Part shown: one piece after another, positions 1 through 50,488 of the stretch | How positions within the stretch are numbered: position 1 is the stretch's first letter | Layout of the letters: every line of letters starts with the position of its first letter | Virus record (IMG/VR): IMGVR_UViG_3300023181_000038 | Location: 1 to 50,488 of that record | DNA from: a virus | Taxonomy: Duplodnaviria; Caudoviricetes | Reading direction: 5' to 3' (one strand) | DNA length: 50,488 nt | Position numbers and translations under genes: made by a program | Notes under the pieces: generated by a model | The model's input: the letters and a program-made list of their open reading frames with translations, nothing else | The model's database searches: none | What the model was told of the DNA's origin: nothing

Positions 1-145
1 GATTGGCCTGTGTAATCTTCCGGCAGGCATCCGGCACACTTTCGAAACATTTCCACCATTTCACGCCGCAGGCAAGATTTGTGGTAGGTATCTCCGTGGG
101 CAAGTCTGTGATCAGCCAAATGCAGCAATAGCAACATGTCAGACT
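1..145. repeat. Terminal direct repeat, left copy (circular assembly overlap)
   Basis: Identical to 50344-50488 except position 19 (T versus C at 50362). Confidence 0.97.
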
Positions 146-251
146 GTGAAGTTTCGAGCGGGGCAGTGCCGAAGTTTTCAATGTCCTTAGAGATTTTCGC
201 ATGCGCTTCAATAGCGTCTTCTACTTCTTTAGGTAGCGGTGTTTTATTCAT
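1..251 (-). CDS. Hypothetical protein, 5' part; continues across the junction into 50178-50343
   Basis: ATG at 251 reads MNKTPLPKEVEDAIEAHAK...SQSDMLLLLHLADHRL, in frame with ORF 50178..50480. Confidence 0.85.
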   Translation of the reverse strand, partial: MNKTPLPKEVEDAIEAHAKISKDIENFGTAPLETSQSDMLLLLHLADHRLAHGDTYHKSCLRREMVEMFRKCAGCLPEDYTGQ

Positions 252-268
252 GATTGGTGGGGGTTGAT

Positions 269-643
269 TTATGGTGAATTGCCTTCATTCGGCTTCCCAA
301 ACTTTAGTTCATCTCTCATTGACACAACTAATGCCTGCGCTTTCATTTCCTCTGCTGTCTCTCTGAGAAATTCAATAGCCATTCGGCCTGTGTATTCATG
401 TTTTTCAAAGTAATCGGCAATGCTGTCTAATGACTGCCCTGTGTTTTTGTGCATCATTTCAACCGCATCGTTCCTTGTGTACGTGTTGCCGAAATAGAAG
501 TTCAGCGCCTTCGCGATTATCTCCGCTCCTTCCAAATGGGCAGAAACGGCCACAGTTTTGCCGGTCGTGGAGTCTTTTACCTCTTTCCCGTCCGATACCC
601 AATCACCGCAGATTTTGCGCTCCGGCCTAAATCTATTACTCAT
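269..643 (-). CDS. Hypothetical phage protein
   Basis: 124-aa ORF overlapping the stop of the upstream gene. Confidence 0.75.
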   Translation of the reverse strand: MSNRFRPERKICGDWVSDGKEVKDSTTGKTVAVSAHLEGAEIIAKALNFYFGNTYTRNDAVEMMHKNTGQSLDSIADYFEKHEYTGRMAIEFLRETAEEMKAQALVVSMRDELKFGKPNEGNSP

Positions 644-1094
644 CGGTAGCGGTGTGGGTTGGGGGTGATGGGAGAGGCTGCCAATGCGTTATATCTATGT
701 CGTCTGCGTCAGCTTCATCGCTGTTTATCTTTCCGGCGTCAACATAGAACATCCCGGTGTTGCATTGCGCCCAGCACCATCCTTCGCCGGGATCGCCAAT
801 GAAACGCTCCACAATACAGACGCGAGCAGGATATTGATCATTATATCCCCATACGGTCTGCCCGAAATCAGGCATCCTGTCATTCACGCATATCCACTCT
901 CTTTCTGCCTCCAAAGTCTCAATGCGCTTCCGTAGTGCTGCTGTTTCTTCTTCCAATATGGCGGTGCAGGCGCGGGCGGCGGCTTTATTGTCACATAGAA
1001 GAACATCATGCTCATTACTCCATTCCTGCGTTGAATCAATCGCTCGCTGCATCCGCTCGTAAATGGTATCTGTGGCTTCCTGGGATTCTTTCAT
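636..1094 (-). CDS. DUF551-like protein
   Basis: EWICVNDRMP...ITHWQPLPSPP signature. Confidence 0.85.
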   Translation of the reverse strand: MKESQEATDTIYERMQRAIDSTQEWSNEHDVLLCDNKAAARACTAILEEETAALRKRIETLEAEREWICVNDRMPDFGQTVWGYNDQYPARVCIVERFIGDPGEGWCWAQCNTGMFYVDAGKINSDEADADDIDITHWQPLPSPPTHTATDE

Positions 1095-1096
1095 GG

Positions 1097-1624
1097 CTAT
1101 TCGGTGGGGCTATTTTGTGAGGTTTCAAATTCTTCAAGCGGTTGATAGCATTCATCAATCCTCCCGCGTATTTGTAGGCGGCGAAGGGCGGAGTACATGA
1201 GCGCCATTTCTGCATTCGCATTCTTCTCGTGCTTTATCCATTCCACGCCGCCGTATAAGCCATTCTCAACTTTGCGTTGCGGCTGATGTACAGCGATGGC
1301 TTTCCCTTTCTCGCTGACATAAATGAGGCCCCAACCTTCGGGCAATTCCTCCTTCTTAATAAGACCTGTCGGGCAGCAGTAGTACCGGCGCGTACCCATC
1401 CCTGTGTGCGGCTCCTTTCGGAACTTCTTATGCTTATCGCACAGGAAATCAGACCGGCTAATCTTCACTTCAATCAGAACGGAATGCCCCCATGAGCCGA
1501 AGCCTATAACGTCCGGCTGTTCGCCAGTATTGTTGTTGCTGACGAACTCTTTGAACGCAACGCCGCAGGAGGCATTTTTAAGCACCCAGCGGTGGGCAAT
1601 TTGAACAAGATCTTTGTGTGTCAT
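1097..1624 (-). CDS. MmcB-like PD-(D/E)XK nuclease
   Basis: EQPDVIG...LIEVKISRSDF...RYYCCP...ELPEGWGL; start moved to MTHKDL. Confidence 0.75.
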   Translation of the reverse strand: MTHKDLVQIAHRWVLKNASCGVAFKEFVSNNNTGEQPDVIGFGSWGHSVLIEVKISRSDFLCDKHKKFRKEPHTGMGTRRYYCCPTGLIKKEELPEGWGLIYVSEKGKAIAVHQPQRKVENGLYGGVEWIKHEKNANAEMALMYSALRRLQIRGRIDECYQPLEEFETSQNSPTE

Positions 1625-1626
1625 GG

Positions 1627-2016
1627 CTATGATGGGTTTAGTGGTGGTGGAGATGGGATGGTAAACGGTTGCCAATGTGTCGGACGAATAGCGAAGTCGC
1701 CACTGTCATAGAAATAGCCATCGGTGAAACAGCCAAGACTTACTGACCCGTCAATGAAGCCGACAAATACATTGTCCACGGAAGTCTCAGGCAGCCGATC
1801 CTTCACACTAATCCATCCATTTTCGGCCTCCTTCTCTAAAGAAGATTGACGGCCTGCTATGTAGCCTAAAGCCATTGCAGCCTTATATATTGGCTCTAGA
1901 TATTTCATCTGATATTTAAGATCGCTTGTCGGACAATCTGCAAGCATGTGTGTAAACTCAGACTCCGCCCACTTCGTGGCGGCTTCCTCTATCAGTTCTT
2001 TTGTTGGGTCTTGCAT
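1627..2016 (-). CDS. DUF551-like protein (second paralogue)
   Basis: GWISVKDRLP...PTHWQP. Confidence 0.8.
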   Translation of the reverse strand: MQDPTKELIEEAATKWAESEFTHMLADCPTSDLKYQMKYLEPIYKAAMALGYIAGRQSSLEKEAENGWISVKDRLPETSVDNVFVGFIDGSVSLGCFTDGYFYDSGDFAIRPTHWQPFTIPSPPPLNPS

Positions 2017-2019
2017 GGC

Positions 2020-2391
2020 TTATCTGTTGAAATAGTCTTCGAGTGATTGACTGAGTGCCGCCCATTCAGGGTAGATGCCATACTTAGTGTCCGTCTCTCC
2101 TTCCTCTCCATCGCACATTTGCTCAATGTCATCATCAGTAAGAAATTCGAGATGCGCGGTAAAGAATTGCTTTGCAGCATTGGCAATGCTCTTTGTGTGC
2201 TTCGCCGGCCATTCCGTAGGCTCAGGATTATAGCGATTCACACCGCCATTTGCGTAGAGTATTTCGCGCATCATCTGCACTGCCACTACCTCCCATTCTT
2301 GATCATTCTGCGGCATCCGCTCTTCGTCGGATAAAACTCTTTTCTGTGTCATGTTCTGATGTTCGTGAGCTAACAATCTTTTCTGTGTCAT
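2020..2391 (-). CDS. Hypothetical protein with a duplicated MTQKR N-terminus
   Basis: 123-aa acidic ORF within the operon. Confidence 0.75.
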   Translation of the reverse strand: MTQKRLLAHEHQNMTQKRVLSDEERMPQNDQEWEVVAVQMMREILYANGGVNRYNPEPTEWPAKHTKSIANAAKQFFTAHLEFLTDDDIEQMCDGEEGETDTKYGIYPEWAALSQSLEDYFNR

Positions 2392-2411
2392 GGGTGTTAC
2401 TTCTCTTTTGG

Positions 2412-2795
2412 TTAGGATGAAATGCGGGCGTTGACTTGCTCTATTGTAACAACGCTTGATTCGAGCAGCACGATGAGCCTATCGGCGCGGGCCTCGGCTT
2501 CTGATGCAAAGAGGCCGTAAGCCGCCTCGTTATCATCATTACACCACTCCCAATTTGCGTATTCGCTTAATTCACTGCCACGGCGGATAGTGTATTCCTC
2601 GCTATTAAGCATCTGCCCTAATTCTGCTACTGTAAAAGCGGGCGGGTTAGACAGCCATTCAAATGGCTCAGGCGCGTAATGGCTGATAACTATTCCCCCT
2701 TCCCTTTGGTAAGCAAATAGGCTAAGCGCCGTCACCCCCAATTCTTTCAGGCGTTCGCCCTGTTCTCGTGTACATACTTGCTGCGATGCGTTCAT
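2412..2795 (-). CDS. Conserved-looking hypothetical phage protein
   Basis: QVCTREQGERLKELGV...PAFTVAELGQML...EAEARA pattern. Confidence 0.75.
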   Translation of the reverse strand: MNASQQVCTREQGERLKELGVTALSLFAYQREGGIVISHYAPEPFEWLSNPPAFTVAELGQMLNSEEYTIRRGSELSEYANWEWCNDDNEAAYGLFASEAEARADRLIVLLESSVVTIEQVNARISS

Positions 2796-2831
2796 GATCT
2801 TTTCTTTTAGTTCCCTGTTACAGGGAGAGGG

Positions 2832-3047
2832 TTAGGGGTGGTATAGAACCTTTCTGTCTTTCTGTGCGCCGTTGAAAAAGGAAAGCTCTTTCCCGTTACC
2901 TTGGTAAAATATCTGATAGCGTCCGGCGGCGGTAACGCGAATCCGTGTTACGATGCGTGTGTACGACAGGTTTGGCAAGTCGCAAATGATTACATCTCCT
3001 ACTATTACCTGAGAAGTCATTGGGTTGTTTGAGATTGTGTAAGTCAT
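2832..3047 (-). CDS. Hypothetical protein
   Basis: Start MTYTIS lies downstream of the TACTTTTG promoter element. Confidence 0.65.
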   Translation of the reverse strand: MTYTISNNPMTSQVIVGDVIICDLPNLSYTRIVTRIRVTAAGRYQIFYQGNGKELSFFNGAQKDRKVLYHP

Positions 3048-3083
3048 GGTCGGTTTTTTGTGCCTTCCGGCGATTTGATAGAC

Positions 3084-3155
3084 CAAAAGTAAAGACTTTT
3101 TCTTTACCGCCAAATTATTTGAGAAGAAAATGAAAAGATTTTTTCTTTACCTTCG
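3084..3155. promoter_or_regulatory. Divergent Bacteroidota-type promoters with two palindromic operators
   Basis: TACTTTTG (minus, 3084-3091) and TACCTTCG (plus, 3148-3155); GTAAAGA-N5-TCTTTAC at 3089-3107 and GAAAAGA-N5-TCTTTAC at 3132-3150. Confidence 0.7.
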
Positions 3156-3159
3156 GGCC

Positions 3160-3336
3160 ATGTCAGATTTGGTAATAGAGAACTTCAAGGTGCCGCCGGA
3201 GTACCGGAAGCTGCTCGTTGATATTTGCGATAAAAGAGCCACAGTAAAAAAGGTTAAGAAGGTGGATGTATACATTGATCTATTGGAGAAAGAGGCAAAG
3301 CGTTTGAAAATCCCGCTGCCGGAGAAGAAATCATAG
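3160..3336 (+). CDS. Small DNA-binding regulator (ribbon-helix-helix-like)
   Basis: 58-aa basic protein with a strand-helix-helix pattern; only plus-strand gene in the region; near-leaderless after its promoter. Confidence 0.6.
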   Translation: MSDLVIENFKVPPEYRKLLVDICDKRATVKKVKKVDVYIDLLEKEAKRLKIPLPEKKS

Positions 3337-3349
3337 GGCTTGGGTACGG

Positions 3350-3715
3350 TCAGGAGGTCAGGGTTTCGAGGTCGGTCTTGAAGTTGCGGAAGTTTAGTAC
3401 CGTATAACGCAATATCTTCCATCCCAATACAGCGGCAGCGTTCGTCTTGTCGCAATCGCCGGTGAATCCGGTACAAGACGTGTGGCGACTCTTCGCACTC
3501 ATTATGCCGTCATATTCAACCGCCACGCAAATGTTGTCCGGCAGAAAGATTGCAATGTCGAACCGCCACCGTCTTACCGGATGGAACCTGTATTCAGTGT
3601 CAAAGGGTAGGCCCATGCCTGCCAATACAGTTTTGATGTGCGTAAGGCCAACAGGGTCTTTCTTCTTCACCGGCATCTTGCGGTATTCAGCCGCACTCAT
3701 CACGTCCTTTGCCAT
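3350..3715 (-). CDS. Vsr/DUF559-like PD-(D/E)XK endonuclease
   Basis: EYRFHPVRRWRFD...AVEYDG...RH...D.DK.NAA...GWKILRY. Confidence 0.85.
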   Translation of the reverse strand: MAKDVMSAAEYRKMPVKKKDPVGLTHIKTVLAGMGLPFDTEYRFHPVRRWRFDIAIFLPDNICVAVEYDGIMSAKSRHTSCTGFTGDCDKTNAAAVLGWKILRYTVLNFRNFKTDLETLTS

Positions 3716-4353
3716 CAGTCAACGATCGTTTCAGGCTGTGATTCATGGGCTGCGGACGTTTCAGAGGGTGTAATAGATGGCAACAGTTCTACCGGGACCG
3801 CCGTTCGAATCTTGCCTGCGGACCAACTTATGGGCGGGTGCTTCTCAATTATATTGTTCACCAGTTTCAAGGCAGCAATCAGTTCCTTGTTTGCCACATC
3901 TTCGAAACTTGCATCTTCGGGCAACTCATCGCATTCAATGTCTATTGTGCTGAGGTGGTTTGGCTCACAAATCAGTAGGTCCAGCGTGGTAGGGTCAATG
4001 TCGTTGTCCTCGCAGTATGAAAGCAAATCATCCCAGCTGAAGAAAAACTCATCCCCATCGTGCAGGGTCAACGCGCCTACCTCGTCCCATTGCTCAAATG
4101 GCAACTTTTCGTAAGCCTCTTTTGTGCGTTTGTGTTGGCAATCCTTACAGTAGATGTAGTGACGTTTTGCAATCCCGCCACAGTCGCACTTATGGTGTGT
4201 TGACCCTTCGTATCGCGCCGCCCTTTCGTCCTGCCCAAAGTATCGCCCCGTGCTGCTTACCCATCCCGTAACGGTCTGAATACTTGCCGCTTCGGGACTT
4301 TCAAACATGATAACAGGCTCTTCCTTTTTTTCGTATTTAATGTGATTGTTCAT
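3715..4353 (-). CDS. Hypothetical phage protein with a Cys4 zinc-finger
   Basis: AASIQTVTGWVS...CDCG...YCKDC. Confidence 0.8.
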   Translation of the reverse strand: MNNHIKYEKKEEPVIMFESPEAASIQTVTGWVSSTGRYFGQDERAARYEGSTHHKCDCGGIAKRHYIYCKDCQHKRTKEAYEKLPFEQWDEVGALTLHDGDEFFFSWDDLLSYCEDNDIDPTTLDLLICEPNHLSTIDIECDELPEDASFEDVANKELIAALKLVNNIIEKHPPISWSAGKIRTAVPVELLPSITPSETSAAHESQPETIVD

Positions 4354-4384
4354 AATGGTTATTTTGTGCCGTCATCGGGCGTGG

Positions 4385-4606
4385 TCAAGAGTGTGGGTTA
4401 TGCTTTAGGCTCTGAGCCATTGATTTTATATCGTGATCTGATTTTATTGTTACTCTCGGGGTTGATGGCTGGAATGAAATCGTGTCCCCATCCTTCTTTA
4501 CCAGCTTCCAGGCATTCACTGCATCTTTCACATCTGCCATGCTCGAGCATTGACGCCCGAATAATTGCTTTGAATCGCGGATCAGAGTGAGGACGCCGTT
4601 AATCAT
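4385..4606 (-). CDS. Hypothetical protein
   Basis: ATGA-coupled to the upstream gene. Confidence 0.65.
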   Translation of the reverse strand: MINGVLTLIRDSKQLFGRQCSSMADVKDAVNAWKLVKKDGDTISFQPSTPRVTIKSDHDIKSMAQSLKHNPHS

Positions 4607-5094
4607 GCGTTCAGGCGATTGCGGTAAAGCGAAAAGCCGCGGCTCACAGCTTCGTCGATATTCATGGCTGTGATTTTTTCGTGACAGCTATGGCAGACAG
4701 CTAACCATTTTGTACTGTCCAGCATTAACTCTCCTATGCGGCCTTGTTGATGGTGGCATTCTGTGGCGGCCTCTGTGCACCCTGGCATGTCCGCTTCGCA
4801 CCTGGTATGCGATTCCATCCAAACTTTGCGCAGGGCCAAATAAGCCGCTGTTTTTCGACTGCCCTTCTCCGAGTGCGGAGGTATGGGTTTTCGTGCCTTC
4901 TTGCCCCCTCCCTGTTCGATTGCGGAGGGCTTGCGGGTTGTTGCGTAGGGATCCTTTGGCTTCTGCGTCGATTTGACCTTCTGACGAGAAAGCCAATAGT
5001 GCTTTTGACACAATCCTGCGATCAAGGGCTGCGTCCCCCTGTTTTCTGAACACTCTTTGCAGGGGCCGGTGATGGGGCGAATTATTGTGTTCAT
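4603..5094 (-). CDS. HNH-type endonuclease with N-terminal zinc finger
   Basis: CKEC...LCQKH; CEADMPGC...ECHH...LAVCHSCH. Confidence 0.75.
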   Translation of the reverse strand: MNTIIRPITGPCKECSENRGTQPLIAGLCQKHYWLSRQKVKSTQKPKDPYATTRKPSAIEQGGGKKARKPIPPHSEKGSRKTAAYLALRKVWMESHTRCEADMPGCTEAATECHHQQGRIGELMLDSTKWLAVCHSCHEKITAMNIDEAVSRGFSLYRNRLNA

Positions 5095-5552
5095 GCCGAG
5101 ATCAATTCAGGGTTTTCGTAGATGTTGCCAATTACCTCAATCCGTTCACCCGGACGGGCGAGGGTGCTGAAATTCCGGTAGTCACGTATCAGGTCTGACC
5201 AAATGACGAATGAGCCAAAAACGAACTTCACTTGCTTAATATCGTCCCGGTACGCGCCATCCACCCAGCATTGCGATTTTTCGAATTGGTGAGTATAATT
5301 CTTAAAACTGTCGTAGAAATAAAGTTGAACAACGTCGCCCTCAAACACTGGTTTATTATTTCGATCATGCACCCCCGTACTCTGCAAAAGCGTACAGTCA
5401 GAAACCGGGATAAACTTCATGTCTGGCCCAACTCCGAATTGGACACGAAGACCAAACCAATCATCGTTTGTCTTAAAAAAGTGTTGAACAGGCTGTGCTG
5501 CTGACATGCCGTACTCAGCGTTGAATGCGCGAACTATTATCTCTCTGCTCAT
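5091..5552 (-). CDS. YopX-family protein
   Basis: LLQSTGVHDRN...FEGDVV...EVIGNIYENPEL. Confidence 0.9.
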   Translation of the reverse strand: MSREIIVRAFNAEYGMSAAQPVQHFFKTNDDWFGLRVQFGVGPDMKFIPVSDCTLLQSTGVHDRNNKPVFEGDVVQLYFYDSFKNYTHQFEKSQCWVDGAYRDDIKQVKFVFGSFVIWSDLIRDYRNFSTLARPGERIEVIGNIYENPELISA

Positions 5553-5564
5553 TGTTTCTAATTT

Positions 5565-5840
5565 TTAGTTGTTGATAGGTTTTACTGATTCACTTTCGTA
5601 GCGCCATTGATAGCCGGTGGTGTTGTTTATGCCGTTGATTATTTTGATAAGCGATCCGCGCACCATGCCATTTTTATCCTCCGCTTCTACGCCTGATTCA
5701 TAGCGGGTTTCTATGCCATCCGAATCTGTTCGTATCATCGGCTTCTTTCTCGATGTAGACTTGTAATTGTCCTTTGAGTAATCAGTTGGAGCGGATATGC
5801 ACTCCAATGTGCTGACGTCGAATGTTTGTTGAGTATCCAT
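5565..5840 (-). CDS. Stand-alone NUMOD1-like DNA-binding protein
   Basis: KKPMI...RYESGVEA...G...I...GYQWRY. Confidence 0.65.
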   Translation of the reverse strand: MDTQQTFDVSTLECISAPTDYSKDNYKSTSRKKPMIRTDSDGIETRYESGVEAEDKNGMVRGSLIKIINGINNTTGYQWRYESESVKPINN

Positions 5841-5850
5841 TTGTGGCGTT

Positions 5851-6168
5851 TTATTTGACGGTTTTAACGGTTACGGAATCTGCTTTCACTTCGCGCTTCT
5901 TTGGCGTAAACGCCTGGAAGTCTGATGTGCCGCATTCTGATCTTGAAACCCAGCCGGATAAAAGCATGGCGCAAATAATCACAGGCAAAGCCTTCTTTGC
6001 CTTCTTAATCGCTCCATTGATTGCCGCCTCTGCTATGTTGCGGGCCTTATCTGCACCTCCTATGGCTTCTATGTCCTTTGGAGTGTGGAAGGTTCGAATA
6101 GGTTGGGTTCGGCGAAGTGAAGGGTCAGGCATAGGCTTTCGGCCTCTCTTTGGTTTTGATTGTTCCAT
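5851..6168 (-). CDS. Putative DNA-binding protein with a hydrophobic C-terminal segment
   Basis: AT-hook-like KRGRKP; start moved to MEQSKP. Confidence 0.6.
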   Translation of the reverse strand: MEQSKPKRGRKPMPDPSLRRTQPIRTFHTPKDIEAIGGADKARNIAEAAINGAIKKAKKALPVIICAMLLSGWVSRSECGTSDFQAFTPKKREVKADSVTVKTVK

Positions 6169-6175
6169 TTTTCGT

Positions 6176-6445
6176 TTAGTGATGGAGAGGGTTAGGGGTG
6201 GATGGCGGTTGAGCGCCGTTAAGTATTGCCGCCATTTGTTCATTTGTGATAAAATGGTTTGTGTCAATCGGGAATGGGTCGCTGAAACTTCTGCATACTT
6301 TTTCCATCGCCCTGTCACCGCATGGACATTCGAAAATTATCCTTCGGCAACTGAAGCCTGCGTACTGTGAAGCAATTGGTTTGATGTGGATGTGAATGTG
6401 CGGGAAGGGCTTTAGTCCGAATAGCCGGCGGAGTATCTTTTTCAT
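6176..6445 (-). CDS. Hypothetical protein (possible zinc-binding)
   Basis: FECPCG; coupled to neighbouring genes. Confidence 0.65.
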   Translation of the reverse strand: MKKILRRLFGLKPFPHIHIHIKPIASQYAGFSCRRIIFECPCGDRAMEKVCRSFSDPFPIDTNHFITNEQMAAILNGAQPPSTPNPLHH

Positions 6446-6672
6446 TAGAACACGGCTCCATTGATGGTTACAGAACGTAGCAACACATCCCCGTCTGTCC
6501 GTCGAAACTCGACAGTCACCCTATCACAGCCCTTGTAGGCGGCGTCCTTCGCAACGCGGATAACTTCTTTATAGTAAGCGTCAAAGGCTAATTCAATCCC
6601 AAGATCTGCCGGGATGGATAGCGCCGTCTTTAGGCTACTTTCTGTTCTGATCTTTATATGAAGTGCTGACAT
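6445..6672 (-). CDS. Hypothetical protein
   Basis: TAATG coupling. Confidence 0.7.
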   Translation of the reverse strand: MSALHIKIRTESSLKTALSIPADLGIELAFDAYYKEVIRVAKDAAYKGCDRVTVEFRRTDGDVLLRSVTINGAVF

Positions 6673-6917
6673 TAGCTTTTGAATTCAGGGAGTTTAGAAA
6701 ATTCTTTGTACAGGTCAATCTCTACTACACTCTTGGTCTGCATGTCAACTGCTGTAAGCCAGTCGCATGCGCCACCTTCTCCTATCTCGACATACATAAA
6801 GCCATCCTGTATCATCCCGCCGATTACCATGCGGCTGAAAAACTCGTAGTCGAATGATGCCCACTTGCTGCGGATCATTTCAACTGTCTTGCAGATGGAT
6901 TGCTTTGCTCGTTTCAT
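6672..6917 (-). CDS. Hypothetical protein
   Basis: 81-aa ORF within the operon. Confidence 0.7.
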   Translation of the reverse strand: MKRAKQSICKTVEMIRSKWASFDYEFFSRMVIGGMIQDGFMYVEIGEGGACDWLTAVDMQTKSVVEIDLYKEFSKLPEFKS

Positions 6918-6983
6918 GGCTTCGTGCGTTTGAGATTCAAAGATAGCATCAATCTTTTTGTTCTGACAAATTATCTGTCACAT

Positions 6984-7193
6984 TTAATTGGAAATATACG
7001 TTTGATACCTCCGCAACATGATCTGGCTGTAACAGTGATCTATCCGCTCGAATATTAAACGCCATTCTAAGTATTGGTGATAGCTGTTGTAATCCTCCCG
7101 CGTAATGCCGGTTACGATCTTGCCGTCTACCATTTTTGCGGCCTTTGGAGTAAGGAAGTGGCGAAGGTTTATTTGAATGGTGGCGTTTGTCAT
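6984..7193 (-). CDS. Hypothetical protein
   Basis: ATGA-coupled. Confidence 0.65.
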   Translation of the reverse strand: MTNATIQINLRHFLTPKAAKMVDGKIVTGITREDYNSYHQYLEWRLIFERIDHCYSQIMLRRYQTYISN

Positions 7194-7417
7194 ATGGCTG
7201 GGTTGTTTTGCATTTGACCTTCACGATTGATGCAATACTTGGCAAATTCATCAGTAGAAATGCCTTCCTTTTGCAGTTTTCCGACGACATTCTTTGCGGC
7301 AAATCGAAATGCTTCGTCTGCCTTTTGAAACTCAACAGCGGCTTTGTATTGGTACTGGAAGAGCATTTCTATTTTCTCTTCTCTCGTTAGTTCTTTGTCA
7401 GTCTTTCCAGAAGTCAT
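7190..7417 (-). CDS. Hypothetical protein
   Basis: Overlaps the end of the helicase gene. Confidence 0.65.
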   Translation of the reverse strand: MTSGKTDKELTREEKIEMLFQYQYKAAVEFQKADEAFRFAAKNVVGKLQKEGISTDEFAKYCINREGQMQNNPAI

Positions 7418-9269
7418 CGGGTAGTTTTATGGGTACGTGAATGGTAGATTTTACAGCAATGTTTTCAGGCGTTCGCTGGTAGAAGTCGATACCTCTCTTT
7501 CTTAGAGCGCATTCCATAGGGTCATTGTGCAGCGTTTCAAACCTTCGCGTTGCCCTCACGTAACGTAGTTCAACATACCCCGGCTTACCCACCGTCTTTT
7601 GCCGCCTGATTTTCTTTGAGTGCAATTCGCAAAGCGGATCGTCTGGATTAGTGGCAATGAATGGGCGATGATACACAAGCAAATTGTCTAGCTTATTCTG
7701 CCACATCGCTCCGTCTGCAAGGTCGTAACGGTCAGGGCAGGGGTAATTCCCTGTCGAATCCTTACCTGATGGCGCTTTTGGGTGAGCAAGGATAAAGAAC
7801 ATGATTTGATGAGCCTGAGCAAAACGGGCAAAAGAGCTTAGCACTTTCTCCAAATACTTATCGGAACGCGCGCCATAATCGTTATCCATCTGGTTAAATG
7901 GATCAATGCAAACTCCGTCTACCTTTTCTTTCACAATCATCTCCAAAAAGCGCTCATTCACATAATCAGGCGTTGGGCTGTCATTTTGAGGATAGAGGTA
8001 AAAAATGTGCTTTGCTATCCAATCGTAAGCCCTATCGTAAATTTCGGTTGATGGCCTGTTGGGGTTTGTTGGCGTGCAGTCGGCACCCAATAGCATTTCA
8101 ACAAAATCATGATAATATTCTGCTGCGGGGTTATCCTCCGGCGCGAAAGAGCAAAACTTTTCTCCGTACAGGATACAGCGCATGAGCATGTACCACTTTA
8201 TCAGGGCGCTTTTTCCTACGTTGCCATATCCGGTTAGCCCTGACAATTCCCCCCGTTTCGCCTTCCAAACCTTATCAATGAAAGCGTCATCAATTCCGGA
8301 AATGGAATCGTACCCGTTAGAGTGGATCTTCAAAGCATCTGATTTGACTTCATGCGCGTAAATAACATCCCTCCCTGGTTCATCTTCGTTGAACTCTGGA
8401 ATGTCTTTGTAGTTGACTTTGTTCCGGCTTTTTATTTCGACAAGTTGATCTTTTTCAAAGCATACCGTCCCAAATGCGGGGCCGTTCTTTTTGTATGCGC
8501 TGCGAACACTGCTCATCATTTCCTTTGCGGTGAAATCAGCCGCGGTAGGGAATTCAATGCTTATCAACTCTCCCGCGCTGCGTGATTCGATCCCGTACCG
8601 GCAGCAAGCCCCCGCCAACGCAAAAATGAAATTGTTACGGCTGCCTGTTGAAAATGCGCCGCGCTTATTGCTGATCCATTTTAACAGCCGCGCAAATACT
8701 TCGCTATCCGAATCCGTTGCACTTACTCGCTCCGCTCTTTGTTCCGTGGTAAGCACTGCATTGTAAACCTGCGCATTGGGGTTTATGTAGATATGCGGAT
8801 CGTAAGATTCAAAGCAAAGCCTTTCTTCGTTTGCGCCAGAAGGGTCAGCGTCGGGGAAAGTCTCTCGCAGGGCTGCAAAGTGTTCCCGGTGTTTACTCCC
8901 GTCTGCTACGCGGATAAGCGCCTTTAAGCCATGCCCTGATGGAGATTGCCAGCAAGCATAGGTAAAGGGGAAATCACGCATAGCTGCCGCTGTTTCTCCA
9001 ACTTCCGGCAAATGGTCAAAGTCCAACACCAAAAAGCCTGAGTGCGTTGTGAGCGCCTTATCCCCCCTCTGTGCAAAGGTTCCTGCAAAGGCAACCGCCG
9101 GCAAAGTCTTTTTCAGTTGGTCAATGGTTGCTTTGTCCGTTGTTGCGCGGATCTGGTCAACGATTGATGCGCTCTTCCCGTCCTTAATCCGCGCCAATGC
9201 TTTGCTAACCGAAATGTGGTGCGGGTTCTTAGTGAAAATAGATTCGTAAATCGTTATATTATTTTCCAT
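7398..9269 (-). CDS. Primase-helicase: BT4734/VirE-N domain, PriCT-like domain, SF4 (DnaB/Twinkle-like) helicase
   Basis: LKKTLPAV.F.G.F...HSGFLVLDFDH...SPSGHGLK; GSRNNFIF; Walker A GYGNVGKS; IDPFN; LAHP. Confidence 0.9.
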   Translation of the reverse strand: MENNITIYESIFTKNPHHISVSKALARIKDGKSASIVDQIRATTDKATIDQLKKTLPAVAFAGTFAQRGDKALTTHSGFLVLDFDHLPEVGETAAAMRDFPFTYACWQSPSGHGLKALIRVADGSKHREHFAALRETFPDADPSGANEERLCFESYDPHIYINPNAQVYNAVLTTEQRAERVSATDSDSEVFARLLKWISNKRGAFSTGSRNNFIFALAGACCRYGIESRSAGELISIEFPTAADFTAKEMMSSVRSAYKKNGPAFGTVCFEKDQLVEIKSRNKVNYKDIPEFNEDEPGRDVIYAHEVKSDALKIHSNGYDSISGIDDAFIDKVWKAKRGELSGLTGYGNVGKSALIKWYMLMRCILYGEKFCSFAPEDNPAAEYYHDFVEMLLGADCTPTNPNRPSTEIYDRAYDWIAKHIFYLYPQNDSPTPDYVNERFLEMIVKEKVDGVCIDPFNQMDNDYGARSDKYLEKVLSSFARFAQAHQIMFFILAHPKAPSGKDSTGNYPCPDRYDLADGAMWQNKLDNLLVYHRPFIATNPDDPLCELHSKKIRRQKTVGKPGYVELRYVRATRRFETLHNDPMECALRKRGIDFYQRTPENIAVKSTIHVPIKLPDDFWKD

Positions 9270-10035
9270 TCTGTTTTGATTGATAGTCTAGCCATTCGGC
9301 TACTGTGGAGAAATCTTTTTCTGTCATTACGTGGGTAGATGTTCGGCGTGTAGGTTTTGACGCCTCTTTCTTCGATTCCCTTTCTGCGGCCCCTTGAGCC
9401 GTTTTGATAAACCCAACCGCCCACGCGGTCCATTTCATTATTGGCGAACCGTCTCGATAAAGCCATGCAGTCTCTTCATTTTTTAGAAAGAACGGCTCTG
9501 CTAAATCCTCGCGCCCATGAGTTGAAAAAAATACAAGCACTTGTTCCATTGTGGGGGCGTAAGATGGGCGGAAGATCTTTTCAATTTCTTTCGCGCCCGC
9601 GCTTTCTCTCTCTTCTTCTTTCTCTTCTTCTAATTCTTTACATTCTTGTTTGTAGGAACCCTCCGTGCCCGCTCCGCGCCCTTTGCCTGCCCCCACCGTG
9701 CCCTTTGCCTGCCCCGTTTCTTGATAACTCTCATATTTACAGACAGTTAACCGTGTCGTTACAGTTACCGATTCTGTCTCAATCATGCCGTCACTTTTTA
9801 ATAGTTCAAAAAAGTTTCTTACGACTTTTACGGAGCATCGCCAGCTTTCTGCCCACCCCTGTAAGGACTTCACACATTGTCCTCTTTTGCATAAGACTAA
9901 CGTGCCCTTTAGAAGAACCTTGCGATCTTCATGGTTGGCCTCCATAAGGATGTCTACCCACCACTGAAAACGTTGGGGGTCTTTCCATAGCCAATGATCT
10001 TTTATCTGCCGGTGCAGTTTAATCCAACCGGCCAT
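9259..10035 (-). CDS. Replication initiator (lambda O/DnaD-like)
   Basis: MAGWIKLHRQI..HWLW...KRGQ...L...W; low-complexity linker with repeats; C-terminal PTMEQV...F...W. Confidence 0.85.
   Translation of the reverse strand: MAGWIKLHRQIKDHWLWKDPQRFQWWVDILMEANHEDRKVLLKGTLVLCKRGQCVKSLQGWAESWRCSVKVVRNFFELLKSDGMIETESVTVTTRLTVCKYESYQETGQAKGTVGAGKGRGAGTEGSYKQECKELEEEKEEERESAGAKEIEKIFRPSYAPTMEQVLVFFSTHGREDLAEPFFLKNEETAWLYRDGSPIMKWTAWAVGFIKTAQGAAERESKKEASKPTRRTSTHVMTEKDFSTVAEWLDYQSKQNGK
9661..9715. repeat. Iteron array, probable replication origin inside the initiator gene
   Basis: Five 11-bp units each containing YGCCC; 20-bp near-perfect repeats at 9674 and 9696. Confidence 0.7.
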
Positions 10036-10478
10036 TATGAACAAAAAATATTATCCCTGTTAGGGTGCGAAAGAACAGTTGAATCAGACAAGGCTTTTGT
10101 CACCTCGATTGGATTGTTGCCATGTGCTATGCCCAACATAGGCTCAACCAAGTTCCTTTCGGAGATAGCCCTGCACTTATGGATAAACGCATATCCGTCA
10201 AGAGCGTTCTTCATTTGATTGCACCAACGGCAAGCGGGTGCCAAATTTGATGGCATGTTCTTGCCTCCTGACGCCCGGCTATAAAAATGGTCAAGTTGCC
10301 ATGTGGAAGATTTTAGGTGGTCGTTGCAGTAAGCGCAGTGAAAATTGAAGCGCTCTAAGACCATCAATACGTCATGAGTAGTGATGTTATCTTCAAATCT
10401 CTTATTTGCGGTTACGGCCTTCGCAGTGCATTTGTAGACCCTTGCCATTGTGGTCTGATGCGGCGTGTAAAGTATCAT
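10035..10478 (-). CDS. HNH endonuclease
   Basis: CAYC...LDHFYSRASGGKN..SNLAPACRWCNQMK. Confidence 0.92.
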   Translation of the reverse strand: MILYTPHQTTMARVYKCTAKAVTANKRFEDNITTHDVLMVLERFNFHCAYCNDHLKSSTWQLDHFYSRASGGKNMPSNLAPACRWCNQMKNALDGYAFIHKCRAISERNLVEPMLGIAHGNNPIEVTKALSDSTVLSHPNRDNIFCS

Positions 10479-10479
10479 A

Positions 10480-10605
10480 AAATAGAGAAATCCTATGAGG
10501 CTTGCCCGGCAAAGCGCACCCCATAGGATTTAGTCATGAGTTAAATAAACGCCGGTTGCCGCCAGCAATTAACCCTACAATAAGTTTCTCCGCTATTGCG
10601 GAATA
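10480..10605 (-). ncRNA. Structured leader RNA with loop-loop complementarity (putative attenuator)
   Basis: Hairpins at 10589-10602, 10538-10575 (loop CGGCAA) and 10488-10531 (13-bp stem, loop contains TTGCCG). Confidence 0.6.
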
Positions 10606-10623
10606 GACTGCAAATTACGGTGA

Positions 10624-10839
10624 TTAATCCGCTTTGTCAACTTTCTTGCTACCGAAGGTAATTTCTAGTGCAGCAAAAATGCAAACAAGAAAGGCAATAA
10701 ATGAAATGACGCCAAAGAACCCTCTTTCTTCTCCGCCCCAATCGCGCGGATTTAGGCTAACGGTTTGTATTGAGCAAGCCATCCACAGAACGAGAATAAC
10801 AGAGAAATAAACGGCAACGCATTTTATAATGATCTTCAT
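10624..10839 (-). CDS. Two-TM membrane protein
   Basis: Two hydrophobic segments flanking SLNPRDW. Confidence 0.75.
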   Translation of the reverse strand: MKIIIKCVAVYFSVILVLWMACSIQTVSLNPRDWGGEERGFFGVISFIAFLVCIFAALEITFGSKKVDKAD

Positions 10840-11111
10840 GATTTAGGTGGAATTATTTTAGTAACGGTTCGTGTTTTACCGATCTGTTCGGTGACTATCT
10901 GCGCGCATGGCATTCTGAATACTATGCTTAACGCCTCCATAATCTGCAATAACTCCGGCACAGTAGGCCAATGCTTACCGGCCTCTATCATATGCATTCT
11001 GTGGCTTGTGACGCCAATGTAGGCGGCTAATGTATTCTGCCGGAGATTCAATGTCTTGCGCATGGATTTGATCTGATCGCCGATGTAGGCGAGTTGGTCG
11101 GATTGGGTCAT
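10836..11111 (-). CDS. XRE-family HTH regulator
   Basis: IGDQIKSMRKTLNLRQNTLAAYIGVT...IEAGKHWP. Confidence 0.9.
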   Translation of the reverse strand: MTQSDQLAYIGDQIKSMRKTLNLRQNTLAAYIGVTSHRMHMIEAGKHWPTVPELLQIMEALSIVFRMPCAQIVTEQIGKTRTVTKIIPPKS

Positions 11112-11341
11112 GCTGTCCAGCGGTCTAAAACTTCACGAACTGCATCTTTAATAGGTCTGCCGTCAATGATGCAGGCGTCGCTATTCATAAGAGTTTCAAT
11201 TTGCTTAAACTCTTTATCCTGCATGGCTTTTAGGCGTTCTACAATATTGGCATAAGACTGCCGCGAATGTTCGATAAGAGCCATTACTTCGGGGTGTTGA
11301 ATCAATTCAGGTGAATCGACAAATATTTCTACTAATTTCAT
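11108..11341 (-). CDS. Hypothetical protein
   Basis: ATGA-coupled. Confidence 0.7.
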   Translation of the reverse strand: MKLVEIFVDSPELIQHPEVMALIEHSRQSYANIVERLKAMQDKEFKQIETLMNSDACIIDGRPIKDAVREVLDRWTA

Positions 11342-11355
11342 AATTTTTTAATTTT

Positions 11356-11505
11356 TTATTGATGTACCGGGAAATTTTCGTTTGTCTTTTGATGTTGGAC
11401 TATTGCTACCTCTCCCATTAAAAAGAGTATGGTTACTCTGTCTCCTGCTTTGCCGTACATGGCTTTCTTTGGACTCAGGGCGGGCGTGGTGAGGGTGGCA
11501 GTCAT
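11356..11505 (-). CDS. Small hypothetical protein, SH3-like (not in ORF track)
   Basis: 49 aa: MTATLTTPALSPKKAMYGKAGDRVTILFLMGEVAIVQHQKTNENFPVHQ. Confidence 0.55.
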   Translation of the reverse strand: MTATLTTPALSPKKAMYGKAGDRVTILFLMGEVAIVQHQKTNENFPVHQ

Positions 11506-11524
11506 GCGATTGATGTGATCATTG

Positions 11525-11701
11525 TTATCGTCGCTTTTTTGTTAATTCAAGGATGTGAAGGAGTATTGCGCATACACTTGCGGAAAGCATTACAAGGCAG
11601 ACGAAGGGGTTGTCATGCCCTCGCACGAGTTCATGAATGGAACTGGAGAAAATGACTGTTGCAAGTATGAGCAGCAACACTGTTGGAGTTCGGCTTCTCA
11701 T
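11525..11701 (-). CDS. Small two-TM protein (not in ORF track)
   Basis: 58 aa, MRSRTPTVLLLILATVIF...AILLHILELTKKRR; ATGA-coupled to the methyltransferase. Confidence 0.65.
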   Translation of the reverse strand: MRSRTPTVLLLILATVIFSSSIHELVRGHDNPFVCLVMLSASVCAILLHILELTKKRR

Positions 11702-12363
11702 TGAAAAAGGCTTTGCTGCTGAATGGCGAGTTCAAATCGCTTTTCTGACGCCGCGAAGTATTCAGGGTCTAATTCGTAGCCGGTAAAGTCAAATCCCATC
11801 TGATGTGCCGCAATCCGGCTGCTGCCGCTGCCTAAGTGGCTGTCAAGAATTGTGTCACCGGATTGCGCATATTTGTCAAGTAACCATCTGTATAATGCGA
11901 CTGGCTTTTGCGTCGGGTGTATCTTTCTTTCGCCTTCAGGATTGTTTAGATATCCAAACCCGATCCAGTCGTATTTAAACTTTCTTACCGCAGTGCTGAA
12001 AGAGGTCCATGCCAATTCGCAATCGGCGAAGTCTGATCCATCGTTGCTTTTCTTGTCCCAAACGATGAAGCATGGCGTGGGCTGCAAGTGCCCTATGAAA
12101 TAGTTGCCTCCCCAAATAATTTGGTTTTTGCTAACGCGCTGCAGTTCTCTGAAGTATTCTTCGGTCGGTATATCATTGTCCCAATCCTTGGCAGAATAGG
12201 CAGCGGATTTCAGCCCTTTAGCTCTCGCTTGACCTCCCTCTCGCTTCTTACCGCCATGCTCTCCTATGCCGTATGGAGGGTCTACTATCGCAAGATCAAA
12301 AGCCTTATCCGGCATCAGCCGCATTGCCGCTAAGCAATCCTCATTAAATACTTCGCTTTTCAT
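11698..12363 (-). CDS. Orphan beta-class N6-A/N4-C DNA methyltransferase
   Basis: DPPY motif IV precedes HPTQKP and the SAM motif DSHLGSGS; start MKSEVF. Confidence 0.93.
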   Translation of the reverse strand: MKSEVFNEDCLAAMRLMPDKAFDLAIVDPPYGIGEHGGKKREGGQARAKGLKSAAYSAKDWDNDIPTEEYFRELQRVSKNQIIWGGNYFIGHLQPTPCFIVWDKKSNDGSDFADCELAWTSFSTAVRKFKYDWIGFGYLNNPEGERKIHPTQKPVALYRWLLDKYAQSGDTILDSHLGSGSSRIAAHQMGFDFTGYELDPEYFAASEKRFELAIQQQSLFQ

Positions 12364-12385
12364 ATAGCTATTTCTATTTTGAATT

Positions 12386-12466
12386 AAAACCGGGGGCAGC
12401 CCAATCCCGACTAAAAACCCACCACCCCCGGCGTCCAACGTCAGATTTAGGCCCTCCGTTGACACG
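12386..12466 (-). promoter_or_regulatory. Two-hairpin leader/attenuator upstream of the methyltransferase
   Basis: Stems 12432-12466 and 12390-12431, followed by TTTT. Confidence 0.45.
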
Positions 12467-12479
12467 GGCACTGTGAGAG

Positions 12480-12818
12480 TCATGCGGCCGCCACTTTGTT
12501 CTGAGAAATGATCTCTGTGATTGCGTCTACGTTCTTCACATTCATTACGGTGTCCAAAAGGAGCAGCACATCCTGCACATGCTCACCGTTCAATTCTGTG
12601 TAGATCATGCGCCAATTCTCGTCGTTGCCGGCATGCATGAAGGCTCTGTGCCTGCTGTTTTCAGTTAGCCGCTTCATGGCGTTCTGAATGTTCTTGATCT
12701 CCGCTTTCATATTTGAAGGGGTGGCGTTGTCCATCGCAAGCCAATCCAGCGATGCGCCAAAAATCTTTTGCAGATACAGCACACGGCGGAATGATGTTAC
12801 AAATGTTTGATGGCTCAT
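12480..12818 (-). CDS. Hypothetical protein
   Basis: TAATG-coupled, 112 aa. Confidence 0.75.
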   Translation of the reverse strand: MSHQTFVTSFRRVLYLQKIFGASLDWLAMDNATPSNMKAEIKNIQNAMKRLTENSRHRAFMHAGNDENWRMIYTELNGEHVQDVLLLLDTVMNVKNVDAITEIISQNKVAAA

Positions 12819-13591
12819 TAGTATTCTTTACCCTCCACTATGATTTTACAAGCTGATTCTTTCTCAAAAAAGGAAGGATATTTTTCTGCCGCATGCTCAC
12901 GGCACTTTTTTACCTTTTCGTAAATTTTTTGAATGGCGTCTTCATCACGCGGAATTTCAATGATGATGTTTCTTTCACTCAGCGATATGTCTGTGTAGAT
13001 CATATTCCGCTCCAATTCATCGCATGCTTCTAAATACTCTGGTGATTCGGTAGACAAGCATGCCATTTTGTACATTAGGCGGCGTTTTTCGTCCTCAATT
13101 AGTGTCAAAGGAGTGTCGATAAGGCAATATGCCAGATAAGCCTTCTTTGCGCCTGTTAGGGCCATGTACCCCATTAGTTGCCAGTAATAGGCGGTGCTTA
13201 ATTTGCTTTCGTGTTGCCGGAAGAAAGTGAAGATGTCCCAGCTGCTTTTCACATCGTGGACAATTTCCGCGTTGTTGATTGATTCGCCTTCATAAAGGTC
13301 AGGCGTCCCGATGATAAATTCATTGCCAATGCGCTCTTCGTTTTTTCGGTAGAACTTTTTAGTAACGCGGCTGTAAAGGGTAATGCTATCCTCTTCGACC
13401 ATTAAACCTTTATTGGTGTACCGATTGGCAATGTCGGGGTAACGCTTATACCTGGCACTTACCATAACGTCCGAAAGGTGCCCTTTCGCAGTCTCGGACA
13501 ATAGCCCCGCGTCCTTCGCTGCTTTCTCCTTTGGGGCGGTCATAATAAGCCCTAACGAACTACATCTGATTTTTATATCTTCCGGCTTCAT
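12818..13591 (-). CDS. YqaJ/lambda-exonuclease-like PD-(D/E)XK nuclease
   Basis: IRCSSLG...KG...EE...GTPD...DVKSSWD...YYWQLMGYMALTG. Confidence 0.85.
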   Translation of the reverse strand: MKPEDIKIRCSSLGLIMTAPKEKAAKDAGLLSETAKGHLSDVMVSARYKRYPDIANRYTNKGLMVEEDSITLYSRVTKKFYRKNEERIGNEFIIGTPDLYEGESINNAEIVHDVKSSWDIFTFFRQHESKLSTAYYWQLMGYMALTGAKKAYLAYCLIDTPLTLIEDEKRRLMYKMACLSTESPEYLEACDELERNMIYTDISLSERNIIIEIPRDEDAIQKIYEKVKKCREHAAEKYPSFFEKESACKIIVEGKEY

Positions 13592-14640
13592 CCTCTGATT
13601 TGTTTTTGCTTGGATTCGTAAAGATCAATTTGTGTCTGCGTTGTAATTGCAGGCCAGATTGCTTTTAAATCATCAATGCTCACCGCATCTTGAATCATCA
13701 ACCTGATTCGTTCGTCTGTTTTGTCAATTGCTGCCGGATCTTCATTGGCTTGCGTGGCCTGACGTTCGTATTCCTCAGCGGACGCTTTGCAAAGGTCTTT
13801 GTGGGCCAGCAATAGCGGTTGTAGGGGCTTTGGTACGGACTGCCATATTTTACCCACCGCCGCAACGCCAAGCTCACAAGCCATTTGCATTTCAGATTTA
13901 AGGCGAGTCACTCCCGCATCTTCCTTTTCTCCGGTATTGATCCAATCAATAATCTGCTTGCCGGTATTGACGCCAAGATAATTCTTACCCTCCCCAAAGG
14001 CAGGCAATAGAAAAGAAGGCACCTTTAAAAATTGCTGATTACGACCTGAATTTTCCATAAGCAAGGAGGCAGTCATTTCAAACATGAAGTTCTTTTCCTG
14101 CACCGGCTGTAATCCTTGAGGAATGAACTCATCCCTGCCGTTTACCTTTTCAATCTTGATCTTATCACGCGCTCTGATGCAGCAGATGATGTGCATGTTG
14201 CATTGCAGCAGGGTGTTCATGAATCGCTTGTGTTCACGCTTTGCGCCCGCCCAATTCGCAACTTTCCGAGGTTGTCCGTTGGCCGTTGGTGCGTTCGCAA
14301 TGTCATCACAACCGCCTTCGCCTTCCCATTCGTGGGTCACGGAGTCAATAACAAGCACTTCAACGCCTGCATCCTGGAACTCTTTTATTGCTGCGCTGTA
14401 TCGGGATGGGGAGAATGGCGGGAACAGATCCGCGATCATAAAAGGCGCGTCCAATATGTCAGCGTAGAGGGAGCCGCGCTTATTCTCTGTGTCGAGAAAC
14501 CCGATTTTAGAAGTATGTCCAACCATGCCCCGTGCTATTTGCAGGGCGGTGTATGTCTTACCGGAACCGGACACCCCGGCTATCCCGATTATTGCTTTTG
14601 ATTCGCCGCGCTTAGCGGGTCTGATGTTTAGTATACCCAT
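13588..14640 (-). CDS. Sak4-like AAA ATPase (recombinase/annealase)
   Basis: GVSGSGKT, DTEN, VIDSVTHEW, HII.C.R. Confidence 0.85.
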   Translation of the reverse strand: MGILNIRPAKRGESKAIIGIAGVSGSGKTYTALQIARGMVGHTSKIGFLDTENKRGSLYADILDAPFMIADLFPPFSPSRYSAAIKEFQDAGVEVLVIDSVTHEWEGEGGCDDIANAPTANGQPRKVANWAGAKREHKRFMNTLLQCNMHIICCIRARDKIKIEKVNGRDEFIPQGLQPVQEKNFMFEMTASLLMENSGRNQQFLKVPSFLLPAFGEGKNYLGVNTGKQIIDWINTGEKEDAGVTRLKSEMQMACELGVAAVGKIWQSVPKPLQPLLLAHKDLCKASAEEYERQATQANEDPAAIDKTDERIRLMIQDAVSIDDLKAIWPAITTQTQIDLYESKQKQIRG

Positions 14641-14750
14641 GTTGTTTTTTAAGGTCGTTTAAGTAATCTGCGGCGGTCCCATTTCGGGCAAAGTGTGCCG
14701 GCAAATCGAATGGTAAAAAAGGTGCCTGTGTAAAGAAGAAATGTTGACAT

Positions 14751-14936
14751 TTAGTCCAATGTGGCTTCGTCATCAAAAAGAAGTTCCGCGGTGCCATCTC
14801 CCAATGCGGCCCAATCTTTTACATTTTCAATAGTCAGCCCATCCCATGCTTTTTCTAAGGCTTCGTCTTCGGATTCAGCTTCAACTTGCATTGCCATTCT
14901 CCCCTTCATTTGATATTCTACTATATAGGTCTTCAT
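14751..14936 (-). CDS. Small acidic hypothetical protein
   Basis: VEAESEDEALEKA motif. Confidence 0.7.
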   Translation of the reverse strand: MKTYIVEYQMKGRMAMQVEAESEDEALEKAWDGLTIENVKDWAALGDGTAELLFDDEATLD

Positions 14937-15037
14937 GGTTGGTGATCTTGTTTTTGCTGGTTAGAAGTGTGGATGATGAATTGATGTATAAGAAACAAAG
15001 CGGCAATAAATGAACCGGCTAAGAGGACGTAGTGCAT
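14933..15037 (-). CDS. Single-TM microprotein (not in ORF track)
   Basis: 34 aa, MHYVLLAGSFIAALFLIHQFII...; ATGA overlap with the next gene. Confidence 0.5.
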   Translation of the reverse strand: MHYVLLAGSFIAALFLIHQFIIHTSNQQKQDHQP

Positions 15038-15273
15038 GGGTGGAGGATGTTTGGTTTTTCTTCCGGCTTGTAAGAATCGAGAAGAATATCGTTAAGTGAA
15101 AACGTAAATGTGTATGGAAACCCTTCTATTATCTTGGCGAAGTCGCGCAATGCCGCGATATAATCCTGATTCCTGTACTCGCCGGCCATACTCCCTCGAT
15201 TTCGTGCGTCAAAACATCTCTGTTTCGCTGCGTTGGCCAGATTCAATATGGCGTCTTGTTGCTCCGTAGTCAT
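15019..15273 (-). CDS. Hypothetical protein
   Basis: 84-aa ORF within the operon. Confidence 0.65.
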   Translation of the reverse strand: MTTEQQDAILNLANAAKQRCFDARNRGSMAGEYRNQDYIAALRDFAKIIEGFPYTFTFSLNDILLDSYKPEEKPNILHPCTTSS

Positions 15274-15401
15274 GGCGTATTGGTGGGTTTTAAAGATTTA
15301 GTTGCTTCTAGGTGTTCTTCTGTTGATTCATTAGGGAGGTAAGAGATAGCGCGTTCATCCTCTATCGCTTCGTCTGATTCGCTGAGGTCGTAGTCTCTCA
15401 T
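15270..15401 (-). CDS. Small acidic protein
   Basis: 43 aa from MRDYDL; ATGA overlaps at both ends. Confidence 0.55.
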   Translation of the reverse strand: MRDYDLSESDEAIEDERAISYLPNESTEEHLEATKSLKPTNTP

Positions 15402-15805
15402 GGCTGCGGCAGGAGTTCTGGATTCTCGTAGATGTTGCCTATCAAAACTCCATGCAGGAGTAAAGAACATTGACGTAATGGTTGCTGGTGCCCGCGCCAA
15501 TTACGAGTCCCGATAACTACCCATTGATCGTACGGCATTGCAACGGTTCCTATCAGTCGAACTTCCTTTGGCCCATCTTTTAACCCTGTAGAAATCCGCG
15601 TCTTGATTATGTCGCCTTCATACACTTCTTTGCCGTTCTTATCTTTCAGGCCGGTGTACTGCATGATGGCTGGCTTCTCATCATCGTTGTGATTGTCCAT
15701 CGGAAACCAAAGCCCATTGTCACATACCTGCAACTCATCAGCCATTATCATTCGTGGCCCCTCTGGACTTTCGGCGTCCCAAAGGCGGAATTTTATCTCT
15801 CTCAT
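15398..15805 (-). CDS. YopX-family protein (second paralogue)
   Basis: MREIKFRLWD...MQYTGLKDKNGKEVYEGDI...IGNIYENPELL. Confidence 0.92.
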   Translation of the reverse strand: MREIKFRLWDAESPEGPRMIMADELQVCDNGLWFPMDNHNDDEKPAIMQYTGLKDKNGKEVYEGDIIKTRISTGLKDGPKEVRLIGTVAMPYDQWVVIGTRNWRGHQQPLRQCSLLLHGVLIGNIYENPELLPQP

Positions 15806-16014
15806 GGCTGAACAGTTAAGGCACCATTAGAAATAAGCTCGGCTATGATGGCGGCGCGTTCCTCACGGAGAGAAATCGAAGGCTCATCTGTTGTGGCTTC
15901 ATGCTTTACTTGCGCAACAATATTTGATATTGCCTTGCGCCAAAATCTATTGCCGGGACAGGCCAAAGAAATGGCCTGCAATTTGGCGTAGTCTATTGTT
16001 TTTTGATCTTCCAT
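15802..16014 (-). CDS. Hypothetical protein
   Basis: ATGA-coupled. Confidence 0.65.
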   Translation of the reverse strand: MEDQKTIDYAKLQAISLACPGNRFWRKAISNIVAQVKHEATTDEPSISLREERAAIIAELISNGALTVQP

Positions 16015-16039
16015 TTTGTTTGGTTGCGTTTAAAATTGG

Positions 16040-16267
16040 TTAGGCTTTTAATGCGGTAACTGATGTAAGAAGGCGCAACATCTCACGCGCTGTTTCCAGA
16101 CCGCCCACATTGCCGGATAAATACCGCTCAACTGTGGATAGTGATGTGCCCATGAGAATGGCAACCTCCATGCGCTGCGTGTGTGTTGCGGTGATTGCTT
16201 TTAGCTTTTCAGATAGCAACTCCTTTTCGGCGCTGATCTGCTCTTTTACTGTGGTTCGTTTTTTCAT
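16040..16267 (-). CDS. Cro-like HTH regulator heading the early operon
   Basis: RMEVAILMGTSLSTVERYLSG; CATCTTTG promoter-like element at 16287-16294. Confidence 0.75.
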   Translation of the reverse strand: MKKRTTVKEQISAEKELLSEKLKAITATHTQRMEVAILMGTSLSTVERYLSGNVGGLETAREMLRLLTSVTALKA

Positions 16268-16362
16268 TTTCTTCGTTATTGAGACACAAAGATGGGGTTT
16301 GTTTTTGAACTGCACAAATAAATTTCAGAATAGGGGTGAATCTTAGAAATGTTGGGGCAAAT

Positions 16363-16386
16363 AAAAAAGCCGCACAATGGCGGCTT
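16363..16386 (-). terminator. Rho-independent terminator after the endolysin
   Basis: 7-bp stem AAGCCGC/GCGGCTT with a U-tract on the minus strand. Confidence 0.85.
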
Positions 16387-16409
16387 AATGTATAATCAGT
16401 GTGATATAC

Positions 16410-16919
16410 TTACAACAAAACATATCCGGCCTTATCAACCTTGCCAGCGTTGCGCAATTCAAGCAACTGACGCCATGTTTTACCGAATGCTTTTTCAAGA
16501 TGCGGGTAATCGCGGATTGTAGAAAATTTGCCGCCCCACTTCCACCCTGCATCCTCAAATACTTTTACTACTTCGCGCCAATCGGCTGCGCCGTCACCAT
16601 CGAAATCTTTGGCAATATCCCAGCTTACGGTTATCCCGTCAATAAGTAGGCAAAAGTCTATTGCGAGGCCATAGTTATGGAATGAAGATCCGGCATTTGC
16701 ATTGGTAACCTTCGCCCCCGGTTTCGTTCGCCCCTGCGCGTATAATGCGGCTTGCTCTGCGAATGTCCGGTAACCCTGCACTATTCTTATGGACGCGCGG
16801 CCTTTTAGCGCCTTAGACGCCTCTATATAAAGGCGCTTCGCTTCCTCTCTCAACTTTGGATGAAGCAACGCGATCCTATTGAGCGAAATAGCGTCTAATT
16901 CTGTTACGGTCTGTGCCAT
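16410..16919 (-). CDS. Endolysin, M15 (L-Ala-D-Glu) peptidase
   Basis: GYRTFAEQAALYAQGR...SFHNYGLAIDF...WGG...DYPHLE. Confidence 0.95.
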   Translation of the reverse strand: MAQTVTELDAISLNRIALLHPKLREEAKRLYIEASKALKGRASIRIVQGYRTFAEQAALYAQGRTKPGAKVTNANAGSSFHNYGLAIDFCLLIDGITVSWDIAKDFDGDGAADWREVVKVFEDAGWKWGGKFSTIRDYPHLEKAFGKTWRQLLELRNAGKVDKAGYVLL

Positions 16920-16922
16920 GAT

Positions 16923-17198
16923 TTACGATTGTGTTTCTTCCGGCAAATATCCCAAAGCCCGCTGTAAGAAGCGAATTAAGCCGTATTTGCTAGGCTTCCT
17001 TAGTAGTTTACGCAATTCAGATTTAAGGAGCCGCAAGGCCGCAGAAATTAGCGCGTCTGTGGTGCTGTGGTCAGGTGCCAGGGCAACGGCTTTCTGAAAA
17101 TACGGCGCGGAATCAAATCCGGCTTTTCTGTAGCGTTGGAGTACATCGCTTATTTCAATGTCTGCACTTAGGGCGCTTGCTGCGTCTGATTCGCTCAT
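16923..17198 (-). CDS. Hypothetical protein co-transcribed with the endolysin
   Basis: 91 aa, helical, basic amphipathic C-terminus; TACCTTCA at 17204-17211 just upstream. Confidence 0.7.
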   Translation of the reverse strand: MSESDAASALSADIEISDVLQRYRKAGFDSAPYFQKAVALAPDHSTTDALISAALRLLKSELRKLLRKPSKYGLIRFLQRALGYLPEETQS

Positions 17199-17277
17199 GG
17201 ATGTGAAGGTACAAAAACAGCGGGCAAATGGTTTTTGTTTAAGGCTGACCTGCTCAAAGGAAGTCCCCCGCTATTTT

Positions 17278-17310
17278 AATCACCACGCTATCTGTGGTAG
17301 CGTGGTGATT
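17278..17310. repeat. Perfect 13-bp inverted repeat
   Basis: AATCACCACGCTA-N7-TAGCGTGGTGATT. Confidence 0.9.
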
Positions 17311-17380
17311 GTTGGGAAGGCTCAAAAGTAATCTACAAATACCGCAAGGTCACTTTCGGGGCAAAAAAAATAAATTAAGG

Positions 17381-17411
17381 CTTGTTTGTTTGGGATTGTT
17401 ACCTATTTTTG
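17381..17411 (+). promoter_or_regulatory. Bacteroidota sigma-A-type promoter
   Basis: TTG at 17382, 19-bp spacer, TATTTTTG at 17404-17411. Confidence 0.75.
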
Positions 17412-17414
17412 CTG

Positions 17415-17775
17415 TATCAAATCCGAAGGACATGGGTGCAACTATGGCTTTTTCTTCGGGTTTAGGAATAGATGTTTGCCCTTAGTGGTATACCTTTCCC
17501 CTAAGCCCTCGCCGCACCCGAGGGCTTTTTCTTTGCCCCTACTCTAACGAAATGATGCGCCATAGATACGCATGGAGAGGAGTAAAAATCTGCGGGTGCT
17601 GCATTGTGCCAAAATGCTTTTAAATGTTGAAGATGGGTTTTCTATAGCTTGCTACCCGTCAACAGCCGAAACGAACGACGAAACTCATTGTACTGCCAGT
17701 CTGAAAAGGTGAGCGAAAATCTGCTAATTCTCTAAGGGGGTTGGGGGATTAGCTTGCTTTCGCTTACCTACAACC
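17415..17775 (+). ncRNA. Candidate structured ncRNA or long leader
   Basis: At least six stems (17419-17463, 17503-17527, 17540-17584, 17601-17617, 17625-17664, 17707-17769); no ORF of 60 aa or more. Confidence 0.65.
17503..17534 (+). terminator. Intrinsic terminator/attenuator within the leader
   Basis: AAGCCCTCG-CCGCACC-CGAGGGCTT followed by TTTCTTT. Confidence 0.75.
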
Positions 17776-17824
17776 TTCTAAAATCTATTGTTTGCCAATC
17801 ACAAATAATTTCGCGCACAATCAA

Positions 17825-18067
17825 ATGATACAAAGGCTTTTTCACAGGCTCTACCTCTATTTACTTCTTGTCCGCCTACGCATGTGCGCGAAGAACATTA
17901 AGAAATGGGATGCGCAAAAATGCGATTGGGGGCCGGCTGCGAGATATTTGATAGGCACATTTGTTTCGGAAGAAAAACACAAGGCACGGGGCATTGAGGC
18001 CAAAATAAAAGCAGGAATATTAAATATGCAGACTCCTAGATTTCTACTGAATAGACCAACATTTTAA
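17825..18067 (+). CDS. Hypothetical protein
   Basis: Start MIQRLF. Confidence 0.6.
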   Translation: MIQRLFHRLYLYLLLVRLRMCAKNIKKWDAQKCDWGPAARYLIGTFVSEEKHKARGIEAKIKAGILNMQTPRFLLNRPTF

Positions 18068-18068
18068 A

Positions 18069-18479
18069 ATGAACGCTCTACAGATACTAAAAGCAAAAGG
18101 CGCTGACATAGATCAAGAAGCGTTGCGAAAGGAATTCATGGATTACATCCCGCGAAGATTGGAGCGCGAAATGATGAAGCCTTGTGGCTGCTGCAAAGAG
18201 CAAGATCAAAGAGATATGATGCACGCGGATGCACTGGACATTATCGACTTCCACTACCGGCGCTACCTAAAAGGCACACTCCTTACTCTGCACAGAATCA
18301 CCCACGCCTTCCGCTTGCTGCCAAAAGAGCGATTCTTTGAAGGCATTACGATAATGGACGCGATATACTGCACCGCATTAGTTCATGAGTTCTATGAACT
18401 ATGCACAAGGCACCAATCAGCGAAGAAACAAATCCTGGCATTAGCCCTTAAACTTTACGCAATAAAAACGAAAGCATGA
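18069..18479 (+). CDS. Hypothetical protein
   Basis: 136 aa, PCGCC motif. Confidence 0.7.
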   Translation: MNALQILKAKGADIDQEALRKEFMDYIPRRLEREMMKPCGCCKEQDQRDMMHADALDIIDFHYRRYLKGTLLTLHRITHAFRLLPKERFFEGITIMDAIYCTALVHEFYELCTRHQSAKKQILALALKLYAIKTKA

Positions 18480-18880
18480 AAACTCTACACCTGACTTTGA
18501 AAAAGAAGTGGTTCGATATGATTGAGTCCGGCGAAAAGCTGGAAGAGTACAGAGAGATTAAGCCGTATTGGGTTCAACGGCTCATGGGTTGCGGCGGGCC
18601 GAAGGAAAGGCCGGATGACCACAAACATGTTCCCGGAAACTTTTGTTTTGACATCATGGCCGGCCATCCGCCGGCGAATGTTGTCGCTTCATATATGATG
18701 ATGTTCAAAGAGTTTGACGCAATCATCTTTAAGAATGGGTATTCTAAGGAGGCGCGCTCGATGTACGTCACTTGCAACGGTATCGATATTAGCCGGGGCC
18801 GTGAAGAGTGGGGCGCAGAACCGGATAAGTACTATTTCAGATTCCGCGTGAGTAACCCTATTAAAATGCAACAACCCTAA
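18476..18880 (+). CDS. ASCH/PUA-like domain protein
   Basis: LHLTLKKKWFDMIESGEKLEEYREIKPYW...F.NGY...GREEWGA. Confidence 0.85.
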   Translation: MKTLHLTLKKKWFDMIESGEKLEEYREIKPYWVQRLMGCGGPKERPDDHKHVPGNFCFDIMAGHPPANVVASYMMMFKEFDAIIFKNGYSKEARSMYVTCNGIDISRGREEWGAEPDKYYFRFRVSNPIKMQQP

Positions 18881-18885
18881 CACCC

Positions 18886-19104
18886 ATGAACACACCTGAA
18901 ACAACAACAGTAGAGATAGTATGGCAAGGCATGAGTACTTGTGACATAAGTATAAACAACACCCTGTTTAATCGCTCTAACAACAAACACACCTCGGCAA
19001 GCTGGAAAGAACTTTCTGGTAGCGATTGGATAAATATTTACGACCTTACCCGAATAGGAGAGCTTGAATCTATTTTTCAACAGCATAAAAACAAAGAAGC
19101 ATGA
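18886..19104 (+). CDS. Hypothetical protein
   Basis: 72 aa; ATGA-coupled to the next gene. Confidence 0.7.
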   Translation: MNTPETTTVEIVWQGMSTCDISINNTLFNRSNNKHTSASWKELSGSDWINIYDLTRIGELESIFQQHKNKEA

Positions 19105-19451
19105 GCAACATTGAAATAATGGAGAAACGATACCGCGCATTTGACGCGATAGTGTCACCGCAGGTACCCGTTAACCGTTCTGTATGACTAGAAGGCGGCA
19201 TTCTAACACAAGAAGAAATAAGTGCAGAGAAATTCGCAAAAGTCGGGGCATGGATAAAGTCAGAACACGAAGCCCTGCACGGCATGGATGATTACAATAA
19301 GGTAGGACACCTTAAAAATATTATGGTCATTACCCCATGCTGCCGGCACATCCCATCAGTAAATGCGGCGCGGGAAGTTGTGGTTGCAGAGTATGACGCG
19401 ATCAAAAAACGCCTAGATAAGAAATACAAAAAGGATGGGCGATACAATTGA
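19101..19451 (+). pseudogene. 116-codon reading frame interrupted by one in-frame TGA (pseudogene or readthrough)
   Basis: MSNIEIM...NRSV-TGA(19185)-LEGGILTQEE...DGRYN, ending just before the terminator. Confidence 0.65.
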
Positions 19452-19462
19452 TGGATAGAATA

Positions 19463-19492
19463 AAAATGCCGGGAGATTAACCCCGGCATTTT
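19463..19492. terminator. Bidirectional intrinsic terminator
   Basis: AAAATGCCGGG-N8-CCCGGCATTTT between convergent genes. Confidence 0.85.
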
Positions 19493-19852
19493 CTATGGTA
19501 TCATGTTCTTCCTTCGCAATCGCCTCTCCTGCCGAAAATACTTCACGTACAATACAGTAACAAGCAGGGCAGCTAAGTAGTTCGCGATATTAAACCGAGT
19601 AGGCACAGCCAATACGATAAACAGGACATTAATGATGGACAGGATAAGCAAGTATTCAGACGCAAGACGGGCCTGAGTGCGGCATCCGAGATTATTTATC
19701 GCCCACGCATAAAACACAGTTGCTAGAGCCTCCGTAATTCGGTTAATCGTGAGCCATGCTTCTTCGTCAATAAACCAACGAACATTACGCCCTGCGCCGT
19801 GAATAATAATCCCGGCGATAATGATGTAGGAGGCGTTACGGGCATTTACCAT
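19493..19852 (-). CDS. Four-TM membrane protein
   Basis: Four hydrophobic segments and a basic C-terminal tail. Confidence 0.75.
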   Translation of the reverse strand: MVNARNASYIIIAGIIIHGAGRNVRWFIDEEAWLTINRITEALATVFYAWAINNLGCRTQARLASEYLLILSIINVLFIVLAVPTRFNIANYLAALLVTVLYVKYFRQERRLRRKNMIP

Positions 19853-20193
19853 TTGATAGGCGGTGCAGTAGGGCCAACAATGCCGGCGCTACCATAAGTA
19901 GTCGTTGTGCCTACCCTTACGAATGTGGCGCTGAAATCGCCGTCATCAACCGCCGGAGTATAGACCAGGAACCGACCGCCCTCTGAGCTTGTTTCAAGGC
20001 TGTAGCCTGCCTCATTGTTGCCTACATAGTCAGCGGTAAGGCCAACAAGTGTGCCGTTAAATCCAAATGCAGAGATGGTATCTGCGTCGTCGTGCAATTG
20101 CCAATAGATGTTATCTGTCATTGAACGAAAATAAACCGTTTTGCCAGTTATTTTCTCCAATAGCCACGCCAAAAACCTAATTATATTTTTCAT
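19846..20193 (-). CDS. Hypothetical protein
   Basis: Amphipathic N-terminus, beta-rich body, Pro-rich end. Confidence 0.7.
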   Translation of the reverse strand: MKNIIRFLAWLLEKITGKTVYFRSMTDNIYWQLHDDADTISAFGFNGTLVGLTADYVGNNEAGYSLETSSEGGRFLVYTPAVDDGDFSATFVRVGTTTTYGSAGIVGPTAPPIKW

Positions 20194-20196
20194 TTA

Positions 20197-20496
20197 TTAT
20201 TTGCTATCAAGTGTTGAGGTGCTATCGTATTGTGCGGCTTTCCATCGTAGAACGCTGTCGCTAACATATAGGCTACGAAGGTCACTCGCAGAGTATCCCC
20301 AATTCGCAAGGCTAACGGTGAGCTTAGCCATGCTAGCAGCATTCTGTTTAGCATCTTCCAGCCTCCCCTCTTCACACTTCGCACAAGCATCCTGCTGTTT
20401 TGTGAGCATGAGGTAAAAAACAAATGCCATAACGTATCCGGCATCTCTCCCAATGAGCTTTCGCCATCCCGGCGGGGTGCTTGTATCTGTGGACAT
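20197..20496 (-). CDS. Single-TM protein with CxxC and a helical tail (possibly spanin-like)
   Basis: YVMAFVFYLML, then CAKC and a coiled segment. Confidence 0.6.
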   Translation of the reverse strand: MSTDTSTPPGWRKLIGRDAGYVMAFVFYLMLTKQQDACAKCEEGRLEDAKQNAASMAKLTVSLANWGYSASDLRSLYVSDSVLRWKAAQYDSTSTLDSK

Positions 20497-20555
20497 TGCA
20501 TAAATATAGTCTGTAAATACTGCGAATATAATATCTGTTTATCGTTACTTAGATA

Positions 20556-20861
20556 TTAATCCCCCCTTCGCCAATCCAAAGCCTTTATTAAATGGCGCAT
20601 GGCTAAACAGTAAGTAAGGTGCCCTAGTCGCATAATGGGATCAATAGTATAGCTGTCTACCAGAAACAGCGCCAACTGATTGAGCATTTGAATACACAGA
20701 GCGGCCCAAAATAGCTTTATGAACATCAGCCCGCTATGCGTGGTCTGCACATGCTTATCCTTCATTACACGGCGCAATTGCCCCAACAGCCCCGCACTCC
20801 AAACAATGAGCAAGGCGCTAAAAACCTTATTGATTAGGTAAATCGTCTGCTCCATCATCAT
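20556..20861 (-). CDS. Three-TM membrane protein
   Basis: Start MMMEQT; hydrophobic segments. Confidence 0.7.
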   Translation of the reverse strand: MMMEQTIYLINKVFSALLIVWSAGLLGQLRRVMKDKHVQTTHSGLMFIKLFWAALCIQMLNQLALFLVDSYTIDPIMRLGHLTYCLAMRHLIKALDWRRGD

Positions 20862-21165
20862 CCTTTTCCTTCTTTGAATTGAAAAGATCGTCCGCCGCCT
20901 TTTGCCCACCCTTCGTTATCCTGGCAGCCATTTCCTGAGAGGCGTATCCCGATGCAAAAGACAGTATACCGGATATGAACGGAGGAAGCCCCATGCCGAA
21001 GGTCAGCCATGCTACGGTGCCGGCCATGAGCGTTCCGCTAACAAACCTTGCCGCGAATCGCGCAAAGGGTTCTTTACCGTTTACTGCACGAATGATTGAG
21101 GCCGCTGCTCCTAACAGCGTGTTTGGCAACAAGTGCTTAACGTGTTCCGAATCGAGAAATGCCAT
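20827..21165 (-). CDS. Holin-like membrane protein
   Basis: Three TM segments, SFASGYAS motif, charged C-terminus. Confidence 0.65.
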   Translation of the reverse strand: MAFLDSEHVKHLLPNTLLGAAASIIRAVNGKEPFARFAARFVSGTLMAGTVAWLTFGMGLPPFISGILSFASGYASQEMAARITKGGQKAADDLFNSKKEKDDDGADDLPNQ

Positions 21166-21268
21166 TCAATTAGCATCGTGTCAGCAATAAGGGCGGACAA
21201 GGGAAGGGATTATGCAAAGGACATCGAAAATGTCGCACCAAATGCTTGAGATTACTGATTCCATGCTT

Positions 21269-21538
21269 CTACGGTTTGACTGCAACCACCTTCGCGTCGG
21301 TGAAAAAGTTCTTAACAATATACGCCGAACCTCCGCTAAAACCCGCAAGAAGTATGGGCTTAAAGGTGAGCATTGAGAATGTAAAATCGGGTCCGGCCAC
21401 TGCTTCATACAACGCACGTACAACAGCCGCGCCAACGGCAACGATTAACCCCTTGCCAACATCTCTCCAATTAAGGCGATACGGGCCACTACTGATAACC
21501 TTTAGCGGCGTCCCCGCCTGTACAATTTCGTCTGCCAT
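21269..21538 (-). CDS. Holin-like two-TM protein
   Basis: LNWRDVGKGLIVAV...SAYIVKNFFT. Confidence 0.7.
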   Translation of the reverse strand: MADEIVQAGTPLKVISSGPYRLNWRDVGKGLIVAVGAAVVRALYEAVAGPDFTFSMLTFKPILLAGFSGGSAYIVKNFFTDAKVVAVKP

Positions 21539-21543
21539 TGTGT

Positions 21544-21720
21544 TCAATCTATTGAGTAATTTGAGTGATTATATTCTGCTCTTGGAGCGGTTAATGTATC
21601 TGCGTTCGTATTGGATCCACCGCGAGGATTGCAGGACTGTGAGAAAAACCATAGCAGAAAGCCCAATGATACTGAAAACACAAAGAACCTCCCTGGTTGT
21701 AGCAATTCATTATTCATCAT
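21544..21720 (-). CDS. Small putative lipoprotein (not in ORF track)
   Basis: 58 aa: MMNNELLQPGRFFVFSVSLGFLLWFFSQS-C-NPRGGSNTNADT... Confidence 0.6.
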   Translation of the reverse strand: MMNNELLQPGRFFVFSVSLGFLLWFFSQSCNPRGGSNTNADTLTAPRAEYNHSNYSID

Positions 21721-21931
21721 AACGGTTTATTTTAGCTTCTGCGCAAAACTCTTCAATCAATCGGCTGTCCAAATCACCTAGCCCTTTACCCTCTTTTGCC
21801 CTAGCGTCCCTCATTGCCATTATAAGTACTTGCAGTGCCTTGTTTTGGTCTTTCGGCTTAAGGGGCCGCAGTACATGCGCCAACAATGATACAGCAGTTT
21901 CTATTTCATTGGATATTGATTCATTACGCAT
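21710..21931 (-). CDS. Hypothetical protein
   Basis: 73-aa ORF. Confidence 0.65.
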   Translation of the reverse strand: MRNESISNEIETAVSLLAHVLRPLKPKDQNKALQVLIMAMRDARAKEGKGLGDLDSRLIEEFCAEAKINRYDE

Positions 21932-21944
21932 GATCTATTGGGGG

Positions 21945-22193
21945 TTACGCTTCCTGATTGTGTGATGCTTCATCCACTTCCTCAACAATATCCAATAGAC
22001 GAACCTTTGACCCATCCGGCAATACTATTATAGGGTTGCTGAGAAAGAAATGATACTGCGCGACAAGGTTCTTTTTAGCCTGCTGCAAGCCTGAAACGCG
22101 CTGCGAATCGGCCAACATCTCATTGTTCCCGGCAAAGGTCAGGACGCGCAATTTTCCGCCCTTGCCTGATCGTATTTCTCCGCGCTGTGCCAT
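21945..22193 (-). CDS. Hypothetical protein with its own promoter
   Basis: TAATTTTG at 22198-22205 directly upstream. Confidence 0.7.
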   Translation of the reverse strand: MAQRGEIRSGKGGKLRVLTFAGNNEMLADSQRVSGLQQAKKNLVAQYHFFLSNPIIVLPDGSKVRLLDIVEEVDEASHNQEA

Positions 22194-22202
22194 GATGCAA
22201 AA

Positions 22203-22973
22203 TTACTGCAATACTTCACGCCCCGAATTGTAGGTGTAGACGGGAGCGCCCAAAGTATTAATGCTGCGAAGTTTCACATAATAACCTGCTGGCACGAAGC
22301 ATGACAATTGACCTGCCTGTGTGTTCGTGTTTGTAATAGCCACAGCAAGGCCCACTACATTGCCGTTTGCCATCCTACCCACTTCAACCCAATCGCTTGC
22401 AGTCGCGCTATTTGTTGGTGCTATCTCAAGGACTATCGTACCTATAGCGCCGCCGCCAAGTGTTGATGTGGTCACTATAGTGGCGGAATAGCTAACAAGC
22501 GCGTCCCTTGTCGCGCTTACCTGGAATCCCGTAGCGCCTGTACTTGTAGTAATAGATCGCGTTACAGAAGTCATTATGCGAGGTGTTACCATGAAAGTAT
22601 CGCCCACCCGCGTTAGCCCATTGCCAGCCTGCAAATACGGCGAAGTGCTTTGCGCCCAACAGCTATTGCCGTTTTTTATTCGATAGCTGCCCGAATCAAG
22701 GCCGGGGCAATTACCTACCCAATTTAAGAAAACAGCGCGGTTATTAGCCAGCAGGACGCCAACAGGGGTTGCTACCTCTGTTGGGTCCGGTGACCATACT
22801 TTAAAAGAATCAATGCTCATCCCGACGAACAATTGCGCCCTGCCTCTATTTATACTATCCTTTGTTATCAAAGCTCCATTTCTAGTTAGCACAACAACAC
22901 CGGATGCTTGGCAGAATCCATTCCAATCGATAACGAGAAGTGTTAACAGGCATATCAGACGAATATCTTTCAT
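22203..22973 (-). CDS. Fibre-like protein with a signal peptide
   Basis: MKDIRLICLLTLLVIDWNGFC-Q; AGNGLT shaft motif; C-terminal ...FVPAGYYVKL beta domain. Confidence 0.75.
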   Translation of the reverse strand: MKDIRLICLLTLLVIDWNGFCQASGVVVLTRNGALITKDSINRGRAQLFVGMSIDSFKVWSPDPTEVATPVGVLLANNRAVFLNWVGNCPGLDSGSYRIKNGNSCWAQSTSPYLQAGNGLTRVGDTFMVTPRIMTSVTRSITTSTGATGFQVSATRDALVSYSATIVTTSTLGGGAIGTIVLEIAPTNSATASDWVEVGRMANGNVVGLAVAITNTNTQAGQLSCFVPAGYYVKLRSINTLGAPVYTYNSGREVLQ

Positions 22974-23002
22974 CGTTCAGTCTTTTATCGGGGTTAAAAT
23001 AA

Positions 23003-23212
23003 TTATGGGGTTACAGGGCAAGCGCCAATTTGATCGTTGTGCATGGTGTGTTGGAATAGCTGCGATACGGGAATCACAAGCGTCTGATATTGCGCAGGAC
23101 GGCGCGGTCCTACGATGCGATGGCAAACGGTAACTGTTGGCTCGTCTGCGGTAGCGGCAACGGTTGCGAGAAGTACAGCGCAAGCTGCTAGAATCATTGG
23201 TTTCTTTTTCAT
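23003..23212 (-). CDS. Small secreted Cys/His-motif protein
   Basis: Signal peptide ending ATA-D; VTVCH...TLVI...H..H.D.IGAC. Confidence 0.75.
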   Translation of the reverse strand: MKKKPMILAACAVLLATVAATADEPTVTVCHRIVGPRRPAQYQTLVIPVSQLFQHTMHNDQIGACPVTP

Positions 23213-23222
23213 GGTGTTTTAT

Positions 23223-24089
23223 TTAGTGCCCTACGGCGGTGTTAAAAATGGATATAGCCGCTGCCCTGTTTGTGGCCTCTGTTGCATTCAACCCTTGACC
23301 AAAGGATGCGAAGGTTATTACCCCGGTAAAATACCCGCCTGCTGTTCCGCCGCTATTAAGCGCGCCTATGTAGAATGGTTGAAATGTTGTCCCTAACTGA
23401 CTGTTTAGCGCGCTTGAATTAAAAACCACTCCGTCACGGTACAACGCGGTAACGGCTGCGCCCGTCCTTACGGCGAGCCAATCACCAACAGATGTTGTAC
23501 TTGTACCTGCAGCAGTGTTTGTTAAACCGTTGCCGTGTACGCTATATGTCGCTGTATTTGTGGCGCTTCTTGGCAATATCAATGTCCGGCGCGATGGGCT
23601 TTCAAAAACACCTAGCAGATAGAAATTGCCTCCGCTCGCAGACGTTGGCGTTGTTACTCCTACATGGAAATTATCTCTCTGCGCATTGGGTATTAAGTAA
23701 GCTGGATTAGCGTATTCAGCCCCGCTCAACACAAGCCCTGTTGAGTTGTGCGTAGGACCGCCTGTAAACGTCAATTTATGAGTCATCGTATCCCGCAGAT
23801 TGTATGCCTGCGTTCCAGCCGTGCCGCCCAAAAATGGATAAATGGCATAACACTTTGCCCATATACCGGCAGACTTCAACGAGATAACGAGATTCGTTAC
23901 TGCTGTTGCAAACGTTGGGTTTGAATTGTTGATGGCGAACAGATACTTATTCGCGTCCGTGTCAGATGGCGGCGCGGGCGGTGGCCCATACGCTTGATTA
24001 TTCGCGTGGAATACGGCAATAGGAGACTGTCCCGCAACCGGGATAGCCAAGCACAGACACAGGATCAGCTTAATTGTAATTCTTGCCAT
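23223..24089 (-). CDS. Lectin-like (ConA/LamG-like) fibre-associated protein with a signal peptide
   Basis: MARITIKLILCLCLAIPVAG-Q; AIYPFLGGT...LYRDGV...FYIGA. Confidence 0.75.
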   Translation of the reverse strand: MARITIKLILCLCLAIPVAGQSPIAVFHANNQAYGPPPAPPSDTDANKYLFAINNSNPTFATAVTNLVISLKSAGIWAKCYAIYPFLGGTAGTQAYNLRDTMTHKLTFTGGPTHNSTGLVLSGAEYANPAYLIPNAQRDNFHVGVTTPTSASGGNFYLLGVFESPSRRTLILPRSATNTATYSVHGNGLTNTAAGTSTTSVGDWLAVRTGAAVTALYRDGVVFNSSALNSQLGTTFQPFYIGALNSGGTAGGYFTGVITFASFGQGLNATEATNRAAAISIFNTAVGH

Positions 24090-25437
24090 AGTTCCAGAGG
24101 TACGATGTGCCATTGTATACAAATGAAATAATATCCACGGCACCGGCAGTGGTTGTAAGCGTGATAGCACCCGCGCCGCCACCAATGACCTTTGACCCTG
24201 CGGGTAGTGTCAATGTACGAGAACCCGTGCCATCCTGCGTAACGATAAGCGTGCCATAATCGCCCGCTGTCGCGCCTGATATGGCAAGCGTTCTATTCCC
24301 GCCGAGCGTCACCATTGCATTGTATCCGCTGCCGAATGTCCAAGTGATTGTAGCACCATCGGTAAGCGTCTGAAATGCCTTTGAGGGGATGGTTACTGTA
24401 TTAGACAGAACGCCGCTGCCATCAATCGCCAACCCTGTGCCAACTTTAACACCCCCCAATACGGAAGCGGATGCAGTAGGTAGGACATAGCCACTCCCTC
24501 CCGGTCCAAATCCGTTCCCGTCAACCTCAACAACAATGATGTCATTAAGCGTTACGCCGGATGTAAATGTTACTGTTGTCGATGTGGATGAATAAGTAGG
24601 ACGGAAAACATGCAAGCCATTACGGTATACGTGCAGCTTAGACGTATCAGACGGTATTGTGCCCGCTGTGACGTTAAAAAGCGTCTGCCCTGATGTTGCC
24701 ACGTATTGTTGTCGAAACCCGGGAGAATCGGCAAGATTCGCAATACCCAGGTTTGTTCTTGCTCCTGCTGCCGTTGTTGCGCCTGTGCCGCCATTCGCCA
24801 CGGCAAGCGTACCTCCTAAAGTGAGCGTTGTGGAGCCCGTCAGGGTGAGCCCTGTCGAACCACCTGAGCCGCCTGTTACTGTGCCGGTGTTTGACGTGTA
24901 ACCTGATGGGTTAGATGCAAGATAGTAGGTGTTGTTGTCGTATGTGATAACTCCGCTGTTAGCTTTGACGAATCCCGGCCCCGTAAGTTGCGCCTGCTTA
25001 CTCGCGATCAGCGCTGAATCACCCGAAGAAAGACCGCCGGCATACTGAGGGATGTTCAATGTATTCCCTACGAGCGTAGCAGCGCCGGAATTACCGGTTG
25101 TAGTGAGGGAGAGTGTGCCCTGCTTGCCGGCCAATGCCGTATTGATCCGGCTGCGGGTTGTATCAAGGCTGTACTTCGTGGCATAGATCGTGGAATCAGT
25201 CACGCCGGAGATTGTCAGCCAAACCGACCCGTTCCACAGCTGAATAGCGTTCGATTCATACCGGATAGAACCGGCCTGCTTTGGACCATACGCGCCTCCG
25301 TAGTCAAATTCTGTGGCAGATACTGCCGGGAGCTTCATCCGGGCAATTACTTCTAGCGCGTGATACCGGTATGGGATCGAAACCTGCGCATCAACAAAAA
25401 GGGGCAGTAAGAACAGTATTGCGATTAATCGTTTCAT
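24070..25437 (-). CDS. Tail-fibre-like protein with a signal peptide
   Basis: MKRLIAILFLLPLFVDA-Q; GTLAVANGGTGATTAAGARTNLG; YVLPTASASVLGGVKVG; TQDGTGSRTLT. Confidence 0.85.
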   Translation of the reverse strand: MKRLIAILFLLPLFVDAQVSIPYRYHALEVIARMKLPAVSATEFDYGGAYGPKQAGSIRYESNAIQLWNGSVWLTISGVTDSTIYATKYSLDTTRSRINTALAGKQGTLSLTTTGNSGAATLVGNTLNIPQYAGGLSSGDSALIASKQAQLTGPGFVKANSGVITYDNNTYYLASNPSGYTSNTGTVTGGSGGSTGLTLTGSTTLTLGGTLAVANGGTGATTAAGARTNLGIANLADSPGFRQQYVATSGQTLFNVTAGTIPSDTSKLHVYRNGLHVFRPTYSSTSTTVTFTSGVTLNDIIVVEVDGNGFGPGGSGYVLPTASASVLGGVKVGTGLAIDGSGVLSNTVTIPSKAFQTLTDGATITWTFGSGYNAMVTLGGNRTLAISGATAGDYGTLIVTQDGTGSRTLTLPAGSKVIGGGAGAITLTTTAGAVDIISFVYNGTSYLWNYGKNYN

Positions 25438-27368
25438 TATTTTTTCTCTATTCTTATTTCGTAGGTGAACTGCACAGGGTAGTCAGGAAAGAACCGGATG
25501 GCGTCTGCCGAATTGTGGTAAAACTTGGGAACCAGGAACTCCCCTTTTTTGGCATACAGCGTTATCCCGGTCAGTGTGTAAGAGCCCATCCGTTCCGTGC
25601 TGCCAAACTTTACCTGAGAGCGAACAATTTCTTTGTTGATGTATGCGAGATCGTTGACAGGGTTTCTTAATCGGCCCTGTACCGCGATCCCTACGATTCT
25701 TTCGCTCCCTGTGATGTCGTCCCCACAGGTGCCTTTGATCGTCACTTCGTATGTTCCATCCTCCGGTATCTCAATAAACCCGACTGAATCCTTTGCGACA
25801 AACCCGCCGCCGTCGGATTGCATAATGTGCCCATCGCGTTGATAATGGAAAGGGTCAGAATTGAAATTTATCTGAACAATAGCCGAACCGCTAAACGCTG
25901 CGTAGTTCTGATCACTCAATTTGTTGACGCGGATGATTGTACCATCCTGTGCCGTCGCGCCATCGTAAAGGATCGCGTATTTATTCCCGCTACCAGCCTG
26001 CACAACTGACGCATAGCCCCAATCGTAAGGGTTGTACCCGCGCGCTGTATTATCCGCTTCCGGTTTGAAGTCGTAGACCCTCGGGTTAGCTGCAAGTTTG
26101 GAGATGTCACGGATAACGCCGGTATCGCAGACGAAAGTCATTAGCTTGCCCGCTGAATTGCCACGATAACCAATAGTTATTTCTACCTTATCGCCGTAGT
26201 AAGCCACCTCAGAGGGATAGGCATAAGTTGTTGTTGATAGCCTAGCCGAAAAGTTGCCGGTGTAAGTAATGGTAGACCCGCCGTTATCGCTCCGATAGAC
26301 GCGCGATATAGACCCTGCTGCGGGGCGAATCACATAGATAATAGAACCGTTTGGAGCTTGCGCAAAACCCATTTCATTCATCAAAACGCCCGTGTCTATG
26401 TAGGACTTAACGGAGAATGTCTTCCCGCTGTCTAGGCTTTTTAGCAGGACAACCTTGTTTTTTATCGAGTAAGCGCCAACGTGGTATTCCCCGTTTTGCA
26501 TCAATTTGCCTTTCCCAAAGATGACAAGTGTATCACCGGGGAAAGCCGGCTGAGCTTGCGCCGGGGCATTAACCCATGTAGCGCCGGAATCATCCGAATA
26601 CCGTACTGCGAATGTGTTCGCGCCTATTTTGTTATACGGCACTATAATCCTACCTCCCGGTCCAATCCCTGAACTGTATCCTGCTACGTCCATCGTGTTG
26701 ATTACCGTATCCGGCACACTCCATTTGCCATTGTAGACCGTGTGCATTACATAAGCTGTACTGTTATGGTTCGGTGCCTCTGTGTACAGTACGTGATGCT
26801 TTGCGCCCAATGTACTTGCAACAGGGAATCCGCGATAACTCACAATGGATGGTGTGTTTATTTCGCCTTCTGTAATGTCAGGTGACGGCACGTCGAACAA
26901 AGAAACCGCAGGGCCAACTTTCAAAACCCCTGAATCGTCTGTTATTACCGTCCTAATCCCATTGCCTGAAATCCCTATATCTCTAATGTTGCCTACTACA
27001 TGCAGCGCATGGGTAGGAGATGAAGTATTGATACCAACACGCCCGTTAGAATCCCACATTGAACTATTGCCCAAAACGGTAGGGGCGGTAAATTTTGAGG
27101 CGTAGTTAGCCGTACCGGTGCCTGTGAGAGTGCCAGAACCGCCACCCGAACTTTTTGTGCGAAGCGTAAGAAGGCCATTCCCGTCGATTCCCAATACCTT
27201 ATTGCTATCAGAATTAGCAAGGTTTGTTAGATAAACCTTATTGCCAATACGGAGTTTGCCTAAAATATAATTAGAATCATTAACCCCCGATCCGCCTACC
27301 CGCCCAGGGTTCTGCGCGGAAGATAAAAGGGCAAATGAAACTATAAGTAGTGTTATTAGAATTCTCAT
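25437..27368 (-). CDS. Spike/depolymerase-like protein: Asp-box (sialidase-like) propeller plus C1q-like C-terminus, with a signal peptide
   Basis: MRILITLLIVSFALLSSA-Q; GRVGINTSSP; Asp-boxes SDDSGATW, SLDSGKTF, SDNGGST. Confidence 0.8.
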   Translation of the reverse strand: MRILITLLIVSFALLSSAQNPGRVGGSGVNDSNYILGKLRIGNKVYLTNLANSDSNKVLGIDGNGLLTLRTKSSGGGSGTLTGTGTANYASKFTAPTVLGNSSMWDSNGRVGINTSSPTHALHVVGNIRDIGISGNGIRTVITDDSGVLKVGPAVSLFDVPSPDITEGEINTPSIVSYRGFPVASTLGAKHHVLYTEAPNHNSTAYVMHTVYNGKWSVPDTVINTMDVAGYSSGIGPGGRIIVPYNKIGANTFAVRYSDDSGATWVNAPAQAQPAFPGDTLVIFGKGKLMQNGEYHVGAYSIKNKVVLLKSLDSGKTFSVKSYIDTGVLMNEMGFAQAPNGSIIYVIRPAAGSISRVYRSDNGGSTITYTGNFSARLSTTTYAYPSEVAYYGDKVEITIGYRGNSAGKLMTFVCDTGVIRDISKLAANPRVYDFKPEADNTARGYNPYDWGYASVVQAGSGNKYAILYDGATAQDGTIIRVNKLSDQNYAAFSGSAIVQINFNSDPFHYQRDGHIMQSDGGGFVAKDSVGFIEIPEDGTYEVTIKGTCGDDITGSERIVGIAVQGRLRNPVNDLAYINKEIVRSQVKFGSTERMGSYTLTGITLYAKKGEFLVPKFYHNSADAIRFFPDYPVQFTYEIRIEKK

Positions 27369-27910
27369 GCGGGTATTTGTTGAACCAAAACGTAAATGTT
27401 TACATTATCATACTCTAGCAATTCCTGCGATGCGACAGGCTCTAGGAATTGAGACCCTATAAACACAGCCAATACTTGCGCATCGCCAATGGTTGCCTTT
27501 AGCGCGTCTACAGTTACCGGCCCGATTACAGGTATAGGAGTTGATTGCGAATATATCTCATCCGGCGTCCCCACCTGATAGCACCGCATTTCTGATAGGT
27601 AAATAGCCATTATTTCGATTGATGAATATTCTTCAATGTTGTAGTAGGTAATGCCACCACCAATGATGGCCGAAAATGTGCCCTGTAGCCCGTTAATTAC
27701 TTTAAATACGTCATTTAGGTAAGTAACTAACGCTGTCTTATTGGCAAATATAATCTCTATCGGGTAAGGAGTGCCGTTGATAAGCAACCCGACAACTTGT
27801 ATGTTATTAAATGGCAGCCTGTCCGAATCAATCACAAGCAATGTAGCCGCCTCTTTCCTCATCAGAGAAACGCAGCCGCCGCATCGCACTATAAATTGAT
27901 AGCCTATCAT
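27365..27910 (-). CDS. Hypothetical tail-region protein
   Basis: 181 aa, N-terminal CGGC; position in the tail module. Confidence 0.65.
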   Translation of the reverse strand: MIGYQFIVRCGGCVSLMRKEAATLLVIDSDRLPFNNIQVVGLLINGTPYPIEIIFANKTALVTYLNDVFKVINGLQGTFSAIIGGGITYYNIEEYSSIEIMAIYLSEMRCYQVGTPDEIYSQSTPIPVIGPVTVDALKATIGDAQVLAVFIGSQFLEPVASQELLEYDNVNIYVLVQQIPA

Positions 27911-27913
27911 TAC

Positions 27914-29680
27914 TTAGTCTGTGTACACGCTCCACCCTGCGGCCTGTAGGTCAAAAATAGCCGGTGCGGAAGAGATTGTTGGAGGTGCTGCCGGCGTCTG
28001 CCCTGAAAGGTCTATCGAACCGCCACCGGAATAGTTTGTGTTATCCGCAAGGCTAATCAGTATGTTGTCAACCTGTGTAGAGCTGAGTGTATTTGTAGAA
28101 AGATCGATGTTTACAAGGTTTGCGAAAGCGTTAGCGGGAGTGGTTACAAAGTATGGTCCCGTACCAATGTTATCTAACCCTGATACCTCCACTTTGAAAG
28201 ACGAAAGGCTATTCTTTGCCGGCAGGATGTTAGCCAGATCAAAGAGAGGGATATTGTGCGCAATGATTTGAAAGTAAATCATCGATACAGGCAGGTCACC
28301 GTCAAAAGCTGTCAGCACCGGCACGTCAATAGGCGCGATAAAATACAACCGGTTGATTGTGTTTTTATGGTAGAAACGTATGCCCGAATTCCCACCCGGA
28401 AGAGTAAAGCCATTGTTTGCTATACCTGATGCCGGCAGATATTGCCCTGCTAAGTTCGATCCAACTATGATGTGATCGCCCGCGTATGTGTACCCGAACG
28501 CGCCACCGCCTGTAATGGTCGTATCAAAGTACCCTGCCATTGTCACGCCCGTTGCAGACGAATAGCTTTCATCTGGCCCGTTTGAGTAGAAATAAAAGCC
28601 GCCGGATGTAGTAAATACCCCATCAAGGCCAATCGCATTAAGGCTTGCCAAATAAGCGTTTTCAGCAGTTGAATCGAGTATCTCAACAACATTAACACCT
28701 AACGGAGATAGAGGAATAGTTGAAGCCGCATCAGACATTGACAGGTCAGCCAATGCGTAGGGGAATGTTGCGGGACGCTCAAATAACTGCAAATCACCTG
28801 TGCCGTATGTCGTGGTATCTATTGCCCGTTTCTCCTGCAAGGCTACCGTGCCGGTTGATAACGGGGTAGGCGTTCTTTCTGTGCGGTCAAGCGTGGAGTT
28901 TTCCGCCCTGACAAAATTCTTTTGATCAATATTGAGCGTAGGGCATACTAATATTTCCTCAATTATGTCCAGCGCCCAAGCGGGCAGCCCCATTTCTGAA
29001 TGTCGGTACAGCTTCGCGCCTACAAATAGCTCACACTCCCGTATCCGGTCCGAATGAAGTAATTGCGGGTCTTTAATCTGATTTATGAATCTGCTATCGT
29101 CGTAAATGCTGCGATAGTTCCTGAATTCCCCTTCCGCCCTGAATTGAAAATTAGGTTTTAGCACCCACCACACGTTATGCGGGTCCTCTGCCGTGCCTTT
29201 GTAGCGATAGAGCAACGTTCCCGGCCAATCCGCCGCTACGTCCATTGGCTCGCTGATATAACGGCGTGTTTCGCCATCTCTTACCGTTGTGACTAAAACA
29301 CAGTATCGCCCCGGCGGGTAGGTAGCATTATCGAGCGGTATGCGGTATTGGTAGGTATCCAACTGCACACCGTTTTGTGTGTTGCCTGCTGCTTGTAGCG
29401 AATTATTTAAAGCAATTGTAGCTATGGTAACCGCATTACAGTCTATAACCGTGCAGACAATAGTCCCGCCTAACAGGTCGTTCGTATTGACCTGGAATGT
29501 GATCGTATCCCCATTGCGCCACTTTTGATAGTACTGTGATTTGCGATTCCACCACAGGTAGGAATCCTGATACCAATCTTTGCGTAGATGCTTTGTGTAA
29601 AATGCCGCGTTCGTCACCGCATCCATTAATACTAATGGAATCGGGTTCATGGCCGGTGTCTGAAAGATATGTGAGGCCAT
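27914..29680 (-). CDS. Tail tip/baseplate protein with an LRR-like C-terminus
   Basis: Y.QKW..GD.ITFQ; NLVNIDLSTN.LS...VDNIL...L.AAGWSV. Confidence 0.7.
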   Translation of the reverse strand: MASHIFQTPAMNPIPLVLMDAVTNAAFYTKHLRKDWYQDSYLWWNRKSQYYQKWRNGDTITFQVNTNDLLGGTIVCTVIDCNAVTIATIALNNSLQAAGNTQNGVQLDTYQYRIPLDNATYPPGRYCVLVTTVRDGETRRYISEPMDVAADWPGTLLYRYKGTAEDPHNVWWVLKPNFQFRAEGEFRNYRSIYDDSRFINQIKDPQLLHSDRIRECELFVGAKLYRHSEMGLPAWALDIIEEILVCPTLNIDQKNFVRAENSTLDRTERTPTPLSTGTVALQEKRAIDTTTYGTGDLQLFERPATFPYALADLSMSDAASTIPLSPLGVNVVEILDSTAENAYLASLNAIGLDGVFTTSGGFYFYSNGPDESYSSATGVTMAGYFDTTITGGGAFGYTYAGDHIIVGSNLAGQYLPASGIANNGFTLPGGNSGIRFYHKNTINRLYFIAPIDVPVLTAFDGDLPVSMIYFQIIAHNIPLFDLANILPAKNSLSSFKVEVSGLDNIGTGPYFVTTPANAFANLVNIDLSTNTLSSTQVDNILISLADNTNYSGGGSIDLSGQTPAAPPTISSAPAIFDLQAAGWSVYTD

Positions 29681-31800
29681 TAGTTAATAAGGTCTGCGGG
29701 GTCTACGTCAGGATGACAGAGCAAAGTAAAATCATATTGTTGAGGGAACGCCGGTTTAGTGCCCACCTCCATTGCAAAGCCTTTCAATAATCTCCCTTTC
29801 CAATAGAACGAAAAGTAACCGTGAGGCATGGCGTCCATTAATGTAATCATATTGGCGCTAGGCACGCAGGTAAAGCGCAACAATATTGGCAGGAAGTAAG
29901 GGTTAGTCAAAAGGCTGTTGGGTATGTCTGCCTTTTCTGATACCGTACCCGCACCGATGTTGCTTACAAGGTCTACATTCTTATCCCCGGTCTTAAAGAT
30001 AATGTCAGAGTTGCGAAGGTGCATGATAGCCGCCTCTAGCCGTGCGCCTCTAAGTTGCTTCCTGTGCGGCGTAAGCGCGATATTATAGACACTGCCGGGG
30101 AATGGCACACCGGAAGTATTGAGGAACGTGTTGGGCCTGTAAATAGTCCAGGCACCGTTTACTTGCGTATTGCTAATGTCGATCAGGATTGTATCATTAT
30201 CGCTTCCGCTGTCGGTTGTGGTTTTATTAGCTAGATTCCTGCGTATAAACTCAATGCCTATGGAATCCGCGCGGAATGAACTAAGTCTGTCAGCCTCTTC
30301 CTGATTCCGCGTAAAGCCATGTGTCAACGTCTGCCCCTGATTGTATTCAAATCGCCCATTTAGCTGATCGTAATCACGCGCCTGATACCCGATCTGAACT
30401 TTGTTCACAAAAACATCATTGTATGGCGGAGTTTTCAGGTCGGTTACTTCACCCAAATTAGCGATCTCCGTATTTTGGAATACTTCTGCCAACGGCACCA
30501 AAGCCAATTCCCCTCCCGGATTAAGTGTGTTTGTCACCTCAATAAGGCCCATACTCCATTGCGTTGAAGCATCCTGAAATACATCAGCAATTGTTGTTTT
30601 GATCTTCGCGTCTGGCAGACCGCGCACCGCATCACCGCATGTCACTGCCGTATTGTATGGACGGCTATCCCAAAAGGCATTGCGAGAAAAGCCCGAATTG
30701 GTCAGCAGTGTAGACGTGCCGGCAACAGATTGTCCGATAGCCTGACCGACAATCTTCGCCCAAAGCTGCCAGTAACGATATGCCTTAATTGTTGTTTCGG
30801 GGTATAATGAACTAAATGATATTTTGATTGATGGGGTAGAATTAACGGGTATGCCGTAATTCCAATCAGCGCCGGGGTTCGGTGTTGTCATGCTGGCCCT
30901 GAAATAGAGCTTATCCCCCGGCTGCATCGTAACGCTAAAAGAACCGGATGGGCTAAAAGTCAATCCGTCGAAATTGAGATAGTTATTCTCGCTGATTATA
31001 TCGTTAATAAATCCCGTGACGCCCGCCGAATCCTTAACAAAGAAACCTACACGATACACTGCCGCCAATGGTGAGGCAATGGCAGTGCCTGTAATCTCAA
31101 AGTCGTAATCGACAGTGATAATAGTTGGAGTTGATGCCTGAAAGAAATGTTTGCCTGCAAATTGCAAAGAGGCAACATCTGAATAATCAACATTTTGTAC
31201 ATCCTGATCGTCCCCCGTTTCCGTAGCAACTAGGGTTATCTTAGGGACATTGGCGATGTTTATATTATCCCCCAAAGGATTATTGCTCATAATGAACGAT
31301 GCGCTATTCAATAGCTGCACACCATCCATTTTTACCGACAGGCAATCGGCATCCCCTATCGTTATTTCTTGAGGGACACGTTCATTTGCTTTCAATAGCG
31401 CCTGCACATTTGATTCCAATATCTGCACTTGCGGCAAATCGGGATCGCCGTCGAACTTGCTAAAGTCTATCGCGCCTGAGTAGTAAGGCACATACAGCCA
31501 TTGCCCCGGTTCACGTATTTCTATCGAAAGAATGGCATCGCCTTCAATCCCTTGTGTAAGGTAGACATGGCATACAATCCTTGCCGCGTCCGTGTGCATT
31601 TGGTAAGGCGTGGTGAGCGTTCTGCCAATGCCCCAATAGGTAGGGTGCCGGAGCCATTTAATCTCTGTCTGATCCCATCCGATAGGCGCATCAATATATC
31701 GTGGGTTACTATCGGTAGCAACTTGCCCAATACTATTTACATAGTAGTATCCGCCCTGTGGCGTCATTATGCTGAATCGGAACTTACCAGGGGTAGCCAT
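29680..31800 (-). CDS. Tail hub/distal tail protein
   Basis: Directly after the tape measure; APIGWD, IGY...NGRFEYN, RADSIGIEF. Confidence 0.75.
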   Translation of the reverse strand: MATPGKFRFSIMTPQGGYYYVNSIGQVATDSNPRYIDAPIGWDQTEIKWLRHPTYWGIGRTLTTPYQMHTDAARIVCHVYLTQGIEGDAILSIEIREPGQWLYVPYYSGAIDFSKFDGDPDLPQVQILESNVQALLKANERVPQEITIGDADCLSVKMDGVQLLNSASFIMSNNPLGDNINIANVPKITLVATETGDDQDVQNVDYSDVASLQFAGKHFFQASTPTIITVDYDFEITGTAIASPLAAVYRVGFFVKDSAGVTGFINDIISENNYLNFDGLTFSPSGSFSVTMQPGDKLYFRASMTTPNPGADWNYGIPVNSTPSIKISFSSLYPETTIKAYRYWQLWAKIVGQAIGQSVAGTSTLLTNSGFSRNAFWDSRPYNTAVTCGDAVRGLPDAKIKTTIADVFQDASTQWSMGLIEVTNTLNPGGELALVPLAEVFQNTEIANLGEVTDLKTPPYNDVFVNKVQIGYQARDYDQLNGRFEYNQGQTLTHGFTRNQEEADRLSSFRADSIGIEFIRRNLANKTTTDSGSDNDTILIDISNTQVNGAWTIYRPNTFLNTSGVPFPGSVYNIALTPHRKQLRGARLEAAIMHLRNSDIIFKTGDKNVDLVSNIGAGTVSEKADIPNSLLTNPYFLPILLRFTCVPSANMITLMDAMPHGYFSFYWKGRLLKGFAMEVGTKPAFPQQYDFTLLCHPDVDPADLIN

Positions 31801-31803
31801 GTG

Positions 31804-34800
31804 TTATGCCCAATTCTGTTTTATGTAAGCGCGCATGCTTGCGTCAACCTGAATGTTTACTTTGCTGCCCTTAACTGCACGTTCAATTCTTGCTCCCCAT
31901 TTATCGAATGATTCGTTATTCCCATTTGCTGCTTTCTGCGTTTGAATATTACGCACCAATTGAGGGGCAAGCATACCGTAAGCCATAGCATTAAGCCGCT
32001 CTGACGGGATAACCGTAGTGCCTGCGCGAAGATCTTTAATCTGATCTCCTTTTACGGCGTATGGATCCCGCCCCGGTTCGATGATGTACTCCAATCCGCT
32101 TTTGTTATCCCCTACGCGGGCCAATCCACCTTTGTGCTTCGCCTTCCCATCAATACCCGCACCCTCTGCGTAAGCTGGCAGTGGTGTGGCAAGTACGGTA
32201 GCAAGTTGAATGGCACCAACGCCGGCGCTCAATGCAGCTAATGGGATACCGGCAACCGGTCCAAACTGTGAGAACGCCTTAATTACGGCCTGTGCGGTCA
32301 ATGCGATGATTTCACCAATGGCAATAGCCCTTTCGTATTTCGCCTGATCCCTGCGCAATTGCTTTTCTCTCGCTGCAATGTCTTCACGTTGTGCCGCTGC
32401 CTTTGCTTCCGCTACCGCTATCCGCGCCTGCTTTTCTTCCGCGAAAAATGCCGCCTTCTCTTCGTCTGATATGTTTTGAAGATTGTACTTCTCCAATAGC
32501 TTTTGGCGCTCTTCCTGCGACATTATCGACGCCTGAATAGCACGCACCTCTTTATCCTTATTCTTATCGATTTGCACCTCTTCATTTTGAAGGCTTGCAA
32601 ACCGTGTTTCAAATTGAGCGGATACTACTGTCTTAAAAAGGGTGTACAGGGCTTTCATTGCCTCTGCCCGCTTGTCATCTATTTTTTTACTAAGCTCCGC
32701 CGCTTTCTCGTTGTCCTCAATTATTTGGTCGTTCTTCTCCTTATTCAGCGCTACCTCAATATCGTGATACTTCTTTTGCAGGGCCGTGGTATCATAGCCC
32801 ATCCTGCCAAGCTCAAAAAGCTCAGTCCCTATACGATTTTTCAGGGCTTTCAGTTCTTCTAAGTCGTACTTGTCGTTTATATCCTTTAGCTGCTTCCGGT
32901 ATTTCTCTTCCGATATAAGGCCGTTCTTAAAACGCGCTGACAATGCGATACGCTCATTCTGTTCGTCAATACTTCTTGACGCACTTATGGCGCTTAAGTC
33001 ACCCTCGTATAGCTTTTGACGCTCTAATAGATAGTTCCGAGTTATGCCTATTATCTGCGCGTTAGTGTCCATCTCCGCGTTAATTCGCAGATTCAATTCA
33101 GGGAATCCCTTTTTGTCCTTTGCTGTCCTTTCCTTTGGCGTTGCAGGGTCATTACCAAACAGCGTTTGTCCCGCAAGTGCAGCGGATTTTTGCGCGTCGG
33201 TGAGATATTTCGATTGCTCTTTTTGAGCCTCTTTTAACGCTGCTGTAATGTCGTTAAAACGCTTCTTTAATTCTGTGACTTTGGTTTGGGCAAAAAACTG
33301 ATCCAACCCCCGACTTTCTGCATCACCGGTCTTACCCGCCTTATCTCGCGCCTCTCTTGCTTTGGTGAGATCTTCCAAAGCCTCCGTTTGTGCCGTAGTG
33401 AGGTCGTAAACAGTTTCACTTGCGGCTGCAAATTTCTTTTCCGCCGCCTGTGCCGCCGCCCTGTTAAGAAGCGCCTGAGTGGCTTCGTTTATCGCTGCCG
33501 TGGCTTTGCCTTGTAGAATTATTTCTTTGTCAAGATTGCCGAAGTAGTCGGGATATGTTTCTTGCAGTTCTTTTATCGCCCTTGCCCTATTACCTGTGGA
33601 TTGCTCATTGTCCGCTGCGAGTGTGGTAAGAATATTCAATCTTGCAATTTCCTGTTGCGCTGCAACGCGGGACGATGATTCTATGTTGTCAATACTTTCT
33701 TTGTACTTTTTATTGGCAGCTTCGGCTTTCTTTGATGCTGCACTTGCGCCTGTGAACACTCCTACAATCTTATCGCCAAATGTTGTGGCAACAATAATAA
33801 TGCCCAATAAAAGGGTGTTCATTGAAAACAATGTATTGATTAGCCGTTTGCCCACGCTGGAATTTGCCGCCGTAGCTGCTGTATTTTCAGTAACAGCAAC
33901 ATTCAGGCGGTTCATCGCAACAGTTGATTCCGTTGCTGCTACAGCCGCCGCGCCGTTTGCCCTTACCTGACCGCCAATCGCTGCCGCATCATCCACATTA
34001 GCCCCTGCGTTTAGCAATATTGCCTCGGTGTTAACTGCCGCCGCTTCTGCTGCCTCAATTGAAGTTGCCGATGCCGCAATTTGCTCTGCAATTTGCTCTT
34101 TTATGGCAACTGCTTGTTCCGTTGTGGCAGTGATGTTATCTACAATCGAATCAACCTGATCCGCAAGCGCATTGCCGGTGGCTTGAGATAGCTTTATGGC
34201 TTCGGCTTGCAGTGCCTTTTGCACCTCCAATTGCGTATTGAGCGCCGCAGTGTTGGCGGCAAACTCTTTCACCTTTAGGGATGCCTTGCTCAACTCATCA
34301 AAAAATTGCGGCAACTGATTAGACCATGAAAGAAACAATTGTTGTGCAGATTGTACGGATGGCACCTCTCGCAATAGCCCCTGCAACGAAGCGCCGAGCC
34401 CATCATAAGCGGATTTGTAGTTACCAACATTCCGTTGATTCTGTCCAACCGCCGCTTCAATAGTCCCTAGCTTGTCGCTTAGTTCTTTTGCATTTTTAAT
34501 GGCGGCAATAGTCCGGGCATCACCTTCGCCAAGTGTGAGATAAAATTCCTTAGCCTGTTTTTCAGCCAGCCCGTATTCTGCACGAAGTTTACCGTAAGCC
34601 GTTTGTAGGCTATTCGCGCCCTTAGCCTCCCGTGCTGCCGCTGCTGTAGCCTTATTGCTGCGGTCAATCTTCCTGTCAGCCTCTTTTGATGTAATTGCAT
34701 CTGCTGCCGCTCGCTCTTTTGCTGCTTTTGCCGCAAACAAATCAGCCTTCCCTGCTTCTGTGGCCGTTTTGCTAAGGTCAAGGTTGGCTTTTATCAACTT

Positions 34801-35004
34801 CGCCGCTGCCGCATCTGCCCTTGCCTGCGCACTCAGGAAAGCAGTAATTCCTTTTGCATCACCCAGCGCATTAGCCGCATCACGTGCCGCCTCTGCATAT
34901 TTAGCAATAGCGGGTATGCCATCCTGCACGGCCTTAGTCGCACGATTGACGTTATCAATCGCGGAACTAGGGATAATCTCTACTATATCTGCAAAATCGG
35001 CCAT
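31804..35004 (-). CDS. Tail tape measure protein
   Basis: 1066 aa, Ala/Lys-rich helical; QRNVGNY; hydrophobic segments; C-terminal P.YAEG...GGLARVGD. Confidence 0.92.
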   Translation of the reverse strand: MADFADIVEIIPSSAIDNVNRATKAVQDGIPAIAKYAEAARDAANALGDAKGITAFLSAQARADAAAAKLIKANLDLSKTATEAGKADLFAAKAAKERAAADAITSKEADRKIDRSNKATAAAAREAKGANSLQTAYGKLRAEYGLAEKQAKEFYLTLGEGDARTIAAIKNAKELSDKLGTIEAAVGQNQRNVGNYKSAYDGLGASLQGLLREVPSVQSAQQLFLSWSNQLPQFFDELSKASLKVKEFAANTAALNTQLEVQKALQAEAIKLSQATGNALADQVDSIVDNITATTEQAVAIKEQIAEQIAASATSIEAAEAAAVNTEAILLNAGANVDDAAAIGGQVRANGAAAVAATESTVAMNRLNVAVTENTAATAANSSVGKRLINTLFSMNTLLLGIIIVATTFGDKIVGVFTGASAASKKAEAANKKYKESIDNIESSSRVAAQQEIARLNILTTLAADNEQSTGNRARAIKELQETYPDYFGNLDKEIILQGKATAAINEATQALLNRAAAQAAEKKFAAASETVYDLTTAQTEALEDLTKAREARDKAGKTGDAESRGLDQFFAQTKVTELKKRFNDITAALKEAQKEQSKYLTDAQKSAALAGQTLFGNDPATPKERTAKDKKGFPELNLRINAEMDTNAQIIGITRNYLLERQKLYEGDLSAISASRSIDEQNERIALSARFKNGLISEEKYRKQLKDINDKYDLEELKALKNRIGTELFELGRMGYDTTALQKKYHDIEVALNKEKNDQIIEDNEKAAELSKKIDDKRAEAMKALYTLFKTVVSAQFETRFASLQNEEVQIDKNKDKEVRAIQASIMSQEERQKLLEKYNLQNISDEEKAAFFAEEKQARIAVAEAKAAAQREDIAAREKQLRRDQAKYERAIAIGEIIALTAQAVIKAFSQFGPVAGIPLAALSAGVGAIQLATVLATPLPAYAEGAGIDGKAKHKGGLARVGDNKSGLEYIIEPGRDPYAVKGDQIKDLRAGTTVIPSERLNAMAYGMLAPQLVRNIQTQKAANGNNESFDKWGARIERAVKGSKVNIQVDASMRAYIKQNWA

Positions 35005-35276
35005 TACTTACTTGCTTCTATTAGGTCATTCAAATCCCTTTTGTTCCTCTCCGCGTCCCGTAGGTAGCAATTCGCTTTGTGTGCAATTATCGCATCTTGT
35101 ACGTCAATCATTTTGCCGAATGTGTCCAACCCGCGCTGATAATACTTTTTGAAATGGTCGCTAGCAACACCGTACTTCTTTGCTACCGCATTGCAGACCG
35201 CGCCTTGCATCGCATAGCGTATTTTAAGCCTCTTCAGGTTCAGCTTCCGTAGGTGTTGCTTTAGCTCTTTCAACAT
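35004..35276 (-). CDS. Hypothetical protein upstream of the tape measure
   Basis: TAATG-coupled to the tape measure gene. Confidence 0.6.
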   Translation of the reverse strand: MLKELKQHLRKLNLKRLKIRYAMQGAVCNAVAKKYGVASDHFKKYYQRGLDTFGKMIDVQDAIIAHKANCYLRDAERNKRDLNDLIEASK

Positions 35277-35948
35277 AATCAATGTAGTCTCTGTAATGTA
35301 TGCAAAATTCGCGTGTTGAAATGTCGTTGATGCCGATGTGATACTTTGCTGTTTTACTTATGCTCACAAGGCACCGGATGTAGGTAGATCGGGTTGGCAA
35401 TTCGTTCGACGCTTCTTTTTGAACAGGCAATAATCCTTCCGCTTCTTTCTCTTTTATCTGCCTTTGTAGGATAAACCGCTTCGCCTGGATTTCAACCAAC
35501 CTCAAATCTTCTAAATAGCTTTCTTCGCTGTATTCCCTGTCAAAACCTTCCTCTCGCAGTTGGTGGGCAAGGTCAGGGTGTGGACCATACTGCCCCATCG
35601 CATTCATTAACAGCGTAACGCGGTCAATGTTCAGGTTCAGCATTTCAATCTCTGCCGTCAGAGTAGCAACGCGGCTCATTCTTTCACCCCCTACGGCCTC
35701 ATTAAACTCCTGCTGTATGTTTTGCCATGCGTGAGCTAATAAAGCCCGTGGTGCGTTTACTTTGGCCCGCGAAAGGTGCTGTAAGTTCCCGGTGGTTGAG
35801 CAATCAACATAAACAGAGAACGGCAGATCATCAATGCACGAAAAAACGCTCCACTTCTCTAATTCCGATGGGGTCACGGTCAGGGGCGTAGAATGTGTAC
35901 CCTCCGTTTGCAGTAGCTGCAAGAACCATGCTTCGGTTTGCATATCCA
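35224..35948 (-). CDS. Putative tail assembly chaperone (start uncertain)
   Basis: IDDLP...W..I..EF...IS..EF; position; 5' end overlaps the upstream ORF. Confidence 0.6.
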
Positions 35949-36049
35949 TTTTTACGCGCCCATGTGCGGCCCCTTTCCTTAGCCTGTTCTTTGAGCGCGT
36001 TATCATGGGCTATTTCTCTTTCTGTTGATTGGCAGTTTATGCAACTCAT
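35831..36049 (-). CDS. Small hypothetical protein (CxxC N-terminus)
   Basis: MSCINCQ; ATGA-coupled. Confidence 0.65.
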   Translation of the reverse strand: MSCINCQSTEREIAHDNALKEQAKERGRTWARKNGYANRSMVLAATANGGYTFYAPDRDPIGIREVERFFVH

Positions 36050-36513
36050 TTTAGAAACTCTGTGGCAAATTTTCGTTTAACAACCGGCCCCCAAATCTTA
36101 CTCCAAAGATACTCCCGGCTTTCTTGGGTTAATCCCAAAGCCTGATTGCCGGTTTTGTTCTGAATATCAGTGCCCCACGGAACATTGGCAACCATTCTAT
36201 ACCCCTGCCCTACAACCTCTAGTTTTATTAAGCTATGGGTGTAGCCATTGATGAAGAAGTTACGCACGCCACGCGGCGTCTGTGGCGTTATCTTGGCTTT
36301 GTAGCGCTCGTATGCCTCCGCTTGCTTTGGCCTCCCTGCAAAATATGGATCATCTACATACCGTCCGAGCGTACCGCCGTCTTTCCCTTTCCCCTCCATC
36401 ATCTGCGCTCTGTTTAGAACAATCGCTGGTAGTGGATTCTCTACCATTGCGTCAGCGGTGAGGTTAACGAGATTGATTCGCCGCAGCCGTTTCAGTATTT
36501 CATTGAAGCCCAT
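36046..36513 (-). CDS. Putative tail completion/neck protein
   Basis: NRAQM..G...G...LGLTQES; start MGFNE follows a terminator. Confidence 0.65.
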   Translation of the reverse strand: MGFNEILKRLRRINLVNLTADAMVENPLPAIVLNRAQMMEGKGKDGGTLGRYVDDPYFAGRPKQAEAYERYKAKITPQTPRGVRNFFINGYTHSLIKLEVVGQGYRMVANVPWGTDIQNKTGNQALGLTQESREYLWSKIWGPVVKRKFATEFLK

Positions 36514-36517
36514 CGGT

Positions 36518-36546
36518 AAAAAGAAAGGCGGCAACATGGCCGCCTT
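36518..36546 (-). terminator. Intrinsic terminator after the capsid-to-tail-tube block
   Basis: AAGGCGGC-N6-GCCGCCTT with a U-tract on the minus strand. Confidence 0.8.
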
Positions 36547-36552
36547 AATTGG

Positions 36553-36813
36553 TTAGTTTTTGCTAGGTGCTGGCGGTGCCTTATCTGCGGTCTTTTCTGC
36601 CTTCGGGGCGGCTTTCTCCATCACAGCGGCATAAAGCCCCTGCATGCGGATCTTGCGCGATTCATCACCATATCCCGCGAACAGGCTTTTGCTTGTTTCT
36701 GCCGTCATGAACTTTTCCAGGCTGCCATGACTTGCAATGTGGTCAATGTTTACGCTTACGGGTGTTTCTCCCTCACCGTATGACCAATCCATAAACTCTT
36801 TGTTCTTTTTCAT
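36553..36813 (-). CDS. Hypothetical protein after the tail tube gene
   Basis: Start MKKNKEF. Confidence 0.7.
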   Translation of the reverse strand: MKKNKEFMDWSYGEGETPVSVNIDHIASHGSLEKFMTAETSKSLFAGYGDESRKIRMQGLYAAVMEKAAPKAEKTADKAPPAPSKN

Positions 36814-36829
36814 TTGTTGGTAAGTTATT

Positions 36830-36856
36830 GCCGGTGCCCCATTGTGAGGCACCGGC
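36830..36856 (-). other. Intergenic GC-rich hairpin without a U-tract (mRNA stabiliser or pause site)
   Basis: GCCGGTGCC...GGCACCGGC. Confidence 0.6.
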
Positions 36857-36865
36857 GAAGTGAGA

Positions 36866-37849
36866 TTAAGCTACTTTGAGCGAAAGGATGTTTGACTCAA
36901 ACCATGCCGGCCCGATGCCTGCAAGTGTTGCAACGTCCTTCATTTCGATTGTCAGCACGTTGCCCGATGTTGGATAGTCCGCATCGCCGGTATCCATTGT
37001 GAGAACGTATTGCCCCGCGCCTGCCGGACTTGCAACGAGCGAAGTGATCGTTATAGCCGCGCCTGTTGCCTTGTTCTTAGCGGTAAGCATAGCCGCCGTT
37101 AGCGCGTAGATCGTGCCCAAAGAGCTTTGCCCGCAACCTGTACCGAAAAGCAGGGTAACAACGCCGGCAACAAGGGTAGACGTATTCTGAATGATAACAT
37201 CCTGAACGGCGTTATCCTGGCCCCATTTCAGCGGGTTGAAGTTCTTGCCGAAAGAATCCTGCGCTTGCAGTGTTGCGTATTGCTCGTTGTATTCTGTCGC
37301 GTCTGCGTAGTCTACATCGAAATAGTAAGTGCCTGCGTCAGCAAAGGTTGCTTTGCCTTTATTCGGTGCCTTAAGACGGGAAACAGCCTGTCCGCCCAAT
37401 TCAGGAACGCCGGTTGTAAGGTTGTTCTTGTTGACAACGATAAGGCGGCCCATCTTGTCCACTGCGATAACGTCAAACTCATTCTCGCGGCCATTGAAGG
37501 CAACGAGTGAAGCGTGAAAGCAATCGCCTTTTGTGTGGCGGTAGCGCGTCCGATAGTATGCGTCACGGTTAACTGTCTGCGAGCCGTCCGCGTATTCGGT
37601 CATTGTCTCTTCGGAATCCTGCGGGGTAACCTCCACAAAGTTTCCGATTGGGTGCCAGCGTTCCGCATAAAGCGTTGCGTGAACTTTCCCGGCAATGAAT
37701 GTTTTGAGATCAGCAGCATTGGCCGCTGTGATTACTGAGCCTTTCGGGATAAGGAAGAGCCCAACCTCTACGGCATTGCTTTGTGTGCAACGTCCGATGC
37801 CAGTATTACCGGCGCGTGATTGGCATTGTAATTGATTAAAAGCTGCCAT
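36866..37849 (-). CDS. Major tail tube protein
   Basis: C...GNTG...C N-terminus, 327 aa, Ig-like C-terminus; position. Confidence 0.75.
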   Translation of the reverse strand: MAAFNQLQCQSRAGNTGIGRCTQSNAVEVGLFLIPKGSVITAANAADLKTFIAGKVHATLYAERWHPIGNFVEVTPQDSEETMTEYADGSQTVNRDAYYRTRYRHTKGDCFHASLVAFNGRENEFDVIAVDKMGRLIVVNKNNLTTGVPELGGQAVSRLKAPNKGKATFADAGTYYFDVDYADATEYNEQYATLQAQDSFGKNFNPLKWGQDNAVQDVIIQNTSTLVAGVVTLLFGTGCGQSSLGTIYALTAAMLTAKNKATGAAITITSLVASPAGAGQYVLTMDTGDADYPTSGNVLTIEMKDVATLAGIGPAWFESNILSLKVA

Positions 37850-37851
37850 GT

Positions 37852-38439
37852 TTAGTTTATAAAGAGGTTAGTGTAACAATCGTTGATGTTGTAGGTTAAT
37901 TCTAAATTGTAGCGGAAGTGTAGCCAGGGTTGCATGTCTTTGAATCTGTCCCGACTGCTGTTACGGTAAAATGAGTATTCAGCAAGCACATTCTGTATGC
38001 CGTTGATTCGCTCTGTCATCGCTACGGCTGCGGGTCGATCTGCGAAGAACTTTGTAACGATCTGCTGCACTTCTTCGTCTGCTCTGTGTGCCGCTGTTAC
38101 GCCGGTTAGCTTCTCAATGTTTACGGAAAAAATCAGTGCAAGCGTGGCAACAGATTGGCCGGATGGAGCATCGTTGGTAATACGCTCAGGGTTGGTAAAG
38201 AACGCGGTGGCGGCAACCTTATCATCTAAATAGGCATCGCGGTATTCTCGCTTGCCGACATAGACTTCTGGTACATAACCATCTTCCGGCCCTTTCTTTT
38301 GATTCCTGTACGCACGTCCGTAGAAGTTGAATTGATCCCCTGTAATGCCCCATTCAATCAATAAGTGATCAAATAGTTCCTGCTGCAACATCTGAATAGG
38401 GATGTCGATGCCATCGGGGGTTTCTTTAAGGACTACCAT
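37852..38439 (-). CDS. Putative tail terminator/head-tail protein
   Basis: P.GID.PIQ..Q; YGRAYRN; PEVY; HRADEE; DMQP. Confidence 0.65.
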   Translation of the reverse strand: MVVLKETPDGIDIPIQMLQQELFDHLLIEWGITGDQFNFYGRAYRNQKKGPEDGYVPEVYVGKREYRDAYLDDKVAATAFFTNPERITNDAPSGQSVATLALIFSVNIEKLTGVTAAHRADEEVQQIVTKFFADRPAAVAMTERINGIQNVLAEYSFYRNSSRDRFKDMQPWLHFRYNLELTYNINDCYTNLFIN

Positions 38440-39065
38440 TTGTAAGAAGCATTCCAAACACGGGGCGATCTGCCAGCCTCTTTAGGGAACAGAATTTCAA
38501 TGACCGTTTCTATTGCATCGCGGTAAAGACCACGAACGCCGCGAGATATAGTTTTGCCGTTCCCGTCTGTATAGCCTTCCATTGCATTTTGCACCTGATC
38601 GTAGGCGGCTGCCATGCGCTCGTCAAAATTGCTCCGATTAGACGTGGATATAAGTTCAAGAACATCAAGCGCCATGCGGTAGCCAATAGCGTTATCAAAT
38701 AACGATGTACGGACGTTCAGGATGATGTTGCTAAAGTCAACGCCGGACACATCTATACGATTCCCGTAGGTATCCATGTAGTAGTACGCCCTGTCATTCT
38801 GATCAAACACATCCGACAACACACTTTGAACCGCCGATCTTTTCTTGTCGAGTAGATAGGCGTTCTTAGTCGCGTCCGTTGCGTCGTAATTCGGCATCGT
38901 GGCGATGACATATTCAACGATAGCCAGACCGTGAAAATCCTTAAAGAACCTACCGGAAGTAGATTCAGCATTTTCAGCAGACAAGGCAAAGTCAGATGGA
39001 GCAACCGGGGCCGCCCATCCAACTCTGTCCTGTAGTGCCTGTACGGCTGTGCTGTTGTAAAACAT
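38433..39065 (-). CDS. Putative head-tail adaptor
   Basis: RVGW...SGRFFKDFH; position after the capsid gene. Confidence 0.65.
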   Translation of the reverse strand: MFYNSTAVQALQDRVGWAAPVAPSDFALSAENAESTSGRFFKDFHGLAIVEYVIATMPNYDATDATKNAYLLDKKRSAVQSVLSDVFDQNDRAYYYMDTYGNRIDVSGVDFSNIILNVRTSLFDNAIGYRMALDVLELISTSNRSNFDERMAAAYDQVQNAMEGYTDGNGKTISRGVRGLYRDAIETVIEILFPKEAGRSPRVWNASYKW

Positions 39066-39067
39066 GC

Positions 39068-39289
39068 TTAGTCTTCTGCTTCTTCCGTGGATTCTGTGCC
39101 GTTGTATTGCACTGTGCCCAATTCTACAGCGCGATCTAAGCGCTCCTGGTCAAAGTGGCTCACGTCATCCCCTACTTCGTATTGCTGCGGTGTAGGAGTA
39201 GTCATGTAGTCGCGGTGATCCTGAAAAGGGATTGCTACCGTGTACAATGGCATTGATTTGCCCTCTGCGTTCTTCTTAGGCCGTGCCAT
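39068..39289 (-). CDS. Small capsid-adjacent protein
   Basis: YTV..PFQD...YEVGDDVSH...RL. Confidence 0.75.
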   Translation of the reverse strand: MARPKKNAEGKSMPLYTVAIPFQDHRDYMTTPTPQQYEVGDDVSHFDQERLDRAVELGTVQYNGTESTEEAED

Positions 39290-39291
39290 AA

Positions 39292-40398
39292 TTAAGAAGC
39301 GGTTACAGTGCTATCCATCGTGTAGATGTGCAGCGGGTTATCAATCACAGGAACAACACGCGCCTGACTGTTCGTTACTTCCATCAGTGAAGGCCGATTG
39401 AGGCTGTACTTTGATACAAGGATGAAGTCATCCGCCGTTTGGTAGTTCACGCCGGCAACCGGAATATCCTGCTCTGCAAGGCGCGTCCATGCGAGTGTAC
39501 CAATATCAGCGGTGGTAACACCAACAACTGCGCCGGCTTTCCACGGTTTGTATTGGGTTCTTACACCGTTACGCTCAAAGCGAACACTGCGGTCGATGAT
39601 CTCGATTTCAAAGCCATAGCGCTGCTGAATAGCAGGGTTAAACTGAGAAAGTGTAGGCGTCATAGCGGTTGTGCCAGAGAAGCCAGCGTAAGCCGCGTAA
39701 ACAGCCTTACCCTCTGTGGTCTTCGCCATGTTGTTGAACGTGTTACGGTCCATCATCAGCATCATGATGTTATCACCCTGGAAGGATGCCTGATCGATGA
39801 GGCGTTGAAGATCGCTGAACGGCGTAGCAGACACGTTAGACCACGGCAAAGTGGAAGTGAAGGCGTTGGCGCTAGAGTACCCGTAGTTAATACGCACACC
39901 TGTACCTATTGTTTCGCTGTCATCAATGACAACAAAACCGGAGGAAAGACCCTCAAGGAAGCAGGCTTCAATGCGCTCCATGATACCTGTGATGACCATT
40001 GGTACATCATCAAGAATCTTAGCTGCAATCTGCGCTTCTGCGGCGGCACCTGTACCGGAAAGACGGGAAACAAGCGCCATTAAGTCAGACAGTTGCTTTT
40101 CACGCTTTACAAGCTCCATACCCATCTTAGGGATGTCGCCTGATACGCGACCGAGAGATGGGCGCTTTTTCAGCGGAATGGATGAATCCATTGCAATGAT
40201 GTCCGCAGCAATGATGCTGTTGTTGACGGTAAGGGTTTCCCACTTGCCATCCATTGACATATTCTTTTTCAGGAAGCGGCGGAACAGATAAGACTGCGCG
40301 GCGGCTTGCGTGTTTTGGTCGTTAAAGCGTTGTACTACGCGGGTAACAAGACCCGGAAAGTACTGCTGTACCCATGCGAGGAAAAGAGTAGGATTCAT
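39292..40398 (-). CDS. Major capsid protein (lambda gpE-like HK97 fold)
   Basis: AADIIAMDS.IPLKKR...SGDIPK...RIE..FLEGLS. Confidence 0.88.
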   Translation of the reverse strand: MNPTLFLAWVQQYFPGLVTRVVQRFNDQNTQAAAQSYLFRRFLKKNMSMDGKWETLTVNNSIIAADIIAMDSSIPLKKRPSLGRVSGDIPKMGMELVKREKQLSDLMALVSRLSGTGAAAEAQIAAKILDDVPMVITGIMERIEACFLEGLSSGFVVIDDSETIGTGVRINYGYSSANAFTSTLPWSNVSATPFSDLQRLIDQASFQGDNIMMLMMDRNTFNNMAKTTEGKAVYAAYAGFSGTTAMTPTLSQFNPAIQQRYGFEIEIIDRSVRFERNGVRTQYKPWKAGAVVGVTTADIGTLAWTRLAEQDIPVAGVNYQTADDFILVSKYSLNRPSLMEVTNSQARVVPVIDNPLHIYTMDSTVTAS

Positions 40399-40400
40399 AA

Positions 40401-41075
40401 TTAGTCAGCAAGTGCAGTGATGCGGCCATTGGTAGCCGTAGTGAAAGCCGCCGCAATGGTGGCGAAATCATACGGTGCAGCGACCGGGTTAAAGTTGCCC
40501 CTTACCATGATGCCGGCGAAGGGTTTAGCCGTAAGTACTGAATTAATCAGAATACCTTGATAGGTATGCGACGCAGGCAGTGCAGCATAAGCGCCCGCTT
40601 CGTTGGTAGAACCAACGGTTACGGAAAAGCCTGTGCCAGTGTTGCCGATGTTGGCGGCGGCGGCGGAAAGAACATCGCCGGCTGCGTAGCCCGTGCCTTT
40701 GTTCACAATCACCACAGCAGATACTGCGCCACCCGTTACGGTAATATCAGCGGTTGCGCCTGACCCTGTACCGCCTGTCAGAGCAACGGCGGCATAGGTT
40801 ACGGCTGAGCCAGTAGAGGTTGGTGTGTAAGCGGAACCAGGGGTAACGATACCGAGTCCACCAATAGAATTTACGCCCGTAATGGGCATGGGCTTGAATT
40901 GCCCTGTTGCGGTTGCCTTGATGATTACGTGACCGGAACGAATGACGGTAGGCGTGAAGCCTGTGACGTCAAGTGTACGGCCTCCGCGAATGGATTGGAG
41001 ATTATCGACAATTGCGATACTATCCAAGCCATCATCATAGGTATTCGCTGTGTAACCGAGGTCTGCGACTGCCAT
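40401..41075 (-). CDS. Head decoration protein with an inserted Gly/Thr-rich beta domain
   Basis: GGRTLDVTG...GHVII...KPMP [insert] YAALP...Y.GIL...KPFAGIMVRG. Confidence 0.75.
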   Translation of the reverse strand: MAVADLGYTANTYDDGLDSIAIVDNLQSIRGGRTLDVTGFTPTVIRSGHVIIKATATGQFKPMPITGVNSIGGLGIVTPGSAYTPTSTGSAVTYAAVALTGGTGSGATADITVTGGAVSAVVIVNKGTGYAAGDVLSAAAANIGNTGTGFSVTVGSTNEAGAYAALPASHTYQGILINSVLTAKPFAGIMVRGNFNPVAAPYDFATIAAAFTTATNGRITALAD

Positions 41076-41093
41076 TTTTTGAGGTTGTTTGGG

Positions 41094-41741
41094 TTAGAGA
41101 TTATTCATTACAGCGTCCAATTGTTCTTTAGACGCCTCTTTTACTGCTCCTTTCGGAGATTGGCCTATTCCGCTCTGTGCGGGCGGTGCGTCATTGCCAA
41201 GCGGTTGCAGCTTGTATTGCGTGGAAAACTCCCCAAACTTTGTTGATAGGGCTGTTGCCTTTTCTTCAAAATCCGCCTCCGATGTTGGAATGTAACCGGC
41301 TCTGATGAACTCCGGCACGTCCTTAACGCGAGGGTCTTTGTTGAATCGTTCCGCGATACTTTGTGCCTGTTTCCCGGCTTCAATCGCATTAACCTTGTCA
41401 GCAAGCGCCTTGTTTTGTAGGATCAATGCCTTTGCCCATTCGGGCGTATCGGCATGAATCCCGGTATCTTCCGGCTTTTCTGTTTCGGTTGATTCGCCTC
41501 TTACTGCCTTTTCTGCATCGGCCTTAGCTTTTGCGGTTGCAGCGGTAGCGCGGCGATCTGCCTCTTTTGCTGCGTCCAAAACGTCATCTTCACGGTCTGA
41601 GATGTAAGCATCTATCCCTTCTTCATCTTCGATTTTGTCCGCCCAACGGGCTGCGATTGAATCTTTTAAGTCTTTCGATACGCTTTTGCCCTTGAATTTG
41701 ATATCAAGTGCCGCTTTTACCTTATCCTTAGGTACTGCCAT
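41094..41741 (-). CDS. Capsid scaffolding protein
   Basis: Charged helical protein; EADRRAT, PEWAKAL; directly upstream of decoration and capsid genes. Confidence 0.8.
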   Translation of the reverse strand: MAVPKDKVKAALDIKFKGKSVSKDLKDSIAARWADKIEDEEGIDAYISDREDDVLDAAKEADRRATAATAKAKADAEKAVRGESTETEKPEDTGIHADTPEWAKALILQNKALADKVNAIEAGKQAQSIAERFNKDPRVKDVPEFIRAGYIPTSEADFEEKATALSTKFGEFSTQYKLQPLGNDAPPAQSGIGQSPKGAVKEASKEQLDAVMNNL

Positions 41742-41758
41742 TCGGTATGTATTTGACG

Positions 41759-41830
41759 TAAAAGTATTCCTGTATATACTTTAGTGTTAATTATATTGAT
41801 TCGTTTTAGAATGGATATGCGCTATATTCG
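41759..41830. promoter_or_regulatory. Divergent promoter region (scaffold versus plus-strand cassette)
   Basis: TACTTTTA (minus, 41759-41766) and TATATTCG (plus, 41823-41830); AT-rich. Confidence 0.5.
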
Positions 41831-41834
41831 CGGT

Positions 41835-42167
41835 ATGGGAAAGACCATTATTGAGATCGACAACCGAATAAACGGCGTTGATGAGCTTTGGGCGCTCACC
41901 GCCGATTTAGTCAAGGCAATTGGCGTGGTGAATGATATTCGAGTCAAAATATCCTCATTAGAAGTATCATCAGAGGTGACGCTCAAGCCGCTCAAAATTG
42001 ACGTTACAGGGCCAGAGGAAGAAAAGGAACTTTCAGACAAAATACTGTCTGCCATTTTCGATAATGTTTCTTGCTATGGCGGAGAGATGGGCGGCAGAGG
42101 AAGCGCGGCGGAGGTGATATGCGATTTGATAGGGATAAAATACAACAAAACTGCACACGATGACTAA
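41835..42167 (+). CDS. Hypothetical protein
   Basis: Start MGKTII, near-leaderless. Confidence 0.7.
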   Translation: MGKTIIEIDNRINGVDELWALTADLVKAIGVVNDIRVKISSLEVSSEVTLKPLKIDVTGPEEEKELSDKILSAIFDNVSCYGGEMGGRGSAAEVICDLIGIKYNKTAHDD

Positions 42168-42387
42168 CAAAGAGGTAATAGCAGAACTGCGCTCACGTTT
42201 GAAGCCTTATGTGGGGGTTCGCACCGCATCCGGCAAGTCAATGACACAGGCGTACTTTAGCCAGACAACGCGCCAAATTGATAATGGTATGTGTAAGCCC
42301 GCAACCGTTGAGAAGTTCTTCTCACTTTTTGGGTACGCAGGACAATGGAATGAGTTTCACAAAACATCAAAGACAAAAGACAAATGA
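42160..42387 (+). CDS. Hypothetical protein (possible HTH)
   Basis: MTQAYFSQ...NG.CKPATVEKFFSLFGY. Confidence 0.65.
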   Translation: MTNKEVIAELRSRLKPYVGVRTASGKSMTQAYFSQTTRQIDNGMCKPATVEKFFSLFGYAGQWNEFHKTSKTKDK

Positions 42388-42617
42388 GCAATACCGATAA
42401 TGATCCACAAGGATTAAAAGACCTAGAAAGGGCCGTTGAAAAGTTGGGGCGTTCTGCGGAGCGATTTGTCGGGCTTCACCGAATGAATAGCCAGCTAAAG
42501 AAACTTGTTGCAGAAGGTGAAACGGAAGAGGCGGAAGCCTTGTCTATAGAGATGTTTATTGAGCAAGGGAAGGCGTTTTTTGGAGATGGCTTTACATTAC
42601 CAACCAAACCCGAATGA
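42384..42617 (+). CDS. Hypothetical protein
   Basis: ATGA-coupled. Confidence 0.7.
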   Translation: MSNTDNDPQGLKDLERAVEKLGRSAERFVGLHRMNSQLKKLVAEGETEEAEALSIEMFIEQGKAFFGDGFTLPTKPE

Positions 42618-42802
42618 AAATACTAGAAACATTTTTAGTCCGCCTCGATGACAACTGGCTGGAAATCTTCCATTGTTGCACAAACGACAGACGCCATTAC
42701 TTCACGAGAAAGGGTGGAGATATTGAGCGAATCGAAAAGGCGCAATACGATAAGCTAATTGACGATTACAGAGAATTTATTTCACAAACCAAACAACCAT
42801 AA
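42614..42802 (+). CDS. Hypothetical protein
   Basis: ATGA-coupled. Confidence 0.65.
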   Translation: MKILETFLVRLDDNWLEIFHCCTNDRRHYFTRKGGDIERIEKAQYDKLIDDYREFISQTKQP

Positions 42803-42803
42803 A

Positions 42804-43013
42804 ATGAACGAACAACTTACAAAGAGAGAGCAAGTGGCGCTTGAAATGTTTAAAGACCTAATGGCCTCCGTAAGAGGAGGCGGGCTTTACCGAAAACATG
42901 AACACATTGAACAGGCGGCCCCTCAAAATGTAATCATTTGGGCTTTTGAAGATGCTGATAAATTCCTTGCCCACAGCGCCTCATCTACTCACATCGAAAA
43001 AGAAGCTGACTAA
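42804..43013 (+). CDS. Hypothetical phage protein
   Basis: LTKREQVAL...AFEDADKFL pattern. Confidence 0.7.
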   Translation: MNEQLTKREQVALEMFKDLMASVRGGGLYRKHEHIEQAAPQNVIIWAFEDADKFLAHSASSTHIEKEAD

Positions 43014-43561
43014 TGATTTCAATAGGCTCACAATTCCCCCGGTTCAATCTTCCGGCAGTTAGTACAGTAGGATTCGCCACAACTACGGAGCAAGTCAGCA
43101 ATGACACCTACGCAGGGCAATGGCTCCTTTTTTTCTGGTATCCTGCGGATTTTACAACGATCTGCCCGACTGAACTACTTGCCCTGTCTGAGCAATACAA
43201 AGCGTTTGTAGACCGTGGATGCGCTGTGTTGGGCGCTTCTACTGATTCGGTGGGAACGCACGAACGTTGGCTACTTACAGAGCAAATGAGCGGGGTTCAA
43301 TTCTCGTTGCTGTCAGATGGTTTTGATGGCAAACGTTGCCTTTCATGGGAGTTGGATATTGTTCGCGACAATACAGAAGAGGTTGATCGCGCAACCTTCA
43401 TTATCGACCCCGAAGGCATCATTCGCTGGATATGCGTGAACGATCCTAAAGTTGGGCGCAACATTGACGAAATCCTTCGCGTATTGGACGCCTTGCAGAC
43501 AGATGAAATGTGCCCTTGTAATTGGGAGAATGGAGATGAAACGATAAACCCACAGCCATGA
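43013..43561 (+). CDS. ahpC: 2-Cys peroxiredoxin (alkyl hydroperoxide reductase C)
   Basis: YPADFTTICPTE, RATFIIDPEG, VGRNIDEILRVLDALQ, CPCNW. Confidence 0.95.
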   Translation: MISIGSQFPRFNLPAVSTVGFATTTEQVSNDTYAGQWLLFFWYPADFTTICPTELLALSEQYKAFVDRGCAVLGASTDSVGTHERWLLTEQMSGVQFSLLSDGFDGKRCLSWELDIVRDNTEEVDRATFIIDPEGIIRWICVNDPKVGRNIDEILRVLDALQTDEMCPCNWENGDETINPQP

Positions 43562-43872
43562 TTGAACTACACAAAATATCCTTTAGTATCCCCGGCGATG
43601 ATGTCTTTCAAACACACAGAGGCGATATGCTGCACGATGCCTCATTGCCAGGGCCTCGCGGCGAGTTTAACTGCTTGCCAGACGATGAATTAGACCCCGT
43701 TGTGGTCGGCATTGTTACGCACATTGACGACTCTTTCGAGCTACGCCAGCTAATGTCGGCATCTGGCTTAAAGCCCTACCGATTCCACAACAAGACAACT
43801 GGAGATTATATCCACGGCTACCTAGTGGATGGTAACGGTACTTATCACGGGTTTAAAAACGCACTCTCATAG
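43558..43872 (+). CDS. Hypothetical protein
   Basis: ATGA-coupled. Confidence 0.7.
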   Translation: MIELHKISFSIPGDDVFQTHRGDMLHDASLPGPRGEFNCLPDDELDPVVVGIVTHIDDSFELRQLMSASGLKPYRFHNKTTGDYIHGYLVDGNGTYHGFKNALS

Positions 43873-43874
43873 TT

Positions 43875-44066
43875 ATGACTAAAGCAACAAAAGGATTAAT
43901 ACATTTTTACGGGTACTTGTCAGTAATTCTTGCAGGTATCTTATTTTTTGCAGGTATGATTGCAAAGAGCGATGCCGTTATGGGCGCGGCATGTGTGTTT
44001 ATATTGATTGCTTCGTTCGTAGGCGCTATCGTTGTGATTTTTACCGGCTACTCTAATCAAGCATAA
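43875..44066 (+). CDS. Two-TM membrane protein
   Basis: Two hydrophobic segments. Confidence 0.7.
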   Translation: MTKATKGLIHFYGYLSVILAGILFFAGMIAKSDAVMGAACVFILIASFVGAIVVIFTGYSNQA

Positions 44067-44266
44067 TGTGCCCAACACCTGACAAGGAACGCTTCGCCTC
44101 AAAACAGAAAGCGAAAGAGCACATCAAGGTTCGCAAACACAAATGGACGGATGCCGTTAAAGCTATGATTTACCGCTGTCCAGGCTTAGGCTGCGATTGG
44201 TGGCACATTACTACTCACCGTGCCTCTCTAGCTGATAGAGCGGCAATAAAGAAACGATTCGGATGA
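44066..44266 (+). CDS. Small zinc-finger-like protein
   Basis: C...K.RF...A...YRCP..GC.WWHIT. Confidence 0.7.
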   Translation: MCPTPDKERFASKQKAKEHIKVRKHKWTDAVKAMIYRCPGLGCDWWHITTHRASLADRAAIKKRFG

Positions 44267-44577
44267 GCTGGGAGGAATTGTTAGAACGCATAAAGATTCG
44301 CAATACAATAATGAAAGAGTGTACCAAAAAGAAATGGTTTGATCTAACACCCGAAGAGTTAGAAGAGATCGAGCGCCGACATGAAGAACGCATGCGGTGG
44401 TGGCTTATCGCTATCGGCCCGTTCCTGCCAATATTCGGGATATGGGTTGTCTGGTTCCTGCAAAGGCGCGGATACGAACCTTTTAAGGGCGCTATTCATA
44501 CGCTCATTGGGGCATTTTATCAAGCCGCAATGCTAACAATCCTACTTAATGTAATTGCCTCACACCTTTGTGCATGA
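44263..44577 (+). CDS. Membrane protein
   Basis: Two C-terminal TM segments. Confidence 0.7.
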   Translation: MSWEELLERIKIRNTIMKECTKKKWFDLTPEELEEIERRHEERMRWWLIAIGPFLPIFGIWVVWFLQRRGYEPFKGAIHTLIGAFYQAAMLTILLNVIASHLCA

Positions 44578-44753
44578 CCTCCCACGAACTTAAAGAGCAA
44601 TACCGGGAACTATTGGATCGATACGACAAGATGAATGCGTATCAACGTAGGTACGGTGATGGTCGTGAAGTGTTCGATGAATTGCGGAGGCTAAGGGATT
44701 TGATGCAGAAGATTGAAGAAGGAACGAACATTTACAAATTAACTCGCAAATGA
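44574..44753 (+). CDS. Hypothetical helical protein
   Basis: ATGA-coupled start MTSHEL. Confidence 0.65.
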   Translation: MTSHELKEQYRELLDRYDKMNAYQRRYGDGREVFDELRRLRDLMQKIEEGTNIYKLTRK

Positions 44754-44761
44754 TATATGTC

Positions 44762-46195
44762 CTAACTCTGGCCTAAAGCGGCATTTTGATCAGAGTTAGA
44801 GCTTGTATTTGCTTTTTGCTTTTGCATATCTTCCGCCTCTTCCTCTACAATCAAGTCATACGTTTGCTGCGAATCTTCCGTTAGTCCAGCTTGAGCCACA
44901 CTTTCACGGTGAGAGATGACAGGTTTCCCGCCGTTGGCTTTCATTGCGTTGTCAATACGCTCTGCTTCATCATCGATTTTGAAGATGCTGAATACCGGCG
45001 TAATCTCCAAATCCTTCGCGGCGGAAAGTGTTGGGGTGATCTCCGACAACGCAGATACAAGAAAGTTAAGCCGGCGCTGTATCCCTTCTCCATACGCGCC
45101 CATTTGAAGGTCTTTTGCCTTTAGATGGGCATCTATCAGGATTCGGTCATAAGCCACGCCGGAAATGCCTCCTAAGCCCTTCATTTCCTTAAAGGATATG
45201 TTAGGCGTCTGTGTCATGGTGTAGATGTAGTCCAGCAGGGTTTCTATCTCCAAACGAATAGCTTCCGGGGCTCCCTGCCATGTGACATACTGAACGCTTG
45301 AGCCTTGTTCGCCTTCCAATACCTTACCTGATTCCCCCTTTGCTGCCAGCCCCATTATATTGCCGGTCACAAACATCATCGGGGATCCAAAATAATCATT
45401 GGTGTCGCCGAAATTGGAGATGATTGTTTCCAGGCGTTCAATCATCGGTTGGACATCCTGCCATGCGCTTTGGTCTACGCCGTAGTAAATGATCGGTATT
45501 TTGCCATAAATCAACTTCTCTTCGCTCATCAATTCCCAACCATTGCCAGTGTCTTTAAGGCGCTGCAAAAGGTCTTTGGTATAAAGATTTGCGTATCGGG
45601 TCTTTGAATCCTCCCATTCAATAGCGAAGGCAATCATATCCCGGTTCTCATCCCATACAGGCATTAGCTTGTATCCATCGGAAGGGCTGTAAATATTGCA
45701 CCTAAGCTCTACCGTGCCGTCTTCATACTTCTTGCTGTACCAAATCTCTGCGCACTCTGTCTCGCTCACCAACCGGCGACAAATGTTTGCGTTCTTGTAT
45801 GGCTCTTTGTTTCTGGTTAGGACATTCTGAACAAGCGCGTAAAGTTCTTCCTGCGGCTTTTGTGTGGCCTCATCGAACTGTGCTGATAGATTCACCCCAC
45901 CGCCCGTAGTAAAAGCCACTAGGCGGCTTACAATGAGCTTTTGCAGCGGGATGGGTATGCGAGTGACGGGCTGCAATGACTGGTTGGTAATATCATTCCC
46001 ATTGCTATCCTTTTGCCCGGACGGTTTAAATATGGTCTTATCCGGCCTGTGGGCAGGGTTAAGAACCTTGTGGAATTCAGGGTAGTATTCCCTAAATGCT
46101 TTTATCTCATAGTAGGTCTTCCATTCAGCACGGATAGCCGGGATAAGTACGGAAGGCTTTGAAATGTTTTCTGTAAAGAATGATAAAAGCATCAA
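44762..46195 (-). CDS. Portal protein (SPP1 gp6-like)
   Basis: RI.IPLQK.IV...GKIPIIY...W.DVQ..IERLE...SNFGDTNDY...TPNISF...ISGVA. Confidence 0.93.
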   Translation of the reverse strand: MMLLSFFTENISKPSVLIPAIRAEWKTYYEIKAFREYYPEFHKVLNPAHRPDKTIFKPSGQKDSNGNDITNQSLQPVTRIPIPLQKLIVSRLVAFTTGGGVNLSAQFDEATQKPQEELYALVQNVLTRNKEPYKNANICRRLVSETECAEIWYSKKYEDGTVELRCNIYSPSDGYKLMPVWDENRDMIAFAIEWEDSKTRYANLYTKDLLQRLKDTGNGWELMSEEKLIYGKIPIIYYGVDQSAWQDVQPMIERLETIISNFGDTNDYFGSPMMFVTGNIMGLAAKGESGKVLEGEQGSSVQYVTWQGAPEAIRLEIETLLDYIYTMTQTPNISFKEMKGLGGISGVAYDRILIDAHLKAKDLQMGAYGEGIQRRLNFLVSALSEITPTLSAAKDLEITPVFSIFKIDDEAERIDNAMKANGGKPVISHRESVAQAGLTEDSQQTYDLIVEEEAEDMQKQKANTSSNSDQNAALGQS

Positions 46196-46203
46196 TTAGT
46201 ATT

Positions 46204-47505
46204 TTAACCAAAGTTAGCGGCCCAACCTGAATTAGTCTTATTGCGTGTAAGTTCGGGGAACAATTCAGCCGCACCCCATACAAGGGCATCAATTCTATTC
46301 GGGGATGGTTCGCCTTTCTTGCCCTCCCATGTGGTCATTTCGTACTCTAATTCAGGCAACATGCCCACATGATGCGCCTTTGCGACTTCGTATAAAGCCG
46401 CCACAGGCTCAGCACGAGTGTATTTATCCCGCGTTGCGTGTACGCCACGGTAAGGAACATTTGCGCCTCCCGGCACCGTGCGAATAGCCATCTCAATTAG
46501 ATCGCCTCCATTGTTGACTTCCCCTACTATTCGGTCAGCCTTCCAGCGCCGGAACATGTCAATCCCCTTAGCTGCCCATTGTGCGGGGGTATAGCGTCCG
46601 GTTTGATCTTCCAGCACGTATAGATGGTTATCTAATGCACCTATACCTACTGCAATCAATCCTGTTTCATCACTATCTTCTTTGGCTGTAACAGCAGGAT
46701 CAATGGCAATGACAATGCGCTTTAATGGCGGCGCTACAGCAACGCGATAAAGATTGATTGTACGATCAGTCCACAGCGCGTCTTCCTCATTCTTATCCTG
46801 CCATGCGCCGATAATCTTGTAAGCGTACTTCTTTAAGTTAGTGGCTTTTACTCGCGCCACTTCATTAAGAAACTCTGTGGACAGGTATTCCAGATTGTCT
46901 AAGTAGGTCGTGTGAATGTGCAGCACGTCAGGGTGAGTGCTAATCTGCACAGGAACGCCGTCTATTATTTCAACCCGATGCGTGTCTTTGATATACTTCT
47001 TGTAGATGAAGTGCTGCGCGTTAGTTGGGTTCATAATCAGGATTACCCGATTCTTTATCCCCTTCTGACGGATGGACAGCACAAGCGTATCAAAGTCTTC
47101 CTCTGATTGCCATTCCTCCAACTCATCGCCTACAAACGTTGTAAGCCCCTGGATTGACTTTAGATTAGCTGTTTGATTGCCGGATGAAGTTTTAATGCCA
47201 CGGAAAATTATCTCGCTACCGCTGAACTTGTTGATAATGTCAGCCTTCACCACATGGAACTTATCAGCGAAGCCGTCCATGTCGATCTTTTGTTTGAACT
47301 CCGGGATGACCGAAAGTGTTGCAGCCGTCATTGTGTAACGGCTGAACAGAATCTTATGCCCCTTCTGGAATGAAAGGCGCTCTATGAACGTTGACGTATT
47401 GAAAGATTTCGCAGACCCCCTGCCGCCCGTGATAAGAAAGACAAACTTTTCTCCCTCTGTATAAAGGCGTTCGTACTTTGGGTTTACCTTAATAAGCCCA
47501 CCCAT
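46204..47505 (-). CDS. terL: Terminase large subunit
   Basis: GGRGSAKS, Walker B FVGDE, MNP coupling motif, RNase-H-fold IDPA...DETG...RIDALVW. Confidence 0.96.
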   Translation of the reverse strand: MGGLIKVNPKYERLYTEGEKFVFLITGGRGSAKSFNTSTFIERLSFQKGHKILFSRYTMTAATLSVIPEFKQKIDMDGFADKFHVVKADIINKFSGSEIIFRGIKTSSGNQTANLKSIQGLTTFVGDELEEWQSEEDFDTLVLSIRQKGIKNRVILIMNPTNAQHFIYKKYIKDTHRVEIIDGVPVQISTHPDVLHIHTTYLDNLEYLSTEFLNEVARVKATNLKKYAYKIIGAWQDKNEEDALWTDRTINLYRVAVAPPLKRIVIAIDPAVTAKEDSDETGLIAVGIGALDNHLYVLEDQTGRYTPAQWAAKGIDMFRRWKADRIVGEVNNGGDLIEMAIRTVPGGANVPYRGVHATRDKYTRAEPVAALYEVAKAHHVGMLPELEYEMTTWEGKKGEPSPNRIDALVWGAAELFPELTRNKTNSGWAANFG

Positions 47506-47928
47506 TTATGCCTTTGTGCTATTAGCGGCCAGCCACGCGGAAAGATCGATACTGCCAGAATGATCTTGTTTTATCGCCGCGTAATCTCCCTCTATCTTGC
47601 TGAGGTAATCCATAGCTTTAAGACGGTCGCTTGTTTGCTCCGCCAAATCCTCTGCTATTGCTGTAGCGATTTGCATTCTCCGCTCTTTGCTCATTATGGC
47701 CCCTCCCTGCCTCTTTACCGCGGCGTCAATGGATTGGTTAGCCATTGCGGTTTGGGCTGCTTTTTGCGTATCGATGTGGCGCTCTTTGGCTACTTTCCAC
47801 AACCTGTCAAATGACCGAACTGATATTTGCCATTTTTTGCCAGCCTTTGCCAAAACCTTGCCACGCTCGGTGCCTTTCTCTAATTCGGCAAGAATAAAAG
47901 AAATGTATGTCTCTTTATTTTCCTGCAT
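47506..47928 (-). CDS. terS: Terminase small subunit
   Basis: HTH N-terminus; DRLKAMDYLSKIEGDY; DHSGSID; adjacent to terL. Confidence 0.8.
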   Translation of the reverse strand: MQENKETYISFILAELEKGTERGKVLAKAGKKWQISVRSFDRLWKVAKERHIDTQKAAQTAMANQSIDAAVKRQGGAIMSKERRMQIATAIAEDLAEQTSDRLKAMDYLSKIEGDYAAIKQDHSGSIDLSAWLAANSTKA

Positions 47929-47929
47929 A

Positions 47930-48460
47930 TTATTGCGAAATACGGTAATCGCCTTTAGCTGTCCCGTTTTTGAACCCAATAAACTTCGACTTGTCCATAC
48001 CAATAAGCGATATTGGCAGGTTGAATTTATCAATGGTAAACGGGGTAGACCAATCCATTTTGGTCGTTACAATAGCGATCCTGTCAATAGGTTTCCCGCT
48101 GATCCCAAATATTGTCATGTACGAAAGACACTGACCTATTGCGCCTTGCAGTTCGGATTCGTATGTTGGGTTCTTGCATTCAACGCCGATACGCTCCCCG
48201 GATTTAGAAACAATGAGAAAATCAATCCTTTTGCTCCCTTTCGTGCGCCGAGCCTGTTTTAGACCATATTCGCGGAAGTGCTGACCATACTCTACCCCTA
48301 AACAGGATGCGCAAAATTCTTCAATGTTGTGTTCAATGAAATCGCATAGGTCTTTCTCCTTAGCAAAATCCGGGTTAAGGCATGACTTGATAGCCCAAAC
48401 ATCATACTCTCCATCTGGTAAATAAAACCCTGGCTTTTTGCCTTTTGATTCAACCGCCAT
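47930..48460 (-). CDS. PD-(D/E)XK restriction-like nuclease (NucS-like C-terminal motif)
   Basis: EKDLCDFI...REY...RIDFL...GVECK...AIGQCLSY. Confidence 0.75.
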   Translation of the reverse strand: MAVESKGKKPGFYLPDGEYDVWAIKSCLNPDFAKEKDLCDFIEHNIEEFCASCLGVEYGQHFREYGLKQARRTKGSKRIDFLIVSKSGERIGVECKNPTYESELQGAIGQCLSYMTIFGISGKPIDRIAIVTTKMDWSTPFTIDKFNLPISLIGMDKSKFIGFKNGTAKGDYRISQ

Positions 48461-48545
48461 AATCTTACTCTCAAAGTTTTACGCTCTTAACGCAACCCTT
48501 TATTTGTTTTTGTGGCGGTCTTCTTTTTCAATCCCGCCGGTTAAT

Positions 48546-48836
48546 TTATGGGAAATATTCTGTATATCCTGTTATGACGGGGACTAGCTGAACTGCTGTC
48601 TTCCCTTCACCTAAGCATGTTGGGCACGTTACCTGGGTTCCGTCTGATGGATCAGGGCCGTACTTTGATGCTGGCGCCATGCCGGTCTTAGAGCAATCAG
48701 GGCAGGGGAATGTGTATGCCGCGTCCCTGATTGCTGTTATTGAGGCAAGGGCAGACGTTAGTGTAGTAGCACCACCTAGTAGGTCAATAAGCTGCTGCAC
48801 ATGATGCACCTTTACTGCTGCTGCGTTGTCTGCCAT
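48546..48836 (-). CDS. Protein with a DnaJ-type zinc finger
   Basis: CPDCSKTG...CPTCLGEG; promoter element TACCTTTG at 48864-48871. Confidence 0.75.
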   Translation of the reverse strand: MADNAAAVKVHHVQQLIDLLGGATTLTSALASITAIRDAAYTFPCPDCSKTGMAPASKYGPDPSDGTQVTCPTCLGEGKTAVQLVPVITGYTEYFP

Positions 48837-48873
48837 TGTTTATGCGTCTCCGTCCATTGGATTCAAAGGTAGA

Positions 48874-49062
48874 TTATTTATTGTTACGCCAATTCTTTGA
48901 GATAGATATTCCTAATAGAACAATGAAAGTAGAACATGAGGCGAATAGATTAAAATCCAAAAATTTAAGCATAATGGGTTTCGTTTTGTCACAAAGACCG
49001 ATCAACGACAGCAACACCCCGGCAAAGCAAAAGTAGATTGCTATTGACATTATTGTTTTCAT
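48874..49062 (-). CDS. Two-TM membrane protein
   Basis: Hydrophobic 62-aa ORF. Confidence 0.6.
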   Translation of the reverse strand: MKTIMSIAIYFCFAGVLLSLIGLCDKTKPIMLKFLDFNLFASCSTFIVLLGISISKNWRNNK

Positions 49063-49064
49063 TT

Positions 49065-49280
49065 TTAAAAGGAGTTATCAACGTATTTATTTATTTGGTT
49101 AGGGTATTTGTCGATTAGTGCCGCGTCAATAGGATTCGGTTTTGTGGCAAGTTCAATGCCTCTCCTTACTCCGGCTTTCCATACACCACGCCTTACATGC
49201 GCTCCGGTACTTCCGGCTAAATCAGGGAACAATGCTAAGGCTTCTGCGTTCAGGGCTTCTTCTGTTATCTCTGTGAGCAT
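49065..49280 (-). CDS. Hypothetical protein
   Basis: Tightly packed ORF. Confidence 0.7.
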   Translation of the reverse strand: MLTEITEEALNAEALALFPDLAGSTGAHVRRGVWKAGVRRGIELATKPNPIDAALIDKYPNQINKYVDNSF

Positions 49281-49282
49281 GG

Positions 49283-49558
49283 CTACTTAATTGGGAACAG
49301 TGTATTGTTTGGGTCGATCACCTGTTCTGGGAATTCCGTAGCCCACAATCCCACTGTGCATGCGTGGTAGTGGCAAAGGTTTTCATAGTGATAGATAAAC
49401 TGCTGCAATAGGCTGTGTTCATTTGAACCGGTTTCGATCTTATAACTGTTGAATAAACAGCGGTTCAAAATGTCCACTGCGTTATTCTCCGCTTGCAATG
49501 AAAGTTCAGGCGTTTTGCTGCGCTCCTTTGCGCTTTCAGGTTTATTGAATAGTAGCAT
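49283..49558 (-). CDS. Hypothetical protein
   Basis: Tightly packed ORF. Confidence 0.7.
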   Translation of the reverse strand: MLLFNKPESAKERSKTPELSLQAENNAVDILNRCLFNSYKIETGSNEHSLLQQFIYHYENLCHYHACTVGLWATEFPEQVIDPNNTLFPIK

Positions 49559-49572
49559 ATCTCTTATAAGGG

Positions 49573-49854
49573 TTATTGATTCTTTCGGGTGAGGGTGAAA
49601 TCATTCATCAGATCAGCAATCGTACTGTCTTGCCATCCTGACTCTTGAAGCTGCGTCAAGATTGCTGCCCACGCAACATCTGCTAACGCAAAACTGATCG
49701 CGCTGTTCTTGGCAACATCGAGCTTCGTCTGCGCTTCCTTCTCTGCGTTCCACCTGTCTTGCAGTTTGTAATACTCCGCGTCCTGCTGCAAGATCTCTTT
49801 GGGGATGCGGTTACGCCAATCTTCCATGAAGGCTGTCTGTGTTGGGTGGCTCAT
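49573..49854 (-). CDS. Hypothetical protein
   Basis: Tightly packed ORF. Confidence 0.7.
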   Translation of the reverse strand: MSHPTQTAFMEDWRNRIPKEILQQDAEYYKLQDRWNAEKEAQTKLDVAKNSAISFALADVAWAAILTQLQESGWQDSTIADLMNDFTLTRKNQ

Positions 49855-49856
49855 GG

Positions 49857-50156
49857 CTAATAAAGGTCTTCGGAGTAAAGCTGATAGGGCACATTCTTCT
49901 CGTTACACTGCCCCGCATCTAAAGCGATTTGCCGCGCCTCGTATCTGTCAACAAACCTTTCATTTGATGTGAGAAAGCCTTGTTTTGACGGCTGCATTTT
50001 GCCCTGCGTTTTATTCAGTAGGTTGTAGCACAGGGAGACAATATCGCAGTGCCTGAACCCCGTGAGTACAAGGCCCTTTACGTTCGTGCAGCATTCGCTA
50101 CCGTAATCATATTCGGGGTAATGAATAGCCGCGCAAAGTATTCGCTCCTGTGTCAT
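49857..50156 (-). CDS. Widespread phage protein of unknown function
   Basis: RILCAAI...G.RH...QGFLTS..RFVDR.EA...A...GQ...LYSEDLY. Confidence 0.8.
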   Translation of the reverse strand: MTQERILCAAIHYPEYDYGSECCTNVKGLVLTGFRHCDIVSLCYNLLNKTQGKMQPSKQGFLTSNERFVDRYEARQIALDAGQCNEKNVPYQLYSEDLY

Positions 50157-50177
50157 ATTCTTTATCACTTATAGGGT

Positions 50178-50488
50178 TTAAGGTTTTGGGTTGATGTAGC
50201 GCAGGGCTACGGCGGTAGCGGCTTCGGACGCGGGCCTTCTCGCTGCGCCTGAAACAAAAGGCTGAATAGCGCGGTTGATTTCGTCCGTCAGCTTCTGAAG
50301 GTCTACGGCTTCAGGGGTGGGTGGTGGTACAGGGGAGGCGTCGGATTGGCCTGTGTAATCTCCCGGCAGGCATCCGGCACACTTTCGAAACATTTCCACC
50401 ATTTCACGCCGCAGGCAAGATTTGTGGTAGGTATCTCCGTGGGCAAGTCTGTGATCAGCCAAATGCAGCAATAGCAACATGTCAGACT
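50178..50488 (-). CDS. Hypothetical protein, 3' part of the junction-spanning gene
   Basis: In frame with the ATG at 251 through the terminal repeat. Confidence 0.8.
   Translation of the reverse strand, partial: SDMLLLLHLADHRLAHGDTYHKSCLRREMVEMFRKCAGCLPGDYTGQSDASPVPPPTPEAVDLQKLTDEINRAIQPFVSGAARRPASEAATAVALRYINPKP
50344..50488. repeat. Terminal direct repeat, right copy
   Basis: Matches 1-145 at 144 of 145 positions. Confidence 0.97.

Follow-up and report, generated by a model that had tools for sequence, protein, structure and literature searches.

A 145-nt gap on the minus strand of this phage genome holds two hairpins whose loops are exact complements of each other, directly in front of a gene module for replication. 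This leader probably belongs to a kissing-loop terminator leader design of Bacteroidota phages that is not yet catalogued. The preferred reading, with a probability of roughly 0.6, is that the leader is a promoter-proximal attenuator of this design, in which kissing of the two loops favors read-through into the genes that follow. The loop-loop pairing covaries across homologous loci; the termination and antitermination action, and its direction, are suggested by the anatomy of the element.

The window, meaning the whole stretch of DNA analyzed, has 50,488 bases and is a complete virus record with genes mostly on the minus strand. Read 5' to 3' on that strand, the gene order is Sak4-like protein, exonuclease, DNA methyltransferase, HTH protein, 71-aa ORF, the 145-nt gap, HNH endonuclease, DnaD-like replication initiator and primase-helicase. 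The genes nearest the gap are the following:

10836-11111, minus strand: HTH protein gene
10624-10839, minus strand: 71-aa ORF, which bounds the 145-nt gap on its 5' side
10035-10478, minus strand: HNH endonuclease gene, 147 aa, first after the leader (Pfam HNH, 1e-09; PHROG HNH and endonuclease VII families)
9259-10044, minus strand: gene for the replication initiator or DnaD-like helicase loader (phrog_2514, 8.4e-32; 117 homologues)
7398-9269, minus strand: primase-helicase gene (Pfam BT4734-like_N and PriCT_1; PHROG DNA primase/helicase)

The closest initiator proteins are 47-58% identical to that of the window. The labels of the initiator homologues are those of Bacteroidota (Paludibacter, Flavobacterium, Mariniphaga and Bacteroidales MAGs), which makes a host from the Bacteroidota probable.

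Three hairpins, here named h0, H1 and T, form in the gap on the minus strand. The elements of the leader are listed below in the order of the transcript, where R1 is a covariance model built from relatives and described further on:

10611-10618, minus strand: candidate Bacteroidota-type -7 promoter box GTAATTTG, tentatively assigned, with 6 of 8 positions matching TAnnTTTG (TTTG kept, first two positions off)
10588-10603, minus strand: h0, an extra 5' hairpin (UUCCGC-AAUA-GCGGAG) that folds, is absent from the relatives (alignment A3) and went unmentioned in the initial annotation
10538-10575, minus strand: H1, an interrupted hairpin with outer stem GGGUUAA (10575-10569)/UUAACUC (10544-10538) and inner stem GCUGG (10566-10562)/CCGGC (10555-10551)
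10556-10561, minus strand: H1 loop CGGCAA, the 5' kissing word, with unpaired probability 0.82-1.0, placed in the kissing-loop columns of R1
10488-10531, minus strand: T, a terminator-like hairpin with a basal stem of 13-14 bp (10531-10518/10501-10488), an internal loop and a small apical stem
10507-10512, minus strand: T apex word UUGCCG, the 3' kissing word, which complements the H1 loop exactly (6 of 6 Watson-Crick pairs)
10479-10490, minus strand: U-rich tract UUUCUCUAUUUU, which reaches the start codon and is aligned with the 3' end of R1, UUUUUAUUUUUAUGAU
10474-10588, minus strand: full-length match to R1 (31.5 bits; E=5.9e-5 in the window)

TAnnTTTG is the accepted -7 consensus of Bacteroides promoters, and a GTTG is found 19 nt upstream of the candidate box. 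The CGGCAA/UUGCCG duplex has an energy of -7.6 kcal/mol. With the end of the T stem at 10488 and the AUG at 10478, the leader keeps to the spacing of about 10-35 nt between terminator and start codon that the design shows. This stem is also inverted repeat I7 (13 nt at 92%), one of only 17 inverted repeats of such size in the whole genome. As a candidate intrinsic terminator, T combines a 14 bp stem with 6 U in the next 10 nt, the U run being interrupted. It is missing from the list of the terminator consensus scan, and its loop of more than 8 nt is beyond the reach of that scan.

The initial annotation had described an interrupted hairpin with the loop CGGCAA, followed by a hairpin with a 13-bp stem displaying the exact complement of that loop. 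Sequence and folds confirm the first at 10575-10538 of the minus strand, and the second is found as described, with a stem of 13-14 bp, UUGCCG at 10512-10507, the U-rich run and the ATG. Its mention of G-U pairs on this strand is likewise borne out by four such pairs (G10574.U10539, U10564.G10553, G10521.U10498 and U10518.G10501). Because of these four pairs, the element folds with much greater stability on the minus strand (-35.9 kcal/mol) than on the plus strand (-21.8 kcal/mol). The region 10470-10620 folds at -47.6 kcal/mol (z=-2.69), and only 1 of 200 shuffled sequences was as good.

At the nucleotide level, the leader has no homologues in the phage collection, either near or distant, and none by exact pattern in viral contigs; against 80 related loci, the best E-value from blastn and nhmmer was 0.074. 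Classical covariation analysis on an alignment that includes the window is therefore impossible. A search for the pattern CCCATTGAGGGGATAGG gave two already known loci and nothing further. Related loci were gathered instead through the initiator protein. A locus search with the single initiator protein returned nothing, but a search with an initiator alignment did recover loci, namely 80 of 194 for viral contigs, 80 of 362 for metagenome sequences and 51 of 51 for genomes.

A common design can be observed in the Bacteroidota phage loci: after a promoter box comes a 5' hairpin or a 5' word, which the apex of a terminator hairpin further on matches by Watson-Crick complementarity. This leader precedes the initiator gene directly, or is followed by one gene and then the initiator, as in L017, L018, L020, L049 and L124. 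At least 22 distinct kissing words occur across the loci, and the two words of a pair are 18-56 nt apart. Among the 21 loci of group 1, which carry 15 distinct sequences, the gap is about 125 nt long and laid out as a -7 box TATATTTG, a hairpin of 9-12 bp, a 5-bp hairpin, a terminator of 9-11 bp with a U6 run, and the ATG about 15 nt further on. In this group, the terminator loop and the loop of the first hairpin are complementary, and the words, which change together, form the pairs GGUGAGAG/CUCUCACC, GGUAGGAG/CUCCUACC, GUGGAAG/CUUCCAC (in five type-b sequences) and GUCGGAG/CUCCGAC. Other lineages carry different words of 6-12 nt, some with a single-stranded 5' word and a nested double terminator. 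In the variant of L057 and L061, the word in the terminator loop is complementary to the bases that immediately precede the ATG.

The nearest design relatives of the window leader are L017 (CUGCCA/UGGCAG), L023 (CGGCCA/UGGCCG), L124 (UGGCCG/CGGCCA) and L148 (CCGCCA/UGGCGG). As in the window, the hairpin of these four has 5 bp and a loop of 6 nt, and their terminators have 12 bp, a small apical stem and a 6-nt loop. The window pair CGGCAA/UUGCCG fits this series and contributes one further compensatory position. The window leader differs from its relatives in the extra 5' hairpin, the outer stem around H1 and the imperfect promoter box GTAATTTG.

Covariance model R1 was trained on these four loci, with the window excluded and without any information on the kissing interaction. 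Its full-length match at 10588-10474 is the only one in the 50,488 bases, both strands considered; none of the other terminators in the window scores. The same match has E=6.2e-4 in a search space of 536 kb, and the E-values are roughly calibrated. R1 aligns CGGCAA and UUGCCG with both kissing columns of the training set, and the inner stem of H1 with the first hairpin of the model. Rfam gave no match at the gathering score for the whole window, two chance-level matches around the site (10350-10750, E<=10), and a tRNA match only in 20 related loci. No description of the design was found in literature searches. The known Rfam match that, by the initial annotation, would have removed the novelty is thus absent.

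Complementarity between apex and upstream sequence was measured for every terminator-like hairpin on both strands of all loci, by searching the 100 nt upstream for a Watson-Crick complement of the apex. Among 38 non-identical hairpins located 0-60 nt before the initiator ATG, a complement of at least 7 nt was found in 25, and 17 of the 38 reached a shuffle p<=0.01. The corresponding numbers for control hairpins of the same loci are 33 of 440 and 9 of 440, and several of the matches among controls, or 60-700 nt upstream, are further cases of the design in which a single gene separates leader and initiator. The remaining 13 of the 38 leaders stayed below 7 nt in this crude scan. In a mix-and-match control with 28 distinct apex regions unselected for pairing, complements of at least 7 nt occurred in 15 of 28 cognate combinations vs 33 of 756 non-cognate ones, some of the 33 being relatives with the same word. 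For 27 of the 38 leaders, a TAnnTTTG box is found at a distance of 35-125 nt upstream of the terminator, vs 22 of 421 other terminators, and the 5' word begins at a median of 16 nt past the box.

Base pairs were counted on two alignments only, A4 and A6, as the whole-family MAFFT alignments A2 and A3 are not structure-consistent. In A4 (L017, L023, L124 and L148), the kissing helix has 6 pairs, all 24 of 24 cells are paired, and 3 pairs are changed on both sides. None of 500 shuffles matches the values observed for the whole A4 structure, and sliding the partners against each other lowers the paired fraction from 96% to 31-52%. A6 contains 10 of the 15 sequences of group 1; left out are the five of type b, whose shorter loop is out of register in MAFFT and whose GUGGAAG/CUUCCAC pairing was established alignment-free. 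The A6 kissing helix has 7 pairs with 70 of 70 cells paired, and both sides change in 2 of them (C-G/G-C/A-U and G-C/A-U). The covariation across homologues that the initial annotation had asked for is therefore found in A4, in A6, in the mix-and-match control and in the at least 22 words, which differ between loci and covary.

The stems of both hairpins also covary in A4 and A6 and carry G.U pairs on the sense strand. The sense fold is the more stable one in 27 of 39 elements, a modest advantage in a set that contains related sequences. The kissing helices themselves are almost purely Watson-Crick: allowing G.U extends them by 12 positions in total vs 27 for A.C, so that the kiss itself bears no strand-specific RNA signature.

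From this anatomy, the following course of events can be proposed. A leader RNA would be encoded in the 145 nt that separate the HNH gene from the 71-aa gene, with transcription beginning a few bases past the box and mostly stopping at T. The kissing interaction would set the fraction of transcripts reading through into the HNH, initiator and primase-helicase genes. In the favored direction, the H1 loop would pair with the nascent apex of T and hinder completion of the terminator, giving read-through as proposed for the guanidine-IV riboswitch, though without any ligand; the opposite sign, in which the kiss stabilizes T, is held less likely. The start codon follows the terminator by only 10-35 nt, which leaves no room for a promoter; the downstream genes would thus depend on read-through.

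Which of the downstream genes is the actual object of control may be asked, and the leader could mainly be an expression limiter for a selfish HNH endonuclease gene, rather than a regulator of replication genes. In the window, the leader is directly followed by an HNH nuclease gene, and 2 of 10 tested intervening genes (in L017 and L148) are HNH genes too. There is a precedent in phage T4, where a weak intrinsic terminator at the 5' end of the free-standing HNH gene mobE stops 30-50% of transcripts and lowers the transcript level (PMC2790892). Against this, L023 and the whole group-1 set carry the design directly before the initiator, with the HNH gene absent. Among the other intervening genes, that of L130 is a sub-threshold HNH, that of L133 is KilA-N, and 6 of the 10 tested have no family. 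Moreover, the HNH and initiator ORFs of the window, as listed, overlap by 10 nt, leaving no room for a separate control element. A role confined mainly to the HNH gene is therefore considered unlikely. In the window, the leader heads a replication-initiator module (leader, HNH, initiator, primase-helicase), an order shared by L017 and L148. With HNH genes present in only some loci and the initiator directly behind the leader in others, the leader is better seen as a marker of the head of the replication module, and the HNH genes seem to have settled behind it. The initial annotation had spoken of an RNA controlling replication genes. The position at the head of the replication module agrees with that; the restriction to replication genes does not hold, since the design is not confined to them and an HNH gene can directly follow the leader.

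Another explanation is that T is an ordinary terminator at an operon boundary and that the 6-nt match in the window is a coincidence or a decayed remnant, the kiss being idle here even if it works in the relatives. Considered by itself, the CGGCAA/UUGCCG match is no more than suggestive. A generic test for a complement of 6 nt at any place in the upstream 100 nt gives p=0.145, and GGCAA is over-represented in this genome (243 observed vs 161 expected). UUGCCG is also partly self-paired, being part of a local palindrome, UUGCC-G-GGCAA, in which the four central bases are unpaired at 1.0 and the flanks at 0.51 and 0.39. The leader is atypical too, in its extra hairpin and its imperfect promoter box. 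Once the H1 loop is taken as given, however, the chance that the 18-nt apex of T holds the complement of its six nucleotides is about 0.9-1.0%. In addition, R1 puts both loops in the columns that kiss in four relatives, with all six pairs Watson-Crick, and leaders of the initiator family are strongly enriched for such matches. An idle or accidental match is thus regarded as distinctly unlikely, and a working kiss in the window leader remains the preferred reading.

The same layout of promoter, RNA of about 120 nt and terminator would also fit a stand-alone small-RNA gene, serving mainly as a trans-acting immunity or incompatibility device against copies with the same word or co-infecting relatives, with little effect in cis. 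Short RNAs from promoter-proximal phage terminators are known as regulators (PMC7547250). The kissing words are extra variable in one subgroup (0.309 vs 0.107-0.200); three words are present inside subgroup A, whose kiss columns vary more than its other leader columns. In subgroup D, however, the words are invariant. The short distance from terminator to start codon, with no room for a promoter, also speaks against a gene standing alone, since read-through is needed. No target was found besides the leader itself. A third site, at which the apex word would pair downstream near the start codon, was considered and rejected: it is not enriched (at least 7 nt in 3 of 38 leaders vs 29 of 415 other terminators), and such pairing occurs in L101 and L057/L061 only. 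A device acting chiefly in trans is accordingly held to be quite improbable. It is highly improbable that the words are inverted repeats at the DNA level, either as a pair of half-sites bound by a DNA-binding phage protein (initiator or repressor) or as an origin structure: the purely Watson-Crick kiss without G.U preference, the adjoining initiator gene and the upstream HTH protein gene would suit such a site, but both words are in loops of hairpins with covarying stems and G.U pairs on the sense strand only, the promoter box and the U tract frame the unit, and a word length of 6-12 nt with a spacing of 18-56 nt is a poor fit to a fixed protein dimer.

The attenuator reading may still be extended toward action in trans. 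The kissing words differ between close relatives, which invites the speculation that a terminated leader may act on nascent leaders with the same word. The hypervariable word would then be an address code: the abundant terminated leader, as a sense-strand antisense of its own, would bind nascent leaders with the same code and shift their termination ahead of the replication genes. This extension is put forward as an unlikely one. If true, it would let phages sense copy number by RNA and interfere with co-infecting relatives in a kin-specific way, as an incompatibility or immunity system that needs neither an antisense promoter nor a protein.

A further site of similar appearance had been cited in the initial annotation as covariation within the genome. 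Its elements are as follows:

17404-17535, plus strand: second site, with a -7 box TATTTTTG at 17404-17411, a hairpin at 17420-17462 with loop GUGCAA, and a terminator at 17503-17527 followed by a U run

This site is on the strand opposite to that of the first, and only the layout is similar. Its loops are complementary over 4 nt (GUGC/GCAC), or 6 nt counting stem bases, which gives p=0.2 in the generic test; the z-score of the fold is -1.49 and the R1 score 4.9 bits. The claim of within-genome covariation, originally placed at 17419-17534, is not upheld by these values. The second site may be a distant cousin of the design, though it is no evidence for the first. It is located in a gene-free, strongly structured region of 600 nt (17199-17800, plus strand, z=-4.43 with 20 shuffles), and its terminator at 17503-17527 is a clean one. 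A window-wide scan gave no further convincing unit.

If the attenuator reading is right, a ligand-free kissing-loop attenuator, with a pairing word free to change between lineages, controls entry into the replication genes of many Bacteroidota phages and into the selfish nucleases in front of them. The design would add a widespread class of structured RNA to the catalogues. To our knowledge, no regulatory circuit has been described for this phage group; the leader would offer a handle on its early gene control, and RNA-coded self-recognition between related phages would become testable.

Several known systems share parts of this design. In the CI RNA of P4 (seqB with seqA/seqC) and the c4 RNA of P1 and P7, a single phage leader transcript carries the complementary words on one strand, upstream of essential genes. 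RNA-RNA pairing controls premature termination in P4 and translation in P1/P7. The words differ between heteroimmune relatives, and the CI and c4 RNAs are processed, act in trans and have two target sites. Here, in contrast, one 5' word meets the terminator apex, and a third site is not enriched. Rfam includes a C4 family; membership in the C4 antisense RNA or P4 CI family was rejected, with no match to such a family in the window or in 20 related loci.

In plasmids pT181 and pIP501, loop-loop RNA contacts decide the use of a terminator in the leader of the replication initiator, by antisense-RNA attenuation. The countertranscript comes from the opposite strand, and a pre-emptor sequence pairs with the 5' arm of the terminator. 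In the present design, a partner from the same strand meets the apex loop instead of the arm, and an attenuator of the pT181 type was rejected for this reason. No promoter-like site was seen on the opposite strand in 10479-10623 with a scan limited to the sigma-70 consensus. In the repZ/repA leaders of IncI-alpha and IncB plasmids, a hairpin loop forms a pseudoknot beside the rep start codon that controls translation and is blocked by antisense RNA. The variant of L057/L061, whose terminator-loop word is matched right in front of the ATG, resembles this arrangement; the partner in the window is instead the loop of an upstream hairpin.

Promoter-proximal terminators also occur in the late operons of lambdoid phages (PR'-tR', 6S RNA/StxS), where PR' is a constitutive promoter with the terminator right behind it and the genes downstream of tR' need read-through, which is caused by protein Q. 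The terminator of these operons yields a short RNA (PMC7547250). Such Q-driven read-through proceeds without a kissing pair, unlike the design described here. For the antitermination sites lambda nut and HK022 put, which are marked by boxA/boxB or a put two-hairpin consensus together with a cognate factor, the Rfam comparison of the window gave no family at threshold. The mobE terminator of T4 is inside the coding region, the mobE gene has no promoter of its own, and no loop-loop partner is described for it (PMC2790892).

A kiss of the same kind has been proposed for the guanidine-IV riboswitch (mepA motif). There, a 5' hairpin loop would pair with that of the terminator hairpin, keep the terminator from forming completely and so allow read-through (PMC7736828; PMC11611296). 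The likeness resides in a kiss onto an intrinsic-terminator hairpin directly upstream of the regulated gene. Guanidine-IV riboswitches precede exporter genes, whereas HNH, initiator and primase-helicase genes are downstream here; membership in that class was rejected on this gene association and on the absence of an Rfam match in the window, in 10350-10750 at E<=10 and in 20 related loci. The guanidine-IV loops are conserved and the kiss needs guanidine, whereas the words here have 6-12 nt, are fully complementary and are lineage-specific, so that a conserved ligand pocket is absent. If the attenuator reading holds, the phage leaders would supply natural orthogonal kissing pairs on terminators, with which the effect of loop contacts on intrinsic termination, a question that guanidine-IV also poses, could be explored.

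In the leader that precedes the HNH gene on the minus strand (approximately 10474-10588), the apex of the terminator-like hairpin finds a possible additional partner inside the HNH coding sequence itself. The word UGGCAAGG, at 10441-10448 (minus strand), has as its first bases the gene's second in-frame AUG (codon 11), and could form 6 Watson-Crick and 2 G.U pairs with the apex CUUUGCCG. This complementarity is probably due to chance, because the GGCAA word is common in this genome and a third site downstream is not enriched in the relatives. The GGCAA/TTGCC pentamer occurs 243 times across the whole window against 160.8 expected, a number that was reached by none of 100 shuffles; and among the leaders of related loci, which were gathered through the initiator protein, no enrichment of a downstream third site complementary to the terminator apex was found. 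A further match, at 10630-10636 (minus strand), does not exceed chance level; only transcripts that read through from upstream would contain it. The consensus terminator scan also lists the inner part of the 5' hairpin, 10550-10567 (minus strand), as terminator-like, with the arms UGCUGG and CCGGCG closing the loop CGGCAA, followed by UUUAUUUAAC.

A downstream complement can also be observed at the second site (17419-17534, plus strand), to which the initial annotation had ascribed the architecture of this leader. The word CGGGUGC at 17593-17599 (plus strand), approximately 70 nt 3' of the terminator, complements GCACCCG of the terminator loop and 3' arm; the same word occurs in the tip of the 5' hairpin of this site, and the downstream copy lies within a 46-aa open reading frame (17572-17712). 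The surrounding 17199-17791 is a divergent region of approximately 600 nt without genes, flanked by lysis genes on the minus strand and a small cassette on the plus strand. Its plus-strand fold is strongly structured (-196.9 kcal/mol, z = -4.43, 20 shuffles). An endolysin gene with its terminator (16367-16919, minus strand) is located between this region and the early genes. The features are as follows:

17278-17310, within the divergent region: inverted repeat with 13 bp matching perfectly, which the fold extends to as many as 16 pairs
17723-17753, within the divergent region: 13-bp hairpin, enclosed in a longer stem
16410-16919, minus strand: M15-peptidase endolysin gene
16386-16367, minus strand: clean intrinsic terminator after the endolysin gene

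Leader architecture varies among the related loci. Nested double terminators occur in six of them (L010, L009, L004, L064, L069 and L133), in which a long outer stem with its own U run surrounds an inner terminator hairpin and U run; the kissing word lies in the apex of the inner hairpin and faces a single-stranded partner close to the 5' end. In L109, a tRNA gene (153-225, plus strand; 61.2 bits) precedes the kissing-loop leader, lying approximately 35 nt upstream of where the leader starts. A variant design is found in L057 and L061, with gaps of about 282 and 182 nt, respectively, ahead of the initiator. In both, the terminator-loop word UUUGCGGAUU complements AAUCCGCAAA, which is located 3' of the terminator and directly ahead of the ATG; this arrangement, terminator loop against the bases preceding the start codon, recalls the rep pseudoknot of IncI-alpha/IncB.

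What the first reader, a model, noticed from the sequence alone, without database searches (positions are those of the whole stretch)
22203..27368. Whole tail-fibre/spike module carries Sec signal peptides: candidate system for exported or post-lysis fibre assembly
Seen: five consecutive genes after the baseplate each start with a basic-hydrophobic cleavable leader: MRILITLLIVSFALLSSA|Q, MKRLIAILFLLPLFVDA|Q, MARITIKLILCLCLAIPVAG|Q, MKKKPMILAACAVLLATVAATA|D and MKDIRLICLLTLLVIDWNGFC|Q. The mature parts contain typical virion-fibre motifs (GTLAVANGGTGATTAAGARTNLG; LPTASASVLGGVKVG; TQDGTGSRTLT), an Asp-box propeller and a lectin-like domain. The capsid, tube, tape measure, hub and baseplate proteins have no such leader. 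Known: Gln at +1 is the Bacteroidota Q-rule for signal peptidase I substrates (pyroglutamate formation), and tailed-phage fibres normally assemble in the cytoplasm without leaders. Inference: the receptor-binding proteins are exported to the periplasm, fold there, and join particles only at or after lysis. Alternatively they act on the host envelope, for example by blocking receptors or trimming glycans. I saw no other, leaderless fibre gene, apart from the possible LRR-tipped baseplate protein.
Basis: partly seen in the sequence, partly recalled or inferred. Interest (0 to 1): 0.88.

Follow-up and report, generated by a model that had tools for sequence, protein, structure and literature searches.

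The report
Phage fibre genes carrying export signals
Five neighbouring tail-fibre-like genes of a phage that probably infects Bacteroidota all begin with a bacterial secretion signal, so these sugar-binding proteins are probably sent out of the cytoplasm where phage particles are built, which is unusual and can be tested in related cultured phages.

Summary
The window is a whole 50.5-kb siphovirus-like phage genome. The last five genes of its tail operon (22203-27368, minus strand) each start with a textbook Sec/signal-peptidase-I leader, and four have Gln at +1. None of 17 other late-operon ORFs has one. SignalP was not available, so I used my own heuristic.

The mature parts are fibre or spike modules:
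- repeat stalk plus sialidase-like propeller
- fibre with a distal knob
- ConA-like lectin
- TNF/C1q-like tip

The pattern recurs. Runs of leader-bearing fibre-like genes occur in other viral contigs. The last protein belongs to PHROG 31472, whose members are mostly leader-bearing. Three are in cultured Pseudomonas phages (AF, AH02, Orisa03) that also carry leaderless tailspike or RBP-type genes beside them.

Two results argue against ordinary virion fibres. The leaders replace the N-terminal parts of leaderless homologues. All 17 relatives of the lectin protein lack a leader.

Export is likely (about 0.85). What the proteins do afterwards is open:
- exported adjunct acting on envelope glycans: about 0.4
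- fibres that join particles at lysis: about 0.3

I found no description of such a module in eight full-text searches. Interest is high but unproven.

The parts
25437..27368 (-). p643: leader (1-18, SSA|Q), fibre-stalk repeats (about 20-150), sialidase-like six-bladed propeller (about 165-520, three Asp-box-like motifs), C-terminal domain (about 520-643)
   Evidence: leader; 780 hits at E<=0.001, the best stretch of each of the 150 listed lies within residues 5-206; the body is an orphan; ESM Atlas structure rows, TM 0.54-0.59 to BNR_2 sialidase clusters; Pfam BNR_2 E 0.05, below cut-off; Asp-boxes
24070..25437 (-). p455: leader (1-17, VDA|Q) followed at once by fibre modules and a distal knob (about 340-454)
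   Evidence: phrog_5481 tail fibre E 0.0015; phrog_19976 E 0.0031; 148 viral stretches encode relatives, 79 loci kept; residues about 25-135 align to an internal module of leaderless fibres
23223..24089 (-). p288: leader (1-20, VAG|Q), Pro-rich linker, concanavalin-A-like/LamG lectin domain (about 43-288)
   Evidence: phrog_17104 E 3.4e-7; model pLDDT 77.1; PDB: AbnA domain 4 E 7e-8, trans-sialidase lectin domain, CBM40; BFVD: ConA-like/LamG domains of phage proteins, best E 1.4e-23
23003..23212 (-). p69: small probable gene, leader or membrane anchor (1-22, ATA|D), 47-residue mature part with two Cys
   Evidence: no family in Pfam, PHROGs or NCBIfam
22203..22973 (-). p256: leader (1-21, GFC|Q), poorly modelled N-domain (22-130), TNF/C1q-like jelly-roll tip (133-256); member of PHROG 31472
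   Evidence: (phrog_31472 E 1.6e-29); blocks from residue 131 on average pLDDT 83-97; TNF, C1q, BxpB, TNF-like lectins
27365..31800 (-). Leaderless tail-tip genes just upstream: p706 (29680-31800), p588 (27914-29680), p181 (27365-27910); candidate hub, baseplate or central receptor-binding proteins
   Evidence: p706 phrog_15220 virion structural protein E 2.3e-42; no leader; p588 resembles only viral hypothetical proteins
31804..35004 (-). Tape measure protein, which marks the tail operon
   Evidence: phrog_25337 and phrog_20660, tape measure
19493..21547 (-). Small membrane-protein genes directly downstream of the module (holin-like candidates), same strand
   Evidence: hydrophobic segments; no PHROG hit; function inferred

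Best explanation
The five genes are real late genes, translationally coupled to the tail-tip genes of a phage that probably infects Bacteroidota. No integrase was found among the genes I tested. Each encodes a fibre- or spike-type carbohydrate-binding or carbohydrate-cleaving protein behind a cleavable Sec/signal-peptidase-I leader. The proteins are therefore made as periplasmic proteins, with the +1 Gln available for pyroglutamate capping, and not as cytoplasmic virion parts.

Most likely they are an exported adjunct of the adsorption apparatus. They are built from receptor-binding-protein modules but have lost the N-terminal part that leaderless homologues carry. They accumulate in the periplasm late in infection and are set free at lysis. 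There they bind or trim the envelope glycans that the phage recognises. This would mask or destroy receptors on the infected cell and its debris, so that progeny are not lost and other phages are kept out.

Shown: gene structure, leaders, folds and recurrence in other phages. Inferred: export, cleavage, the location of the proteins and the role in masking or trimming glycans.
For: Leaders:
- 5 of 5 flagged, 4 with +1 Gln.
- None in the 17 other late-operon ORFs of the greedy set.
- A run this long has chance probability at most 6e-4.

Q-rule: cleavage exposes N-terminal Gln in most Bacteroidetes SPI substrates (PMC5837995, abstract start in the listing).

Host phylum: the portal is 44% identical to a prophage in a Pedobacter genome.

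Sugar-related folds:
- sialidase-like propeller
- ConA-like lectin
- TNF/C1q-like tip

The leader replaces the anchor part:
- p455 residues about 25-135 align to a module inside leaderless fibres of 1057-1869 aa (L033, L047, L051, L067, L071).
- 0 of 17 p288 relatives have a leader.

The p256 family:
- 25 of 42 ORFs in 40 viral loci were flagged. At least four more (L086, L099, L101, L115) show a leader behind a mis-called start.
- By my count from that output, 17 of the 25 flagged rows have a leaderless ORF of 400 aa or more among the three ORFs listed upstream.
- Pseudomonas phage AF AF_025 lies after the annotated tailspike, endolysin and Rz/Rz1.
- AH02 gene 17 lies after 'tailspike' and 'major tropism determinant'.
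- Orisa03 gene 38 lies beside a leaderless 627-aa protein.
- In these phages the leader-bearing protein thus comes in addition to leaderless tailspike or RBP-type genes.

Precedent: Porphyromonas phages encode five Q-rule leader proteins of unknown function (PMC10367356, passages read).
Against: - Five proteins, about 1,700 residues and 10% of the genome, are a lot for a masking function. One or two would do.
- Long repeat stalks make sense on a virion and less so in the periplasm.
- The genes sit exactly where receptor-binding proteins sit and are coupled to tail genes. That means late expression, whereas exclusion proteins are usually made early.
- This genome has no recognisable leaderless fibre.
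- No similarity links p588, p706 or p181 to the exported proteins, so they are not paralogous decoys of a virion protein of this phage (best E 0.67).
- A Sec leader alone brings a protein only to the periplasm. No T9SS C-terminal domain or lipobox was found that would take it to the surface.
- Nothing here shows glycan binding or cleavage. The catalytic residues of the propeller were not checked.
Confidence: 0.4

Rival explanations
1. Exported virion fibres. The five proteins are the phage's own side fibres or spikes. They are exported by Sec, processed in the periplasm (leader cut, pyroglutamate cap, perhaps O-glycosylation or disulfides) and dock onto finished, fibreless tail tips only when the holin opens the inner membrane or after lysis.
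For: - Their position and tight coupling to the tail-tip genes are those of receptor-binding proteins.
- They have fibre stalk repeats and knob, lectin and propeller modules shared with annotated tail fibres.
- All five carry the leader, including p288, whose family is otherwise leaderless. That is what one expects if the parts of one complex must meet in one compartment.
- This genome has no clear leaderless fibre.
- In other contigs the largest fibre-like genes between structural and lysis genes carry leaders. Examples are L004 (portal, two small ORFs, then a 1554-aa leader-bearing fibre), L038, L018 and L028.
- Established knowledge (recalled): T4 long fibres attach last and can be added to particles in vitro, and holin lesions are large. 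Mixing before the outer membrane breaks is therefore physically plausible.
Against: - I know of no tailed phage with exported virion proteins, and eight full-text searches found none.
- The mature N-termini of p455 and p643 run into mid-fibre modules within about 10-25 residues. That leaves no room for a usual attachment domain.
- Cultured phages with a p256-family member already have leaderless tailspike or RBP-type genes.
- The docking test could not be run (tool unavailable).
Confidence: 0.3
2. Not exported. The hydrophobic N-termini are not functional Sec signals. They are structural helices buried in the baseplate, or false positives of the kind seen for some phage structural proteins, and the proteins are ordinary cytoplasmic fibres.
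For: - My predictor is a home-made heuristic. SignalP was not available.
- The authors of PMC10367356 report signal-peptide calls on major capsid proteins, which they attribute to prohead protease cleavage (passage).
- C at -1 in p256 is unusual, and p69 could be a membrane anchor.
Against: - All five have a basic n-region, a 10-17 residue uncharged core with Kyte-Doolittle mean above 3, and small residues at -3/-1 at 17-22 residues from the start.
- Four of five have Gln at +1, the Bacteroidota hallmark.
- The same design, with host-appropriate cleavage motifs (AFA|G, CFA|A), occurs in Pseudomonas phage homologues, followed by a conserved mature N-terminal motif.
- No other late protein has such an N-terminus.
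Confidence: 0.12
3. A periplasmic envelope or lysis role. The exported trimeric fibre-like proteins act inside the envelope, for example by bridging or destabilising peptidoglycan and the outer membrane at lysis, rather than on receptors.
For: - The module is followed directly by small membrane-protein genes that look like holins.
- In AF and Orisa03 the family member lies next to the lysis cassette.
- No spanin pair was recognised in the window (no hit for the six small downstream proteins tested; the other small ORFs were not tested).
- Both ends of the Pseudomonas-phage family members are conserved: the mature N-terminal motif and the TNF-like tip.
Against: - AF and Orisa03 already have annotated Rz/Rz1-type spanins.
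- Sialidase-like and lectin folds point to glycans, not membranes.
- In AH02 and L095 the gene follows fibre genes, not lysis genes.
Confidence: 0.08

Closest known systems
Phage-encoded exported proteins placed next to receptor-binding genes (T5 Llp, phi80/N15 Cor, lambda Lom)
   Same: They carry a secretion signal, are encoded beside tail-fibre or RBP genes, and act on the host envelope. T5 Llp blocks the receptor (topic of the preprint 10.1101/2022.06.28.497910, abstract in the listing). Lom, with its signal peptide, lies between the tail-spike and fibre genes of lambda (PMC12309495, passage).
   Different: Those are single small lipoproteins or beta-barrels with no likeness to fibres. Here there are five large proteins built from fibre, propeller and lectin modules, with no sequence match to any named exclusion family. 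They are coupled to late tail genes.
Q-rule signal-peptide proteins of Porphyromonas gingivalis phages (Matrishin et al. 2023, PMC10367356)
   Same: They are Bacteroidota phage genes whose predicted SPI cleavage exposes Gln. The authors suggest they may modify the host outer membrane (passages read).
   Different: They are described as five genes of unknown function, not as a fibre module. The gene list is in Supplementary Data 4, which I could not open, so I cannot say whether any is fibre-like.
PHROG 31472 (unknown function), including Pseudomonas phage AF AF_025, AH02 gene 17 and Orisa03 gene 38
   Same: p256 matches the family's TNF-like C-terminal domain (E 1.6e-29). Members mostly start with a Sec leader and contain fibre motifs or collagen repeats.
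   Different: Those phages have one such gene beside leaderless tailspike or RBP-type genes. The window has five leader-bearing genes in a row and a different N-domain. Leaderless forms also exist, for example the 742-aa protein of Erwinia phage Bue1.
Canonical tail fibres and tailspikes (for example endosialidase tailspikes and T4 long fibres; recalled)
   Same: Operon position, stalk repeats, and a propeller, lectin or knob at the distal end. The modules are homologous to annotated tail fibres.
   Different: Canonical fibres have no secretion signal and carry an N-terminal virion-attachment part. Here the leader stands in its place.
Filamentous-phage coat proteins pIII and pVIII (recalled)
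   Same: They are virion proteins made with Sec leaders and assembled outside the cytoplasm.
   Different: That is a different virus realm, with membrane-associated extrusion and no lysis. It is relevant only to the rival reading.

Membership tests
Sec/SPI signal peptide, Bacteroidota Q-rule substrate | Basic n-region, uncharged hydrophobic h-region, c-region with small residues at -3/-1, total length about 15-30 residues | tested here: met
   5 of 5 by my heuristic, leader lengths 17-22; Kyte-Doolittle maxima 3.08-3.44. SignalP was not available.
Sec/SPI signal peptide, Bacteroidota Q-rule substrate | Gln at +1 after cleavage | tested here: met
   4 of 5 (p643, p455, p288, p256); p69 has Asp. 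The rule is taken from PMC5837995 (abstract).
Sec/SPI signal peptide, Bacteroidota Q-rule substrate | Actual translocation and cleavage, with a pyroglutamate N-terminus | not testable with these tools
   Needs fusions, cell fractionation or mass spectrometry.
Virion tail fibre or tailspike (receptor-binding protein) | Encoded in the tail operon downstream of the tape measure and tip genes | tested here: met
Virion tail fibre or tailspike (receptor-binding protein) | Homology to fibre modules of annotated tail fibres | tested here: met
   p455 phrog_5481; 148 viral stretches encode relatives; p643 stalk repeats; p288 and p256 folds occur as tips of long phage proteins.
Virion tail fibre or tailspike (receptor-binding protein) | N-terminal domain that attaches the fibre to the particle | tested here: inconclusive
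   No such domain was recognised. The p455 leader abuts an internal fibre module, and the p643 repeats begin by about residue 14-35. A short docking peptide cannot be excluded.
Virion tail fibre or tailspike (receptor-binding protein) | Presence in purified virions | not testable with these tools
   The phage is uncultured. I could not see the published virion proteome of phage AF, whose existence I only recall.
Sialidase-type BNR beta-propeller | Six-bladed propeller with Asp-box motifs | tested here: inconclusive
   ESM Atlas model (pLDDT 0.61) aligns at TM 0.54-0.59 to BNR_2 clusters. Three Asp-box-like motifs. Pfam BNR_2 scores only E 0.05, 13.4 bits against a cut-off of 31.4. Catalytic residues were not examined.
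T9SS cargo (surface secretion in Bacteroidota) | Conserved C-terminal sorting domain | tested here: not met
   No Pfam hit at E<=0.1 and no NCBIfam hit at E<=1 for any of the five.
Lipoprotein (SPII) | Lipobox with Cys at +1 | tested here: not met
   None in p643, p455, p288 or p256. p69 has LAAC at residues 8-11, too close to the start to be a usual lipobox.
Known superinfection-exclusion or receptor-blocking proteins (Llp, Cor, Sim and the like) | Sequence membership in a described family | tested here: not met
   No Pfam, PHROG or NCBIfam match of that kind. PADLOC was not searched. The likeness is in layout only: exported and next to RBP genes.
PHROG 31472 | Match to the family profile | tested here: met
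   p256 residues 133-256, E 1.6e-29; 173 relatives at E<=0.001.

The most novel reading that the evidence does not exclude
The last step of virion assembly takes place outside the cytoplasm and is gated by the holin. In this phage, and in a scattered set of other phages probably of Bacteroidota, the whole set of side fibres and spikes is exported by Sec. The proteins are capped with pyroglutamate (and perhaps glycosylated) in the periplasm. They dock onto fibreless tail tips only when the inner membrane is opened at lysis. This would be the first tailed phage known to use the host secretion pathway to build part of its particle.
Probability: 0.3. Interest if true: 0.92.

Novelty: new variant of a known kind. 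Interest (0 to 1): 0.72.

Why it matters
Tailed-phage particles are held to be built wholly in the cytoplasm. Receptor-binding proteins are predicted from genomes on that assumption, for host prediction and for phage engineering.

A recurrent class of fibre-like phage proteins with secretion signals points to one of two things. One is a new kind of exported phage factor, derived from receptor-binding proteins, that reshapes the host surface. That bears on superinfection exclusion, receptor masking and progeny release in Bacteroidota, and, through PHROG 31472, in Pseudomonas phages. The other is an assembly step outside the cytoplasm.

Either way, genome-based RBP calls in such phages would be wrong or incomplete. 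The question is directly testable in cultured Pseudomonas phages AF, AH02 and Orisa03.

Tried and rejected
Close relatives with the same gene order. None was found:
- p588 and p706 gave nothing in viral contigs, and p706 gave nothing in metagenome contigs.
- DNA of 22000-31800, and p455 and p288 as proteins, gave nothing in the phage collection.
- The p643 body has no relative among 1.84 billion representatives or in the word-based search.
- So conservation of the leaders in syntenic phages could not be tested. The one exception is a 98%-identical copy of p256 that keeps the leader (P0152).

The only genome relative. A Pedobacter prophage shares the portal, but its tail module is different and its 1348-aa fibre is leaderless.

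Enrichment of leaders among fibre homologues in general. Rejected: 6 of 75 distinct fibre-hit ORFs were flagged against 56 of 852 of all ORFs. One of the six is a false positive by eye. Leader-bearing fibres are a minority that come in runs.

Bacteroidota O-glycosylation motif D-(S/T)-(A/I/L/V/M/T). There were 8 observed against 5.0 expected in the five mature proteins, and 13 against 17.4 in 14 leaderless late proteins. This is too weak to use. Cysteine counts were uninformative.

Paralogy between leaderless tip proteins and the exported ones (the decoy idea). None was found.

Lysogenic conversion. No integrase was found among the proteins I scanned. Many small ORFs were not scanned, so this is not excluded.

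Cultured Bacteroidota phages with leader-bearing fibres. Queries with the L004 and L018 proteins hit only internal fibre modules of unrelated phages, or nothing.

Literature. Eight full-text searches and passages of six papers gave no description of exported tail-fibre modules. The nearest is PMC10367356.

Tools that gave nothing:
- PDB sequence search for p643.
- ESM Atlas for p588, which returned only viral hypothetical proteins.
- Supplements are closed. Supplementary Data 4 of PMC10367356 may bear on the prior-art claim.

Full report
WHAT THE WINDOW IS. The window is the whole record, one contig of 50,488 bases. Its last 126 bases repeat positions 20-145, which suggests a closed or terminally redundant genome.

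One long minus-strand late operon runs in this order:
- terminase (46204-47505) and portal (44762-46195)
- major head protein (39292-40398) and a tail protein (36046-36537)
- tape measure (31804-35004)
- three leaderless tail-tip genes: p706, p588 and p181

Then come the five genes of the finding, then small membrane-protein genes. An M15-type endolysin lies at 16410-16919. No sheath protein, tRNA or integrase was found among the genes I scanned, but many small ORFs were not scanned. The portal is 44% identical to one in a Pedobacter (Bacteroidota) genome. This fits the Gln-at-+1 habit of the leaders.

THE OBSERVATION. A crude n/h/c-region heuristic of my own flags all five and picks the same cleavage sites. 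Four have Gln at +1. SignalP was not at hand. None of the 17 other minus-strand ORFs of the greedy set between 27365 and 47505 is flagged. A run of five is unlikely by chance, at most 6e-4.

The starts are anchored by overlapping stop/start codons, ATGA for p181/p643 and TAATG for p643/p455. Homology to fibre repeats begins at about residue 14-35 of p643. A downstream start would therefore cut conserved sequence. The next Met of p643 is residue 104 (read).

WHAT THE PROTEINS ARE.
- p643 has stalk repeats at about 20-150. These are shared with hundreds of fibre proteins and secreted proteins: 780 hits, of which 52 of the 151 proteins then held (150 listed plus one) have a leader-like start. Its body has no sequence relative. 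The ESM Atlas model of the body aligns to BNR_2 sialidase propellers at TM 0.54-0.59. It carries three Asp-box-like motifs. Pfam support is weak (E 0.05).
- p455 is a fibre.
- p288 models well (pLDDT 77) as a concanavalin-A-like/LamG lectin domain. In the viral structure library the same fold is the tip of long phage proteins and also stands alone.
- p256 ends in a TNF/C1q-like jelly roll that defines PHROG 31472.
- p69 is a small orphan.
- None of the five has a T9SS sorting domain or a clear lipobox. The predicted destination is therefore the periplasm.

RELATIVES, WITH AND WITHOUT LEADERS. No syntenic relative exists in the collections searched. I therefore compared family by family.

(a) p455. 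Most of the 92 ORFs behind the BLAST hits of p455, p643, p288 and the tape measure in 79 viral loci are leaderless, with typical fibre N-termini. By the stricter heuristic, 6 of 75 distinct fibre-hit ORFs are flagged, against 56 of 852 of all ORFs. There is thus no general enrichment. The flagged ones, however, come in runs between structural and lysis genes:
- L003/L004: a 1554-aa fibre, then a 124-aa leader-bearing ORF and a 165-aa lipoprotein-like ORF, then the endolysin
- L018: a 1645-aa protein plus further leader-like ORFs
- L038: 510, 379 and 947 aa
- L028: five in a row

Several of these have Gln after the leader.

(b) p288. None of the 17 relatives has a leader. The leader was therefore gained in this lineage.

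(c) p256. In the protein collection, 34 of the 120 listed hits are flagged. In viral contigs, 25 of 42 ORFs are flagged, and at least four more show a leader behind a mis-called start. G+C ranges from 0.34 to 0.61, so the hosts are diverse.

Three cultured Pseudomonas phages carry members of the p256 family with clear leaders:
- AF AF_025, after tailspike, endolysin and Rz/Rz1
- AH02 gene 17, after 'tailspike' and 'major tropism determinant'
- Orisa03 gene 38, beside a leaderless 627-aa protein

Their mature N-termini share a conserved motif right after the cleavage site. AF and AH02 also carry the same fibre motif as p455. A leaderless 742-aa form exists in Erwinia phage Bue1.

HOW IT MOST LIKELY WORKS. 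Export is the well-supported step, at about 0.85 in my estimate. What happens next is inferred.

Against ordinary virion fibres:
- The p455 leader stands directly in front of a module that lies inside leaderless fibres of 1057-1869 aa.
- p643 runs into stalk repeats almost at once.
- In the p256 family, 17 of 25 flagged rows have a large leaderless tail ORF just upstream (my count). The exported protein therefore comes in addition to leaderless tailspike or RBP-type genes.

These results favour an exported adjunct built from receptor-binding modules. Such a set would bind or trim envelope glycans from the periplasm and after lysis, masking or destroying receptors and excluding other phages. 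In layout this is analogous to T5 Llp, Cor or Lom.

For virion fibres that join at lysis:
- There are five coupled genes, about 10% of the genome.
- They have long stalks and sit at the exact RBP position.
- All five acquired leaders together.
- This genome has no recognisable leaderless fibre. p588 and p706 are uncharacterised.

I put the adjunct reading at about 0.4, late-joining fibres at about 0.3, no export at about 0.12, and a periplasmic lysis or envelope role at about 0.08.

COMPARISON WITH WHAT IS KNOWN, AND NOVELTY. Phage-encoded exported proteins next to tail genes are known (Lom: PMC12309495, passage; T5 Llp: abstract listing). Q-rule leader proteins of unknown function have been reported in Porphyromonas phages (PMC10367356, passages).

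In eight full-text searches I found no description of a whole fibre/spike module with secretion signals, nor of PHROG 31472 as an exported family. Subscription-journal papers are largely missing from that library. I therefore file the finding as a new variant of a known kind. The assembly reading would be categorically new.

VERDICT. Interest is 0.72, because the feature is real, recurrent, unexpected for tailed phages, and testable in cultured Pseudomonas phages.

Noticed in passing
window 20-145 and 50363-50488: The last 126 bases are an exact direct repeat of positions 20-145. This suggests a circularly closed assembly or terminal redundancy; 19 extra bases precede the first copy.
   Followed up: partly
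window 27914-29680 (p588), C-terminal about 150 residues: The leaderless protein just upstream of the module ends in a leucine-rich-repeat-like stretch, judged by eye. It could be the central receptor-binding protein of the particle. ESM Atlas finds only viral hypothetical proteins.
   Followed up: partly
window 19493-21547, minus strand: A string of small ORFs with one to three hydrophobic segments directly follows the module. Examples are 21269-21547 and 20827-21165, the latter with a charged C-terminus. They look like holins or other lysis proteins but have no PHROG match. The endolysin lies apart at 16410-16919, beyond two plus-strand genes.
   Followed up: no
L080 4368-5390 (phage AF AF_025), L126 2712-3860 (AH02 gene 17), L125 2901-3821 (Orisa03 gene 38): Right after the predicted cleavage site these Pseudomonas-phage proteins share a conserved mature N-terminal motif of the type D-(I/L)-(L/V/F)-x-(N/D)-Q-R-(N/R)-x-x-D. 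This looks like a docking peptide for an unknown partner. The annotated GTG start of AH02 gene 17 lies 17 codons upstream of the Met that gives the leader.
   Followed up: partly
L004 2258-12049: In this viral contig, a 1554-aa leader-bearing tail-fibre homologue follows the portal gene after only two small ORFs. It is followed by a 124-aa leader-bearing ORF, a lipoprotein-like 165-aa ORF and a lysozyme-type endolysin.
   Followed up: partly
window 24070-25437, residues 11-17 of p455: BLAST aligns part of the leader itself (LPLFVDA) with the LPSYVDD motif that opens the internal fibre module in leaderless fibres. This may be chance, or a hint that the leader arose next to that module.
   Followed up: no
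window 41784-44577, plus strand: An island of small plus-strand genes interrupts the minus-strand late operon between the head genes and the portal. One of them is a 63-aa membrane protein (43875-44066).
   Followed up: no
window 10035-10478, 4603-5094, 11698-12483: Two HNH-endonuclease-like genes and a DNA methyltransferase lie in the replication region.
   Followed up: no
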